Sequence record: DRR723986_6707
Direction: 5' to 3' (one strand)
DNA length: 61,214 nucleotides
Shown here: in pieces, positions 1 through 61,214 of the stretch
How positions within the stretch are numbered: position 1 is the first letter of the stretch
Layout: each line of letters starts with the position of its first letter
Translations under genes and position numbers: made by a program
The notes under the pieces: model-generated
Databases searched by the model: none
What the model was told of the DNA's origin: nothing
What the model saw: only the letters and a program-made list of their open reading frames with translations

Positions 1-3000
1 GCGTGTCGCTTGGTAAAGACTTTGAGGTTGTCGATGAACTCTCGGCGCTTTGCGGGTTCGAGGACGTTGAGCATTTTGATTGCGATCACTTCTGCCAACG
101 CAGTTGGGACGTTTTCGCTGCGTAGACCCCAAACAGCATTGGCAAGAGTGTTTGAGTTCACGCCGTCTTGTAAAAAAGCTTCGGCGAAAACGGGTTTGTG
201 AGCTTCATAGACGCCGTCGACTAGCTCCAGCAATTCTTCCGATGTCAATTCGTTAGGCACGGAGGGATAGGGATGGTTCGCATGATGATTAAGAACGCTC
301 GGGGTGATTGCGGAGTAGCCTGAAGTTCGCCCGAGAATTCGCAATCCTCGAAGCGGTAACTGGTGCTCAAGAAGCTGTGCCTCAGTCAAACTTTGAAGCG
401 CTTCAACGATGACTGGTCCGATGTCTTCCTCCGGTGTGTCTCGTGAGAGTTGCAGCCATTTGCTTAGCAACCAAACAGTCCTTCCCGAATGATCGGAACT
501 TGGTTTGTTTGGTCGTTCGTTGAGTGCATCGATCAATCCCTGTATTAGGGTTGCATACATCTCGCCGCCACGGTGTGTGTCTGCAAATTCAAACCACCGA
601 CGCATCCTAGCGGTCAGCACGTTTACTTCGTCGGTCGATTCTGCAACTTCTTTTCTAGCCCTGGTGTCCACCGGTGGGATCCAGTGCATCTCTTGGACGG
701 GAATTCTCGTCTGAGCAATGCGAGTAAGTACAAATTCGATTGTCTTGGATGGCAGTTGGCTTGCGATTGCATAAGAGTAGGTAGACAAATGAATTCGTCG
801 CCAGGTCTGCTCGCGAGCGGATTCGTCAAAATTCAAATCGATTACATGCGGCCAGGATGCAATAGAATCAGCGGAATCGAATGGTGAGAAACGAGTGGGC
901 ATTGGTGCGTCCGCCAACTTCTTGTAGATAGCGACAGCATCTTCATCCTTGAGCGACTGCCGCTTACGTTCAGCGCTAAGCGAGTTTCGCATGGCGATGC
1001 CGCGGGCGGCGTAGACTATCCGCGCGTATGCGTCGGGGTCGTTTGCCATATCCGTTTCAACCATTGCGCGGACGAGCAAGCGGTCTATGGCTTCTTCGGT
1101 TCCGACACCGGAATAGGAGCCTCTGTGTTTGATTTTTGCAATCGCGGTCAGTGCTTCAATTGGATCTGGTGCCGACTCCTGCAAGACTTCGAGTGCGGCC
1201 AACTGAACTGTGTTCGTCGCGGTGAGAGCCTGAAACGGGTGACCACCGCTCGATGAAAACTGTGATGGTTGGCTTGCAGATCTACGGAGTGTCGCCAGAA
1301 CTGCCGTTGCGACTTCTGAGGGTTTTTCTTCGATGAGTTTTTGCAGCGCTGTCAGTCTACGCGCTCGACTGATATGCGAACGGTTCAGGAGTGCATTGAC
1401 GATGGCTGTTAGCGGGAAGTCCTCGTTGGGAAGGGCGCGGACCACCATCGACGCTTCCTCGCCCGACCAATGGTGGATCGACGACATCTGGCTGGCGGCG
1501 TCGGAATAGGCGGTTTCATGCTGCTCTAAAGTCGCTCTTGCCCACGCGACGATTGCCCAGTCATCATGAAGCTTGCGGTTTTGTGCGGTTAGGATCGCAG
1601 CCCGATTTCGAACTGCGATGTTCTTGGCAAGCACTTCAAATGCTAGGTTTCTATCAGGAATGGCCTCTAGCCCCGCGCGGGGTTGCGCACAAAGACTTGC
1701 AACTGCATCTAATCGCTTGTCAAGTTGGATGAGTAGATAACTGCCGTCACTGGACGTAGCTACCTGTTCGTAGAATGAGATCGCCGGTGGCTGATCCAAG
1801 CGACTGCCAAGATTGGATAGAAGCAACAAGCAAGCCCGCTGACTCTCCTGCGTACCGGAGTTCAGTTCGTTGTTGATGGCGCGCAGGCCTTCCATTGGGT
1901 ACATCTTCGGAAACCAAGTGGTCAATTCTGCCATGAACCAGCCAGAGAGATCTTCAGAGGTCTGAACGGGCGTCACGCCAATTGAGGTGCTCAGGCCGCG
2001 AGTGCCTATAATCAGACCGCCAAGCTCCCTTGCCGGGATCAGCATTTGCTCGGCCGCACGCAATCGTTCGTCGGGCGTTTCTGCTAGTCGCCCAACAGCC
2101 TGCATCGCCTTGGACAATGTCGCCATGTCGCGGTCTGTTTCAAGCACTTTAAGCCAGTAGTCGAGCGGCTGGTTTTCGAACCTAAGACCGGACGTTTTCG
2201 TCTGGTGAGTGACTGTGCCATCTTCGGCTTGCTGCGAGAAAAACGGGCCAGACAAGGACTCAGCTATCCGATCGCCGTTCTCGTCCGCTCCTTTGCCAAC
2301 AAGCTGGCCGTTTTTATAGATATAACACTGGTCTGCATGGCGGTTCCCGTTGGTGTCAACCTCGCAATATGCTGGAAGCCCATTGGAGAAGTACATCCAA
2401 TGGTCGAGTCTCCTGTTGCCGCTTACGTCGCCAAACCAGCGCAAAACGCGTCCAGTTGGATTGGCAAATAAGAAACCGGATGGTGAGACAGTGTGAAAAG
2501 CTTGAATTCTAGTATTCGGTTCCTTTGTACCAAGCTTCTCGACAACTGCCGAAGGGTAAAGTGCGGGCTGGAAGTCATCGGCTTCGATGGATCTGATCAG
2601 GTTCGGATTCTTAACGACTGATACCCGAGCGCTAGCACCTGGGAGCCAGCTCAGGCCAAACGGGTTACTGCCTCGTGTTTGGGTAGCACCTGGGGAGTCT
2701 TGGTTCGCCCACGGAGTATGCGCGGCGGGCGGCTTGCTTGAGTCGCCTAGTAGTAGACTGTTCTTTGTTGCAGGGGGCTTTTCCGTTCGCCGAGTAATCT
2801 CCACAACCCGCTGATCGCCACGCATTAGGGTGATATCCTCGCCAGCGATTTCGAAGGCGTCGGAATCGGCTCCTTCGATTTCGATCCGGTAACGACCTGA
2901 GCGAAGCCAGACCGAATTCTCTTCTCCGCGTTCAATGCGTAGTCGTTGGACCAGTTCCTCGCCTTGTGTAACTCGTACGGCGATGGAAGGCTCATCGCTT

Positions 3001-4358
3001 TCGACGATCAAGGTTCCGCGGTCGGTTTGGATCATCAGCACGATTCCAGCGACAAAAGCGAGCGGCACGCCTGCGGCTGCAAGCCACTTCCAAGGCCTCC
3101 ACTTTCGTGCAGTCGACGAAGCCGAAAGGTTCGGCAATGCGGTCATGCCGGTTGGAAGTGCGTCTTGCGTGTCAGGCTCGAGTAAGGCGGCTCGAATCAT
3201 CGATTTCGCGGCTTCAGCATTCGAAAACCGCTCCAGTGCAGATGCAACCGATTGCGCAGATTCCGGTCGCTTGGCGGGATCAGGTGATATCATCGAATCG
3301 ACCAACTGGCACAGTTCAGGCTGCAAATCGGGGCGTAGGGTGAGAAGCGGTGGTGCAGGGTCGTCTGAAATGGCTCGAATCGTCTGTGCTAGATTTTCAC
3401 CACTTCCGTAAGGTGCTTTGCCGGACAGCAAACGGAACAGAGTCGCACCCAGAGAATACACGTCGCTGCGAGAGTCGGCGGCTCGTGCGTCGTTTAGTTG
3501 TTCGCGAGGCATATAGGGCAGAGTGCCCATAAGGTGTCCGACGGTTGTCAGCCGTCCGTCGCTTGCCAGTGGTGACTGGCCACCAATGACGAGTCCGAGG
3601 TCCAGGATCTTGACGATGCCATCGGTTGTTAGGAACAGGTTCGACGGCTTTATGTCCCGATGCACCAAGCCTGCGTCATGAATGGCACCCAGGCCGAGGG
3701 CCGCTTGTCGAATGATATCACACGCGGCAGGTGTGCTAATCTCGCCGCAGCGTCGTGCAGCTCGGCTGACATCCAGCCCTTCAAGGTGTTCCATCACCAA
3801 GTAGTGCCAGTCGTGTTCTTCGCCAGCATCAAGGGCTCTGACGACATTGGTATGTTCAAGAGCTGCAATTGCGGTCATTTCGCGGTTGAAGCGGTCCAAC
3901 CAACCCTCGCGCTCAGCTTTTTCGCGCGGCAACAGTTTAATCGCGACTCTCCGACGCAGCCGTTGGTGTTGGCCAAGATATACGGCTCCCATTCCCCCAA
4001 TGCCGATGGTTCGCTCCAGTTTGTATGGCCCGATCTTGGTGAATGGCAGGGGCTCGTCAACTTTGCTCTCAGTCTTTCCGCCCGGTTGCTTCGACTGGCT
4101 GACCAGCAGATTGGCCACCATCGCTTGACACTCCGCCTCCCATTCCACGTCATCTTGGTTGGCGTTGTTAACATGCAGGAGATCCGCGCCGATGCCTACA
4201 GAACTAGCGTCGGCGGTCTCTGACGAGGCGAGTTGAGTGCAGTGTTCACAACTATCGACATGAGCTAACGCGGCGGAAAAACGGTCGGTCGGCAGCTTGC
4301 CGCTCAGCAACTGCGTCAACGTAGCTTTATCAAGGCATTGGTTTTTTTGTGCAATCAT
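1..4358 (-). CDS. Large membrane-anchored Hanks-type Ser/Thr protein kinase with N-terminal zinc-binding (ZAS-like) motif; 3' end runs off the window
   Basis: Hand translation from ATG at 4358 (in-frame TAG just upstream) stays open to base 1. Motifs: HVDSCEHC, IGIGGMGAVY, VAIK, HRDIKPSN, KILDLG, GTLPYMPREQ, SDVYSLG. One TM segment (WLAAAGVPLAFVAGIVLMI) then about 1000 aa more. Absent from the ORF track because no stop lies in the window. Confidence 0.9.
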   Translation of the reverse strand, partial: MIAQKNQCLDKATLTQLLSGKLPTDRFSAALAHVDSCEHCTQLASSETADASSVGIGADLLHVNNANQDDVEWEAECQAMVANLLVSQSKQPGGKTESKVDEPLPFTKIGPYKLERTIGIGGMGAVYLGQHQRLRRRVAIKLLPREKAEREGWLDRFNREMTAIAALEHTNVVRALDAGEEHDWHYLVMEHLEGLDVSRAARRCGEISTPAACDIIRQAALGLGAIHDAGLVHRDIKPSNLFLTTDGIVKILDLGLVIGGQSPLASDGRLTTVGHLMGTLPYMPREQLNDARAADSRSDVYSLGATLFRLLSGKAPYGSGENLAQTIRAISDDPAPPLLTLRPDLQPELCQLVDSMISPDPAKRPESAQSVASALERFSNAEAAKSMIRAALLEPDTQDALPTGMTALPNLSASSTARKWRPWKWLAAAGVPLAFVAGIVLMIQTDRGTLIVESDEPSIAVRVTQGEELVQRLRIERGEENSVWLRSGRYRIEIEGADSDAFEIAGEDITLMRGDQRVVEITRRTEKPPATKNSLLLGDSSKPPAAHTPWANQDSPGATQTRGSNPFGLSWLPGASARVSVVKNPNLIRSIEADDFQPALYPSAVVEKLGTKEPNTRIQAFHTVSPSGFLFANPTGRVLRWFGDVSGNRRLDHWMYFSNGLPAYCEVDTNGNRHADQCYIYKNGQLVGKGADENGDRIAESLSGPFFSQQAEDGTVTHQTKTSGLRFENQPLDYWLKVLETDRDMATLSKAMQAVGRLAETPDERLRAAEQMLIPARELGGLIIGTRGLSTSIGVTPVQTSEDLSGWFMAELTTWFPKMYPMEGLRAINNELNSGTQESQRACLLLLSNLGSRLDQPPAISFYEQVATSSDGSYLLIQLDKRLDAVASLCAQPRAGLEAIPDRNLAFEVLAKNIAVRNRAAILTAQNRKLHDDWAIVAWARATLEQHETAYSDAASQMSSIHHWSGEEASMVVRALPNEDFPLTAIVNALLNRSHISRARRLTALQKLIEEKPSEVATAVLATLRRSASQPSQFSSSGGHPFQALTATNTVQLAALEVLQESAPDPIEALTAIAKIKHRGSYSGVGTEEAIDRLLVRAMVETDMANDPDAYARIVYAARGIAMRNSLSAERKRQSLKDEDAVAIYKKLADAPMPTRFSPFDSADSIASWPHVIDLNFDESAREQTWRRIHLSTYSYAIASQLPSKTIEFVLTRIAQTRIPVQEMHWIPPVDTRARKEVAESTDEVNVLTARMRRWFEFADTHRGGEMYATLIQGLIDALNERPNKPSSDHSGRTVWLLSKWLQLSRDTPEEDIGPVIVEALQSLTEAQLLEHQLPLRGLRILGRTSGYSAITPSVLNHHANHPYPSVPNELTSEELLELVDGVYEAHKPVFAEAFLQDGVNSNTLANAVWGLRSENVPTALAEVIAIKMLNVLEPAKRREFIDNLKVFTKRH

Positions 4359-4676
4359 CTACGTTCTCTCGACATGGTTGAAACAGTCTAGCCATTCGCA
4401 TTGCCTGCTACCTTGATTAACGCAGGCATTGGACACCTGAGCGGGAGAAATTTGAATTTTCTTTTTCAAAGTCGATTTGACCAAGGATTGTCAGCTTAAG
4501 CCTTGGCGAGTGATTGCTGGACGTCGAGTCGCAGCCTGAAGTGGCGGTCATGTGCGGAATGAGTTTTACACGGACTAGCGTGCAACCTGTAACGCCAAAT
4601 TGGCTATGCTATGAGGCACGCGGGGGAGCTTGCCCTACTTGGTAAAGACACAAACTAGCATTGAGCCAATAGAGCC

Positions 4677-5333
4677 TTGAGTGCCACTGACACTTCACCA
4701 CTAACGTCCGCTTCCCTTTTGCTGCGTGCGACGCAAGGCGATGGTGAAGCATGGCAACGCGTTGTTCAGATCTACGCACCGCTCGTTTACAAATGGTGTC
4801 GTCGTTATGGACTTAGCCCAGAGGATGCCGCCGATGTTTCGCAGGAGACCTTCACCAGTCTGACGCAGAAACTGGGAGCCTACGATTCGACTGTCGTCGG
4901 TGCAACGTTTCGTGGTTGGCTCAGGACTGTGACTCGCAATAAGATTGCCGATTTCCACCGGCAGAAGCAGGCCGCTCATGCACGCGGCGGGACAGCCAAC
5001 GTGGCTGCCTTGGCGGACATGGTCGATGTTGCCCCTAGCCTTTCCCGAGCAGACGGTAGCTCAGTTGCCAGCGGTCCAGCAGACGGAGGTCTAGCCAGCC
5101 TTACGCGCGACGCGTCGAGTGACCGGAGTGAGGTCCTTCGGCGTGCGCTGGCGATCCTGCGGCCGAGATTTGAAAAGCAAACTTGGACTGCTTTTTGGCG
5201 AACTACCGTAGATGGTTGTTCGCCAGACGATGTTGCCGACGAGCTGGGCGTTTCTCGTTGGAGTGTCTACAAGGCTCGGTCGCGTGTCCTGCATCGCTTG
5301 CGGCAGGAGTTGGCTGGGCTTGAGGAGTTCTGA
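4677..5333 (+). CDS. ECF-type sigma-70 RNA polymerase sigma factor
   Basis: Sigma2 region (YAPLVYKWCRRYGLSPEDAADVSQETF, FRGWLRTVTRNKIADFHR), sigma4 HTH (VADELGVSRWSVYKARSRVLHRLR) and N-terminal TSASLL. Divergent from the kinase. Confidence 0.92.
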   Translation: MSATDTSPLTSASLLLRATQGDGEAWQRVVQIYAPLVYKWCRRYGLSPEDAADVSQETFTSLTQKLGAYDSTVVGATFRGWLRTVTRNKIADFHRQKQAAHARGGTANVAALADMVDVAPSLSRADGSSVASGPADGGLASLTRDASSDRSEVLRRALAILRPRFEKQTWTAFWRTTVDGCSPDDVADELGVSRWSVYKARSRVLHRLRQELAGLEEF

Positions 5334-5352
5334 ACCAGAAGCGTGAACCGTT

Positions 5353-8300
5353 CTAATGATCATCCAAGATTTGTTCGGCCGAAATTTCAAGCAGCTCGCT
5401 TTGGTGTGTCTTTTTGTTCTTGATGACGTGCACGTAAGTACCCACGTAGGGTTCGGTGACTCGCGCCTTGGCGTCTAGCGGTGCAACAATTAGTAGTTGT
5501 AGGCCGAAGCGGTCGAACAGGTCGAGGGCGTATTCCGCGTGACCATCGTCGCTGCGCGAGAACATTTCATCGACCATGACGAAATGAAATCGGTCGCTGG
5601 ACCGCGAGGACGGATCCAAGTCGTATTGGTAGGCAATGGCTGCAACCAAGACCAGGAAAGCAAGTTTGCCCTTCTCACCACCGGACTGCCCGGTACCGCC
5701 ATCGTAGTAGCTGCGAGCCTCGCCGGTTTCGGCAACAAACTCTCTGGCGGCAAAGTTAAACCAGTTGCGAACGTCCATCACCTTTTGACGCCATCGTTCA
5801 TTGCCATCGTCACGGAACTTGGCAACAAGTTTCTCGATGCGAACGAAGGTTGATTCATTGGCTTCGGGTGTACCGTCTAGCGTGCCTTCAAGGCAATTGG
5901 CCAGGTCGCGTCGGAAGTCCTGGATCTCACGATCTGCCGAATCGCTTGGTTCCAAACGCATGTATGTCCCGCTCTTCCATTCTAGAAGGCGCAGTGCGAT
6001 GTTTAGCTGTTCGATCTTCTGCTTGATGTCATCCCGTTCGTTGCCAAGCGTCGTGTGCAGCATGCCCACTTCGTGCAGAACTTTCTCGTTGAGACGTTGC
6101 TTGAAGCGTGTCTCGTACTTCGGCAGATCATCGGACGCAATTTTACGATACAGTGCAACAAAACTATCCAGTGAAGCCACATCGGAATCCAAGTCAGCTT
6201 GTTCGTCAGGAAACTTCTTGAGGAACTTCGTCATCCCACTGGTGAGTTCTTTGGTGATTGGCTTGAGTCGTTCGGTCTGCTTGTCATAGTCGGCTCGCAA
6301 ACTGCGTTCCGTCTTGGCCTCGAGCGTGGCAATATTCTCGATGCTTAGCGGTTCTTGAATCAGGGGCGAAATTGATTCGAATTCCGATTCATATTCGGAA
6401 CGTCGCCCGTTGGTATCCGTTTGTTCAATCGTCCGACGGGCGTTGTTGAGAAAGCCCTTACCAACTCGCAGTTCTGATTCGCATGTCGTCCGCTCGGCGA
6501 TATGCTGGTCCCGGTCTTGCTGGTGTCCGTCGACTTCTGCCTCAAGTTTTTGGCGGTGGTTCTTGAGTTCCTGGATTTGATCATTGGAGCTCTCTAGTTT
6601 TTCCTTTTCGAGCTTCATTTGTGACGCTTGGAACTCATGTTTTTCGAAGTCGATGGTGTCGTAGTCTTCGACATGCAGGGCTTGGTCCAAGGATTCGATC
6701 GCGGCGCTAGTCTGGTCTACTTCCTTGGTGAGAGAGTTGCTGCGTTCGACCAACTGTTTCAAATCACTTTCCAGCGATCGAACACATTCGGCAAGGGCTA
6801 GACGCTTTTGTTTGTTATCCCATCCCAGCACAAAGCTTCGTCGGTCAGCGGAAAGGGTACGGTCGTCTTTCTGGTGCTTGATGCCACGGGATTTTAGGTG
6901 GCGGTTCTTTGTCATCGCCGCGCCGCGGGCATTGGTAAACTCTTCGATCGTTTCGCAGGCCTCATAATCAAACCGCGAAAGCAGTTCGCCCTCGACCCAC
7001 GGTGTAAGTGAATGTCCAGTGCGGAGGGTGAGCTTATCAACGAGCGATGTCTGTTTGTCCGACAGCAGGTTTTGCAAGTTTGATTGGGGCGAAGAGACAC
7101 GCAAGTAGACCAATCGTTGGCCTCGTCCGAAGTTGTCGGTCAAGCGATTGTGGTCCACGTAGCCGGCAACTTTAGAGTAAACGTCATTGGGTACGAGTAA
7201 GCTTCGGGCGAACCCGTAGAGTACCTGTTCAATTGAGGCTTCCCATTCATGTTCGTCGGGGCGCACGCTGATCAACTCTGCGGCGAAGGGGAGGTCCGAT
7301 GGGGCGAGCCTTAGTGCGTTGCACAGCTCATCCCGCATGGCAATCATCGATTCAGGAAGATTGCTCTTTCGCTTCTCAAGGGCAGCCAACTCGGCACGGT
7401 CGGAGGTCAACCGGCTGGTCAGTGAACCGATTTCGAACTGTATCTGCGAATCTCGCTCGCGCAGCTCTTTCCGTTTCGTAGCAAGCGATTGTTTGTGTTT
7501 TGCAACCGAAAGACGCGTTTTGGAAAACTGATCTGGCGAAGTAATCTTGGGGTTGAGGCCAGCCATCGACAACTGCGACTGAAATCGAGTTCGGGCATCT
7601 AGTTTGACTCGCGTGATTTCTTCGGCTTGAGCGATCAAACCTGGTAGGGCTCGCAGACGGTCACCTCCAGCATTTTCGATCTCAACGTTCAGACGAGCAA
7701 CTTGGTTGCGTTTGTCTTTTTGAAGGTCGTCGAGTCGTCGAATGTTGTCGGTCAGGAACTGAAGTTGTTGTTCCCACTTGGCGAATAGTGGCTCAAGTAG
7801 TTCGGTAATCTTGGTTGCAAAGTAGAAACTGCATGCATCCAGGCGTTTGCGGGCGCTATTCTGCTGCTGGACCCGTTCGTGGTATCGCTGCCCGGCAGCT
7901 TCGATCGGTGCGAGCAGTTCTTCCTGCTGGCGGACACGAACCAACATGCGATGCGCTTCACTCAGCTCACTAAAGTGCGTCAGCAGTCGTTCAACTTTAT
8001 CCTGCCATGGCGTAGCCTCAAGCATGTGCTGGCGGATGAACAAATCGAGCCGCTGCACGTCCTTGACCGCAACGGTTTGGTTAAACACGTCCATAGCCTT
8101 GGCGCGAAATCCGGTCTTTCGCTGTATCCAGTTGAAATACTGCTTATAGCTACTCGCCGTTTGGAAGCCTCGCTCGCGCAACTGTCTGGCGACGCCACCG
8201 GCTTCCAGACCTGATAGATCGTCTACGATCGAACGCTCGTCCTCGGAGTAGGCATAAACTTTCTCGACGGTATTGTCTGACGCTAAATAGAGGACTTGGC

Positions 8301-8790
8301 AGATGGTGAACTTCTTTTGGTTGGTTTCGCAGTGGAAGCTTGCCAAGAGAACGGTGTACTGCCCCTGAGCGCTCCGCAGATATTGGACTTGAGGTCGCCC
8401 GCCTTCGCCAACAATCCTGTCATACGCACCGCGAATGTAAGTTCGCTCGTCGCGCTCGTTCTTGGTGGCACCTGCGGCCACGTTGTAGTTGCGTGTTTGT
8501 GGTCGAACGAGCAGCGTTAGGAGTGCGTCGACCAGTGTGCTCTTTCCGCAGCCGTTTTCCCCGACTAACAACATGGTGTTTCCGCTAGGCTGGACGGAAT
8601 GAACAGCACCGTCGAACGTACCCCAGTTGTAAACTTCTAGTCGGCTGAGGCGAAAACCCGGCAGCTTGGGCGCTTCAGCACCAGGAACGTCTGAAAAGAG
8701 TTCAGACATAGCTTCGGTTTGGATTGATGTAGGTTCAGTTGTCATGCTGGAGTTCGCGGGAATGTGATCAGCGGGTTTGTTCCGTTTCAT
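5353..8790 (-). CDS. jetC: SMC/MukB-like ATPase, Wadjet JetC (MksB-like)
   Basis: LEVYNWGTF start, Walker A GENGCGKST, long coiled coils, signature QSGGEK, Walker B VMVDEMFS. 1145 aa, third gene of an overlapping three-gene operon. Confidence 0.88.
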   Translation of the reverse strand: MKRNKPADHIPANSSMTTEPTSIQTEAMSELFSDVPGAEAPKLPGFRLSRLEVYNWGTFDGAVHSVQPSGNTMLLVGENGCGKSTLVDALLTLLVRPQTRNYNVAAGATKNERDERTYIRGAYDRIVGEGGRPQVQYLRSAQGQYTVLLASFHCETNQKKFTICQVLYLASDNTVEKVYAYSEDERSIVDDLSGLEAGGVARQLRERGFQTASSYKQYFNWIQRKTGFRAKAMDVFNQTVAVKDVQRLDLFIRQHMLEATPWQDKVERLLTHFSELSEAHRMLVRVRQQEELLAPIEAAGQRYHERVQQQNSARKRLDACSFYFATKITELLEPLFAKWEQQLQFLTDNIRRLDDLQKDKRNQVARLNVEIENAGGDRLRALPGLIAQAEEITRVKLDARTRFQSQLSMAGLNPKITSPDQFSKTRLSVAKHKQSLATKRKELRERDSQIQFEIGSLTSRLTSDRAELAALEKRKSNLPESMIAMRDELCNALRLAPSDLPFAAELISVRPDEHEWEASIEQVLYGFARSLLVPNDVYSKVAGYVDHNRLTDNFGRGQRLVYLRVSSPQSNLQNLLSDKQTSLVDKLTLRTGHSLTPWVEGELLSRFDYEACETIEEFTNARGAAMTKNRHLKSRGIKHQKDDRTLSADRRSFVLGWDNKQKRLALAECVRSLESDLKQLVERSNSLTKEVDQTSAAIESLDQALHVEDYDTIDFEKHEFQASQMKLEKEKLESSNDQIQELKNHRQKLEAEVDGHQQDRDQHIAERTTCESELRVGKGFLNNARRTIEQTDTNGRRSEYESEFESISPLIQEPLSIENIATLEAKTERSLRADYDKQTERLKPITKELTSGMTKFLKKFPDEQADLDSDVASLDSFVALYRKIASDDLPKYETRFKQRLNEKVLHEVGMLHTTLGNERDDIKQKIEQLNIALRLLEWKSGTYMRLEPSDSADREIQDFRRDLANCLEGTLDGTPEANESTFVRIEKLVAKFRDDGNERWRQKVMDVRNWFNFAAREFVAETGEARSYYDGGTGQSGGEKGKLAFLVLVAAIAYQYDLDPSSRSSDRFHFVMVDEMFSRSDDGHAEYALDLFDRFGLQLLIVAPLDAKARVTEPYVGTYVHVIKNKKTHQSELLEISAEQILDDH

Positions 8791-9491
8791 GCGTCGATCG
8801 GGGGTGATGTTTCCGACGACGCAGCAGAGGATGAGTCCGTCGACGTGGTCGCTTTCACTGCGCCGGCAAGGCTTTGGCGTAGGTTTTCGAGCTCGGACAA
8901 TGGCAATCGTGCTTTAATGATTCGCCGGATTTCCCAACTGGCAGGGCTTTTCTCGAATTGTCGAACGAACTTGAGCTCTTCCAGTTTTCGCAAGGATGCA
9001 GAAATCTGCCGGTTCAGTTTGACGTCATCCTGTTCGGCGAAAAAGTTGCGCCAGAGCTCAAGCAAGTCGCTCTGTGTGATTACGCACTTGTCGTTGTTCA
9101 GGTCTTCTTCTTCGAACAGCCGCATCTGATCGCGCAGAAGCACACACATCAGCGTCGCGTCGTAGCTGAGTTGGCTGCGGCGGAACAGTCGAGGGACGCC
9201 CTGATGTTCTGGCGGCAACTCTTCTTCGTCCGGCTGACGCAGGTAGGCCATCGCGGTCGTCTCATCGACGACTAATTGCAAGCCCAGCTTGGCAAAGAAC
9301 TCTGTCAGCGGTGAAACATTGCGCAGAAGGGCTTCCCAAAGTTGGAAGTTGTCATCGTTGTAGACAACTCCTTGCAGCAAACGCACGGCGGCAGGACTCC
9401 ACTCTGCTGGCTGGGGGAAGTCGCAGTTCTGGCCGCTGGCCAACTGTGTATCTGCGTCGGTAGATAAGCCTTTGTTGATGATGTCACTCAT
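8787..9491 (-). CDS. jetB: Wadjet JetB (DUF4194/MksE-like KITE subunit)
   Basis: LLQGVVY...W..L, LGLQLVVDE..AMAYLRQ, PRLFRRSQLSYDATLMCVLLR, LRKLEELKFVR...WEIRRIIKARL resemble DUF4194. 4-bp overlaps with both neighbours. Confidence 0.85.
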   Translation of the reverse strand: MSDIINKGLSTDADTQLASGQNCDFPQPAEWSPAAVRLLQGVVYNDDNFQLWEALLRNVSPLTEFFAKLGLQLVVDETTAMAYLRQPDEEELPPEHQGVPRLFRRSQLSYDATLMCVLLRDQMRLFEEEDLNNDKCVITQSDLLELWRNFFAEQDDVKLNRQISASLRKLEELKFVRQFEKSPASWEIRRIIKARLPLSELENLRQSLAGAVKATTSTDSSSAASSETSPPIDA

Positions 9492-10987
9492 TTCGGACGA
9501 TTCCCCGCGGTTCGTGCCTTGGCAGCAAAAATGACTTTCGGAACGCGCACCTTGAGTCCGGCAAAGTCTTGAGCGGCTACACCTAGCCGAATGATCTCGC
9601 TCTCATTGCGGTCAATGTAGTGGCCGTCGTCGTGGGCTATCTGAACGTAACCAATCAATTCAACGACACTATTGTCCGGGTTTTCATGGAGGAGCTTCGG
9701 AAGGGTGACGCGTTGGCCATCAAGTGTGGCCTCTCGAATCGAATCGCGAAGCTTTCGCATGTCGAGACGTCGCATGCTGGCGAACTTGGCCGCCAGCTCA
9801 GCAGCTTTCACGAGTTCGACTGTGTGTTCGGTCAGCGTGTCCGAGACGAACTCTGCCGGTGCCTTCCAAAACGTCCTTGAAAGTGGGTTGCCTATGGCTG
9901 CCTCGGTCGTAATCGCGATCCCTAGTTCTGGAGGTTGTTGCTTCAGTTGTAGTGCGGATTGTTTGATGTCGCTGAGCACTTCTGCCAGCCGCATGCGTTG
10001 TTCGGTGGCTTGGACGTCCAGCAGCCTTCGCAAGGTGGCTGATAATCGGGCCGTGGTTCGCATGACTTTGTCAGCTTCCGCCAGGAGCGATGGAACCATC
10101 GACCTTACTCGTGAAAGTTCACTTTGTTTGTCTTCCAGCGCAGCGAGTTGCTGTACTTCTTCGATTGTCTTGCGCAGCGCGGCTTGTTGGTTGGGCGAAA
10201 ACAGAAATGCGACGAAAGCAAAAAAACTAACGCCCTCGTCTTGTTGCTTGAGCAAGTCTTCCGCGTCGAGTGCGTAGCCCAGGATCCCGCCCCGCGACGA
10301 GTCTCCTTGGGATTGTTGTCGTTGAACGTCGCGTGTAATCGACTGAAAACGTTCTTCGACCGCCCTGAAATCGGACTGGAGTGCGCGAAGCAGATCGACG
10401 GCAGTCTGGAACCGCTCTCGTATCTGGCTAGGCTGATAGACCTGGACCGTCTTGCCGGATTCTATCGACTCGATCTCTTCGTCGATGAGACGGCGTTGCT
10501 CGCGGAGGTACTCAAGTCGCCGTTCGGGGTCGGCCGACGCACCTCGAACGATATCTTCAAGTGTCTCGATGACCAAGCGTAACCGACTTTCAGTACCGAC
10601 GAGCGATTTGCTGCGACTGAGCACAGACTCGACGAATTGCAATGCGTCCTCGGCAAAGCGTGTCAATTGGAACTGCGGCTCAGTGCTGGACGCTTCCAGA
10701 AATCGACTCAGCCAACCATTCTCGACCCAGGTTGCGATGTATCGTTCGGGCGGCCCCTTCATTACAGTCGGATCAACTTCGTGCAATTCCTCTTGAAACG
10801 AGGACAGTTGGGTACGAAGATCGGTTTGGCCTATGGATATCGCATTGCCGGATTTGAAAGTCTGGTTGAGGAAATCGACCACCAATGGCGCATGGTCACT
10901 CCTGAGCAGTCGCGCTGTAGGCGATGCATCGAAGAAGCTCCGCAGTGAATCACGCCTCATAGAGGCTAGGTAGGAACTGTTGGACAT
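9488..10987 (-). CDS. jetA: Wadjet JetA (DUF3375/MksF-like kleisin)
   Basis: ARLLRSDHAPLVVDFL, W...GWL, GTESRL, DPERRLEYL, DFRAVEERF, GVSFFAF resemble DUF3375. 499 aa, first gene of the operon. Confidence 0.85.
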   Translation of the reverse strand: MSNSSYLASMRRDSLRSFFDASPTARLLRSDHAPLVVDFLNQTFKSGNAISIGQTDLRTQLSSFQEELHEVDPTVMKGPPERYIATWVENGWLSRFLEASSTEPQFQLTRFAEDALQFVESVLSRSKSLVGTESRLRLVIETLEDIVRGASADPERRLEYLREQRRLIDEEIESIESGKTVQVYQPSQIRERFQTAVDLLRALQSDFRAVEERFQSITRDVQRQQSQGDSSRGGILGYALDAEDLLKQQDEGVSFFAFVAFLFSPNQQAALRKTIEEVQQLAALEDKQSELSRVRSMVPSLLAEADKVMRTTARLSATLRRLLDVQATEQRMRLAEVLSDIKQSALQLKQQPPELGIAITTEAAIGNPLSRTFWKAPAEFVSDTLTEHTVELVKAAELAAKFASMRRLDMRKLRDSIREATLDGQRVTLPKLLHENPDNSVVELIGYVQIAHDDGHYIDRNESEIIRLGVAAQDFAGLKVRVPKVIFAAKARTAGNRPK

Positions 10988-11078
10988 TGCGGGCAGATAG
11001 GAAGCGAAGAAAGTGTTGACTCAGTCAGCTCGTTTGGGGGGCTTCACGCGATGATCCTTCTTCGCAGGAACGCTTAGT

Positions 11079-11108
11079 ATTGTAGTCAACGCTCGGCAGG
11101 AGTGTCGA
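11079..11108 (-). promoter_or_regulatory. Possible sigma70 promoter of jetABC
   Basis: TCGACA-N18-TACAAT on the minus strand, about 90 bp upstream of the jetA ATG. Confidence 0.3.
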
Positions 11109-11433
11109 AAAACCTCGATCGCGCAGCACCTTCGGGTGGCATCTTCAGCACCGCGGCGGAGGCCAGTCTAACGCTGGCTGGCAAAGCCAGAGACACAAAA
11201 ACACACGCAAAATCAGATAGAACGTGTCCACCTAATCCGCAGCAAGTGAGCCGAGAACGTGAAGGCCGACTTGGGTTTCGGGTGCACCGGGAGCTGCGGC
11301 GTGACGGAATGAAATTCGTACCCTGTCTCAATACTCTTCGATTCGCTGGATGGTCTAGTCGCCAACGCGCAATGCTTGCTTTACTGAGAATCGTGATGAG
11401 TGATTCTTGTTCAAGACAACGGTGACAGCAGGG

Positions 11434-12765
11434 CTACTGCCATGGAACCGCGCCGGCTGCTTGAATGTGGAGCATCAATCGCGACGTAAGTTCTCGGAGC
11501 TTCTTGGGGTTCTTCTTTGCCAGGTCGTTCTGCTCTCGCGGGTCCTCTTTCAAGTTGAACAGCTCAAATGGTTGGGTCGGAAGATTGTGAACGAGTTTCC
11601 AATCGCCCAGTCTTAGAGCTTCGATAGTTAGCCCGCGGTAGGCAGCGCCACCTTCACGGCGGACGTAGTAGACCTCTCGGTCAATGATTGGTTTGCTGGG
11701 ATCAGTAAGCCACGGCAAGAGACTTCGCCCATCGACGCCGTCTGGCACGGGTGCATCGATGGCATCACAGATCGTTGGCAAGATGTCCATCGTCACACCA
11801 ACTGCGTTCGTCTCGCTGCCAGAGGGGATTCTGCCGGGCCAGCGAACAATTGCAGGCACTCGAAGACCGCCTTCGTAGTTCGATTGTTTGCCACTGCGAA
11901 GGGGGCCGTTGTCGGCTCCGGCGTTCAACTGCCCGCCGTTATCGCTGACAAATACAACAATCGTGTCTCGTCCAGTTTCGTCGACTCTCGCAAGGACTTT
12001 CCCTATGGCTGCATCCATATCCTCGATCAGTGCAATCAACTTGGCGCGTTTCTCCGAAACATCCAATCGGTCGTTCACGGCATCAAGTGCAGACTGTGGA
12101 GGTTGGATCGGAGTGTGGGGAGCGTTGTAGGCCAGATAAAGAAAGTACGGTTCGTCGCGGCTTGCCATTTCCTCAATTGCGAGATTTGCCCAGTCGGTAA
12201 ACAGGCTAGTTGCATGACCGGCCGGGTTAATTGGCGTCTCGTTCAGACGCATGTAGTTGTTTCTATGGCGGAGATGGTGGAAGTAGTCATCCATCATGTC
12301 ACCGAGAAAGCCGTGGAAGTGATCAAAGCCGCGGTCCCGAGGTAGGTCGCCCGCTGTCAGCCCCAGATGCCACTTGCCAATCGCGGCCGTTTGGTAACCT
12401 TGAGCCGAAAGGACTTCTGGGAGGAGGTTGATATCGCCAGCCAAATTGCCCCAGCTATTCTCCGGGTGAGTGCGGATGACGCCTGGAACTCCGACTCGGT
12501 CTGGGTAGCAGCCACTCAGAATGGACGCTCGAGTGGGCGAGCAGACGCAGCAATTGGCATAGAACTGAGTCCACTTTTGCCCCTGGGCAGCCAGTTTGTC
12601 GAGGGCTGGCGATAAAACCTCGTCACTGCCATAACAGCCCAGATCCCCCCAGCCGAGGTCGTCCGCGACGATGACAACTACGTCCGGTTTTGCGGCCTGT
12701 GCGGCCTGTGAGGTGATCCAGAGCAGGAAAATGGCAAGGCTTTTCGGGAGGGATCGTGGAATCAT
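11434..12765 (-). CDS. Secreted Cys-type sulfatase (arylsulfatase A-like)
   Basis: Signal peptide, ADDLGWGD, CSPTR (CxPxR formylglycine motif), GKWHLG, APHTP, SDNGG, YEGGLRVP. Confidence 0.93.
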   Translation of the reverse strand: MIPRSLPKSLAIFLLWITSQAAQAAKPDVVVIVADDLGWGDLGCYGSDEVLSPALDKLAAQGQKWTQFYANCCVCSPTRASILSGCYPDRVGVPGVIRTHPENSWGNLAGDINLLPEVLSAQGYQTAAIGKWHLGLTAGDLPRDRGFDHFHGFLGDMMDDYFHHLRHRNNYMRLNETPINPAGHATSLFTDWANLAIEEMASRDEPYFLYLAYNAPHTPIQPPQSALDAVNDRLDVSEKRAKLIALIEDMDAAIGKVLARVDETGRDTIVVFVSDNGGQLNAGADNGPLRSGKQSNYEGGLRVPAIVRWPGRIPSGSETNAVGVTMDILPTICDAIDAPVPDGVDGRSLLPWLTDPSKPIIDREVYYVRREGGAAYRGLTIEALRLGDWKLVHNLPTQPFELFNLKEDPREQNDLAKKNPKKLRELTSRLMLHIQAAGAVPWQ

Positions 12766-12983
12766 TTGTTCTTCCGGGGTGGTCGAGTGACCATGGGTAG
12801 GTGAAGTTGGCGAGAGCAGGCGAAGTTTGACGTCACCTGGGCCACGCCATATTCTACCTCAGTGCGGCCGTGTTTGGGCCGTAGTCCTCGAAGTAGCACA
12901 ATGCCAGCTTTGCGCAGTGCTTTGAACACTTCTAAGAATCCTTGTTCGCAGTTTCCCAGCGACTGTGGCTAGCCCGACGCGTT

Positions 12984-15914
12984 ATGAATCCTCCAGCCGA
13001 CCAGCCGCAGTCCTTCGCCGATGATTCGGCCAGCGGTGCGCACCGAGGTGACGCGATTGACGGCGCTGCCAAGCGGGCCGCGGGTGAGTCAAAGGTCCCG
13101 GACAAGAATCGCGAAGCCGTCGGCCACTCTCAATTCGCCCAGCCGGATGATCCGACGGCCGCGGGCAATCCAGATGCTGTTTTCGAAGTTCCGCCATCAG
13201 GTACTGCACAGCCAGCGTCGGCCGAGAGCCCTAGCAGCGGCGATGCTCAGGATGTGAGTGACCGAGCCGCCGTTCCCGCTTTCGATGCCCCAACTGAAGC
13301 CATGCCATCTGATGACTTGGTCGGCGATATGGTTGACGATGCCAATCCAGGTGCACAAACCGTCATTAGCAAACGACCTGTTGCTGCACCGGAGGAGTTT
13401 TATCGATCGATGCCGCTGGCGGAGTTGGCGGAGATGTTGGAGGGGCGACAGCTCGACCACTTTGCGGTCGAGCAGATGATTGGCGGTGGCGGCATGGGAG
13501 CGGTCTTCCGGGGTCGCGATTTGCGACTGGATCGAGTGGTCGCCATCAAGGTAATCCCTGCCTCGCGGCGCGACCCCGAGACGCTGCGAAGATTCCGCCA
13601 AGAGGCTCAAGCGGCGGCACGACTGGATCATCCAAACATTGCTCGCGTGTATTACGTCGGAGAAGCCGATCGTTGGAACTATATCGTTTTTGAATTCATC
13701 GACGGAGTGAATATTCGCGACCTTGTTCAGATGGAAGGCCCCTTATCGATCGACGACGGGGTCTACTATTGCCGCCAGGTTGCCGAGGCCCTTGAGCATG
13801 CTCGGACGCGCGACGTTGTGCATCGCGACATCAAGCCGTCCAATATCCTTGTTACAGCTACCGGCCATATCAAAGTCGTCGATATGGGCTTGGCGCGTGA
13901 CACGTCGATGGATCGGAGTACGGCTGATGAAACGGCCAGCGGAATTACACTGGGCACGTTCGATTACATTTCCCCAGAACAAGCTCGGAATCCACGCGAT
14001 GCGGATACGCGAAGCGATCTTTATTCTCTGGGCTGCTCATTGTTCTTCATGCTTACAGGGACGCCGCCCTTTCCTGAGGGAACCGCCCTGCAAAAACTGC
14101 TTAACCACGGGAGCCAGCCGCCTCCTGACCCACGTGGGTGGCGGGAAGATATTAGTGATCAACTTCACGATGTTTTGATCCGCCTGATGGCCAAGCGGCC
14201 CGCGCAGCGTTACCAGAAGCCGATTGACTTGGTAAACGATTTGGTTCTCCTGGCGGAGGCGGAAGGGCTGGCACGAGCGCAGACTTCTGGCGCGTTTATG
14301 TTCACGCCTACAGTGGCGGAGCGTAGTTTGTTGGAGGCCAACTTGCCGTGGATGGTGGCGTTGGCATTCTTGATGGGCAGCACGCTGTGGTTGCAAAGCA
14401 TGCAAGCCACGTCGGGCATTAGCCAGTTGCCGCGCATTACGACAGTGGTTTCTTCAGAGTCCACCGCTCGAGCTGCACGGGCAGACGCCGGTAGTGATGA
14501 AGGGACCATGGAACTGGACAGCGGGACAGAGGGTGCCCTGTCTGGCGAGCGAGTTGACTCGGCCGCTGCCGACGAAGCACCGGTACTGGAAGTTGTTCTT
14601 CCCAGTGAGTTGCTGGTTGTCGCTCCGCAACAGCCTGCTGACGTAGCACCCATGCAGTGGGAGCGCACCGTTGATGACGCACTGCGGCGTGCGGCAACAG
14701 AAGATACTATCCGCGAGATCGAAATTCGCGGGCAAGCACGTATCACTGAACCGGTAGTCTTGCCCGATCGGTCGCTGGTGCTGCGCGGTGCCCGAAGCTC
14801 CGCGGATTCAAAAGCGGAATTGCAGATCGACCTGGCGGCCACAACGCAGCTCGAGCCATGCATAATCAAATTGCTCGGTGGTAACCTCAAGCTTCAGTCG
14901 CTCAATATTTCAGTTCAGCGGAGCTTGGCCATAGGCCGTCAAGGTGTCATCAGTATGGCTGGCGCGGAGGCACGAACGGCGATTGTCGACTGTCAATTGA
15001 ACGCTTTAAGTGACAGTTCAAATAGCGGTAGTCGTTTCACTGCACCGGCGTTTAGCTTTGTGCATATTGGTGAGAATCAGGTTTCAGCCGTGGGGCCATT
15101 TTTGCCCAATTACACGCCGCTGCAGAGCTTTGGCCAGTCGGCGTCCGGCGCGCGGATTCCTGTTAGGCCGCCCTTCAGCTCGCCCGGTTTGATGCCACTG
15201 GATTCAGCCATGCCGGCCGCTGGGAGGGATGTTGGTTCGGCCAGTTATCCCGGTGGCACAACAGACAATCGGCGAAGGTTGGAAGTGGAGGGATCCGTGG
15301 TGCGACTGCACGGTGGATTGGTTGCGTTGGACGATGTGCGAGGGACGGAGAAGCTTGAACTAGTTGTTCGGAACAGCCTCGTAGTCTCCAGTCGTGAGAC
15401 GCTATTTGCTAAGGCCAGCAATGGCGAGGGCAATCCCAGGTTTGTGCGAGCCGAATTGGAGGCCAGTACGTTTATTTCACCTGCGGGATTTGCCACGTTC
15501 GCTTACGAAGGCATCGGCAACCCTCAATTGGGTTTGAATCGACGGGCCGAATCTTGCGCTTTTTGGTCCGCCGCAGGTGTTGGCCATTTGACGCTTGTGG
15601 GTGCGCGCCGCGAAAGCCTACTTGGAAACTTTGTGCTGCTGGACTTTCAGGGGCAACGGAACGCCTACGATCGTGGCATCGAAGAGATCTGCCAAAGTAA
15701 TCCTGGCGCTCCCAATTCGGCCAAATTCGGCTTCCAAGAAGCGGGAACCGACGGCTGGTTTGCAGAACGCGGAAGCGAGTTTCAGGTGGCTTGGCCAACG
15801 GAATTGGGCAATATCAGTTTTGGCTCCGCAGCCGAGCTGGCCGCCGTCTCGCGCCAAACTGTCGCTATCGTTGACGACATGTTTCAGCCCGGAGTCCCTC
15901 CGGCGGATGAGTAG
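12984..15914 (+). CDS. Membrane-anchored Ser/Thr protein kinase with beta-rich extracytoplasmic domain
   Basis: IGGGGMGAVF, VAIK, HRDIKPSN, DMG, GTFDYISPEQ, SDLYSLG, then a TM segment (LPWMVALAFLMGSTLWL). ATG 12984 preferred over the track's TTG 12942. Confidence 0.9.
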   Translation: MNPPADQPQSFADDSASGAHRGDAIDGAAKRAAGESKVPDKNREAVGHSQFAQPDDPTAAGNPDAVFEVPPSGTAQPASAESPSSGDAQDVSDRAAVPAFDAPTEAMPSDDLVGDMVDDANPGAQTVISKRPVAAPEEFYRSMPLAELAEMLEGRQLDHFAVEQMIGGGGMGAVFRGRDLRLDRVVAIKVIPASRRDPETLRRFRQEAQAAARLDHPNIARVYYVGEADRWNYIVFEFIDGVNIRDLVQMEGPLSIDDGVYYCRQVAEALEHARTRDVVHRDIKPSNILVTATGHIKVVDMGLARDTSMDRSTADETASGITLGTFDYISPEQARNPRDADTRSDLYSLGCSLFFMLTGTPPFPEGTALQKLLNHGSQPPPDPRGWREDISDQLHDVLIRLMAKRPAQRYQKPIDLVNDLVLLAEAEGLARAQTSGAFMFTPTVAERSLLEANLPWMVALAFLMGSTLWLQSMQATSGISQLPRITTVVSSESTARAARADAGSDEGTMELDSGTEGALSGERVDSAAADEAPVLEVVLPSELLVVAPQQPADVAPMQWERTVDDALRRAATEDTIREIEIRGQARITEPVVLPDRSLVLRGARSSADSKAELQIDLAATTQLEPCIIKLLGGNLKLQSLNISVQRSLAIGRQGVISMAGAEARTAIVDCQLNALSDSSNSGSRFTAPAFSFVHIGENQVSAVGPFLPNYTPLQSFGQSASGARIPVRPPFSSPGLMPLDSAMPAAGRDVGSASYPGGTTDNRRRLEVEGSVVRLHGGLVALDDVRGTEKLELVVRNSLVVSSRETLFAKASNGEGNPRFVRAELEASTFISPAGFATFAYEGIGNPQLGLNRRAESCAFWSAAGVGHLTLVGARRESLLGNFVLLDFQGQRNAYDRGIEEICQSNPGAPNSAKFGFQEAGTDGWFAERGSEFQVAWPTELGNISFGSAAELAAVSRQTVAIVDDMFQPGVPPADE

Positions 15915-16254
15915 GTGAAGGTTGGCTGTTGTGGGGGCGATTTCAGTCCATTCGGTAGGACTGTACTGGATTTGGTCGGCCAATTCGTGGCTTTTGGCCA
16001 AGGAATTCAGTGGTCTGGACGAGGCCCGGTAATCCTTCTCTAGGTGGTTTCAACCGACCCTTGAGACCCCCCTCAATGCCTGTTCGGGAGGGATTTGACC
16101 CTTGATTTTGTCGCACTTTCGGTGCAAACTTGCATTCCCAACCTCAATTGACGCTGCCCTCGTGGTAGCGGCTGTCTAATTGCCTGGCAGTCTACCAACG
16201 TGGTAGTCCAGCCAAGTTACGTGTTACGAAGTTCGAAATGGAGCCCATCGGGTT

Positions 16255-16674
16255 ATGAAGAATTATTTGGTTGCCGCTCTTGCGGTCGCAATGGCTTGCT
16301 CAGCCAGTTCTAACGTTTTTGCTGTTTCCAAGCTGAAGAAGGCGTTCGCTGAGCACTACGCTGGCGAGAAAGCCAATGAAGATCTGAAGGGTCTCGTGAA
16401 GAAGGCTGGCTGCTACGTTTGCCACGTGAAGGGCGAAGACAAGAAAAAGGTACGCAACGTCTACGGCAAGGCTTTGCACGAAGCATTCGAAAAGGACAAG
16501 TTCCCGCTGAAGGAATGGTCGAAGGATCCTGAGAAGTACGCAGATCGCCTGAAGGACCTTTTCAAGAAGGTTGAAGAAGACGAAAGCGGCGACAAGAAGC
16601 ATAAAACTTTTGGTGCACGCATCAAAGCGAACCTGCTGCCGGGCGGCAACGTAGAAGGCAAGAAGGAAGAATAG
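16255..16674 (+). CDS. Small secreted monoheme c-type cytochrome
   Basis: Signal peptide, one CYVCH heme-binding motif, Lys-rich. GGAG upstream of the start. Confidence 0.8.
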   Translation: MKNYLVAALAVAMACSASSNVFAVSKLKKAFAEHYAGEKANEDLKGLVKKAGCYVCHVKGEDKKKVRNVYGKALHEAFEKDKFPLKEWSKDPEKYADRLKDLFKKVEEDESGDKKHKTFGARIKANLLPGGNVEGKKEE

Positions 16675-16704
16675 ACGCCTTCCTGAACAGGACAGATAGG
16701 ACAA

Positions 16705-16724
16705 AAGGCTAGCTCGCTAGCCTT
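16705..16724. terminator. Stem-loop after the cytochrome c gene (possible terminator)
   Basis: Inverted repeat AAGGCTAGC-TC-GCTAGCCTT. A T-run follows only on the minus strand. Confidence 0.35.
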
Positions 16725-16830
16725 CAGAGAAATGGCAATCGTCCAGGAGTTTCGACCAGGGCGTTTGCCTTTTTTTGTATACTTCCGCCCGCATTTCCGA
16801 GTTTCATCAGGTTCAAAAGGTGCCCTTGCT

Positions 16831-17475
16831 ATGCGAACTTCGCTGCTCTTGGCGTTTGCGTTAACTCCGATGTTGTCGATTGAGGACGTTCATGCTCAGA
16901 AGGCTATCCCGTCCAACGACAATGGTTGGGTCGAGATGTTCAATGGCAAGAATCTAGACGGCTGGAAGATCAACGAGAAACCCGATAGTTGGCGGGTTGA
17001 AGATGGAATGATCGTCAGCAACGGTCCCCGTTCGCACCTGTTCTTCAAGGCTGAGAAGCCGTTTAAGAATTTCCACTTCAAGGCACGCGTCAAGACAACC
17101 AAGGGTAGCAACGCGGGCATCTACTTCCACACTAAGTTCCAGGAAGAGGGTTGGCCCAAGTATGGTTACGAATGCCAAGTAAACGTCTCGCACAAGGACA
17201 AGAAGAAGTCCGGCGGCCTGTACGCTGTCGAAGACGTCGCTGATCCTCCGGTAAAGGACGATGAATGGTACACCCAAGAAATCATCGTCAAAGGCAAGAA
17301 TATCAAACTGCTGATCAACGGTAAGGCACTCGTGGATTACACCGAGCCAGACGATAAGAAGCCATTCGACAAGAATTTTGAGCGGCGTTTGGGCGAAGGG
17401 ACCATTGCTCTGCAAGCACATGATCCCGACAGCTTGGTTTATTTCAAGGATCTCAAGATCAAGCGACTGCCCTAA
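16831..17475 (+). CDS. DUF1080 (3-keto-disaccharide hydrolase-like) secreted protein
   Basis: GWVEMFNGKNLDGW, WRVEDG, NAGIYFH, GYECQV, GTIALQAHD, VYFKDLKIK. Signal peptide begins at ATG 16831. Confidence 0.88.
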   Translation: MRTSLLLAFALTPMLSIEDVHAQKAIPSNDNGWVEMFNGKNLDGWKINEKPDSWRVEDGMIVSNGPRSHLFFKAEKPFKNFHFKARVKTTKGSNAGIYFHTKFQEEGWPKYGYECQVNVSHKDKKKSGGLYAVEDVADPPVKDDEWYTQEIIVKGKNIKLLINGKALVDYTEPDDKKPFDKNFERRLGEGTIALQAHDPDSLVYFKDLKIKRLP

Positions 17476-17533
17476 CGCGATCGCCTCAGCGAGATAATGC
17501 GTTGCGAAGCATTAGAGATTTGTTAGAGTTCCT

Positions 17534-19843
17534 TTGAATCTTCGGTCCAAGCACTTGTTCACCTCTGCCAACCCACTTTTCTACTTTTGTCTGACGGCTG
17601 CAACTCTTCTGTTGCCCGTCGGGCGGTCCATCGCGCGTCCCTGTGCAAGTTTTGTTGCACCTCTTTACGGTGGCGAAGCATTTCAATCGTCCGGCACTGA
17701 CGAGAATGCTTCCGGCGACAACGCGAATCAAGGCGAAGCGACCAAGGGTGATAATGCTGATCCGCGGGGTCGCGCTCAGGGGGATGATTCATCCGGTGTG
17801 ACTATTGGCCTGGATGGCAAGTGGAAACTTGGGCACGATCTGCAGGTCGTTGTGCGCACGCCAGCGAATTCCAGCGTCACTACTTTACAGGTTCAGTCCG
17901 TTGACGGTGATGGCGTTCCGGTTCGATACGAGCAGTCTGTTGCACCTGGAAGCGGTGGCGAGACAGTCTCGGCGATTGTTCGCGTTGGTCGCGAGCAACA
18001 AGATCTTTCGGTTCGGTTGCTTGGCGGCGAAGAGGTCCTACTCGAAGAGGCAGTTTCGCTCGAAGGAGATAGATCGGGATATCCCAGTGACCAGATTTTT
18101 GTCGCTGCGATTGGCGATGCAATGGGCGTTGGATCGCTCAGCGGCACACAATCCGGGCGTGGGCGAACCAGCGTTGCGGTTGCAGAGCTAAAGTCTGCCA
18201 CTACGGCACCCGTTGATTGGCGCGGCTATGCATCATGCGACCTTGTCGTAGTTAGTTGTGATGATTTGAGCCTGCTTGGCGAATTCGCAACGGAGCAGTG
18301 GCAGGCGCTCGATGACTGGGTGCGTCGCGGTGGGCATTGTGTCATCACCCTCGGTGTTGAAGGGGAGCAGTTGCCGGAGGAGTTGGTCGGCTGGCTGCCG
18401 GCCGAGCCCGGCGAGGTCGTGAGGATTAATGATCCAGGCACCATTGAAGCACTAGTATCAACAGACGCTCCGCTTGGGGCCATCCGAGCAACAAAACTAG
18501 ATGGTGCCATCGGCCGGGTTGAGCTGTCCGTTACTGACACGCTGGGGCGCGACAGCCCCTGGTGGACCCACTATCCTCGTGGTCACGGAATTGTTCACGT
18601 TGTGGCAAGTTCCTTGTCCAGTGAAGCCTTCGCAGCTTGGGAGGATCGGCAGTTGCTGTGGCAACGCGTTGTTCGGGACGTTATCGATCTTGAACGCAAT
18701 AAAGAACAAGAGGCAGGCAGTGTCGGCGATGCGTCGTATCTGGGGTACAACGATCTTGTAGGTCAGCTCAGAGCTACCCTGGATGTCTTCCCCTCGATCC
18801 GTGTCCTCGCGTTTTCTCAACTGGCCGCGCTGTTGATTGCGGTCCTGGTGATTGTTGGGCCCGTCGACTACTTTATTTCGGTAAAGTGGCTCAACCGTCC
18901 GCAGGTTAGCTGGTATCTGACTGGCGGCTTCCTGATCGCGACGTGTATCGCACTTAGCTTCGTCTACCAAGCGATTCGACCAGATGAAATCTGGGTCAAC
19001 TCCGCTCAGATCGTCGATTACGACTCCGCCACCGGTCGCATTGGGGGCCGTATGTGGACCCATGTTTACAGTGGTGCTGCGGGCGTCATGGATATCGACG
19101 TGGCGGTCAGTGAAGAGCTTGGTGGTGCACCGGTGCGGGTCGACTGGCAAGCCCTGCCTGGTCGCGGGCTGGGCGGAATTGGATCCCAGCTTAGCGCGGA
19201 CAGCGGAATGCCAGAGTACGCTGTGCAAGTTGATTCAGACGGCGACTCGAAAATTGTTGGTGCCGGTGTCTCGGCTGCCGGTACAAAGAGTTTGTTTGCC
19301 ACTTGGAATGCGCAGTTGGAACCAAACACCGATTCTGTGTTGGCAGAAGCCGGTGGCGTCAACCAACTGACCGGGCAAGTAGCCAATCCACTGGATGTGG
19401 AGTTGCTCGAACCCGCGCTCTTCTACCATAACTGGCACTATGCTCTAGGAAGTCGCATCCCTGCCAGTGGAATTGCATCGGTGTCGTACGATGCGATTCC
19501 CAAGGACATTACACGGCGACTGAACCGCCGCCGAATCATCGAAGACAGCGATGTGAGTACACCTTGGGATCCGGCCGATCGTGGCAACTTGGATCGTTTG
19601 CTGGAGTTGATGATGTTCTACAAAGCTGGTTCAGGACCAGCGTACACTTCATTGCGACATCGATATCACAACGCGATTGATCAGAGCAATCTGATGAATA
19701 CCAACGTTGCGGTCTTGATTGGCCGCGTGGAAAAGTCGTTTGCAGATGCTGTCGTTCGTTCAAATCGCGATGTGCCCGTTCAGCAGGGTGTTCGTTCGGT
19801 TTGGGTGCGAGTGCTGATACCCGTCCAGCCTGCCGAGAAATAG
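17534..19843 (+). CDS. Hypothetical membrane protein, probably ABC-transporter associated
   Basis: 769-aa ORF with N-terminal hydrophobic signal, a central DLVVV...ALDDWVRRGGHCVITLG segment (glutamine-amidotransferase-like) and two TM helices around GPVDYF. Directly upstream of the ABC ATPase. Confidence 0.7.
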   Translation: MNLRSKHLFTSANPLFYFCLTAATLLLPVGRSIARPCASFVAPLYGGEAFQSSGTDENASGDNANQGEATKGDNADPRGRAQGDDSSGVTIGLDGKWKLGHDLQVVVRTPANSSVTTLQVQSVDGDGVPVRYEQSVAPGSGGETVSAIVRVGREQQDLSVRLLGGEEVLLEEAVSLEGDRSGYPSDQIFVAAIGDAMGVGSLSGTQSGRGRTSVAVAELKSATTAPVDWRGYASCDLVVVSCDDLSLLGEFATEQWQALDDWVRRGGHCVITLGVEGEQLPEELVGWLPAEPGEVVRINDPGTIEALVSTDAPLGAIRATKLDGAIGRVELSVTDTLGRDSPWWTHYPRGHGIVHVVASSLSSEAFAAWEDRQLLWQRVVRDVIDLERNKEQEAGSVGDASYLGYNDLVGQLRATLDVFPSIRVLAFSQLAALLIAVLVIVGPVDYFISVKWLNRPQVSWYLTGGFLIATCIALSFVYQAIRPDEIWVNSAQIVDYDSATGRIGGRMWTHVYSGAAGVMDIDVAVSEELGGAPVRVDWQALPGRGLGGIGSQLSADSGMPEYAVQVDSDGDSKIVGAGVSAAGTKSLFATWNAQLEPNTDSVLAEAGGVNQLTGQVANPLDVELLEPALFYHNWHYALGSRIPASGIASVSYDAIPKDITRRLNRRRIIEDSDVSTPWDPADRGNLDRLLELMMFYKAGSGPAYTSLRHRYHNAIDQSNLMNTNVAVLIGRVEKSFADAVVRSNRDVPVQQGVRSVWVRVLIPVQPAEK

Positions 19844-19854
19844 AGGCGTTTTCA

Positions 19855-20793
19855 GTGATTAAAACGGTCAACCTGACGAAGAAGTATGGCGACATGTTTG
19901 CCATCAAGGGCATCAACTTGGAGTTGGAGCAGGGGGATCTGTTCGGTTTCATTGGGCCAAACGGTGCCGGGAAGACAACGACCATGCGGATTATTGCAAC
20001 GTTGCTAACACCCACGTTTGGTGAAGCGTACGTTTGCGATAATTCAATCTATACCGATCCAAAGGAGATTCGCCGGCTTGTCGGTTACATGCCAGACTTC
20101 TTCGGTGTGTACGACGATATGACAGTGATCGAGTACCTCGAGTTCTTTGCCGCTGCGTACCGCATCAACGGTCCAGCGAGACGAAAACGTTGTGACGAAA
20201 TGCTGGACGTCGTCGACTTGGATTTCAAGCGAGACGCCTATGCAAACACGCTCTCTCGCGGGCAAACACAACGACTTGGTCTGGCGCGAGTGTTATTGCA
20301 CGACCCCCAGGTGCTTCTGCTTGACGAGCCATTGAGTGGACTTGATCCGCGTGCTCGGATTGAGATGCGGAATCTGCTCAGGAAGCTGGGGCAGATGGGC
20401 AAGACGATCATTGTCAGTAGCCACATTCTGCCGGAGTTGGCGGATATCTGTAACAAGGTCGGTATCATCAACCGTGGCGAAATGGGATTCAACGACACGA
20501 TTAGCGAATTGATCAAAGCGGTGCGTCCCCAGACCATCTTGGAAGTGTGCGTTGCTCCCGAAGAGCGTCAAGCCGATGCGGCAAAGTTTCTTGACGGGTG
20601 TGAAGCCGTAGAGTCGCTCGAGGAGAATGCCGCGAGTTTAGAGGTAACGCTGCGTCCCGGAATCGAGGATTACTCCCAGCTTTCCGCTGACCTGATCGGC
20701 GCTGGGTTTAAGCTCAAACGCTTCAATGAGAAAGAAACCAACCTCGAATCTGCCTTCATGGCGCTCACCAGAGGTTCGGGCTCGAAGATTTAA
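19855..20793 (+). CDS. ABC transporter ATP-binding protein (ABC-2/DrrA-like)
   Basis: GPNGAGKTT, LSRGQTQR, LLLDEP, SSH. GTG 19855 chosen so the gene does not overlap its upstream neighbour. Confidence 0.93.
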   Translation: MIKTVNLTKKYGDMFAIKGINLELEQGDLFGFIGPNGAGKTTTMRIIATLLTPTFGEAYVCDNSIYTDPKEIRRLVGYMPDFFGVYDDMTVIEYLEFFAAAYRINGPARRKRCDEMLDVVDLDFKRDAYANTLSRGQTQRLGLARVLLHDPQVLLLDEPLSGLDPRARIEMRNLLRKLGQMGKTIIVSSHILPELADICNKVGIINRGEMGFNDTISELIKAVRPQTILEVCVAPEERQADAAKFLDGCEAVESLEENAASLEVTLRPGIEDYSQLSADLIGAGFKLKRFNEKETNLESAFMALTRGSGSKI

Positions 20794-20836
20794 GTGGCTG
20801 TCGCTTAGTCCCGTATGCATTCACACTGTGTAGCAA

Positions 20837-20866
20837 GTGTTTGCAGGCTGGCAGCCTGCACTACGG
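20837..20866 (-). repeat. GTAG-type REP-like palindrome, copy 1
   Basis: Plus strand GTGTTTGCAGGCTGGCAGCCTGCACTACGG. On the minus strand GTAG precedes the hairpin TGCAGGCTG-C-CAGCCTGCA. 28/30 identical to copy 2. Confidence 0.7.
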
Positions 20867-20903
20867 TGTACGCTCAGATGGTTGAACCGGAAGAAGCCAG
20901 CTA

Positions 20904-21848
20904 TCAGTCAATGTCGCCAACAGTATCGCCCTGAGCGATTGATGCGAGCGATCTGTGGGTTTCTAAATCCAGTGAGTAGAACATTGGACGGACGCTGCCG
21001 TCGGCCATCGAAACGTTCCAGCTTACAGCGTGAGCGCTGCCGAAATCGTGGCACGCCAGACAGCTATCCGGCTGGTCCTGAATCGGGGAACGAGCTGCAT
21101 AACGAATCGATGAATTTGAGGCGGTGGGGTGGTCAATCCAACCACTGGCCGGTGCTCGATCGCCAAAATCTAGACCGTTGCTGTAGTTGTTGCTGCTCAT
21201 CGCTTTCTCGCCGATGAGATATGTGTTGCTTAGTCCATCGGTAATGCTCGCAGCACGCGTCCACTCGCCCAGTTTCCAAACACCATCGTGGGAGATGTGA
21301 ATAATGTTCTTATCCCCCTCCGGTTCTTCTTCGGGAATAGCAGGCCCGCCATTCATGGCATAGTCAGTTCTGCCTGCCTCGGTGCCAAAGCGTTCTTGGT
21401 AAGACTCGATGAGTGGATACGGTTGTGCGGCTCTACGGGTCGGGCAGTGCAGCCCGCCCATATTGAACTTCACCAAACGTTGATCCTCCTCAGTCAGCAC
21501 CAGGGGTTCGGCGGATCCGTAGACACCCCATCGTTCGGCAACAGTCTGTTGCTCCATGAACGAGAGCACTTTGGGTAGCCAATTCCAGCCTCGTTTTCGC
21601 GCGTCGCGTCGCCGGTGGTGATAGACAGTGAATGCGGGCTTGCGTTCTCCGGCGTATGCCGGAAGGTAGCGGAACGCCGATTCGTAGTTTAGGGCTGCCA
21701 GCGATAATTGTTTAATGTTGTTGCGGCATTGGACCTGCCTCGCTGCTTCACGAACGGCCTGAACTGCAGGCAGGAGTAGTCCGACCAGAATGGCAATGAT
21801 TGCGATCACCACCAATAGTTCGATCAGTGTCATGCCAGTTCGTCGCAT
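20904..21848 (-). CDS. DUF1559 prepilin-type N-terminal cleavage/methylation protein
   Basis: G|MTLIELLVVIAIIAILVGLLLPAVQAVREAARQVQCRNNIKQL, ITDGLSNTYLIGE and a C-terminal H-X9-DG (HAVSWNVSMADG). Confidence 0.95.
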   Translation of the reverse strand: MRRTGMTLIELLVVIAIIAILVGLLLPAVQAVREAARQVQCRNNIKQLSLAALNYESAFRYLPAYAGERKPAFTVYHHRRRDARKRGWNWLPKVLSFMEQQTVAERWGVYGSAEPLVLTEEDQRLVKFNMGGLHCPTRRAAQPYPLIESYQERFGTEAGRTDYAMNGGPAIPEEEPEGDKNIIHISHDGVWKLGEWTRAASITDGLSNTYLIGEKAMSSNNYSNGLDFGDRAPASGWIDHPTASNSSIRYAARSPIQDQPDSCLACHDFGSAHAVSWNVSMADGSVRPMFYSLDLETHRSLASIAQGDTVGDID

Positions 21849-22083
21849 AGTCCGCCCTCCTAAACTTTGCCGCCTGTCCCCCTGGATTCTAACAGTTTCA
21901 CGCGTCAGTTGGACTTAGGTTAGGGCATGGTGCAATCCGCTGGTTCTTTGAGCAGGTGAAACGCACTCAGAGACCCCTGCCCCAAAATTGCAGTGGGCGA
22001 ACCAGCTGGTTTCTGGTGGGTTAGCATCCAACCTACTAGGAGTTTGGCGACACCGCGAGAGCTGCTGGTGTTTTGGTTGGTAC

Positions 22084-22113
22084 GTGTTCGCAGGCTGGCA
22101 GCCTGCCCTACGG
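22084..22113 (-). repeat. GTAG-type REP-like palindrome, copy 2
   Basis: Plus strand GTGTTCGCAGGCTGGCAGCCTGCCCTACGG, same orientation as copy 1. Confidence 0.7.
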
Positions 22114-22129
22114 GGTGCGAGTCGGGGGC

Positions 22130-22924
22130 TTAGTAGCGGGCGAGGTCGGTCTTGCCGGGGCAACCAAGTTCGGCGGTTAGGCGTTCGGCTTGGGCGGTTA
22201 GCATGCCAAGGTCGCTGCCTATGGCGATAAACTGCATTCCGTCCGCCACGCGGGCCCGGGCCTGCTGGGGAGTAAGAACGTGCATTCCAGTCGGGCAGCC
22301 TACTTGCTTGCCAGTTGCGATTACTTCCTGAATCGATGCTTCCAGTTGTTCATCATTCGGGAACTGGCCATCTGGGGCGCGCATCTGGAATTTTAGGTCG
22401 TTCGGGCCAACAAAGATGGCATCACATCCAGGCAGGGAATAGATCTCGCGGGCGTTGCGGACTCCCTCTGGGCTCTCGGTCTGGAGGATGACGATGGTCT
22501 CGTCATTGGCGCGTTGGTAATACTCGCCAACTGGGCAGTCAAAATTGAGATTGTGCATGCCGCCGCCGCTGCTGCGTGTCCCTGTCGGTGGATACTTGGC
22601 TGCCGCAATGGCCTGTTTCGCTTGCTGAACGGTGTCGACCATTGGGACAACAATTCCGTAGGCTCCTGCGTCCATGGCTCGCTTGATCCAGTCGTGGGAG
22701 CCGATCGGAACTCGAATGAGTGGGACGCATCCGGCGTCTGCGATAGCCGCAACGACGGCAGCGGTTTCACGCCAGTCGTAGGGGGCGTGTTCCACATCCA
22801 GGCACAACCAGTCGAAGCCCACATTGGCGAGGACTCGGGTAGCATGCAGGTGACCAAGCGTTACCCAGGTGCCAAATGTTGTTTCGCCCGCGGCCAACTT
22901 CCGCTTTACTTTGTTTTCACGCAT
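22130..22924 (-). CDS. HpcH/HpaI family aldolase
   Basis: GFDWLCLDVEH, LIRVP, DAGAYGIVVPMV, KYPPTGTR, LQTES, DAIFVGPNDL. Confidence 0.9.
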   Translation of the reverse strand: MRENKVKRKLAAGETTFGTWVTLGHLHATRVLANVGFDWLCLDVEHAPYDWRETAAVVAAIADAGCVPLIRVPIGSHDWIKRAMDAGAYGIVVPMVDTVQQAKQAIAAAKYPPTGTRSSGGGMHNLNFDCPVGEYYQRANDETIVILQTESPEGVRNAREIYSLPGCDAIFVGPNDLKFQMRAPDGQFPNDEQLEASIQEVIATGKQVGCPTGMHVLTPQQARARVADGMQFIAIGSDLGMLTAQAERLTAELGCPGKTDLARY

Positions 22925-22958
22925 CGACGATTCCGCAGTAGTCTGTAAGAGTAAATTG

Positions 22959-24086
22959 CTAGGAGCCAGCCTCAGCCAAGCGGTTCAGGATTTCGATTCC
23001 TTTGTGAATCGTTTCATCGGGGGCCGCGTAGGATACTCGGAAGTGCGTGTCGTGCTGGCTGAATATCTTGCCGGGTATGATCAGCAGTTCATTTTCGATC
23101 GCCTTGAGGACAAAATCCGTGCCCGTTCCATAAGGAGCCTTCGGGTAGACGTAGAAGGCTCCGCCAGGTTGAGTGAACTCGAACCGATCCTTGAGTCCGT
23201 CAACAATCAGGTCGCGCTTGCGGCTGTAGTCCGCGCGGAATCCAGACATCTGGACATCCATCGCGGCCAGCCCTGCCCACTGTGCGGGCTGTGGAGCGCA
23301 GACGAACGAAAACTGCTGCAGTTTGGTCATGGTCTCGATTACAGCCGATGGGCCGTGAACCCAGCCGACTCGCCAGCCCGTCATCGCATGGCTCTTGGAG
23401 AATCCGTCGATGACGATTGTGTTCGGGTTGATTTCGGCCGCGGATGGGCCGCTGCTATCGTCGTAAATGAATTCACTGTAGATTTCGTCGGATAGCAACG
23501 CAATGTTATGCTTGGCAGCCAGTTCGGCGATTCCACGGACTTCTTCACTAGTGGGAGTAACACCAGTAGGATTCGAGGGTGAATTGAAGAGAATCAACTT
23601 TGTGCGCGGCGTTATCGCCTTGGCAACTTTGTCGAGGTCGATGCGGAAGTCTGGGTGCGTGTCAATGTATACCGGAACACCTCCAGCCAAGCTGACGAGG
23701 GGGGGATACATGACAAAGTACGGATCAAAGATAATCACTTCATCGCCGGGATTGACCAGGCTGAGCGTCGTCAGGACAAGGCCGCCGCTGGTTCCAGAGG
23801 AAACAAAGACATCGCGGTCTTCATGTTGGTAGATGCTGTCGATTCGTTCCTTAAGCCGTTCCCGAAGTGGCCCGATGCCTTGCGTTGGCGAGTAGGCGTT
23901 CTTGCCGCTTTGGATGGCATCGATGCAGGCATCTTTAACCGATTGCGGCACGTCAAAGTCGGGTTGCCCAATGCTGAGATTCACTGGGTTCTCGAGACTT
24001 GCGGCCAGGTCAAAGACCTTGCGAATACCGCTGCTGTCAAAAGTCTGCGTACGTTGAGCGATCCAGTCACTTGGATTTGACATCAT
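22959..24086 (-). CDS. PLP-dependent aminotransferase class I/II
   Basis: NLSIGQPDF, NSPSNPTG, SDEIY, GFSKSHAMTGWRVG (PLP lysine), GAFYVY. Confidence 0.93.
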   Translation of the reverse strand: MMSNPSDWIAQRTQTFDSSGIRKVFDLAASLENPVNLSIGQPDFDVPQSVKDACIDAIQSGKNAYSPTQGIGPLRERLKERIDSIYQHEDRDVFVSSGTSGGLVLTTLSLVNPGDEVIIFDPYFVMYPPLVSLAGGVPVYIDTHPDFRIDLDKVAKAITPRTKLILFNSPSNPTGVTPTSEEVRGIAELAAKHNIALLSDEIYSEFIYDDSSGPSAAEINPNTIVIDGFSKSHAMTGWRVGWVHGPSAVIETMTKLQQFSFVCAPQPAQWAGLAAMDVQMSGFRADYSRKRDLIVDGLKDRFEFTQPGGAFYVYPKAPYGTGTDFVLKAIENELLIIPGKIFSQHDTHFRVSYAAPDETIHKGIEILNRLAEAGS

Positions 24087-24390
24087 ATTTTGCCTGGCCG
24101 AAACTTGCTAACGGAAAGCGTCGATAGAGGAGGGCGGTTGCGATCCCCGCCGCAACCACCGCTTTATTTCTGGTGCCGCGGAGGTTGCCCACGGATGCTA
24201 AGAACTTATCACGAAACATCTATCGCTTGCAGACCAGGCAGGCATGAGCACCGCTGAGTTTTGAATGGCCAGCCGACGAGCGAAGTTGGAATTCCGGCCC
24301 GGAGCTTTGTGGCCGCGAGTCAGAAGACGATTTCTGAGTGTGATTTGTGAAGCAGGATTCGTGTCCCTCATCCATTACGGCTGGCGGACT

Positions 24391-25362
24391 TTATTGAGCT
24401 GATGAACGCGTGCCGCGCGGAGAGGCGGCAATGGGTTGTCCGTGGGGCAGGGGGCGAGCAGCCGAAAGGAAGCCCGCGTCAAACAGTTTCGCTTTGAGCT
24501 CGCGAAATGCATCGAAGGAATCGGGGTAAACCCAAACAGTAATAACCGTCTCTCGAGGATCTCGACTGGCGAGTTCCAGGGCAAGTCGACCGGTTGGTGC
24601 CATTGCTTGTGAGATGGATTCGGCGGCCGCCGACGGTAAGACTTCAAGCGTGAAGTGATCCAATTCAAAGCCGCCAGGTACGGGTGCGATCGCGTAGTGC
24701 ATGACAAAGCCTGAGACTGGACCAAGGGTGTCTTCGAGCTTCTGTCGTGAGGCTTGGCGACGTGCGGTGAGCGGTACTTGTCGCTTGAGCATTTCGACCA
24801 GTCGAAACCAGGGAATTGCGGTCACTTTGCCGTCCTTGAGTTGGACGTGCATCTCTTTGTTGTAAACCGTCTTGGCCATTGGTGTAGGAAGGTGTTCCAG
24901 GATCACCGTTGGTCGCGGTTGCTCTTCATCGCTCATGGCTTGATCAGCAAGGTCATCCAACTTCGTCTTCAGTCGTTCGATTTCCGTAGATCGCTCGACG
25001 GCTTGCCGTTTCTCTTCGTCCGCCTCGCGCAAGCGGTTGTCGACATCGTCTTTGGCAGCCGCCAGTTTTGCGAGCATGGCATCTCGTTCCATCTTGCGGT
25101 ACTGACTCTCCATTTCGTGTCTTTTGATCATCAAGTCTTGCTTGATCATCTCGTCTCGCATGGCCGCCACGCTTTGCTTGGAGGCTTCGATTTCCTCAGA
25201 CTCCTGTTCCTCAGTCAGTGTTCGTGTGTACTCTTCAGCCTCAAGACGCGTTTTGGTTCCGATGACGACGACCAGAATAATCAGGATCCCGACCAAGTTG
25301 GCGGTCGTATCCAGGAAGGAGTCTTCTCCTACAGAGTCTTGTGAGGTTGCTCGGCGACGCAT
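24391..25362 (-). CDS. Single-pass coiled-coil protein, ExbD/TolR/MotB-like partner that retains the TM Asp
   Basis: Short basic N-terminus, DSFLD plus TM (TTANLVGILIILVVVIG), long coiled coil, C-terminal domain (VITVWVYPDSFDAFRELKAKLFDAGF). Third gene of the MotA/TolQ operon. Confidence 0.6.
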   Translation of the reverse strand: MRRRATSQDSVGEDSFLDTTANLVGILIILVVVIGTKTRLEAEEYTRTLTEEQESEEIEASKQSVAAMRDEMIKQDLMIKRHEMESQYRKMERDAMLAKLAAAKDDVDNRLREADEEKRQAVERSTEIERLKTKLDDLADQAMSDEEQPRPTVILEHLPTPMAKTVYNKEMHVQLKDGKVTAIPWFRLVEMLKRQVPLTARRQASRQKLEDTLGPVSGFVMHYAIAPVPGGFELDHFTLEVLPSAAAESISQAMAPTGRLALELASRDPRETVITVWVYPDSFDAFRELKAKLFDAGFLSAARPLPHGQPIAASPRGTRSSAQ

Positions 25363-25449
25363 GGGATCGTTCTGTATGCTAGAGCGTGGTCGTTTGCAAA
25401 GTGGTTGCTCGGGTTCCGTAGTGGTTGGGCCCGAAAAGGTTGGAAGCCG

Positions 25450-27504
25450 CTAACGTCTATTCGTCGCGGCTGGTTGTTCAGCCGATTCGTCCGCTCGGAT
25501 ATCTATGCCGCTGGCGAGAAAAAGTCGTTCAAGTTGTTCATATCGCCACATCGCACCGGGGCGGACTTCGACAACAAGTTCTGGTCGCCAGTAGCCGCCT
25601 TGCAGGGCAAGTCCCCAGGACTTGATACGAGCGCGGATCACTTCGGCGAGTCTCTCGGCTCGTTGCTGAGGCGTTCCTTCCATCTTGATGACGACTTCCT
25701 TTTCGATCCGGCTGTAGGGCACGACGATCCAGGCGTCTTCTGTGCATATCAAACGAATCGTTCGGCGAACGGGCGTCTGCTGGCGTTGTCTGCCGCCCGT
25801 GACCCAGTTCTCGCCTTGGCTCCGTGCAACCGGTTGTGCTGCTGCGGAGGAGGATGCGGATTGTCGAGAGCTGGATCTGCTGGAGCCGCCGCCACTTGCA
25901 GAAGACCTTTGACCCGCGGAGCCACCAGCGCCTTGTTGCCCCGATTGTTGCCCGGCCTGTCCACCAGCCTGTTGTCCAGAAGAACCACCGCCGCTGGATG
26001 AAGCACTCATCCCAAAGTCAGGGATTGATATTTGGTTGCCGCCAGACATCTGCGGTGAGCCCATGGCGCTCTGCCCGGACGACCCGGCTGGAGCGTTACT
26101 GCCAGAGTTGGATCCACCAATGCTGCTATTGCCTGTTCCGCCGTCGAATTGTGACCCGGATTGATATTGGCCGGTCTGTTCAGCGCCGGCGGTCATCGAT
26201 CCGTCGTAGCCGAGTGCCTGATTGACGGGGTGCGAAGCGTCGCTTGGATCGAAGGCAAAGCCGTTGCTCGAGTTCGATGCAATGGATTGCTCAAGTGCGT
26301 CGAGTTGCGCGCCGGAAAGTCCGGAGCCGTATCCGTTGCCGCCTGATTGAGCGAATCCAGCTCGCCCGCTGCCCGGTCCAACTGCGCTTCCGGCAGGTTG
26401 ACCCATGGATTGTGTCGCCGAGTAGCCTCCTCTGGATGATTCGCCTGAGCCGCGGTTGCTACCGTCACTTCCTCCGGACATTCCACCGCCAAATTCAGAA
26501 CCAGAGTCTCTGCCACTGAAATTGCCACCGGCCAGGCTGCCGCGATCATACTGAGATGTGCTGCCGCCAGCTAAAGAGCCGCCACTTCCTCTCGGCATGC
26601 CGTATTTTCCTGGCATGGCTACCAGTAAGGCAGCTTGGCGATCTCGGGCTGAGGCGATTGTTCGGGCCAGTTTTTGGTCTAGGCCTGGCTTGGGTTCGGG
26701 GAATGCAAGTTCTAGGTCCGATCGAACCAGTTCATAACCGAATTGGTCGTCCCAGCCAGCCATCGCGGCACGTGCTCGAACGTAAGATTCGATCCCCTCT
26801 GGGCGTACGATCAATAGTGGGTAAGCCGTGCTGGTAACCGCGCCGTTGGCAGGTTTGTACTCGGAGCGAATCGTGCGAAGGGCCGCATCCAAAGGATTGC
26901 CAGGGCCGTAAGGAGGTCTTAGGTCGTCTGTCGAAAGGCGAACACCCTCGGGTTGAATCAAGACGCCATCCGCGTCGCATTCTAGGTAGATTGGTCGGCG
27001 GTGCGTGCCGTTGGGGCCGTCGTAGGGAATGATGGCAAAGATTGGCTTGTCGCCCTCGTCGGGCTTTTCTAGTTCTTTGTTCTTGAGTTCCTCTGCCGCT
27101 TCGGCAATCTGCTTTTCGAGTTCAGTGAGTTGTGCGAGCTGTTCTTGTTCCGTCTCTTCTTCGTCGGTTGAGTTCAAAGCTTGCAGCGTTTGGTTAACTT
27201 GTTCCAGTTCGTCTTCGATTTCAGCGATGTGCTCTTCGAAGTGTTGGAGGCGAAGACGTTCTTTCTCAAGCGCGATGCGGCCTTCGTAGAGTCGGTTTTG
27301 CGCGGAGCGATCGAGCACCTCTAATTGGCTCTCCATCAGCTCGCGCTTCTCGACGTGTTCTTGTTTAGCTTCCGAGGTAGCCGCTTGAGCGCCTGCGACG
27401 ATTAGCATCAAGATGAGTACGAGCGCACCCATGGTGCATAGGAGCACCGCCAAGAATGGGAACATGCTGGGGGCGAGTGATTCGCCTCGAGCTGACCGGC
27501 TCAT
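25450..27504 (-). CDS. Single-pass coiled-coil protein with two ExbD-like domains and a Gly/Ser/Gln-rich linker; no Asp in the TM
   Basis: FPFLAVLLCTMGALVLILMLIV TM, Glu-rich coiled coil, repeated RRxIxLxC and VRP motifs, about 260-aa low-complexity linker. 4-bp overlap with the upstream gene. Confidence 0.6.
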   Translation of the reverse strand: MSRSARGESLAPSMFPFLAVLLCTMGALVLILMLIVAGAQAATSEAKQEHVEKRELMESQLEVLDRSAQNRLYEGRIALEKERLRLQHFEEHIAEIEDELEQVNQTLQALNSTDEEETEQEQLAQLTELEKQIAEAAEELKNKELEKPDEGDKPIFAIIPYDGPNGTHRRPIYLECDADGVLIQPEGVRLSTDDLRPPYGPGNPLDAALRTIRSEYKPANGAVTSTAYPLLIVRPEGIESYVRARAAMAGWDDQFGYELVRSDLELAFPEPKPGLDQKLARTIASARDRQAALLVAMPGKYGMPRGSGGSLAGGSTSQYDRGSLAGGNFSGRDSGSEFGGGMSGGSDGSNRGSGESSRGGYSATQSMGQPAGSAVGPGSGRAGFAQSGGNGYGSGLSGAQLDALEQSIASNSSNGFAFDPSDASHPVNQALGYDGSMTAGAEQTGQYQSGSQFDGGTGNSSIGGSNSGSNAPAGSSGQSAMGSPQMSGGNQISIPDFGMSASSSGGGSSGQQAGGQAGQQSGQQGAGGSAGQRSSASGGGSSRSSSRQSASSSAAAQPVARSQGENWVTGGRQRQQTPVRRTIRLICTEDAWIVVPYSRIEKEVVIKMEGTPQQRAERLAEVIRARIKSWGLALQGGYWRPELVVEVRPGAMWRYEQLERLFLASGIDIRADESAEQPAATNRR

Positions 27505-28949
27505 GCCGCTTTCCTAGTCGAAAGTCCTTCGTCTAGATCATCATCCCGCGAGGCATCGTCGAGACCATTGTCCTGAGCCGACGGTGTCGAATCGTTTGCG
27601 GGACGGACTGAATTACGGCGGGGTTTGAGTGGGTGACGGATGATACCGCTGCGTTCTAAGCTGGTACCAAGCATTGCGACTGCTTCGCCGATGCACTGGG
27701 TTGCTTCGTGCAGGCGGTCGATGTCCCGAAGTTGCTCGAGTTTGTGGTTGCTTTCATCTTCAACGTTTCGCAGCTCAGCGGTTGCCTCAACCAGCTCCTT
27801 GAGCACCTCGCTCTGAGCGTGTATTTCTCGTTGTGATGACTGGAGTTGTCGTGCTTGGTCGCTAAGCGTTGTTTGCCACTGCTGCGCACGCAAGTCCGCT
27901 TGGCGATTGCTCTCGGTGTAGATCTGATCTAGGCGGTCGGTGTGTTCATTGAGCGCCCCGGAAAGCTGCTTACCAATGGCAGCCTCAGTCTGCTCGCAGA
28001 CTCCGTCCTGCCACTGTTTCCAGTGCTGGTATGTTTCGGCGATGGAACGCGACCAGATGGCGGCCTGTTGTTCCGTTAGGCTTTGTAGTCCGCCAATTAG
28101 CTCGCCAATTGACTCACGAACAGGAGCTAGCAGAGCGGCATGACCTTCGCTTGCATCGGAATCGAGAAACCCAAGCAGTGTCTCAGAGGCACGGTTGTCG
28201 ATTCGCGTCAGCAGTCGCATTTCGATCCGATTGACGGCGAACTGAATGAACATCGACGTCACTGTCAGAACGAGCGCGATGGCTGTTGTATCAAATGCTA
28301 CGTATAGGCCTGCGGTGAGCTGGTTCATTGCTTCCTGCTGTTGGGTAGCGAGCAGTTGCGTGTCCAGTTGACCGAGAGTCTTTGAAATCCCCAGAACAGT
28401 TCCCAGGAATCCAAGCATCGGCATTGCCCAGTGGATGATCCGCAGCAGGCTTTGGTTTTCGTGCTGTTGATCGGCATCGGCGTCGCCCAACGAACGAAGG
28501 TCCGCTTCAAGGTCATTCTTGCCCAGTCGCCGGTTTTGCATTTCCAGCGCACCGTAGACTCGTCCCACTAACCAGCTAGACTGCATCGCCGGCGGCAGTG
28601 ACTCAAGATTTGCAGTGAGCCAGCTTGCGCGTTGGGGCAGTTCGATTTCATCGCCGTCGGAAACCAAACGCGTTAGTATTGTGGAGCCCCGGTTTGTCAG
28701 GCTGTTCTGACGCGACATGTCCAGCCACTTCATGACCAAGGCCGTTAGACCCATTAAAAAGAGACTGACGCAAGCCACCGCAACTGGGTGGGACAGGCAG
28801 TACCGCCTGAAGAATTCAGTGTTCAGTGGTCCTAATAGGATCAGCGCGTAGAAGGTCCCTGCCAGGCCTCCGCCGATCAGGAGAACTGGCGGTAGCGGTA
28901 ACGAAAAACTTGTCGGTCGGTTGAATCGCTGTTGTTTCACTTGGTTCAC
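27501..28949 (-). CDS. MotA/TolQ/ExbB proton-channel family protein with long C-terminal helical tail
   Basis: AMPMLGFLGTVLGIS...AGLYVAFDTTAIALVL helical-hairpin signature, two N-terminal TM segments and a Gln/Glu-rich tail of about 240 aa. Confidence 0.85.
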   Translation of the reverse strand: MNQVKQQRFNRPTSFSLPLPPVLLIGGGLAGTFYALILLGPLNTEFFRRYCLSHPVAVACVSLFLMGLTALVMKWLDMSRQNSLTNRGSTILTRLVSDGDEIELPQRASWLTANLESLPPAMQSSWLVGRVYGALEMQNRRLGKNDLEADLRSLGDADADQQHENQSLLRIIHWAMPMLGFLGTVLGISKTLGQLDTQLLATQQQEAMNQLTAGLYVAFDTTAIALVLTVTSMFIQFAVNRIEMRLLTRIDNRASETLLGFLDSDASEGHAALLAPVRESIGELIGGLQSLTEQQAAIWSRSIAETYQHWKQWQDGVCEQTEAAIGKQLSGALNEHTDRLDQIYTESNRQADLRAQQWQTTLSDQARQLQSSQREIHAQSEVLKELVEATAELRNVEDESNHKLEQLRDIDRLHEATQCIGEAVAMLGTSLERSGIIRHPLKPRRNSVRPANDSTPSAQDNGLDDASRDDDLDEGLSTRKAA

Positions 28950-29391
28950 CGCTTGTGTATCGCGACCACGATGGCGTAACTGTTAGTTGAACCATCCGCT
29001 TGGGCGTTGCTTTTACAGCCTTGTAAAGCAACAATCCGCAGCCATGCCGATTCGTTGAAAGGGCATCGCTTGCATGTGCTACTGGCAAGGCATCGCTGGT
29101 GGATTGTGAAGATCGCGGCCCGCCGCGTCTAGGTAGATTTTTTCTATACAGACTGCTGCAAATGTTTAGCTAGCGTAGGAGCGCAATGGAAAGCTGCTGT
29201 TGCGGTGGGGCTGTGTTTTTGGCGATAAGCAATGAACAAAATTATGGTGCAACCCAGAGCGGCAAGCGTCCGGTGCGCGTGCTTCGTTTTGCGGGGCGAT
29301 GCGTCCGTGCCTGGTTCTGGATCAGAGATCCGGCTTTGACCCGCCGGTGTGTGCCAGCCGGGGATGGGCTTTGACCGACAGGAGAAGTGCG

Positions 29392-29733
29392 ATGAAGGAA
29401 TGGCTAGGGAGGACGGTTTTTGTCCTTGCGATCGGTCTAGTTGCTTACACTTGTTTGACGGTCCCGGGCGTTAGCCAGGGAGTCAGGACAGGCTCTGATG
29501 CTCACCGGTCCACGGCCAGCGGCGGCCTTCAGGTCGTTTCGAGCACTTTGCCAAGTGGTTTTCAAGAGCTTGCCGTCATCGATCCAGCGGCTCCGTCAAT
29601 TGCCATCTACCATATCGACAACGCTGGACGACTACTTCTGCGCAGTGTTCGCAACATCCAGGGCGACTTGAGAATGGAAGAATTCAACACTCAAAGTCCG
29701 CTGCCAAGCGAGCTGCGCGCTCTGCAGCCCTAA
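29392..29733 (+). CDS. Small exported or membrane-anchored hypothetical protein
   Basis: AGGAG RBS before ATG 29392, N-terminal hydrophobic segment, beta-rich body (LAVIDP..IAIYHID..GRLLLRSVRNI.GDL). Confidence 0.7.
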   Translation: MKEWLGRTVFVLAIGLVAYTCLTVPGVSQGVRTGSDAHRSTASGGLQVVSSTLPSGFQELAVIDPAAPSIAIYHIDNAGRLLLRSVRNIQGDLRMEEFNTQSPLPSELRALQP

Positions 29734-30161
29734 GACGCCCGTGCCATGTAATCATGGCCGAAAAGCAGCATTTCTGGCCAGTCAGCGGCCCCTTCGCGCG
29801 CGAGCTCTAGTGGGCTGGCAGCCCTGCTCAGTGAGTTGTCTGGCTGCAAACAAGACCCAAATGTCCAGTATTCTCGGGTGTGATTCAGCTTTTAAGGCTT
29901 ATCGGGGTCACTCGGCTAGATCGCAGAACGCGGCAAAGAAAGCTCGTTTTTCCTGCTCAGGGGTTTGGGATCGCCGCTCGCTTTAGTTAGGATGGGTAAA
30001 TTGCGGCGTGTAGTGCGAGTGCGTGTGGGCGTTCCGAGGCCTGTAAACGCAATAAAATGCTCGTCTTTGCCGGACATCTCATCTAAAATTTACCGTAAAC
30101 GAAGCGCGAAACTCGGTGGAATTCCACCCGAGCGTCTTTTCGATCAGGAGTTCGTGGCAGT

Positions 30162-31487
30162 ATGTCGAATTTTGTTTCGCTTGATGAAGCAGCAAAGAAG
30201 CTTGGCGTCAGTGCCGATGAATTGGTCGAAATGCGTTCGCGAGGCGATATTTTCGGCTATCGCGACGGGGCAAGCTGGAAATTCAAGCCAGAGGAAATTG
30301 AGCGCGTCGCTTCTGAGATGATGGGCGACGCTCTGGACGAAGACCCTGCTGGTTCGTCGATTCTGGTTTCGGGTAGTTCGCACGGTAGCACGATTGGTAG
30401 TGACATTGTCACTGCCGACGAAGATTCCGACGTTGAACTGGTTGCTGATCCTAACTCGGGAAGCGACGTTCGGCTGGTTAGCAAGGGCGATAGCGAATTG
30501 CAGCTTGCCGGAAGCGACGCTGGGCTGGAAATGGCCGACAGCGACGACGACGATGACGAACTGCAATTGGCATCTGACGATGGTGACGATCTGCTAGCCG
30601 CTGCTTCGGATGCAGCATCTTCACTAGGTTCGTCACTGGGCAGTGATTTGGAATTGGCTGGCTCTGACCTTGGTCTTGGCTCCAACGCAGGCAGTGATAT
30701 TGAGATCAGTGATTCTGATGCACTCAATCTTGCTCCATCAGACGACGCTTCCAATGTTCTGGGCTCGGATCTCAACCTGGCAAGCGATGGTGGCAGTGAG
30801 CTGATCAAGGGCGATAGCGACCCAGCGATCGACTCTGGCTCCCTTGATCTGCAAGGCAGCGATTTGGAATTGAGCGACGGCGATGACCTAGTGCTTAGTG
30901 GCGGTAGCGATTTGGCGCTCGGCAGCGATAGTGGCATTAATTTGATGAGTCCTGCTGACAGTGGCATCTCTCTCGATGAGCCATTGGATCTGGCTGCCAG
31001 CGGAATTTCCGGTCTGGACCTAGCCGCGGAAGGTTCCGACGTCGAAAGCCCTTCGGCAAGCGGATCGGCCGTCGACTTCCAGCAAGATGATGAGTTCAAT
31101 CTTTCTCCATCGGGCAGCCTTGAAACTGACGACGACAGTGGTTCTCAAGTAATCGAGCTCGAGGATTCATCTGAGTTTGGTGACGCGCCTGTTGCAGTTC
31201 CCGATGCTGGTGGTCTCGACGATATCTCCGCAGTTGATTCTGGCGGATTCGATGATGGCGGATTTGGTGAGCCTGAGCCTCAGGGGGCGGCCGCGGTTGC
31301 TGCTGTGCCTGACGTGCAATTCTCGCTTTTCGAAGTCTGCGTTCTACTTTCGACGTTGCTGGTACTCTGCTTTGGTGGCATTCTGGTCAGCGACGTTGTG
31401 CGAAACCTATGGGCCTGGAGCGAATCAGACAGCTCGCTCACCAGCGGATTCACGGACATGGTCTTGAGCGCTTTAGGGCTGAAGTAG
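30162..31487 (+). CDS. Excisionase/MerR-like HTH protein with acidic repeat region and C-terminal TM anchor
   Basis: N-terminal VSLDEAAKKLGVS...GDIFGYRDGASWKFKPEEIER, about 335 aa rich in D/S/G/L, TM VCVLLSTLLVLCFGGILV. AGGAG RBS upstream. Confidence 0.8.
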   Translation: MSNFVSLDEAAKKLGVSADELVEMRSRGDIFGYRDGASWKFKPEEIERVASEMMGDALDEDPAGSSILVSGSSHGSTIGSDIVTADEDSDVELVADPNSGSDVRLVSKGDSELQLAGSDAGLEMADSDDDDDELQLASDDGDDLLAAASDAASSLGSSLGSDLELAGSDLGLGSNAGSDIEISDSDALNLAPSDDASNVLGSDLNLASDGGSELIKGDSDPAIDSGSLDLQGSDLELSDGDDLVLSGGSDLALGSDSGINLMSPADSGISLDEPLDLAASGISGLDLAAEGSDVESPSASGSAVDFQQDDEFNLSPSGSLETDDDSGSQVIELEDSSEFGDAPVAVPDAGGLDDISAVDSGGFDDGGFGEPEPQGAAAVAAVPDVQFSLFEVCVLLSTLLVLCFGGILVSDVVRNLWAWSESDSSLTSGFTDMVLSALGLK

Positions 31488-31622
31488 ATCCGGCACAAAC
31501 GTCCGTGATTCATCTTCCGCCAAGTGCGATTTCCTGCTAGCGTCCACCATAGCTTCGCGTCACGGCTTTTCGGCCACGGCGAGTGAGCTTGCTGGAAACG
31601 GACTTCATAGCAGGAGGCGATC

Positions 31623-32084
31623 GTGGTGTCCCCACGCAGTCAATACTGTCACTCGAATAGGCCCCAATCATCGGTAGCAGTGCGTCCCTGCGCTCGCCGG
31701 GTGATTGCTTTGCTCCCAGCGCTTTGCCTGTTCCTCTGTGGTTGCAACTCGCTTTCTAACCGCTCCTTGGTCAAGCAACTCCAAGGCGAAAACGAACGGC
31801 TGATCAGTGAGTTTCAGGCTCAGAAGCAGATCGCCAAACGCTTGAACGAACGGAACCAGCTCCTCGAGGGGCGTTTGGCTGAGAGTGAAAAGCTGATTGC
31901 AAAGGAATTGGGACCATCGCGGATCTCGAGTTTGCCGCCTGCCCGTCCAACCAATAGTCCTCGCTCTTTCGGTCCAGCCAACGGTAATTCGGCCTATGGC
32001 GGATCGGCCAGCAGCGGGGGAGCTTCTGGTTCTTCTACTACCCAGGGCGCCGTGGACACCAGTCTTAGGTGGGAATCTCGCTAG
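31623..32084 (+). CDS. Putative coiled-coil lipoprotein
   Basis: AGGAGG RBS before GTG, hydrophobic stretch ending LCGC (lipobox-like), coiled coil, Ser/Gly-rich tail. Confidence 0.65.
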   Translation: MVSPRSQYCHSNRPQSSVAVRPCARRVIALLPALCLFLCGCNSLSNRSLVKQLQGENERLISEFQAQKQIAKRLNERNQLLEGRLAESEKLIAKELGPSRISSLPPARPTNSPRSFGPANGNSAYGGSASSGGASGSSTTQGAVDTSLRWESR

Positions 32085-32330
32085 TAGCTCGGTGATTCTT
32101 AGTCCTTGTTCGCCATTCGCCCTTTTTATCTGCGTGGCGAATTGACGCGACGATCAGCCTTTGAAGGTGATTTGCGGGTACTTTCTTGCCCTCCGTCCGC
32201 TAGACTAATCCTGATGGATTGGGAGCAGGAGTAGGGAGATTCCTTTTACCAACCTGGAAATGTAAAGTCGCAGTGCGATGGCATATTTTCGGATGGGGAT
32301 ATTCGATTCTACGGTTGCCGCACCAAGCCC

Positions 32331-32560
32331 TCCTGGTGACCAAATACTGCGTGAAGATCGCTACTGCCAAGCTGAGTTGCGTTGTCGCGTGCCCGTTCCC
32401 ACTCAATCAATTTAGTGCTCCAATTGCCTGGTGGTTGTTACCGCAAAGCCAGCAATCCAACCCGGCGCTGTTGAGTGGGGGATTTTTCATGCTCGACCCA
32501 AAATTGTCTCAGTCCCGATGTGGGTTCAAAGTCGTACAATCTACAGGCCCGCTTCAGGGA
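32331..32560 (+). ncRNA. Candidate rod-shaped ncRNA, possibly 6S-like
   Basis: Nested inverted repeats in a roughly 620-bp intergenic gap. The 3' side has GTGGGTTCAA...CAGGGA. G-U pairs favour the plus strand. Folded by eye only. Confidence 0.35.
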
Positions 32561-32703
32561 ACCAGCGTAGAGGCTACGTTCACGCGAATCGATGGCTTGG
32601 CTTAGCCAGTTTTACATCAGTTCAAACGGTTTTAGCCCATCCTGCCGGTCTCTTCCTAATAACAGTGGTCCCTTTTACTACCAGACTAAATTCAGCTTTC
32701 CCA

Positions 32704-33942
32704 ATGCACAGTACATATATGCCGTCAACTTCTTCACGCACTCGCTATAGCGCTACAGTCAGCGCGGTGGCATTAGTGATGGTTGCGATCGGATGTGACA
32801 GCGGTCCAAAGATTTCGGTCTATAAAGTTGATCGAGCGGACAGCGAAGTTCGAACTGAGAGTCCTCCGCCAGCCGTTGCGGTGACTGAGCAGATTCACGG
32901 CGCTATCGTGCCCAACGGAGACAGTGCGTGGTTCTTCAAGCTTCGCGGCGATGCCGAATTGACTAGGAAGTTCTCCGACGAATTTCGTCAGATTGTTGAA
33001 GGCGTGAAATTCGAATCCGGCGAACCCAAGTGGACGCTGCCAGAGCAGTGGAAAGACGCTCCTGGCGGTGGTTTCACTTACGCCAAGTGGGTTGAGCAGT
33101 CGTCTGGTTTGGTGGCAACAGTTAGCGTTCTGTCGATTAACGACGATTGGCAGTCCTACTTGGTAATGAACATCAATCGTTGGCGAGGCCAAGTGTCACT
33201 GCCGGGGCAACAGTGGGATGCGATGGAGCAGGAGCTGGAGGTTCTCGACACACTTTCCACCGAGCAGGATCGGCCGGCATACTACGTCAGCATGACGGGC
33301 AAGGGCGGGCAAGGATCGATGGGCGGAGCACCGTTTTTGGAGGCGATGCGAAGGGCTCAGCAAGCCAAAGCCGCTGCCGAAGCGGACGGCGATGCAGCAA
33401 GCGACAAAGCAGCCAATGGTGATGTCAGCGATACAGCTCCCGAGATAACCGGAGACGAACCGATCGCCAGCGGCGAAATGGCAGGCGGTAAAGATTCGTC
33501 GCAACCAAAACCGCTGCAGTACGTTGTTCCGGAAGGTTGGTCCGAAGTACCGCCGAAGAATTCGATGCGGAAGGCTCAGTTTGAAGCAACAGCCGAAGGC
33601 CAAGCCGTTGAAGTCATCGTGTCGCAGGCCGGTGGAGCCATCGAGCAAAACATGGGTATGTGGCTGGGGCAGGTCGGTGGTAAACCATCGGAAGAATCGG
33701 TGGCTTCGATTGTGAAAGCAGCCAGTACGGTTGAAACCAAAACAGGAACTGCAGCGATTTATCAAATCGTCGGTAAAGAGCACGGTGGCGAGAAGTCCGA
33801 GAGCATGCTCTTGGCTGAGATCCCAATTACTGACAGCTATTCATGGTTTGTCAAAATGGTTGGCGATGCGGATGCAGTGGATGGACTTTCCGATAGCTTT
33901 GAAGAATTCGTCCGCTCTGTCGAGTTTGATAAACCTGAATAG
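32704..33942 (+). CDS. Putative lipoprotein with internal domain duplication, upstream of ccsBA
   Basis: Hydrophobic signal ending AIGC. Two similar modules (WTLPEQW...NINRWRGQV and YVVPEGW...NMGMWLGQV) and WFFKLRGD/WFVKMVGD. Start 32704 or 32719 is more plausible than 32431. Confidence 0.7.
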   Translation: MHSTYMPSTSSRTRYSATVSAVALVMVAIGCDSGPKISVYKVDRADSEVRTESPPPAVAVTEQIHGAIVPNGDSAWFFKLRGDAELTRKFSDEFRQIVEGVKFESGEPKWTLPEQWKDAPGGGFTYAKWVEQSSGLVATVSVLSINDDWQSYLVMNINRWRGQVSLPGQQWDAMEQELEVLDTLSTEQDRPAYYVSMTGKGGQGSMGGAPFLEAMRRAQQAKAAAEADGDAASDKAANGDVSDTAPEITGDEPIASGEMAGGKDSSQPKPLQYVVPEGWSEVPPKNSMRKAQFEATAEGQAVEVIVSQAGGAIEQNMGMWLGQVGGKPSEESVASIVKAASTVETKTGTAAIYQIVGKEHGGEKSESMLLAEIPITDSYSWFVKMVGDADAVDGLSDSFEEFVRSVEFDKPE

Positions 33943-34093
33943 ATTTGCAGATGCCGGTCTGAACGTTCAACGTTCGGTGGTCCTTTGACGGGACTACCAA
34001 AAGCGATTCGGCAACATAGAAACACACTGGAAGACTTGCTGAGCCAGCGAACCCGCTGGGGCTCAGTTAAAGAGAATAGGCGAGAGGTGGCAT

Positions 34094-37000
34094 ATGGCTA
34101 CAGCAGATATGACAAAGGCGATTGCAGGGAAGAAGGCGGCGGATGTTCCGTTCCCGTTAGCCGTTCTGCGAGCTTTGGGGTCGCTCAAGATCACGGTCGC
34201 AATGTTTGCGATGGCAATGTTCGTCGTCCTGGTGGGGACGCTCGCGCAAGACGACCTTGATCTCGCGCAGGTGAAACGCGAGTATTTTACGTGCTGGATC
34301 GCCTATGTCCCATTCGACGTTTTTGCACCGACGACACTGTTTGAACACCCGGAACCGTATCTCGGCGGTGCTGGATTCTACTTCCCAGGCGGTGCAACGA
34401 TTGGATTGATCCTGTTGGTCAACTTGATTGCCGCCAAGACGACGCGTTTCTCGATTCAAGGAAAAGGCGTCAAGTTGTGGATTGGTTGGCTTATTACACT
34501 TTTCGGTACCGGATTGATCACTGCCGTCATCATGAGCGGCCACATTGCGGATGGATTGCAAGGGCAACCGCCGATTGAATACGACACGCTATGGACTCTC
34601 CTCAAGGGCGGTTTTCTCTTGATTTCTATTTCGCTGGTTGTGTATGCAACGTTTGCGATCACGAACAAAAAACCGAAGTTTGTTACCGCGTTCGTCACCG
34701 CCGCAGCTTTAGCCTCGGTCATGATTAGCTTGCTGCTGTTCACTGGTGGAGACTCAGTTCGCCTTGATAACCCCGGCTTGCGAATCGTGTGGCAGCTCTT
34801 GCAAGCAACATTGGCATCCGCCGTCTTGTTGGTCGGCATGGTGCTCGTTTTCGGCACACGGGGTGGGAATGTTCTGATTCACGCCGGTGTAGGTCTGCTG
34901 ATGGTCGGTCAGTTCGTCTTTGGGGATCGTCAGGTAGAGCAGAGAATTGGCTTGGCTGAGGGAGAGAAGACAAACCTAGTCGTCATCGAAGATGAACTTG
35001 AAGTGGCTTTGGTCGACGTCAGCGATCCGAATGAAGATGTTGTCTACGCTATTCACGAGCCGCTTCTTCGAGAGTTCGAAGGAAGCGACGATGTGATTGA
35101 TGACGATTCTTTGCCTTGTAAAGTCCGCATTATCGACTGGATGCAGAACAGCCGCGTCGAACCGCTGGCACCAGGCGACGTCAATCCAGCTACCGCCGGA
35201 CTCGGATTGCAGCAAAAAGCTGTTGAGGCGCAGCCAATTGGTGCCGCTCAAGCGATGACGGACCGAAATGTTGGGGCTGCATACGTTGAATTGATCAGCA
35301 AAAAGACCGGTGAGCCAATTGAGACGCTGCTGCTCAGTCAGGAACGTAATGACGCATCGAAACTGTTTACGACCCTCCTGGACGACCAGCTAGAGTCGGT
35401 CAATATCGATGGTAAGGAGTTCAAGGTCGCGCTGCGTTTCCGACAACTACGCAAGCCGTACGATGTGTATTTGAAAGACGTTGAAAGGATTCAGTACAGC
35501 GGTACCGAGACCCCTCGCGATTTCTCATCTCGAATTGTGCTTACGAACCGCGAAACGGGTGAGAGCCAAGAGAGCAAGACATGGATGAACAATCCGGTTC
35601 GCTACCAGGGAGAAACCTTCTATCAAAGTCGATACAACAAACTGCCCAGTGAGGGCAGAATGGTTGAAACGACTGGATTGCAGGTCGTACAGAACGCTGG
35701 GTGGGTGGTGCCTTATGTTGCGTGCATGATGGTGTTCGTAGGTATGTTTGCTCACTTTGGCGGAACATTCACACGATTTGCCAGGCGACATGAACGTGGA
35801 GCGATACCAGGCGCTGAATTGCAGAAGTCGGCTGGTGGCAACATCTTCCTCCGTGTCGTGATCGCCACGGTGGCTCTTGGCATTTGTGCGTTGGTGACCG
35901 TGCGTTTTGCATGGGAGCCCAAGTATGGCAGAGACGAAGTGGACGCTAAGGTGCTCGGCGGCTTGCCCGTTCAACACGAGGGGCGAATCAAGCCGCTGGA
36001 TACGGTGGCTAAAAATATTTTGCAGGTTACGGCCAAGCCCATGTTTGGCCTGACGCCGCGGATTGAAGATGGCGACGGCAAGAGGCGTTCGCCGAGTGAG
36101 TGGCTTCTTGGTGTTATGGGGGGGGCTGATTGGGTCGAAGACGCGAAAGTCTTCCGTCTCTACTCAAAGGAAGTTCGCGACCTGTTCGATGTTGAAGCTC
36201 GGAAGGGGTACCGCTACTCCTACGGTGAACTGCGACCTGGCATGAAGCGATTCCGTGAGGAGGTAGACAAGATTCGGGGGCTCGAGCCTGATTCCTTCAG
36301 CCTTTATCAGGAAAGGCTAGCTGCCGCTTCGCGACAATTTAGTGAGTACGAACTGACTGCGGCCGCCTACCGAATGCCGCCAGTGCCTGATTTGGATCGG
36401 GTTTCAGATCCGAGTGACTTCGAGGCTCAGATGATCGAAGCGGGTCGTTGGGTAGAAGGCTTGGAACGAGTCGATCCCCCAGCAATCATCCCTCCCGAAG
36501 GCGAGGCAACTAAGACCGGATTGATTGACGCTCGTTGGCGAACATTCGGTTCCTCAGCATTTGGGACCATGACTCGACGGATGGGATACGCCGAACGCCT
36601 CAGTCGACTGACTGGAATGGAGATTGCCGATGAGAGTGAGCACATTCTGTTGGTTTCAGAACTCCTAACAGCGGCAGAAGAAGACGACGCGCAGAAGATC
36701 AATGATAAGGTCGAGGAGTTTACTAAGGCCACCGGCGAGATGCCGCTAGTGAAGCACTACGAGTCGCGTACGGCCTGGGAGCAATGGTTGAGCGCCTACA
36801 ATCCGACGCTTCAAGGTGTTTCGTTGTATGTTTTCGCGATCATCCTTGGCTTTGCTAGTTTCTTAGTCAAGTTGGTCGGCGGATTTGATGGATTGCGGAA
36901 GTTCAGCTTCTGGCTGATCGTCGGCATCTTTGTGATTCATACTATTGCCATCGTTGCGAGAGTTTACGTTTCAGGCAAGGCACCGGTCATCAATCTGTAC

Positions 37001-37756
37001 TCGTCGGCCGTGTTTATCGGTTGGGCGTGTGTCGTGTTTGCACTCGTGCTGGAATGGATGTTCCCAATTGGATTGGCGAATTTGTTTGGCGGAATCATTG
37101 GAGCGTCCACTTTGGCGGTCGCTCGGTTCCTGGACACCGAAGACACTTTGCACGTTTTGCAGGCGGTTCTCGACACGCAGTTCTGGCTGTCGACCCACGT
37201 CATAACGGTGACAGCGGGGTACTCGGTGACATTCCTGGCGGGGATCATCGGAATGGTCGCCTTGGTGCACCGGATGATCGTTGGCCTGGATCGCTATCCG
37301 AAAGGCCAGGGCCCGGCGATGCACATGGATCTTCAGGATATCCTGCATCGAATGGCCTACGGAGTTGTATGCTTTGGCATATTCTTCAGCTTCATTGGAA
37401 CTGTCCTAGGTGGGCTTTGGGCGGATGACAGTTGGGGGAGATTCTGGGGATGGGATCCGAAAGAGAATGGGGCTCTTCTCATTGTTTTGTGGAACGCACT
37501 CATACTCCATGCGAAGTGGGACAAGCAAGTCGGCATGCGTGGCTTTGCTGTTCTGACCGTCGTTGGCAACATTGTTACCGCTTGGTCATGGTTCGGGACG
37601 AATCAGCTCGGCATCGGGTTGCACAGTTACGGTTTCACCAGCGGTGCTTTGATTGCACTGACGGTGTTCTTCATCGCTCACCTGTTGTTTATTGCGGCTT
37701 CGTTGACGATTACGCAAATCTTTGCGGCAGGCGCGCGACGGTCCATCGGGCAGTAG
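34094..37756 (+). CDS. ccsA: Fused cytochrome c biogenesis System II protein (ResB/CcsB plus CcsA)
   Basis: ResB-like N-terminus (LGSLKIT...VGTLAQ, LIHAG, MNNPVRYQGETFYQS). WWD domain WADDSWGRFWGWDPKENGAL with His motifs WLSTHV and GLHSYG. Confidence 0.9.
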   Translation: MATADMTKAIAGKKAADVPFPLAVLRALGSLKITVAMFAMAMFVVLVGTLAQDDLDLAQVKREYFTCWIAYVPFDVFAPTTLFEHPEPYLGGAGFYFPGGATIGLILLVNLIAAKTTRFSIQGKGVKLWIGWLITLFGTGLITAVIMSGHIADGLQGQPPIEYDTLWTLLKGGFLLISISLVVYATFAITNKKPKFVTAFVTAAALASVMISLLLFTGGDSVRLDNPGLRIVWQLLQATLASAVLLVGMVLVFGTRGGNVLIHAGVGLLMVGQFVFGDRQVEQRIGLAEGEKTNLVVIEDELEVALVDVSDPNEDVVYAIHEPLLREFEGSDDVIDDDSLPCKVRIIDWMQNSRVEPLAPGDVNPATAGLGLQQKAVEAQPIGAAQAMTDRNVGAAYVELISKKTGEPIETLLLSQERNDASKLFTTLLDDQLESVNIDGKEFKVALRFRQLRKPYDVYLKDVERIQYSGTETPRDFSSRIVLTNRETGESQESKTWMNNPVRYQGETFYQSRYNKLPSEGRMVETTGLQVVQNAGWVVPYVACMMVFVGMFAHFGGTFTRFARRHERGAIPGAELQKSAGGNIFLRVVIATVALGICALVTVRFAWEPKYGRDEVDAKVLGGLPVQHEGRIKPLDTVAKNILQVTAKPMFGLTPRIEDGDGKRRSPSEWLLGVMGGADWVEDAKVFRLYSKEVRDLFDVEARKGYRYSYGELRPGMKRFREEVDKIRGLEPDSFSLYQERLAAASRQFSEYELTAAAYRMPPVPDLDRVSDPSDFEAQMIEAGRWVEGLERVDPPAIIPPEGEATKTGLIDARWRTFGSSAFGTMTRRMGYAERLSRLTGMEIADESEHILLVSELLTAAEEDDAQKINDKVEEFTKATGEMPLVKHYESRTAWEQWLSAYNPTLQGVSLYVFAIILGFASFLVKLVGGFDGLRKFSFWLIVGIFVIHTIAIVARVYVSGKAPVINLYSSAVFIGWACVVFALVLEWMFPIGLANLFGGIIGASTLAVARFLDTEDTLHVLQAVLDTQFWLSTHVITVTAGYSVTFLAGIIGMVALVHRMIVGLDRYPKGQGPAMHMDLQDILHRMAYGVVCFGIFFSFIGTVLGGLWADDSWGRFWGWDPKENGALLIVLWNALILHAKWDKQVGMRGFAVLTVVGNIVTAWSWFGTNQLGIGLHSYGFTSGALIALTVFFIAHLLFIAASLTITQIFAAGARRSIGQ

Positions 37757-37780
37757 CACACGCGGCGTGAGGAAGCGGGC

Positions 37781-38827
37781 TTGGCCACAGAAACAAACGC
37801 AAGCACGGTGGCAGATCCGCTCAGTAACGCGGCCAACGAGACAGGTCATACCGGTACAGATCCAAGCAGCGAACTGCCCAGCGATGGTAGTTCTCTGGAC
37901 TATCTTTGGGTGGTCCTAGCTGCATTGCTGTGGAGTACCAGTGGCTTCTTTGCCAAGGCACCTTGGTTTGACGGATGGCCGGAAGAGTCACGCGGGCTCA
38001 TGCTTGCATTCTGGCGAAGTGCGTTTGCAGCACTGGTGCTTTTGCCTGTTATTCGAAAGCCGTGTTTTCGAATTCAGATGATTCCGATGATGGCTTGTTT
38101 CGCGATCATGGTTTGGTCGTTCATGTCGGCGATGGTTTATGGGCCAGCAGCCAATGCGATCTGGCTGCAGTATTTGGCACCTGCCTGGGTGTTACTGGTC
38201 AGCGCCCTGGTACTGAAGCAGCCGATGGACCGACGCGACATCAGCATGGTGGGCCTGTGCATCTTGGGTGTGGCAATCATTCTGGCGATGGAATTGCGAC
38301 AGGGAGCAAACGCTTATGCCTCCGCAATGGGAATTCTCTCTGGAGTGTCTTTTGCTGGTGTTGTGATTTCGATGAAGAGTCTTCGCGGAGTTGATCCGGC
38401 TTGGCTCATCACGCTGAATCATTCGGCAACTGCACTGATTTTGCTACCGTGGGTATGGCAGGTGGAAGGATCGGTTAGTCCTGGCAGCTATATTGCTCTT
38501 GGGCTATTTGGCGTATTTCAGATGTCGCTGCCCTACGTTCTGTTCGCGCGTTCTATGCGGACCGTTAGCAGCCCCGAGGCCTCGGTAATCTCCTTGCTTG
38601 AGCCGATCCTAGTACCGCTGTGGGTATTCATCGCTTGGCGACATCATGAGCAATATGATCCGCCCCGGTGGTGGGCGCTCGCGGGCGGTGGAGTAATCCT
38701 TGCTGCACTTCTGATCAGATATCTTCCAGCGCTTTCGCGAAGCGGTGTGTTTCGCGCTGGAAGGCTGGGAGCAGTCGAAGGTTTGGGGAACACGAAAGGC
38801 CAGGAGAGCAAGAAAGACATTCGTTGA
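37781..38827 (+). CDS. DMT/EamA family transporter
   Basis: About 10 TM segments. AALLWSTSG, ANAIWLQYLAP, GVFQMSLPYVLF, EASVISLLEPIL. Confidence 0.88.
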   Translation: MATETNASTVADPLSNAANETGHTGTDPSSELPSDGSSLDYLWVVLAALLWSTSGFFAKAPWFDGWPEESRGLMLAFWRSAFAALVLLPVIRKPCFRIQMIPMMACFAIMVWSFMSAMVYGPAANAIWLQYLAPAWVLLVSALVLKQPMDRRDISMVGLCILGVAIILAMELRQGANAYASAMGILSGVSFAGVVISMKSLRGVDPAWLITLNHSATALILLPWVWQVEGSVSPGSYIALGLFGVFQMSLPYVLFARSMRTVSSPEASVISLLEPILVPLWVFIAWRHHEQYDPPRWWALAGGGVILAALLIRYLPALSRSGVFRAGRLGAVEGLGNTKGQESKKDIR

Positions 38828-38837
38828 GCACGTGTGC

Positions 38838-40127
38838 CTATGGCGATTCAATGCGTTTCCAAGAACCGGGGATGATTCCCATGTTGCTGCCGGTCGAGAA
38901 ACCCGGTGGCGGGTAGTTGGCATAGATCGATCGGTATTTGAATTCACAGTCGGATCCGCAAAAGCTTGCACCGCAAACGACGCAGCCGTGGAAGAAAGAA
39001 TTCTTAAAGTCCGGGTTGAAGTTCATTGAGCCCGAAACGTACACCAGGCCGCGAACTTCGCTTGGGTAAGAGTCGCTCGTGTCGTTGTCCTCGCTGTCGC
39101 CATAGGGTGTTCCAGGAGGATTGAAGTTCACAGTAGTTTCATCCAAATCCTGGTCGGAATCAAATTGAATATTCATATTTCCCTGGACAAGCAACGACGG
39201 GAAATTGTTGATGGCCGGTTCCAGCAAGACCTCCTTGTCAATCAAAGAGTTCGAGCCCGCGTTGAGAAGCACTATCGTTCCGACGACCCGCGCGTTCCGA
39301 ATGCGGATGTTGAGCCCTTCGCAATCAATTACGTAGATACCCTCAGCGTTAGTCGCACCCCACGGATTGCTTGTCGGGCTCAACAGAGTGTTTTCCAGAT
39401 TGAAGTAGCCGTCGTATGGTAGCTGTGTAATCTCGATCGCGGTTCCCATGTTGACGTAATAGTCATACACAGACACGTCCGGCAACGGTCTTGCCGGCAC
39501 ACCGTAAGTCGCGGTGCCGTTCCCATAGCCGCCAGCAGATCCTGTGGCCTCCATATCCCCGTCGACATACGCGCCAAACGCGTATGCATTGATGTTGGCG
39601 TTGGAACTGATGAACGTGTTGGTGACGATGCCGACGGTAAGGCCAGGTGTAATGTTCCCGCCGCAATGAAACGCAGATTCGAGCGCGGCGATGGACGTTT
39701 CATCCGTTGGTTGCAATGATACTTCTAGAGCGTGTTCAATATCACCGATGGAGGCAGATGCGTGGATGACGACGCTGTCGGCGGGGTCATTGCCGAGGTT
39801 GCCGTCTGGATCGATTAGCTTCCATCTAAACTCACCACCACCCAGCGATACTGGGGTTGCCGGGTAAGACTGTCCGGACACATAGTTTGTCCTCCAGTTC
39901 GAATCCGCGGCTATGGTTGCAAGAGCGTGTTCAATTCCTGATTCTGCAATGCGTGCCGCCGCATCCCGCGAACCGTTACCCAACGAACGACGCAGGTTGA
40001 TTCGGGCTCCATGAATTGCGCCCAGGGCCAGCATGGCAACGATCAGCGACGCACCGAGAACGGCGATGTAGAGGGCACCGCGTCTGTGACGCGGACGGCG
40101 AATTATCCTGTGTGGGCTGCTATTCAT
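38838..40127 (-). CDS. PilX/GspK-like minor pilin
   Basis: RRG|ALYIAVLGASLIVAMLALG with no Glu5, followed by AARIAESGIEHAL. ATG 40127 overlaps the upstream stop. Confidence 0.75.
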   Translation of the reverse strand: MNSSPHRIIRRPRHRRGALYIAVLGASLIVAMLALGAIHGARINLRRSLGNGSRDAAARIAESGIEHALATIAADSNWRTNYVSGQSYPATPVSLGGGEFRWKLIDPDGNLGNDPADSVVIHASASIGDIEHALEVSLQPTDETSIAALESAFHCGGNITPGLTVGIVTNTFISSNANINAYAFGAYVDGDMEATGSAGGYGNGTATYGVPARPLPDVSVYDYYVNMGTAIEITQLPYDGYFNLENTLLSPTSNPWGATNAEGIYVIDCEGLNIRIRNARVVGTIVLLNAGSNSLIDKEVLLEPAINNFPSLLVQGNMNIQFDSDQDLDETTVNFNPPGTPYGDSEDNDTSDSYPSEVRGLVYVSGSMNFNPDFKNSFFHGCVVCGASFCGSDCEFKYRSIYANYPPPGFSTGSNMGIIPGSWKRIESP

Positions 40128-40752
40128 CAGTTGCGTGATTCTTAACGAATGCCTTCCGGACAGAAGTGTGACCATTGCTATCCAGGGCAATTGAGACAGT
40201 TGCTCCTGCTACTATGCTTTTGTCGGCGTGGGGCGGACGTTGGGTGGCACCAATGTTACTCCGCAGTGCCTGCAGTTCAGTCGTTTGGCTGCTGGGAGAG
40301 GTGACGACCACGGTCACGCGTTTCAGTCCCGACTCAGCAGAGACTGGTGTAAGGGTCGTTGGGTCGACGAACTCGACATTGATTTGCCTAGACCAGCCGG
40401 CTCCGATTGTGAGGGGCGTCCCATCGGCGGTAACGGGAGCCGCAGAATCCCAGCCGTGAAAGTCATCGATGTCGTCGAAGTCCAATCGGTTTGCGGTTCC
40501 TTCACCGGCGTCCGGTCCAATGTATTCACCCGCTTCATCTGGATCTTGATAGGCCGATGCCAGAACTTCGTTGAGTAGCTCCGACGCAAGTAGTGGTCCA
40601 ATGCGGAGCTCCTTAGTGCGTCCTCGTGCAGATGCGACGGATGCAACTGTTTGCACCGAGACGGCTAGCACCATTCCGACAAGAGCCGTCGAAACGACGA
40701 CTTCCACCATGGAGATTGCATTTCTCTCGTGTGTGTGATTGGTGCTGTGCAA
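40120..40752 (-). CDS. PilV/GspI-like minor pilin
   Basis: RNA|ISMVEVVVSTALVG, FDDIDDFHG, LKRVTVVV. Confidence 0.75.
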   Translation of the reverse strand: MHSTNHTHERNAISMVEVVVSTALVGMVLAVSVQTVASVASARGRTKELRIGPLLASELLNEVLASAYQDPDEAGEYIGPDAGEGTANRLDFDDIDDFHGWDSAAPVTADGTPLTIGAGWSRQINVEFVDPTTLTPVSAESGLKRVTVVVTSPSSQTTELQALRSNIGATQRPPHADKSIVAGATVSIALDSNGHTSVRKAFVKNHATDE

Positions 40753-40768
40753 CGCTCGTCTCCCTCTT

Positions 40769-41833
40769 CTACTGTTCGTCTTCGGCAGCGGGAATGAACA
40801 GAGTGGCCGTCACATATGACTGCTCGCGAGTCAGCGTGAAGTGCGTCTCGCTGTGTCGCCCTTCAGTAGTAATTGTCCTGTAGGCAGCTCCTCCGGAGAC
40901 GCCATCGGCCGAATCCATCGTGATCGGTGTATGTTTCGGTATGCCAGGTTCGTCAGTTTTGATGCTGGAACCAACAAACGCGCCGATCCGCAGTGCTATA
41001 CCCAATGAAGACGTTGCATCGACTCCCGGCACGGCAGGCTTTTCACTGCTTCCCTGGTCAGTGATCAGTGAGCCGATTGGAGAGCTGGGATCTACTCCGC
41101 GAAACGTCATCATAAATGTGTAGGCAGACAGCTCCGTACCGAGGGCAAGGTATTCGGTGTGAGCGGCACCGGCGGGGTGGGCCCAGATCGCGAGTGTGAC
41201 TTCGTCGCGGCTATCTACCGCGAGCAGGTACCAACCCTCGGCCTTTGCGTCCTTGAACGTGTTGACGTGGTCACCGCGCGCCGCTGCAACAGCGAAGACT
41301 AGATCGCCTGTCAGAGTCTCCGCGGGCAATGGGAAGTGGAGAATGTTCTGGTCAGAGACTCTCTGTTCAGAGAAGCCTTCTAGGGTGACTGCCGGCACAA
41401 AGAGCTCTGGCTCTTCGACCCCTTCTAGGTCTCGAACAAAATATTCGAAGTCCAGAGAATGGACGCCCGTAAGCAGCGTTGCTGGAGCAGAGCCGTTGTA
41501 CTGTTTCGTGATCGCCGATTCACCTGAGCTGGACCAGGCGTAACGTAGTGTTTCAGGATCGCCATCTCCGTCTCGGTCTGGGACGGTGAATTCGACTGCC
41601 GTCGCAGTCCGCTGCGTGAAACGCTGGGCCGTATTCAGGTCGGCCGCTATCTCTGCAGCGACTGTCGATGCGACAAGTTCTCGCGAGACCAAGCCATCAC
41701 CGCTATCGTAGGCCTGTGTTGCGATAAAAATACTAGCCGCCAAGCCGCCGACAAGAATTGTCGCCGTTGCCATCGAAAGGATCAACTCTATCAGAGTAAA
41801 GGCAGAGCGTTGGATATGGCTGAGGCGGGCCAT
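40769..41833 (-). CDS. PilW/GspJ-like minor pilin with extra C-terminal beta-rich domain
   Basis: RSA|FTLIELILSMA, an internal DRDGDG motif and a C-terminal extension of about 200 aa. Confidence 0.75.
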   Translation of the reverse strand: MARLSHIQRSAFTLIELILSMATATILVGGLAASIFIATQAYDSGDGLVSRELVASTVAAEIAADLNTAQRFTQRTATAVEFTVPDRDGDGDPETLRYAWSSSGESAITKQYNGSAPATLLTGVHSLDFEYFVRDLEGVEEPELFVPAVTLEGFSEQRVSDQNILHFPLPAETLTGDLVFAVAAARGDHVNTFKDAKAEGWYLLAVDSRDEVTLAIWAHPAGAAHTEYLALGTELSAYTFMMTFRGVDPSSPIGSLITDQGSSEKPAVPGVDATSSLGIALRIGAFVGSSIKTDEPGIPKHTPITMDSADGVSGGAAYRTITTEGRHSETHFTLTREQSYVTATLFIPAAEDEQ

Positions 41834-41877
41834 CTATTTTTCTCAATCCGAAAGGGGCTGTTCGAGGCAGATTCTCG

Positions 41878-42348
41878 TTACGGGATGGTGACAAAACCGG
41901 TTGTTGAATTGACCGTCAGCGTGATTGAAGCACCGCCGTGTGATAACGTTATCGATCCGCCGGAGCTGGGTGTTCCATACATGTCGAACTGAACAACTGT
42001 CACGCCCCCAAAATCCACCGCATCAATTGACACTGGGCTCTCGGTTTGCGTCAGGTCTACCGTGTAGGTTGATTCGCCATTGGGGCTGGCGACGTCTAGG
42101 CTTCCGTAGATATTGCTGCCAATGTCAAACACAACAGTCGCCCTCTTGCCGCGATTCTTAGCAGCCATGCGAATGTAGCCAATGTCCGCGGCGACTCGTC
42201 CTGCTGCTGTGCGCAGTTGTGAGACTGCAACGCTATGCGAGATTCTTGGGACGGCGATAGCAGCAAGGATTGCTGTGATCGTGACCGTCACCACGACTTC
42301 AATAAGGTTGAAGCCTTGCCTCTTCACGTAATATGCAGGTTGGGGCAT
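41878..42348 (-). CDS. FimT/GspH-like minor pilin
   Basis: RQG|FNLIEVVVTVTITAILAAIAVP, VQFDMYGTPSSGGSITL, TGFV. Confidence 0.82.
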   Translation of the reverse strand: MPQPAYYVKRQGFNLIEVVVTVTITAILAAIAVPRISHSVAVSQLRTAAGRVAADIGYIRMAAKNRGKRATVVFDIGSNIYGSLDVASPNGESTYTVDLTQTESPVSIDAVDFGGVTVVQFDMYGTPSSGGSITLSHGGASITLTVNSTTGFVTIP

Positions 42349-42546
42349 CTATCTCGGCACACTTTTTCTACAGAACACTGAGTTGGCGCTGTAGTAAGTA
42401 GCACTGAGGGGAAAGCCGCGGAAGAGAAAAGTGCGCAATCACGCCACTTGGTCGTATCCATTCTAACGACGGTGCCGTCTGTACGGTTCAGAGCGGTTGG
42501 CATGGGGCAGATGGACCGGTTGGCCGCATGACTGCTCGCCCAGGCC

Positions 42547-45033
42547 CTAGAGCCAACCAAGCGCGACCGCGGAGTAACGTACAACGAGTGTTGCCGCCAC
42601 GACGCTAACCATACTCATGAGCTTGATCAAGATGTTCAGGCTCGGTCCGCTGGTATCTTTGAAGGGATCTCCGACCGTGTCACCGACGACCGATGCCTTG
42701 TGAGCTTCTGAGCCCTTACCGCCCAATTCGCCGCTTTCGATATACTTCTTGGCGTTGTCCCACGCGCCGCCAGAATTGCTCATGAAGATCGCGACACAGA
42801 ATCCGCAGGCAAGCGATCCGGCAAGCAAACCAAGAACACCGCCAACTCCCAAAATCAGCCCAGTTGCAATCGGAGTGGCGAGACCAAGGATAGCAGGCAG
42901 TACCATTTCCCATTGGGCAGCTTTGGTGCTGATGAGCACCGGAGTTGCATAGTCCGGCTTGACCTCACCGGTGAGGATTCCGGGAGTCTCAGCCAGTTGT
43001 CGTCGAACCTCTTCGACCATCCCCTGTGCGGCGCGTCCGACGGCTTTCATTGTCATGGCGCAGAATACGAACGTGGCCATCGCTCCCACGAACAAACCTA
43101 TCAGCACGCGTGGGTTCATTACCGATGCATCGTAGTAGTTTGTGAAGTCCGTGAGTGTTGCAAGGCTGACGGCGATCAGTGGAGCTCCTGAAGCCGCGAG
43201 CGTTAGTTGCGGGCCATATTCACCGTTTCCTGTCTGGATGATTGTCGAATCAAGTTGTGCTGGCCCTTGCGAGAATTCCACTTCGGTCCACTGCTCTCGC
43301 ACGCGTAGATCATTTTGTAGATACGGTGGAACCAGGAACCCCGTGGATTCATCGCCTTGTTTGAGCACAACAAAGCCAGGCGATAGCTTGTAAGCGCCGT
43401 CCTCGCTGACGATCGCTACGGTGTCCTCAGCCCAAACTTCGAAACCGGTTCGAACAACTTCTACATAGGCAGCTAGGAGAGCAAGCGCCGTTAGGGCAGC
43501 CGAACCAATTGCAAATCCCTTGCCGGTAGCTGCCGTTGTGTTGCCAAGCGAATCGAGAGCGTCGGTGCGCTGACGCACGGTTGCTTCCAGGCCTGCCATC
43601 TCAGCATTACCGCCTGCGTTGTCCGCGATTGGTCCGTAAGCGTCCGTCGCCAGAGTGATGCCAAGCGTGCTGAGCATTCCAACAGCCGCGATGCCAACGC
43701 CATAAAGTCCCAATGCAAAGAACTGGGGCTCGTTGAGATTCCAACCGCAAGCAAAGCCGAATGCTGAAAGCGTCGCGACGCAAATGGTGATCACTGGAGC
43801 CCAGACGCTGCCCATGCCATCAGCGATGCCGCCAATAATGATCGTCGCTGGACCGGTTTTGGCTTGAGCGGCCAACTTTCGCGTTGGCGGAAATTCGTCA
43901 CTGGTTGCATACTCGGTGTACTTTCCGATCAGCCAGCCTGCCGCAAGCCCGATTATGACACTGAATGCTACACCGGGGATAAGCGAGAAGAACACAGTGC
44001 CTTCAACGTTGGGCATGAGCCAGATGGTCAGGCCGATTGCGGTTGCACAGACGGCAATGGACGAAGTGTCGATGCCTCGAGCGAGCGCTGCGAGCAGGTT
44101 TTTCTGAGTTGCATCTTCATTTGTTCTAACCAGGTAGATTCCGGCAATCGACCAGAGTATGCCGCACGCAGCCAACGCCATCGGCAAGAGCATCGCCGCG
44201 ATCTGATTGTTGACTCGAGCCGCTTCGTCGATGCCTTCGATAAGGAATGGGCTGGCGAAAGCGGCAACTCCAAGTGCGCCAGTTGCAAGAATTGAGCCGC
44301 AGTAGGATTCGTAAAGGTCGGCTCCCATCCCGGCAACATCACCGACATTGTCTCCAACGTTGTCGGCGATCGTGGCGGGGTTGCGAGGCGAATCTTCGCT
44401 CATGCTCTGTTCGACTTTACCAACCAAATCCGCACCGACATCAGCGGCTTTCGTAAAAATGCCGCCGCCAACGCGAGCGAAAAGCGCTTGAACGCTAGCT
44501 CCCATCGTGAAACATAGCATTGCAACGGAGATGGTCTCCAAGCTTAATGCATTCTGGCTGCCAAACAACTTGGGCCAACCCCAGTACAGAAGGCCGAACC
44601 AGAGTGTGACATATGCTAGACCTAGGCCTACGACGGTTAGCCCCATCACACTGCCGCTTCGAAACGCGACTTGTAGACCCTGGTCGAGTGAATTGCGGCA
44701 GGCCGCTGCGGTGCGTGCACTCGCCTGGGTAGCCGTCTTCATTCCTAGCCAGCCGCTGAGTGCCGAGAAGATACCGCCGGTGACGAAACCAATGGCGATG
44801 TAGCCGTCGTATACTCCTGCGGCCAGCACGATTGCTAAAGTGCAGAGTGCGATGGACACGATTACATACTGCTGCTTCAGGTAAGCGTTCGCACCGTCGC
44901 GCACGGCTTTGGCGATCCGCCGCATTTCATCGGTGCCTTCATCGCACGAAATCATCCAGCGATAGAATACGGTAGCCTGCAAAAGCGCGAGACCAGAAGC
45001 GACGAGACAGAATATCCAAATGAAGACTTCCAT
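42547..45033 (-). CDS. hppA: K+-dependent membrane-integral pyrophosphatase (probably Na+-translocating)
   Basis: [47 protein letters not shown] (Ala marks K+-dependence), [14 protein letters not shown]. Confidence 0.95.
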
Positions 45034-45226
45034 GATTCATTCAGTTCGATTGGAAAGTGAGAACTTTTGAGGGCCGAGAGTGTGCACTGGCGCAGAATCG
45101 GCGTCGCATGACTGCCACTGCAATCGATCGACCACGCCAGAGGGTCAGGATAGCAATCTGCCGTAAAAATGTGCAGTAGGGGGTGCAGGATTTCTTAGGT
45201 GCTTTTTAACGTTGCGAATTGTCCCG

Positions 45227-46672
45227 CTAAACGTGTTTCCCAAGTGGTGGCGCCTCCCACCGCGTGGCGGGTTTTCCTGGCGGTGGGTCGGACTGTTCAA
45301 GCAATGTATCCGCAGCGCGGAAGCCGCTCAGGATGGCACCTTCCATGGTTGCTGGCCATCCGTTGTCGACCCAGTCTCCTGCTACGATGCAGCCGGAGTG
45401 TAGCTCTTGCTTGGGGCGATTCATCTGAGTGCCAGGCGTAAAGGAGAACACGGCGTTCGGGTCGGTGACGGCCTTGATTCGCAATAACTTCCGTTTGCGA
45501 ACGTCTGGGAAAATGCTCTCCAGGTCCGAGACGATCAGCTCTCGCAGAGTGTCCGATTCTGATGCAGGAGGTAGTTCTCTTGAAGCACTCACGACTATCT
45601 GATAGTACGTCTGCGTTGCCGACGGTTGGCCTGCGGTAGGGTGATGAAAGACCCATTGTGACAAACGATCGACAATTGCCGCATGCTCGTGCGTAAGCCA
45701 AGGTCCGTCCCACCAAGTATGAATTCCAGAGATCGGGGACGACTCCAGCTTTTCCGCTCCCTTGGCAATATCAGCTAGCCCCGGGCAAGTGAGATCGCTG
45801 TTGTTCAGGATTCGAGCAGTCTGTTTCCACGGAGTAGCGAGGACAACCGCGTCAGCCTCAAGCGTTGTGCGATCGCCAGTTTTGGCGAGATGAACCGTCG
45901 GATTCTGCAGGCTTTGATCGAAGCATTGCAGTGACTCGACTTTTGTACCCAGGATTATTGAGACACCATGTTCTCGCAACGATCGCTCGATGTCCGACCC
46001 AAATAGTTGTCCAAGGGGGCGCTGTGGTACAAGAAGATGAAAGGCATCGCGGTGTCGCAGAAATCCATCTTGCATCACTTTGCAGACCGCTGCCATGCTG
46101 GCTCGTTCAATCGTCTCACCGAGGGCGCTGACAATGATGGTTCCCCAAAAGCGATTGATGGAGTTGGGAGTTTGACCAGCGTCAATTAGCCACTGTCGGG
46201 CGTTCATTGAGTCCAGTTTATCGATCTCCGTGACGCGATCGATCTTCAGCATCCCCTTCGCTATGCAGAAGCGATCTCCTAAGGACAAGCCCGGCCAGAA
46301 CAGGAGCCACGTCGCCAAGTGCGTTGGTGCGGGGAGGCCCGGCAATGCCTTTAGCTTTTGATATCGCCCGTTCGGTGAATAGAAGTGCAGTTCGCGAACC
46401 CGTTTCCAGTCGTCCGACTGACCGAGCATTTCGATCAGTTGCATCAGATTCGTGCAGCAGCCCATTCCGACGTGTTGGCAGTAGTCAATCTCCGCGCCGA
46501 CGCTGTCTTCCGCCGTATCATCGCGTTGTGTAGGGCGAAAGGATCCGGCACGGCCGCCCAGTCTTTGGCGGGCGTCTAGAAGTGTGACCTGCACGCCGGA
46601 TTTTGCGAGGGCCAGCGCTACAGAGCAACCCGCAAGACCACCGCCAACCACAATTGCACTTTCCAACTTCAT
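45227..46672 (-). CDS. hpnE: Hydroxysqualene dehydroxylase HpnE
   Basis: VVGGGLAG, LGGRAGS, IDYCQHV.MGCCTN, AGDWVDNGWPATMEGAILSG. Follows hpnC-hpnD. ATG 46672 preferred. Confidence 0.88.
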   Translation of the reverse strand: MKLESAIVVGGGLAGCSVALALAKSGVQVTLLDARQRLGGRAGSFRPTQRDDTAEDSVGAEIDYCQHVGMGCCTNLMQLIEMLGQSDDWKRVRELHFYSPNGRYQKLKALPGLPAPTHLATWLLFWPGLSLGDRFCIAKGMLKIDRVTEIDKLDSMNARQWLIDAGQTPNSINRFWGTIIVSALGETIERASMAAVCKVMQDGFLRHRDAFHLLVPQRPLGQLFGSDIERSLREHGVSIILGTKVESLQCFDQSLQNPTVHLAKTGDRTTLEADAVVLATPWKQTARILNNSDLTCPGLADIAKGAEKLESSPISGIHTWWDGPWLTHEHAAIVDRLSQWVFHHPTAGQPSATQTYYQIVVSASRELPPASESDTLRELIVSDLESIFPDVRKRKLLRIKAVTDPNAVFSFTPGTQMNRPKQELHSGCIVAGDWVDNGWPATMEGAILSGFRAADTLLEQSDPPPGKPATRWEAPPLGKHV

Positions 46673-46700
46673 TGTTTTTCCGATGGCGACGGGGTTTCCG

Positions 46701-47600
46701 CTAAGCTCGCAGAAGGGTTCGACTGGCAAGTTTAAGCTTTTGCAAACGCGTCAATCGAACTTTCGGACCATTCCACAAGGTGGCTTTGTTCGAGTCGACG
46801 TTGTCAAGCAATTGATGGTAGCTCTGCCACATGAGCCGGAACATTCGCTTGCCGTCTGGAGCAAGCTGGTTCGAAATCTCTTGCCCCTCTTGGTAGTAGC
46901 CTCTCGCCCTGGCGATGCATTCGTCGATCATTGCCAGCCATCCGCGGTCTGGCGAGCCTGCCAACCAGGAATCTGTCGCGATGTCAAACTTCTCAAAGTC
47001 GCTCTGGGGAAGGTAGATCCGGCCGTTGGCTGCGTCTTCGGCGATGTCCCGGAGGATATTCGTCAGTTGAAACGCATAGCCGCACTTCAGCGCAGCTTCT
47101 TCATCGGCGAGCGTATCTGACTTCCAAATGTACGTACAAGCGATGCCAACCGTTGAAGCGACTTGATAGCAGTAACGCAGCGTTTCGTCCCAGCTCGATG
47201 GCTGGACGAAGTCCTGGTCCGAATGGCAGCCTGCAATCAGATCAGTCAGTAACTTTTGCGGGATGGAATATCTGTTGACTGCATCGGTTAGAGATGGCCA
47301 GAGCGCAGAGTATTTTGGAAGCAGCAATTCGCATCGGGGACTGTTGTCTGTCTGTGTGGGATTCAGAAGCTGCCGCTCGGTGTCTTGGGCCCAAAGTCCA
47401 AGCGCGTTTGCATTCGAAGTTTCATCAGCCGTCGAATCGCTGAGGTCGTCAGTGATGCGGGAGAATGCATAAAGGGCTTCCATTGCGAGCTTACGCGGTC
47501 GAGTGAGTAGCCGAAATGCCGGGTAGAAGCTACTACCGCTCTGCTGGCAGACTTCTCGGCACCAGGATTGACTTTCGGCGAGGGGCGATGGCTGCGTCAT
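46701..47600 (-). CDS. hpnD: Presqualene diphosphate synthase HpnD
   Basis: SGSSFYPAF, LYAFSRITDDLSD, YCYQVASTVG, AFQLTNILRDIAED, GRIYLP. Confidence 0.87.
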   Translation of the reverse strand: MTQPSPLAESQSWCREVCQQSGSSFYPAFRLLTRPRKLAMEALYAFSRITDDLSDSTADETSNANALGLWAQDTERQLLNPTQTDNSPRCELLLPKYSALWPSLTDAVNRYSIPQKLLTDLIAGCHSDQDFVQPSSWDETLRYCYQVASTVGIACTYIWKSDTLADEEAALKCGYAFQLTNILRDIAEDAANGRIYLPQSDFEKFDIATDSWLAGSPDRGWLAMIDECIARARGYYQEGQEISNQLAPDGKRMFRLMWQSYHQLLDNVDSNKATLWNGPKVRLTRLQKLKLASRTLLRA

Positions 47601-48691
47601 TCGGCGTGCCCCGTGGTGTTCTCGCGGCGCACGAAAGTGCTTGAGCTCAGCGGCAGCGCTCGACGGGCAATTGCGCGAAGCAGCAGCCCCAGCTTGGTTG
47701 CCTTTGAGACAGTGGGGCGTTTAGTCCAAACGTCAAAGTCTTGCCGCTGGATAGCATCGAGAATCGCTTCACCGCCGCGAATAAACAACTCTACGTCGAT
47801 CGCCAGCCACTTTGGAACACGCTGAATCAGGGGGCGTCCCGCTTGGAAAAGACTTCGAGTGTCGTCGACCCACTGCCGAAGCATGGTTTTCATCTCTGGC
47901 TTGACGGACCGATTGAGAATGTCGTGCTCGGAAACGTCGAATCGCTGCATCAACTCTAGCGGAACATAGATGCGATCCAAAAGTGCGTCACGCGAAACGT
48001 CTTGGCAGAAATTCGCGATCTGCAAACCGGTGCAAACATGGTCGCTAAGCTGGCAATTCTCTGGCGTGTCGGCACCGGCTAATTGCAATAAGATGCGCCC
48101 AACCGGGTTGGCTGACCGTTGGCAGTAGTCAAATAGATCTTCATTGGAGCGATAGCGGTGGACGCTTTGGTCTTGCACAAACGCATCTAGCAGGTCAAAG
48201 AACGGCTTGGCGGAGAGTTGGTTTTCGACGGCTGTTGCCCGAAGTGCTTGCAATACTGGATGGGCGGGTTCTCTGTGCGGGGAATTCTCAACGGCGGTCG
48301 CGTTGTCGGGAGGCGCGTTGTCGACGGTCGCGCTGCCAGTGGGCGTTTCGTGTGGAAAACACAGGCGGGCTTCTTCGCGCCAGGCACTCAGCAGTTGAAG
48401 ACTTTCATCTGCCGAAGCGACTTCGTCGGCCAAGTTGTCGCTCCACCTACAGTAGGCGTATATGTTGTAGAAGTGCGGGCGGAGCTTTTGAGGTAAGAGC
48501 CACGAGACAACGCTAAAGTTCTCGTAGTGTCGCGTTGCCCAGGTTTTACAGTACTCGAATGATTCGCTAAGACTGAGTTTTGGGCCCGGGAAGTGGGTTT
48601 TCGAAGTCGAGAGGGCGTTTGGGCCGAAGCGGGCAAGTTCTTCTTCGAAAAAAGCCTGATCGGCGGTCGTGCTGCTGGAGGCCGTCGGCAT
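47597..48691 (-). CDS. hpnC: Squalene synthase subunit HpnC
   Basis: HYENFSVVS, YAYCRWSDNLADE, LLDAFVQDQ, YCQRSANPVGR, CTGLQIANFCQDV. Confidence 0.9.
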   Translation of the reverse strand: MPTASSSTTADQAFFEEELARFGPNALSTSKTHFPGPKLSLSESFEYCKTWATRHYENFSVVSWLLPQKLRPHFYNIYAYCRWSDNLADEVASADESLQLLSAWREEARLCFPHETPTGSATVDNAPPDNATAVENSPHREPAHPVLQALRATAVENQLSAKPFFDLLDAFVQDQSVHRYRSNEDLFDYCQRSANPVGRILLQLAGADTPENCQLSDHVCTGLQIANFCQDVSRDALLDRIYVPLELMQRFDVSEHDILNRSVKPEMKTMLRQWVDDTRSLFQAGRPLIQRVPKWLAIDVELFIRGGEAILDAIQRQDFDVWTKRPTVSKATKLGLLLRAIARRALPLSSSTFVRRENTTGHAE

Positions 48692-48807
48692 AAAATAGAC
48701 TTCTCTTTGTGTGTTAGCAGCAGCGACGTGGCGGACTGTCGGATCTAAAGTAACCGGCAGATTCAGGCGACCGGCAGGATTTTATCTAAATCGGGAACAA
48801 GTGGACT

Positions 48808-49752
48808 ATGGAAATCTTACTGGCAGCTCCGAGGGGATTTTGCGCGGGCGTCAACATGGCCGTCAACAGCCTCGACCTGGCAATCGGGCACTTCGGCACG
48901 CCGATTTACGTGTATCACGAGATTGTGCACAACCAGTTTGTAGTGAAAACCTTTGAGGCAAAGGGGGCTATCTTCGTTGATTCTATCGAAGATGTACCCG
49001 AGGGTTCCATTGTGCTGTTTTCTGCCCATGGCGTTTCGCCCGCGATCCGAGAAGCTGCCAAGGCGAGGAATCTGAATGCCATCGACGCAACGTGCCCGTT
49101 GGTTACGAAGGTTCACCTGGAGGCAATTAAATACGCGAAGGGCGGTTACTCGATTATCCTGATCGGCCACGAAGGCCATGATGAAGTCATCGGAACGATG
49201 GGTGAGGCCCCTGAGGCGATTATTTTGGTCGAAGATCAGGAGGATATTGATCGCCTGGAATTTGAAGAAGGGTGCAAGCTAGCCTACCTGACTCAGACGA
49301 CTCTTAGTGTTGATGACGCGAATCGGATTATTGAGGGGCTTCGGGCGAAATTTCCTTGGATTGAGAGCCCTCCGAAAGAAGACATCTGCTACGCGACTCA
49401 GAATCGCCAGGAGGCGGTGAAGACTCTTAGCGAACAAGCCGACGTGGTCCTAGTGCTTGGAAGTCAGAATAGTAGTAATAGCCAGCGACTACGCGAGCTC
49501 GGGCTCGAAAAAGGCAAGCAGGCTTACTTGATCGATGGCAAGGAGGATATCCAGCAGGATTGGTTTGACGGTACCGAGCGGGTGATGGTGACCGCTGGGG
49601 CGAGTGCTCCGGAATCCGTCGTGCAGGAAACTGTTGAGTGGTTGTGCGAACGCTACGGCGCGACGCTTCGCGAACAGGTTGTTAAGACAGAGGATGTTCA
49701 ATTTCCTCTTCCAAAGGCGCTCCGGCAGATCGCCAAGGAACAGTCGGCCTGA
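48808..49752 (+). CDS. ispH: 4-hydroxy-3-methylbut-2-enyl diphosphate reductase
   Basis: PRGFCAGV, IVHN, SAHG, DATCPLVTKVH, QTTLS, ICYATQNRQ, NSSNS, TAGASAPE. Confidence 0.97.
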   Translation: MEILLAAPRGFCAGVNMAVNSLDLAIGHFGTPIYVYHEIVHNQFVVKTFEAKGAIFVDSIEDVPEGSIVLFSAHGVSPAIREAAKARNLNAIDATCPLVTKVHLEAIKYAKGGYSIILIGHEGHDEVIGTMGEAPEAIILVEDQEDIDRLEFEEGCKLAYLTQTTLSVDDANRIIEGLRAKFPWIESPPKEDICYATQNRQEAVKTLSEQADVVLVLGSQNSSNSQRLRELGLEKGKQAYLIDGKEDIQQDWFDGTERVMVTAGASAPESVVQETVEWLCERYGATLREQVVKTEDVQFPLPKALRQIAKEQSA

Positions 49753-49928
49753 TACCACCTTTCGGTGGCGCGCCACAAGCCACTTGGCTCGATGTGTGGC
49801 CGCTGTCTTGGGGCGGCGCTCATCAGCGGTAGCGATTGTGGCCTGGCGATGGTAGGCTCTGACGAGTTTCACAACGTCTCACGCACCTTCTCCATCCGCG
49901 CTTCTGGCGCTGATCCGAAAGCAGTGAA

Positions 49929-50927
49929 ATGAACGCAGAGTTACGCAGTGAGCTGGATGCTCTGGCGGAGAATTGGCCGCATCGGCATCTTCTGGATTTG
50001 GAAAGCCTCTCGGCTGAGGATATCCAGACGCTTCTCGACACAGCAGAACTGCTCATCAAAGCCCTTGCTCAAGAGGGCAAGAAACTGGATTTGCTTACTG
50101 GCAACACGGTCGCCAATCTTTTCTTTGAGAACAGTACACGAACGCGGAACAGCTTTTCGCTTGCCGCAAAGCGTCTGGGAGCCGACACGGTCGAATTCTC
50201 AGCAAGTGGTTCGTCGGTCGCCAAAGGCGAAACGTTCATTGATACGGCCAAGACCATTGAAGCGATGGGTGCAACGGCTGTTGTTGCTCGGCACCAGACA
50301 CCGGGCACAAGTCACTTGCTGGCGCAGCACTTGGATTGCCCTGTCCTGAATGCCGGGGACGGCCCACATGAACATCCTACGCAGGGGCTGCTGGACATTC
50401 TGACCATCCGTCAGCGAGTCCCAAAGATAGAGGGGCTAACGGTCGCTTTGGTCGGAGATATTGCCCACAGCCGTACGGCTCGAAGCAACATTTTCGGGCT
50501 GAGAAAGCTGGGGGCGAACGTCATCGTTTGCGGACCTGCCACGCTAGTGTCGAAGAGTTGGGAGACGCTGGGCGTGGAAGTGGCTCACAACCTTGACGAG
50601 ATTTTGCCCCGATGCGACGTTTTGAATTTGTTGCGGATTCAATTCGAACGACAGGCGATACGTCCATTTCCATCTGTCCGTGAATACGCGCTCCTGTACG
50701 CCATGAACACTCAGCGGATGGCACTTGCGAAGAAAGACATCTTGATCATGGCACCTGGGCCGATTAACCGAGGTGTTGAGATTACACCCGAGGTGGCCGA
50801 CGGTCCTCACTCGGTGATTCTCCAGCAGGTCTCCAACGGTATTGCGGTACGCATGGCCGCGCTTTGGTTACTGCTCTCACGCAGTCGTGCAAGTTCTCAA
50901 TCTCCTGAATCGGTGGTGTCGTCGTGA
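49929..50927 (+). CDS. pyrB: Aspartate carbamoyltransferase catalytic subunit
   Basis: [55 protein letters not shown]. Confidence 0.96.
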
Positions 50928-52204
50928 GTGAATGTTGGCTGATATCTGGCGGGCGTGTCGTCGATCCGTCGCAGCAGATTGATCAAGCTGCTCGATTGTT
51001 GATAAGAGACGGCAAGATTGCGGCGATTGACCCAAGCGATGATGATCTGCCTGCAGATGTCAAGCACTATGATGCGTCGGGATGCGTCGTTGCGCCTGGG
51101 CTGGTGGACTTGCTTTCTGAGTTGGGTGAACCGGGCCGGGAAGAGAACGAGACGATTGAGTCTGGGACGAAGGCAGCCGTTCACGGTGGTTTTACGTCGA
51201 TCGCCTGTGCTGCAAATACGGATCCACCAATCGATACACCCGCGGCCGTCGAGTTCGTGCGGCAAAAGGCGGCTCGAGCAGACCAGTGCCGTGTCTATCC
51301 GATCGGTAGCGTGAGCAAGGGAAGAGAAGGGGAGGAGCTGGCGGAAATTGGAGCGTTGGTTGATGCCGGGGCGATTGCCCTGAGTGATTCACCTCGACCG
51401 CTTCATAACACGGCGTTGCTTCGGCGGGCGCTTGAGTACTGCTCCATGTTCGATCGACCCATCATTGATCGACCTGAAGTGCCCAGTTTGACCCGCGGCG
51501 GCGTGATGCACGAGGGGATTACACAACTGGTGCTTGCATTGGCTCCGATTCCAGCCGAGGCAGAAGACTTGGCGACATCTCGTGATCTACGGCTTCTGGA
51601 ATCTACCGGTGGTTTGTTACACCTGAGTGGCGTATCGACGGCTGGGAGTGTCGAGCTTGTTCGGCGTTACAAAGGTCGTGGATTGCCAGTAACGGTTGGC
51701 GTGAACGTTTCCAATCTGTGCTTCCTGGACGAGATGTTGCGCTCGTTTGACTCTAATTTGAAAGTCAATCCACCGCTGCGAAGTAGTGAGCATGTCGAAG
51801 CCTGCTTGAACGCGGTTTGCGATGGCACGATTGACGTCATCTCTGCTGGCCACCAACCCAAGTCGTTAGAAAAGAAGATGCAGGAGCTCGACTTTGTGCC
51901 CTTCGGAGTCACTTCTTTGGATACGACTTTGGCGCAGTTGAATACGCACTTTATTGAATCTGGGCGACTGTCTTGGAGCCGTGCGATCGAATGCCTTAGC
52001 ACCAACCCGGCGAGCGTGCTGCGCATTTCAGCCGGAAGTCTGGCCGTTCGTCAGCCCGCTGATATGTTGGTCTTTGACCCCAATCACGAGTGGGAGGTGA
52101 AGCGAAGTGCTCTTGCATCCAGGAGCTCAAACACTCCACTATTGGGCGAAACTCTTCGTGGCCGCGTCCGGCAAACCTGGGTCGCTGGAATCGCAAGGCT
52201 GTAG
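50924..52204 (+). CDS. pyrC: Dihydroorotase homolog lacking metal ligands (probable inactive PyrC'/PyrX)
   Basis: Type I DHOase frame ([30 protein letters not shown]) overlapping pyrB. DLLSELG replaces DxHxHxR and SAGH replaces TDH. Confidence 0.85.
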
Positions 52205-52214
52205 CTTTCGTCGG

Positions 52215-54047
52215 TTACTTACCCAAGTGAACGATGAAATACTCGTGCTGTAGCCACAGAGGGTTCAAGTCGAAGCGAATGGCGAGCGCGTTGCGTGGAC
52301 GCGTGCTGGTGACTTTGGGTAGTTCTCGCCCAATTGGAACTAGGTTCGATGCGATCGAAGGTAGCGAGCAGTAACGTGCCAGGCTGGATTCAATCGCAAT
52401 GTTTCCTGCCTTGCCACCAACACTCTCAAAGTCTCCACGCTCGGCCGACAAGAGTGCTGCCGCGGCTGCCACCGAAAGTGGCTTACCGTTGTCATCTGTG
52501 AGCAAATCATGCCGAAGCATCTGAAGCTGCTCGTTGTTAAGAATCGACGTGTCAAGGCGAACTCGGCTGTAGAACCCGCCGGTCAAGGAACTCATCCACA
52601 TTGAGCCGTTGTCCAGCACTCGAAGCCTGCCCGTTGAGCAAACAGCCGATCCGATCACCTGGTCGACATCTTCAACTACGGCCGGCACTGGTTTGAGGAG
52701 GACTGGATAGTCACCGTTCTTGACAGTATAGAGCCTCGGTTTGTTTGCGACCGACGTCAGTTTTTGCTGGGCAAGGTCGTCGACGCTTGGGCACTGTTTC
52801 TGCAAGTGTTGTTGGCTGGCAGACGCAAATTTCCGCCGCCAATCGAGGATTTCCGATGTTGCATAGTCGTAGTTAAAAGCAACTTCGTCCAGTTCAGCCT
52901 TTTCGCTCAGTACGTTTAATGACTCGTCCAGTTTTGTCAAGTTTACCGATGCGTCGAGGCGCATTCGGAGATCGGCAATCTGTCCAACGTAGTCGTGGTA
53001 CTTGGTCAAGGCGTCCGCTGGTGAGCATGATTGTGCATCGGAAGTGATCAGCTTGGCCAGTGCGGAAACGATCCGGGATGCCAGTTTGGCGGCTTCACCA
53101 TTTGAGGAAGCCGTAGTCGACGTCGGTTGCTCACCACTTGGGTCACCATAATCGTCTCCGTAGTCTTCGCCGTATCCAACTGCCACTGGGCCTTTCGATG
53201 TAAGCATCTGACGCAGGGCGGAATAGCGAACGGCTGCTAAGTGAGCCATCTTCCACTCGGCGACGATCGCCTTGAACAGTTCCGGGCCTGCAAGTGATTG
53301 TCCTTTCCACTGGACGTTTTCGCCGGTGAACTTGATGCTGAGCGAATCGTTGATCAGAGTTTCGTATTTTTCGCGAAGCTTGCTAATCTCCTGGTTAATA
53401 TCCTGGCTCGCTTGATTGCGTCGGACGCGGGCCATCGTCGAGCGGATTTTCCCTTCGGTGGCGTTCAAATTGTCGTAAACAACTCGCTTGTTCTTCGGGT
53501 TAAGCAAGCCACCGAGTGCAAAAGTCTTGTCGTAGTAGCTATCGAGCTTCTTTTCGGCCGCCCGTGGGTCACTTGCTAGAAGCTGCCCAAACGACTGGAT
53601 CTCCTTCGTGCGTTTCGCAAATGATTTCTGAAGCTGTGCGAGCGCCTTCTGTCGCACAGGTCCGCTCTTCGGGGTTGCCCAGAAGCGAGTCAGTGTATTG
53701 GCTAGGAATTTGCCATACTCTTGCTCCCGAAATTGAAAATCCACGGCTGCTGGCTCGTAACATGCATCGAGACTCTGCTGCCATCGACGAAATTGTTCAA
53801 CGGTTACGTAGAGCTTCGATACCTCTTTAGCGTCAGGGCCTCGCCCTTTGCTCAATCGATCAAATGATTTGCGTATCGATGCATCGGCCGTCACTAGGTT
53901 TTGCCAAAGTTCGTTTGAGTCAGTTGATACACCAATCTTTGCGATCGGCAGAAACGGATCCTTTGGGGTTGGGTCGGCAGCGATCCCGCGGTTGGCGAGG
54001 GCAGCTACACACGTGATGAAAGCGAGGCGTGTTGTTGTAGACATCAT
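52215..54047 (-). CDS. Secreted hypothetical protein, largely alpha-helical
   Basis: 610-aa ORF with signal peptide. Short YG(E/D)D repeat (GYGEDYGDDYGDP). Family not recognised. Confidence 0.65.
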   Translation of the reverse strand: MMSTTTRLAFITCVAALANRGIAADPTPKDPFLPIAKIGVSTDSNELWQNLVTADASIRKSFDRLSKGRGPDAKEVSKLYVTVEQFRRWQQSLDACYEPAAVDFQFREQEYGKFLANTLTRFWATPKSGPVRQKALAQLQKSFAKRTKEIQSFGQLLASDPRAAEKKLDSYYDKTFALGGLLNPKNKRVVYDNLNATEGKIRSTMARVRRNQASQDINQEISKLREKYETLINDSLSIKFTGENVQWKGQSLAGPELFKAIVAEWKMAHLAAVRYSALRQMLTSKGPVAVGYGEDYGDDYGDPSGEQPTSTTASSNGEAAKLASRIVSALAKLITSDAQSCSPADALTKYHDYVGQIADLRMRLDASVNLTKLDESLNVLSEKAELDEVAFNYDYATSEILDWRRKFASASQQHLQKQCPSVDDLAQQKLTSVANKPRLYTVKNGDYPVLLKPVPAVVEDVDQVIGSAVCSTGRLRVLDNGSMWMSSLTGGFYSRVRLDTSILNNEQLQMLRHDLLTDDNGKPLSVAAAAALLSAERGDFESVGGKAGNIAIESSLARYCSLPSIASNLVPIGRELPKVTSTRPRNALAIRFDLNPLWLQHEYFIVHLGK

Positions 54048-54061
54048 TTGTTGGGCGCCAC

Positions 54062-54682
54062 TTACTGCATGCTGGCTTGAAAGGAGCCGCGAACGACGGC
54101 TTCGGTGCTGGTTGAAGATTGCATGGGACCGGCGAAGCTACCGTTTACTTCCCCGGACTGCAGGTTGTTAAGCTTTACCGCGATGGGCCCGGCGCTGGTT
54201 GCCCAGATTGGTCCATTTGCCTCCAGTTGAATGAAGAGCTGGCCAGAAATCTCCTTCGTCAACAAAGACTCAATACTGGTTTCTTTGGTTACGCCGTGGA
54301 AATAGTATGCCGGGAATCGTTTCTGTTCTTTGTCGGCGTAAGAGCGGATCTGCAAAACGCTACCGTGCTTGGGGCTGACGGGTATCAGCTCGCAATAGGT
54401 TCCAACGACGTCAACATTCTTGTTGTTGATCGACAGTGTCGTTTTGCCAGATTCGACAAGCGATGCGACTCCCGGTGCCGCTTGCAAGAGATCGCCTTTT
54501 GCCTTGGATGCGGCGGAGCTAGCTTTTTCAGCGGTGTCTTGCAGGGAGTTGCCTGCGGATTCGACAGCATTACCAGCTTTTTGAGCAACTTGCTCAGCTA
54601 TCTTCTGAGCCTGCTCTTTGCTACATCCAGATGCAGCGCAGACCGATAGCACAAGTGCCAGTCGGAAGAAAAGAATTTTCAC
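54062..54682 (-). CDS. Hypothetical lipoprotein
   Basis: Signal ending ASGC (lipobox), Ala/Lys-rich helix, beta-rich C-terminus. GTG 54682 likely start. Confidence 0.65.
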   Translation of the reverse strand: MKILFFRLALVLSVCAASGCSKEQAQKIAEQVAQKAGNAVESAGNSLQDTAEKASSAASKAKGDLLQAAPGVASLVESGKTTLSINNKNVDVVGTYCELIPVSPKHGSVLQIRSYADKEQKRFPAYYFHGVTKETSIESLLTKEISGQLFIQLEANGPIWATSAGPIAVKLNNLQSGEVNGSFAGPMQSSTSTEAVVRGSFQASMQ

Positions 54683-54853
54683 GGAAGTCCCCAATTGCAA
54701 CGAACATTGACAATTCAGTCCTTCCCTCACCGCTTCTTAGGATAGCAGCCACATCGGCCGCATTCAAGCTCGTTGCAAACGATTGTTCGTGGTTGCTATG
54801 AGCGCAATGAGAATGCCGTTTATCTAGGGGAAATTCTTGCTTGCGAAGCGCAT

Positions 54854-54894
54854 AAAAAAAGCCGCCATGAAAAGTCAGTGACTTCTCAGGCGAC
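54854..54894 (-). terminator. Intrinsic terminator
   Basis: Minus strand GTCGCC-TGAGAAGTC-ACT-GACTTTTCA-T-GGCGGC followed by T7. Confidence 0.7.
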
Positions 54895-55060
54895 CATGAA
54901 TCCTCCGACCGACGGCGGCAAAAAGCGGAGCCGCTGCGAGACTGGCGTGGGCCGAGCGTGCTTCTGCACAAGCTACTTATGGTCCAAGCCAACGCTAAAA
55001 ATTGGTCCCTCTGCCGGAATAAGGCCGGAAGTTCTTTTTCAGTAGGCAATCACGCCCACA
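54854..55060 (-). ncRNA. Candidate sRNA or attenuated structured leader of about 200 nt
   Basis: Bounded by a promoter-like sequence and the terminator, with several internal hairpins and no plausible ORF on this strand. Confidence 0.4.
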
Positions 55061-55065
55061 GATTT

Positions 55066-55093
55066 ACTATAGGGCGCAAGCGACTGGCAGCAA
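55066..55093 (-). promoter_or_regulatory. Possible sigma70 promoter
   Basis: TTGCTG-N16-TATAGT on the minus strand. Confidence 0.4.
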
Positions 55094-55294
55094 GGTTCAT
55101 CGGTTCAGGTACCTCGCAAACATTGGCTTTTTCAGTCAAAATTCGCCTTCGTCAATCATGCCAGCAAAACCGGGGCGCATCGGCGGCCTTCCGTCATGTG
55201 GGATCTACCGCGGAGCCGATCCAGCTAACTCTTGTAAGGTTCGTGTCTTCCGGACTTGCCGCAAACCCGCTCAATTTATCTAGACTACCGAACT

Positions 55295-56293
55295 ATGAGC
55301 CTCAACAAATCAGCGGAAAAAGTGTTCGACGCGATGGTCGCTCGTGCGGTCGAATTGCGAATCGAATCCCACAAAATTGGTGGTGCTACCGTTCTCGATT
55401 GTGGGGCAAAGTGTCCAGGAGGGCTGGAGGCCGGCATCGAGATGGCCAAGCTCTGTCTGGCTGGCCCTGCGGAAGTATCTATCGTGCCCGGCGACAGGTT
55501 TGTTTCACCAGGTCCCTGGGTTAGCGTCCGCACTGATTGGCCCGTCGAGGCGTGTATGTTTGGGCAGTACGCGGGATGGCCCGTTAAAGCTGGCGACTAC
55601 TTTGCGATGGGTTCGGGGCCGATGCGAATCAAGCGCGGCAAAGAAGATGTTTTGAAGCATCTGGGTGCATCGGATGACTCTCCGACCGCGGTTGGAACGC
55701 TTGAGACCGCCGAACTTCCGACGCCTGAAGTGATCGCAGCTATGGCCGATGAATGTTCTGTGGATGAAAGTGGATTGCGGATCGCCGTTGCGCCAACCAG
55801 CAGCCTGGCGGGCAACGTTCAAGTCGTAGCTCGGAGCGTGGAGACAAGTCTTCACAAGCTTCACGAATTGGGGTTTGATCTGCCTGCCGTGAAGAGTGCC
55901 TACGGGTTGGCTCCTTTGCCAACGCCCACTCCAGATTTTGCCAAGGGAATTGGTCGAACCAACGATGCGATCCTCTATGGAGGCAGCGTTGTGTTGTACG
56001 TGGACAGTACCGATGATGCCATCCAGGCGGTTGTTGAGAAGGTTCCAAGTTGTGCTTCCGCAGATTTTGGCCGGCCATTCCACGAGATCTTCAAAGGCTG
56101 CGGTTACGACTTTTACAAGATAGATCCTGGCCTGTTCAGTCCGGCTGAGGTGACGATCGTGAATTTAGCTACCGGCAACAGCAACCGCGCTGGCGGTCTC
56201 CGCAGTGATTTGATCGCCCGTTCGTTCGGCTACGCCTCAGGTGAAGGGCAATCAGCGAACCACGAGGCCGTTGAGAAAGCGGTTGATCAGTGA
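55295..56293 (+). CDS. mch: Methenyltetrahydromethanopterin cyclohydrolase
   Basis: MSLN, GGLEAG, ACMFGQYAGW, FAMGSGPMR, APTSSLAGNVQVVARSVET, GRTNDAILYGG, DFYKIDPGLFSPA. ATG 55295 preferred. Confidence 0.95.
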   Translation: MSLNKSAEKVFDAMVARAVELRIESHKIGGATVLDCGAKCPGGLEAGIEMAKLCLAGPAEVSIVPGDRFVSPGPWVSVRTDWPVEACMFGQYAGWPVKAGDYFAMGSGPMRIKRGKEDVLKHLGASDDSPTAVGTLETAELPTPEVIAAMADECSVDESGLRIAVAPTSSLAGNVQVVARSVETSLHKLHELGFDLPAVKSAYGLAPLPTPTPDFAKGIGRTNDAILYGGSVVLYVDSTDDAIQAVVEKVPSCASADFGRPFHEIFKGCGYDFYKIDPGLFSPAEVTIVNLATGNSNRAGGLRSDLIARSFGYASGEGQSANHEAVEKAVDQ

Positions 56294-57195
56294 ATGAAGG
56301 TCAGTGTTCCCAGGTGCGAGTCGCTGTTTTGGGCTCCCCGGAAGGCTATTATGCCCGGCAGTTGGTCGCAGCCGCTCGCTGTGTGCATTGCGATGTAAAG
56401 GTTGAGGTGGAGGCTGTCGACTATCGCAACCTTCAAGCACGCGTGATCGATGGCAGGCTTCGGTGTCTGGACGGGTTTAACGCATGCATTGCTCGCACCA
56501 TGCCGCCGGGATCACTTGAGCAAGTCATCTTTCGCATGGATTGTCTGCACAACTTTGAAGCTTCGGGACGCCTCGTCTTCAATCCTCCTCGTAGCTTGGA
56601 AACCGCCATCGATAAATGGCTAACGCTCGCACGGCTTGCTGAAGCCGGTATCCCGGTCCCAGACACGATCGCATGCCAAGATCGCCGATCCGCCTTAGAA
56701 GCTTTCGAGGCTCTCGGCGGTGAAGTTGTCGTCAAGCCTATTTTTGGCGGGGAAGGACGCGGAATCATGCGGCTGGAGTCCGACGCGCTGGCTCATCGCG
56801 TCTTTAATTCGCTGGATACGCTCTCCAGCGTTCTCTACGTGCAAGAGTTTATGCCGCATTTCGGGTACGATATTCGCGTTCTGTTTGTTGGCGACAAAGC
56901 GTTCGCGATAAAGCGGTTTGCGGTCGACGGATGGCTGACCAATGTTGCCCAGGGTGGTCGCGCGGAAGCCTACCAGCCCTCCGAGGAAGAGCTTGGGCTC
57001 GCAAGAGCGGCGGCTGGCGTTGTTGGTGGAAGTATCGTCGGAGTCGACCTTTTGCCAACCAAAGAAAGAGGCATGGTCGTCCTGGAGGTTAATTCAGTCC
57101 CAGGATGGAAGGCCACACAGGCGGCGCACGGTGTTGATATGAGTGAGCTGGTGCTCAGCTACGTCGTCAGGCAGGTAGTTGGAAGTCGGGAGTAG
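56290..57195 (+). CDS. RimK-family ATP-grasp ligase (Orf5-like, linked to H4MPT/methanofuran cofactors)
   Basis: GSLEQVIFRMD.LH, AIDKWLT, VVKPIFGGEGRG, YVQEF, DIRV, TNVAQGG, GVDLL, LEVNSVPGW. Overlaps mch. Confidence 0.88.
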   Translation: MNEGQCSQVRVAVLGSPEGYYARQLVAAARCVHCDVKVEVEAVDYRNLQARVIDGRLRCLDGFNACIARTMPPGSLEQVIFRMDCLHNFEASGRLVFNPPRSLETAIDKWLTLARLAEAGIPVPDTIACQDRRSALEAFEALGGEVVVKPIFGGEGRGIMRLESDALAHRVFNSLDTLSSVLYVQEFMPHFGYDIRVLFVGDKAFAIKRFAVDGWLTNVAQGGRAEAYQPSEEELGLARAAAGVVGGSIVGVDLLPTKERGMVVLEVNSVPGWKATQAAHGVDMSELVLSYVVRQVVGSRE

Positions 57196-57259
57196 GTTCT
57201 CGCGGAATTGGACCTAGCAACGCAGCGAATATTGAATTTGCGGGAAGAGAATTATCAGC

Positions 57260-58945
57260 ATGGCCAACGCTGAAGACCAGAACGATCAAAACGTCGCATC
57301 GCGATTGCGCATCGTTGCCAGTCAGCAACCGTCGGACACGGCGATAGCAATTGCCGTTGATCGCTATGAACCAGGTCGAAATCGCAAGTATTCGACTTGT
57401 ACTTTCGCTGAATTGGAGATTCGCACGTCCAGCATCGCGGCGGGTCTGCAGGAGCTCGGCGTGAAACCTGGCATGCGGATCGTGATGCTTGTGAAGTTTG
57501 GGCCTGACTTCATCGCTCTTGTTTTTGCATTGTTAAAAGTTGGTGCAGTAGTTGTTCTTATCGATCCAGGCATGGGTCGCAAAAATCTTGTGCAGTGTTT
57601 GGCTGATTCGGAACCTGACGGATTTGTAGCAATACCTGCTGCACAGGCCATTCGAGCCCTGATGAGGCGGCGTTTTCCAAAGGCGAAGATTAACGTTACG
57701 GTCGGGCCGACATTCGGGATTCTTCCCAAGCCCACACTGAAACAGCTTGAAGGCACTCCATCCTCGCTCTTCAAGCCGCCGGCGATCAAGGACTCTGATC
57801 CGGCTGCGATCATCTTTACTACAGGAAGCACCGGTCCGCCAAAGGGTGTGCTCTACACTCACCAGACGTTCAATAACCAGATCGACCAACTGGTACAGCA
57901 TTACGGGATCCAGCCCGGTGGCGTCGACTTGTCCGGATTTCCGTTATTCGGCTTGTTCAATGCGATGATGGGCACGACAACCATAATCCCGGATATGGAT
58001 CCAACTCGACCGGCTGACGTGGACCCGCAGCGACTGTTGGACGCGGTGGATCAATGGAAAGTGACTCAAGCGTTTGGCTCGCCGGCTCTTTGGACAACTG
58101 TCGGACGTTGGGCCGAAGAGCATCAGCGCACGGTTGGCAGTCTGCGTCGTATCTATTCCGCAGGAGCCCCGGTCGCACCCCACATTCTGCAGCGGATGAG
58201 CGAGGTGATGCAGGGCGAAGGGCAAATGTATACGCCCTACGGTGCCACCGAAGCGCTTCCGGTCGCTTCGATCGAATCGCGTGAAGTCCTCCAGGAGACC
58301 GCTGAGGCTTGTCGTAACGGTGCAGGGACGTGTGTCGGTAGTAGGTTCCCCGGGATCGAATGGAAAATTGTAGAGATCAACGATGGGCCAGCGGAGAGAC
58401 TTAGTGAACTGACTGAGCTACCGCAAGGCGAAATTGGTGAATTGGTTGTTTCCGGACCAGTTGTAACGGAGCAGTACGTTACGCGAACGGATCAAAACCC
58501 GTTGCACAAATTGTCCGACGGTCAGAAAGTCTGGCACCGGATGGGTGACGTCGGCTACTTGGACGACAAGGAACGTTTTTGGTGTTGTGGTCGGAAGTCG
58601 CATCGCATCATCACAGACGATGGCGTGCTCTTTACCGAGACCTGCGAAGCGATCTTTAACAATCATCCAAAGTTGCACCGGTGTGCTCTCGTTGGTGTCG
58701 GTGCTGCTGGCCAGCAGATGCCAGTTCTGGTCGCAGAGCCTTGGCCAGAGCAACGACCTAAGGATACAGTTGCTGAGCAGCAGTTGGTTCAGCAGTTGTT
58801 AGAATTGGGTGGGAAGTTTGACGCGACCAAGACAATAACGAAGGTGCTGGTGTACCCGCAGCGGTTGCCGACGGATATTCGTCACAACTCAAAGATTTTT
58901 CGCGAGCAATTGCGTCCATGGGCCAAGCAGCAACTGGCGAAGTGA
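57260..58945 (+). CDS. oleC: Olefin beta-lactone synthetase OleC (ANL adenylate-forming family)
   Basis: LIDPGMG, FTTGSTGPPKGV, FPLFGLF, TPYGATEALPV, WHRMGDVG, CGRKSHR and OleC-type C-terminus PTDIRHNSKIFRE. Confidence 0.82.
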   Translation: MANAEDQNDQNVASRLRIVASQQPSDTAIAIAVDRYEPGRNRKYSTCTFAELEIRTSSIAAGLQELGVKPGMRIVMLVKFGPDFIALVFALLKVGAVVVLIDPGMGRKNLVQCLADSEPDGFVAIPAAQAIRALMRRRFPKAKINVTVGPTFGILPKPTLKQLEGTPSSLFKPPAIKDSDPAAIIFTTGSTGPPKGVLYTHQTFNNQIDQLVQHYGIQPGGVDLSGFPLFGLFNAMMGTTTIIPDMDPTRPADVDPQRLLDAVDQWKVTQAFGSPALWTTVGRWAEEHQRTVGSLRRIYSAGAPVAPHILQRMSEVMQGEGQMYTPYGATEALPVASIESREVLQETAEACRNGAGTCVGSRFPGIEWKIVEINDGPAERLSELTELPQGEIGELVVSGPVVTEQYVTRTDQNPLHKLSDGQKVWHRMGDVGYLDDKERFWCCGRKSHRIITDDGVLFTETCEAIFNNHPKLHRCALVGVGAAGQQMPVLVAEPWPEQRPKDTVAEQQLVQQLLELGGKFDATKTITKVLVYPQRLPTDIRHNSKIFREQLRPWAKQQLAK

Positions 58946-59079
58946 GCGGTTGCTTCGTCGCTCAGTTGTTTGTTCGTCAGGTTTGTGTTGATGCAAGTTC
59001 GCGTTACGCTAGTGGGGTAGTGTCCGCTCCCGAATTGCAGCCAAGTGTTTACTTTCGCACGTACGACTAAGGTAATTCA

Positions 59080-60423
59080 GTGGATTTGTTTTCCCAAGAA
59101 ACGGAAGCCAACTTGGAATCCAAGCTCCCGCTGGCAGCCAGAATGCGGCCACGGAATCTGGACGAGTTCGCTGGACAACGCCATTTCTTGGCAGAAGGTA
59201 AATTGCTAAGGCGATTGCTCAGCGCGGGGCGATTGAGTTCAATTCTCTTCTACGGACCTCCTGGAACTGGTAAGACCACTTTGGCAAGACTGCTCGCTGG
59301 TGAAACCGGCGGTGAATTCTTGCAAGTTTCGGCGATTACCAGCGGTGTGAAGGATCTGCGAGAAATACTGGCCAAGGCCCGTGACGATGTTGCATCCGGA
59401 GGCGAACGGCCCATCTTGTTTGTTGATGAGATTCACCGGTTTAATCGTTCGCAACAGGATGCGCTCCTGCCGGACGTCGAAGAGGGCGTCGTGACTCTGG
59501 TCGGCGCGACCACCAGCAATCCTTACTTTGCGATCAATGGAGCCCTGCTCAGCCGTAGTCAGGTGTTCCAGTTTGAACCGCTGTCTGAAGATGATTTGCT
59601 GATCGTATTGAAGCGAGCGCTGGCTGATTCTGCGCGTGGATTGGGGAAGACTGACACCATAGTCGCCCCCGGTGCGCTTGAGTACTTGGCGACAGCCGTT
59701 GAAGGCGACGCGCGTCGAGCGCTTGGAGTCCTTGAGGTTGCTGTACTTTCGGCCAAGAGCGATGGGACTGTACAGATCGACGAAGATCTTCTTCGCGAAT
59801 CGATGCAGCAGAAGACGATTCAGTACGACCGCTCTGGGGATGAGCACTACGATGTATCCAGTGCGCTGATCAAGAGCATTCGTGGCAGCGATCCCGACGC
59901 GGCGCTCTACTGGCTGGCACGAATGTTGGAGGCCGGCGAGGATGTGCGTTTCATCTGCCGGCGGTTGGTGATTTTGGCCAGCGAGGATATCGGGAACGCT
60001 GATCCCGCTGCGCTGCAAATGGCCGTTGCTGCCATGCAGGCATGTGAGTTCGTTGGACTTCCCGAGTGTCAGTTGACGCTCTCGCAAACAGTTATCTATC
60101 TTGCGCTTGCCCAGAAGAGTAACGCGGCAACGCTGGCGATTGGCCTGGCCCGAAAGGAAGTTCGTGAAGGTGCTGCCATTCCGGTTCCGCGCCATCTTCG
60201 CGATGGGCACTACGCAGGCGCCGCTGAACTGGGCAACGCGACCACATATGAGTATTCGCACAACTCAGCAGATGGGGTAGCCGATCAGGACTACTTGGGG
60301 GTAGAGAGACACTTCTTCGAGCCGACAAATCGTGGTTGGGAGGGTCAGCAGAATAGTAGGCTTCAGGAATTGCGAAGCCGATTTCGCAGCGCCAAGTTTG
60401 CCGAAGAAGGTGCCGACGATTAG
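59080..60423 (+). CDS. rarA: Replication-associated recombination protein A (RarA/MgsA)
   Basis: PLAARMRP, GPPGTGKTT, FVDEIHRFN, GATTSNP, GDAR, HYD..SALIKSIRGSDPDAALYWLARM, ASEDIGNADP. Confidence 0.96.
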   Translation: MDLFSQETEANLESKLPLAARMRPRNLDEFAGQRHFLAEGKLLRRLLSAGRLSSILFYGPPGTGKTTLARLLAGETGGEFLQVSAITSGVKDLREILAKARDDVASGGERPILFVDEIHRFNRSQQDALLPDVEEGVVTLVGATTSNPYFAINGALLSRSQVFQFEPLSEDDLLIVLKRALADSARGLGKTDTIVAPGALEYLATAVEGDARRALGVLEVAVLSAKSDGTVQIDEDLLRESMQQKTIQYDRSGDEHYDVSSALIKSIRGSDPDAALYWLARMLEAGEDVRFICRRLVILASEDIGNADPAALQMAVAAMQACEFVGLPECQLTLSQTVIYLALAQKSNAATLAIGLARKEVREGAAIPVPRHLRDGHYAGAAELGNATTYEYSHNSADGVADQDYLGVERHFFEPTNRGWEGQQNSRLQELRSRFRSAKFAEEGADD

Positions 60424-60535
60424 TCAGCGAGAATTTTGAGATTTTGGCGGTCGCTTCTGGATTAAGCGGGGTTGAGAAGTATTCCGGGCAAGTGCGTCCG
60501 ACTACATCCGTTTCTCGACTCATCTGCCAAGCTCT

Positions 60536-61214
60536 ATGGATTTCCTCCCATCATCCAACGTGGTTGTGATCGAGAATTGCGGTTCTAGTGGACGTACGAC
60601 AAGTCGGCTAACGGCGTTGGGCATAAATCACAAGACGGTCCACTCGTCGGACGAGGCGATTGCCCTATCGGAGCAGTCGAACCTTGAGCTAGCCATTATT
60701 GATTTAGAGCTGGAACATAAATCGGTAGCTGCAGTTGTGAAGCGTATTCGCGCTAAGAATCCGGCGACAGCTATTTTGGTCGTTGCCGGTGGCGACCAGC
60801 AGCAAGATTTGTTTGTAGCGTTGGAAGCCGGGGCCGACGATTTTCTTAGTCCAACGACCGACAACTCGGAGCTATTGCTGCGTTCGCAAGTTGCGATCTT
60901 CCGATCCCGAAACCGCCCTGTCACCGTCTTAGAAGTTGACGACCTTCAGCTTGACCTGGAGAAGCGTCGAGTCACCCGCGGCAGCAAGGTTATTTCACTC
61001 ACGCCGACCGAATTGAGAATCCTAGAGATTCTAATGAAGAACCAGCCGCTGGTGGTTTCACGCGACATGCTATGTGAATTCTTGTGGAGTCCAAACTGGG
61101 AAGGTGTGACCAACGTTATTGAAGTACATATCAACCGTTTGCGCCGGAAAGTCGAGCAGTCTGATCGCCCTCGGTTAATCAAGACGGTGCGTGGTCGCGG
61201 TTATACGATCGGTG
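60536..61214 (+). CDS. OmpR/PhoB-family response regulator with atypical receiver; 3' end runs off the window
   Basis: Hand translation from ATG 60536: MDFLPSSNVVVIEN...LAIIDLEL...LEAGADDFL...LTPTELRILEILM...VSRDML...NVIEVHINRLRRKV...IKTVRGRGY. Not in the ORF track. Confidence 0.9.
   Translation, partial: MDFLPSSNVVVIENCGSSGRTTSRLTALGINHKTVHSSDEAIALSEQSNLELAIIDLELEHKSVAAVVKRIRAKNPATAILVVAGGDQQQDLFVALEAGADDFLSPTTDNSELLLRSQVAIFRSRNRPVTVLEVDDLQLDLEKRRVTRGSKVISLTPTELRILEILMKNQPLVVSRDMLCEFLWSPNWEGVTNVIEVHINRLRRKVEQSDRPRLIKTVRGRGYTIG

Follow-up and report, generated by a model that had tools for sequence, protein, structure and literature searches.

A candidate ion-driven motor module of planctomycete bacteria with two unlike axle subunits, one of which lacks the membrane aspartate

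Can a motor of the MotA/TolQ/ExbB type operate when one of its two membrane aspartates has been replaced? In current models of MotAB, ExbBD, TolQR, and ZorAB, two identical B-subunit aspartates take turns, and a conserved natural motor with one Asp replaced would be a ready-made test of this alternating scheme. The question is raised by three minus-strand genes, here called A, B1, and B2, in a 61,214-nucleotide stretch of DNA from sequence record DRR723986_6707 (the window). According to the initial annotation, a tailed MotA/TolQ/ExbB gene is followed by two single-pass proteins; open reading frames, Pfam matches, and AF2 models bear this out, and the ORF list of the window confirms the coordinates. 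Gene A (27501..28949; all features below lie on the same strand) encodes a 482-residue MotA/TolQ/ExbB-family membrane subunit with a long, predicted cytoplasmic tail (ORF and Pfam). B1 (25450..27504; ORF and AF2 model) specifies a putative single-pass axle subunit of 684 residues without the Asp, and B2 (24391..25362; ORF) a putative single-pass axle subunit of 323 residues with a conserved Asp. We favor, at a probability of roughly 0.55, the reading that A-B1-B2 constitutes a new ExbBD/Zorya-like motor family with a B1-B2 hetero-axle.

The A stop codon and the B1 start codon overlap by 4 nt (ATGA), and the final residue of A is Ala in 30/32 aligned sequences; B1 and B2 are spaced by 87 nt. 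Promoter and terminator scans gave results at chance level. The A-B1-B2 order is kept in 80 of 100 related loci, contig ends cut 17 others, and an adjacent A is missing at five (L069, L116, L124, L189, and L190). Since the pattern recurs in 100 related loci, it is not due to chance. The window displays all class I features, namely a tailed A with the motif AFDTT, then B1 with FPFLAVL and B2 with SFLD, and length-matched stalks; these are common to the 80 order-kept loci and to 18 of 20 loci of a further set. The genes around the module in the window encode an aminotransferase, an aldolase, an HTH protein, and cytochrome c assembly factors, and the flanks are conserved among close relatives. 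As had been claimed, no TonB/TolA, OmpA, or flagellar gene lies nearby: none of the TonB_C, TolA, OmpA, or flagellar families is matched at E <= 1e-3 in the 12 neighboring ORFs (12942..37756).

Subunit A is a member of the MotA/TolQ/ExbB family. It matches Pfam PF01618 (MotA_ExbB) with E = 4e-12 and 46.4 bits (cut-off 22.9) over residues 142-247 (28209..28526), a span that takes in the final two membrane helices. All 120 relatives among the matches listed carry the precomputed PF01618 label, and source names of relatives read 'MotA/TolQ/ExbB proton channel family protein', one of them from Aureliella helgolandensis. Related genomes carry seven MotA/ExbB and 7-10 ExbD paralogues; in each of three such genomes, A is the lowest scoring of the seven PF01618 proteins (48.7-55.5 bits vs at most 109). 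Four membrane helices in a MotA-like layout are predicted, and A shares with the MotA-MotB and PomA-PomB systems this four-helix plan, in which a large cytoplasmic loop joins helices 2 and 3, as well as pore motifs of the 5:2 type. Unlike those systems, the module has B proteins without an OmpA-like peptidoglycan-binding domain (no OmpA-family match in B1 or B2 at E <= 1), and flagellar genes are absent from its surroundings. Its membrane core falls in one Pfam family with those of ExbB-ExbD(TonB) and TolQ-TolR(TolA), where the A gene also comes first in the operon, but the four predicted membrane helices and a cytoplasmic tail of about 240 residues set A apart from these.

Two pore-type motifs are recognizable, GFLGT184V and A218-F-D220-T221-T222; the latter (28284..28298) places a carboxylate beside pore-type threonines in the last membrane helix. 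By inspection the motifs appear to match the pore threonine motifs of ExbB and ZorA, an equivalence of motifs rather than of structures. They are strongly conserved among class I A proteins (n = 81), with G180 in 79, T184 in 76, D220 in 79, T221 in 77, and T222 in 78.

Beyond the last membrane helix, A continues as a tail that is predicted from the sequence to be helical (residues 240-482, 27504..28232) and, from basic residues at its flank and the MotA-like arrangement of four helices, to be cytoplasmic. The hydrophobic pattern of residues 277-440 has its strongest period at 3.66 residues, and in a separate test of the 3.5-3.67 band the observed power was reached by 7/2000 shuffles. Trp299 and Leu427 are invariant, and insertions vary the length of the tail in the other order.

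A long helical cytoplasmic tail on a MotA-family ring recalls Zorya, and the module could accordingly be read as a Zorya-like anti-phage defence system, in which a tailed MotA homologue works with a MotB-like partner. The best PADLOC matches are indeed ZorA2 for A (3.3e-7) and ZorB3 for B1 (2.5e-5). Both are confined to the shared membrane core, however, the former to A residues 160-243 and the latter to B1 residues 19-86; with a further weak match to PRK09040 (2.1e-4), the hits on B1 span residues 17-86 only. In PMC11946911, five ZorA tails are described as forming a coiled coil ~70 nm long that twists to the right, and ZorB as homodimeric, each copy having Asp26, and as bearing a domain that binds peptidoglycan. 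The tail of A is about half as long as that of ZorA, no OmpA-type peptidoglycan-binding domain is matched in the module, and neither ZorC/ZorD-like genes nor any other effector are conserved nearby. Distribution also separates the two systems. B2 is present in 149/151 and 99/101 sampled genomes of two orders, mostly as one match each, whereas Zorya is patchy. The near-universal, single-copy occurrence of the module and its placement between house-keeping genes make up the pattern of a core gene set, not of a defence island, and we consider a defence role very improbable.

The two B proteins each begin with a short, basic N-terminus, followed by one hydrophobic helix and a long helix. The membrane helix of B1 (residues ~15-40, 27385..27462) carries Ala19 (codon 27448-27450) where ExbD-type proteins have Asp, and that of B2 (residues ~12-37, 25252..25329) carries Asp18 (codon 25309-25311) together with Asp14. 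The motifs are those given in the initial annotation, GEDSFLD18TT in B2 and MFPFLA19VL in B1. A direct BLASTP comparison of B1 and B2 is not significant (E = 0.16), and homology of the two helices is visible at the profile level only: hhalign aligns the N-terminal helices with a probability of 96.9% and E = 1.8e-10, setting A19 opposite D18. On this profile alignment the two membrane helices are homologous. They also resemble ExbD and TolR in being single-pass and in their pore motif, PF(L/I)(D/A)V in B1 and SFLD in B2; the module differs from ExbBD and TolQR in that its two B proteins are unlike and one is without the Asp.

The Asp/Ala difference, whose conservation had been singled out for checking, is upheld. 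Across 89 B1 N-termini the pore column is Ala in 84, Thr in one, and Asp in four, the corresponding motifs being FPFLAVL (84), FPFLTVL (one), FSYLDGL (one), and GSFLDVL in the B1 proteins of L124, L189, and L190. The B2 Asp is found in 101/101 locus sequences (99/99 N-termini and 2/2 further loci). Among cluster representatives, a regular expression for the B2 motif returned Asp in 145/150; four of the others were missed by the expression yet have Asp in the N-terminus, and one, uninspected, matched with Val. Over 43 diverse B2 sequences D14, F16, D18, N22, V24, G25, and I29 are invariant. The four variant loci demonstrate that B1 is able to carry a pore Asp at this column.

Two paralogous A-B1-B2 classes extend the comparison. 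B2 always has Asp in both, and B1 has Asp in class II and Ser in class III, where Ser occurs in all nine FPF-type B1 proteins observed. This provides a replacement series: Ala here, Ser in a sister class, and both Asp kept in related forms. Asp in the variant lineage and in class II is what would be expected of a real pore subunit. Because each paralogous class keeps one gene of the B1 type and one of the B2 type, the unlike pair is ancient.

It is possible that Asp220 of A compensates for the carboxylate lost from B1. In class I, position 220 is Asp in 79/81 linked A proteins, where B1 has Ala or Thr (the other two are aberrant sequences), and Asn in 4/4 unlinked A orthologues from the lineage whose B1 keeps Asp. 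Compensation fits class I but not class III. In the class III modules read, the A motif is AFDTT in three and AFNTT in two, and the idea is weakened because Ser in B1 goes with either D or N.

Both B proteins continue from the membrane as helical stalks, modeled by AF2 and presumably periplasmic, at residues 41-144 of B1 (27073..27384) and 38-142 of B2 (24937..25251). The B1 model has helices at 17-113 and 118-144, with pLDDT 82-94 over blocks 21-110; that of B2 has a single helix at 13-142 (pLDDT 81-97). In the window, B1 and B2 each have 152 residues between the pore position and the first head. This spacing varies from 149 to 248 residues across 86 loci, with a Pearson r of 0.96 between the B1 and B2 values. 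Independent contrasts yield r = 0.82, a value reached by 0/10000 permutations, and 8/8 large contrasts have the same sign. These data support co-evolution of the two stalk lengths. The same co-variation would also be expected if both proteins merely spanned the same periplasmic gap, or if they formed a B1:B2:B2 bundle. The initial annotation had called both proteins coiled coils, a description that stands weakly for B2, whose family profile has a period of 3.50 (reached by 18/500 shuffles), and not for B1, where the signal is not significant in a family profile that kept only two rows. Heptad periodicity in the single-sequence B stalks is not significant either, with 181 and 716 of 2000 shuffles reaching the observed power.

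Beyond what had been noted at first, both B proteins bear globular α/β heads. B1 has one at residues 155-300 (26605..27042), then a Gly/Ser/Ala/Gln-rich linker at residues 304-552 (25849..26595), assigned as disordered from its composition (G 65, S 60, A 25, and Q 23 of 249) and pLDDT <50, and finally a second head at residues 565-684 (25453..25812). B2 has a single head at residues 168-313 (24424..24861), followed by the conserved C-terminal peptide S314-P-x-G317-x-x-S320-x-A-Q323 (24394..24423). This peptide is unstructured in the AF2 model; across the 43 sequences S314, G317, and S320 are invariant and Q323 is at least 90% conserved. The heads have ExbD or TolR among their best fold matches, with modest scores, and may share that fold. 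Foldseek against the PDB returned nothing at E <= 1e-3 for either model, a wide VIA-align search with B2 found only long coiled coils, the stalk dominating, and PDB sequence-profile searches with the B1 and B2 alignments produced coiled-coil noise only. Beyond the membrane helix and stalk, sequence searches of Pfam, NCBIfam, and the PDB give no match for either protein. Unlike ExbD and TolR, the B proteins are unseen by the ExbD Pfam model (PF02472, no match at E <= 1) and have a helix of ~100 residues between membrane helix and head. The B1/B2 locus of one related genome (G001) likewise lies outside its eight PF02472 matches (E <= 1e-5), and an hhalign comparison of the B heads and helices with 24 ExbD sequences of related genomes was not significant (probability 0.3-3.5%). 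Searching the ESM Atlas with the head of B2 gave only unnamed clusters, with scores of 0.88-0.89.

The architecture of B1 allows a different assignment, in which A5 and a B2 homodimer form a canonical 5:2 motor and B1 is a TonB/TolA-like transducer located outside the ring or along the B2 stalk. The Asp is missing from B1, and its general build is that of TolA or TonB, with an N-terminal anchor, a long spacer including the 249-residue linker, and a small C-terminal domain. Stalk co-variation would fit a three-helix B1:B2:B2 stalk equally well, and the transducer role is otherwise vacant, because TolB_N is found in 0/5 related genomes and TonB_C in 1/5; a TonB/TolA-type partner, present with ExbBD and TolQR, is not seen with the module. 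Several observations point the other way. The B1 helix is homologous to that of B2, with Ala precisely in the Asp column, and B1 has Asp there in the four variant loci and in class II. A His-containing anchor motif of the SHLS type is the mark of TonB/TolA transducers. This motif, which is mentioned in PMC12204202, is absent from B1 (FPFLAVLLCTMGAL), whose helix FPFLAVLLCTMGALVLIL contains no His, and B1 has no match to TonB_C or TolA (Pfam) at E <= 1. Moreover, in classes II and III B1 is short (259-303 aa) and lacks the linker and second head, yet it is still paired with a B2 type. We regard the transducer assignment as unlikely.

Alternatively, the two B proteins might serve two motors on one A ring, an active A5B2_2 and an A5B1_2 that is inactive, plugged, or differently tasked, with the B dimers being exchanged. 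Stator-type exchange is known in flagellar motors and offers a precedent, a homodimer without the Asp would serve naturally as the 'off' state, and ExbD-like heads do homodimerize (the title of PDB entry 8pek refers to the 'dimeric, periplasmic domain of ExbD'). Such exchange would not require co-evolving, matched stalks, however, and the three genes stand together in a constant order, A and B1 being translationally coupled. There is also exactly one gene of each B type in every paralogous class. We give this arrangement little credence.

Comparable doubt attaches to the idea that the module is a motor-derived static scaffold or a non-rotating ion channel, for example a periplasmic spacer or a membrane-to-wall tether. 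Of the pair of carboxylates that alternate in current 5:2 models, one has been lost, each B protein has a strut-like build of long helix and head, and a set of 20 distant loci has only A, B1, and B2 in common, with no output partner conserved nearby. Against a static role, Asp18 of B2 and the Thr/Asp motifs of A are almost always kept, in two orders and in the paralogues. Their near-invariance is hard to explain without ion coupling, and a passive structure of this kind seems improbable.

The pairing of unlike B subunits has precedent, and canonical ExbD genes often occur in tandem pairs in these genomes; the new point is the natural loss of one Asp. In Myxococcus AglR-AglQ-AglS, a single TolQ-like subunit is combined with two TolR-like subunits that differ from each other, and in this respect it is like the module. 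AglQ and AglS are both short, TolR-like, and in possession of the Asp, and the module differs from them, by this general description, on both counts. AglRS appears in a list of non-flagellar homologues in PMC12505986 (mBio 2025). Unlike pairs of vWA proteins with a pore helix adjoin tolQ-like genes in PMC12204202 (Mol Biol Evol 2025). In that study, a tolQ-like gene without a recognizable tolR or exbD precedes two unlike proteins, as here; their N-terminal helix is predicted to enter the pentamer, and it is the B protein that bears the output on the periplasmic side. Both vWA partners are described there as keeping the Asp and the vWA domain and as occurring mainly in Proteobacteria and Verrucomicrobia, while the module has no vWA domain (Pfam), one partner without Asp, helical stalks, and a tailed A. 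The initial annotation had suggested an undescribed asymmetric motor of putative 5:1:1 stoichiometry. That reading is partly supported, in that the Asp/Ala difference is conserved, the helices are homologous, the stalks co-evolve, and the A pore motifs are kept, but unlike B pairs as such were already known. Literature searches covering listings, abstracts, and matched passages turned up no published account of the module.

How might such a hetero-axle motor work? We take the three genes to encode one membrane machine of the MotAB/ExbBD/TolQR/ZorAB kind, driven by ions, most likely protons; its stoichiometry, the part that is fixed, and the coupling ion are inferences. Its A-subunit ring would turn relative to an axle composed of the B1 and B2 membrane helices, which would probably be inserted jointly into one ring as a heterodimer. 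The proton path may run via Asp18 of B2 against Thr184 and Thr221/Thr222 of A; in the Zorya structure, PMC11946911 places ZorB Asp26 in contact with ZorA Thr147 and Ser184. Ala19 would make B1 the permanently uncharged partner helix, and Asp220 of A may assume part of the role of the lost carboxylate. In the periplasm, the two length-matched helices of ~100 residues (roughly 16-19 nm if straight) would hold the ExbD/TolR-like heads off the membrane, and the flexible tether of ~250 residues with the second head of B1 could reach a more distant envelope target. In the cytoplasm, the five A tails could come together in a helical shaft that resembles the Zorya tail but is shorter. We prefer the case in which the heads and tether fix B1-B2 to the envelope, so that the ring of A subunits would rotate together with its tail; in the opposite, less favored case, the tail would be fixed and the axle would rotate and wind.

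A more elaborate version is possible, though we hold it to be rather doubtful. It envisages a single-carboxylate 5:1:1 motor with an obligate B1-B2 hetero-axle, in which B2 alone cycles the proton, B1 mimics a permanently neutral partner, and the charge has partly moved to Asp220 of A. Such a motor might be a core envelope engine specific to the budding planctomycete orders, which have an enlarged periplasm and are devoid of Tol-Pal; it would link its shaft in the cytoplasm with heads anchored in the wall or outer membrane as the cell grows or buds. If the 5:1:1 reading is true, two alternating aspartates would not be obligatory for 5:2-type motors.

Within the samples searched, the module is confined to two planctomycete orders; it is found in 23/401 genomes sampled across the phylum, and named relatives come from Pirellulales and Planctomycetales. 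PMC7716846 describes the bacteria of these orders as budding from a pole when they divide and as possessing an enlarged periplasm. Our guess is that the cellular task is a house-keeping envelope function tied to these two traits; for the possible roles in budding, uptake, and envelope remodeling put forward at the outset, the basis is the taxon range. For planctomycete biology, the module would represent a near-universal, single-copy machine that is wholly unannotated. B2 has 1628 relatives at E <= 1e-3, and every name given to them is 'hypothetical protein'; at 50% identity, 3524 clusters match at the same threshold among 1.84 billion representatives. The genera of named relatives include cultured species, among them Aureliella helgolandensis and Gimesia maris, and the questions raised here therefore look experimentally approachable.

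The genes for the MotA/ExbB-type subunit A and the two unlike single-pass, putative axle subunits B1 and B2 all lie on the minus strand, as ORFs of 482 aa (A, 28949..27501), 684 aa (B1, 27504..25450) and 323 aa (B2, 25362..24391). The A stop codon overlaps the B1 start as ATGA, and 87 nt separate B1 from B2. Residues 142-247 of A match the Pfam MotA_ExbB family (PF01618; E = 4e-12, 46.4 bits); its matches to the NCBIfam ExbB, TolQ and MotA models all fall far below the cut-offs, and PADLOC reports ZorA2 (3.3e-7) over residues 160-243 only. Four hydrophobic helices can be read from the sequence (~19-40, 55-76, 168-190 and 212-238), with a 90-residue loop between the second and third and basic residues flanking the inner ends. 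This MotA-like layout predicts that the C-terminal tail of ~240 residues is cytoplasmic, and the sequence assigns A to the MotA/TolQ/ExbB family, as the initial annotation had proposed for a gene with a tail of this length. A is the lowest-scoring of the seven PF01618 paralogues in each of three related genomes checked.

Of the 81 linked A genes, 79 carry the motif AFDTT. Two A genes in related loci are abnormal: that of L040 (280-1689) has an aberrant pore-helix region without the GFLGTV and AFDTT motifs, and that of L041 (4099-5571) looks frameshifted across the two pore helices. Either decay or assembly error could explain these aberrations. In nearly all relatives A ends in Ala or Ala-Ala (alignment A4; window 27501-27506), likely because the end of its reading frame runs into the B1 start (GCATGA), an arrangement that points to conserved translational coupling of A and B1.

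AF2 models of the B proteins were built from alignments of 43 (B2) and 37 (B1) sequences. The B2 model (mean pLDDT 79.9) has a continuous helix (residues 13-142), a low-confidence hinge and an α/β head (169-313). B1 is modeled with a helix (17-144), a head (171-296), a disordered stretch (304-552) rich in Gly and Ser (65 G and 60 S per 249 residues) and a second head (577-671). Profile-profile comparison identifies the N-terminal helices of B1 and B2 as homologous (probability 96.9%, E = 1.8e-10), placing FPFLA19 of B1 opposite DSFLD18 of B2. The two B1 heads are likewise homologous to each other (95.5%, E = 1.3e-8), and the second resembles the B2 head weakly (22%). Neither protein has a family match, except for weak ones to the B1 helix region (ZorB3, 2.5e-5, PADLOC, residues 19-86; PRK09040, 2.1e-4), and Foldseek searches with both models returned no match at E<=1e-3; when the Foldseek candidates were re-aligned, ExbD or TolR came out among the best fold matches of the heads, at modest scores. 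The ExbD profile did not match B1 or B2 (profile-profile probability 0.3-3.5%), and no OmpA-type domain was found in either; in these weak alignments the ExbD Asp falls opposite B1 A19 and B2 D18. B1 and B2 constitute a family of their own that is predicted to act like ExbD, TolR and ZorB and is not assignable to any of them.

Residues that never vary among the 43 diverse B2 sequences are D14, F16, D18, N22, V24, G25 and I29 in the helix, E170, H172, P184, P215, G218, T275, W277, Y279 and P280 in the head, and A301, R303, P304, S314, G317 and S320 in the last head strand and C-terminal peptide. The C-terminal decapeptide of B2 (S-P-x-G-x-x-S-x-A-Q, window 24394-24423) is conserved in both orders and unstructured in the model; it may serve as a docking peptide for some partner.

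The difference between Asp and Ala at the pore position, on which the initial annotation had focused, proves to be conserved. B2 carries the Asp motif in 99/99 loci and in 2/2 further loci. Among the 150 best B2 cluster representatives, 145 have the motif with Asp, four fall outside the regular expression with an Asp in the printed N-terminus, and one matched with Val, as judged from the motif match alone. Complete B1 N-termini read FPFLAVL in 84 cases, FPFLTVL in one and FSYLDGL in one, and the B1 proteins of three further loci (L124, L189 and L190) have GSFLDVL; in all, the pore position is Ala in 84, Thr in one and Asp in four (n = 89).

Unlike B pairs occur in other systems, with a different pattern of carboxylates. 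AglQ and AglS form such a pair and both have Asp. The tandem ExbD genes of related genomes are also unlike pairs in which both partners keep Asp. A precedent is found in the pore-helix vWA pairs, in which, according to PMC12204202, both partners carry Asp, unlike B1-B2. We rejected a Zorya identity of the module, which lacks effector genes and is distributed as a core gene. Full-text literature searches found no paper on the A-B1-B2 module, though a mention in a supplementary table is possible.

Read as a whole, the module would be an ion motor with a hetero-axle, to which we assign a probability of roughly 0.55; that both B proteins serve in a functional MotA/ExbB-type motor is decidedly probable. 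We infer the stoichiometry, coupling ion, fixed part and cellular task. The motor would be ion-driven and of the 5:2 kind, with the A ring turning relative to a B1-B2 hetero-axle. A proton would be cycled by B2 Asp18 against A Thr184 and Thr221/222, with B1 supplying an uncharged helix. ExbD-like heads at the tip of ~100-residue helices would, jointly with the tether and second head of B1, anchor the axle in the wall or in layers farther out, and the five A tails would constitute a cytoplasmic shaft. The 3.66-residue periodicity of the A tail recalls the ZorA tail, which is right-handed according to the Zorya paper (PMC11946911).

The lengths of the two stalks bear on how B1 and B2 are arranged. 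The spacing between the pore position and the first invariant residue of the head (B1 A19-P171, B2 D18-E170) is 152 residues in both proteins of the window and ranges from 149 to 248 over 86 loci, with a Pearson r of 0.96 and a Spearman coefficient of 0.65 with many ties. Because relatives share lengths, independent contrasts were computed on a tree of concatenated heads; these yield r = 0.82, matched by 0/10000 permutations, with the same sign in 8/8 large and 27/38 non-zero contrasts. In Planctomycetales, both B1 and B2 have gained Pro/Glu-rich spacers directly after the membrane helix. Such co-variation fits a paired B1-B2 stalk, and would also fit two proteins that must span the same gap. 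The main rival reading, in which a B2 homodimer occupies the pore and B1 serves as an adaptor of the TolA/TonB type, appears unlikely. Among five related genomes (G001, G002, G003, G098 and G193), TolB_N was found in none and TonB_C in one; in each of these genomes 7-10 ExbD paralogues were counted, frequently arranged in tandem pairs.

Paralogous modules place the B1-B2 pair in a wider frame. With the A profile, 54 of the 401 genomes in the phylum sample yield A-like genes (E<=1e-15), and 23 such loci were inspected, the window-type module being class I and the paralogous classes II and III (L135-L158) coming from Planctomycetota loci elsewhere than the window. Class II A proteins are short (~260-300 aa), tailless and carry AFETT, AFDTT or AFHTT; their partners are a B1 type, LF(S/A/V)FQD, and a B2 type, LELLLDT, both with Asp. 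Class III A proteins are tailed (489-589 aa), with AFDTT in three and AFNTT in two of the loci where the scan read the motif; the sole N-terminus read, that of L135, shows by eye a Cys-rich zinc-ribbon-like motif. Their B1 type has Ser at the pore position, FPF(L/I)S(I/V)L, in 9/9 FPF-type proteins seen, and their B2 type, where adjacent, has Asp, (L/M)DSLLDTM. Since each class has both types, the ancestral module design, as judged by sequence, pairs a single gene of the B1 type with a single gene of the B2 type, with the B2 Asp kept in every class and the B1 Asp lost in both tailed ones.

In a class I lineage of four genomes (G258, G386, G578 and G587), B1 bears the Asp; the B1 helix of three members is almost identical to the helix of the accompanying B2, a hint of gene conversion. 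Here A is unlinked (L116, L124, L189 and L190 pair with L133, L134, L191 and L192) and has AFNTT in 4/4 and GTVVHFG in place of GTV.GI. The occurrence of AFNTT with Asp-B1, versus AFDTT with Ala- or Thr-B1, suggests that A Asp220 is tied to loss of the B1 carboxylate, an association that probably reflects a single evolutionary event; class III departs from this rule.

A 90%-clustered collection contains 1628 B2 relatives at E<=1e-3, every name given being 'hypothetical protein', and 3524 clusters at 50% identity reach E<=1e-3 (922 of them E<=1e-30) among 1.84 billion representatives; a scan of species-representative genomes shows a relative in 389 species. The best 80 loci all come from records titled Pirellulaceae, Pirellula, Aureliella, Roseimaritima, Anatilimnocola or unresolved planctomycetes. 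Twenty more distant loci were drawn from a phylum-wide sample, and one of these has Gimesia species as nearest named relatives. The order A-B1-B2 is kept in 62/80 near and 18/20 distant loci, and in 17/18 near loci lacking A, a contig end lies a short way upstream. L069 encodes a 911-aa B1 with Ala as well as B2, and an HMM search (E<=1e-3) of its 6.5-kb contig, including 2.3 kb of upstream sequence, detected no A-like frame. As to phyletic range, B2 is near-universal in two orders, 149/151 genomes sampled from that of G001 (the genome with the locus titled Pirellulaceae bacterium SH449) and 99/101 from that of the Gimesia-like G098, most with a single match. In the even phylum sample a class I A orthologue was found in 23/401 genomes of unstated completeness, and a B2 profile from close relatives matched in 26, non-detection not amounting to absence in either count.

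A, B1 and B2 are the only genes common to the 20 distant loci; the downstream aminotransferase is conserved among close relatives only. The window neighbors further include an HpcH-type aldolase, a DUF1559 pilin-like protein, an ABC ATPase, an HTH_17 protein and a ResB/CcsA fusion, and the family scan found no TonB/TolA, OmpA or flagellar gene among the operon neighbors, in agreement with the initial annotation. Divergent from A lies a 144-aa ORF (29299-29733, plus strand) that has a single hydrophobic helix and matches no family; it holds the same position in many closer relatives (38-73% identity) and is missing from Pirellula-like and distant loci. The 441-aa HTH_17 protein (30162-31487, plus strand; N-terminal domain E = 1e-6) continues into a long acidic repeat region rich in Asp, Ser, Leu and Gly and a C-terminal hydrophobic helix, and many close relatives retain its gene at a position upstream of the operon. 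A 1220-aa ORF (34094-37756, plus strand) encodes a single protein that joins a ResB-like region to a CcsA-type cytochrome c assembly domain.
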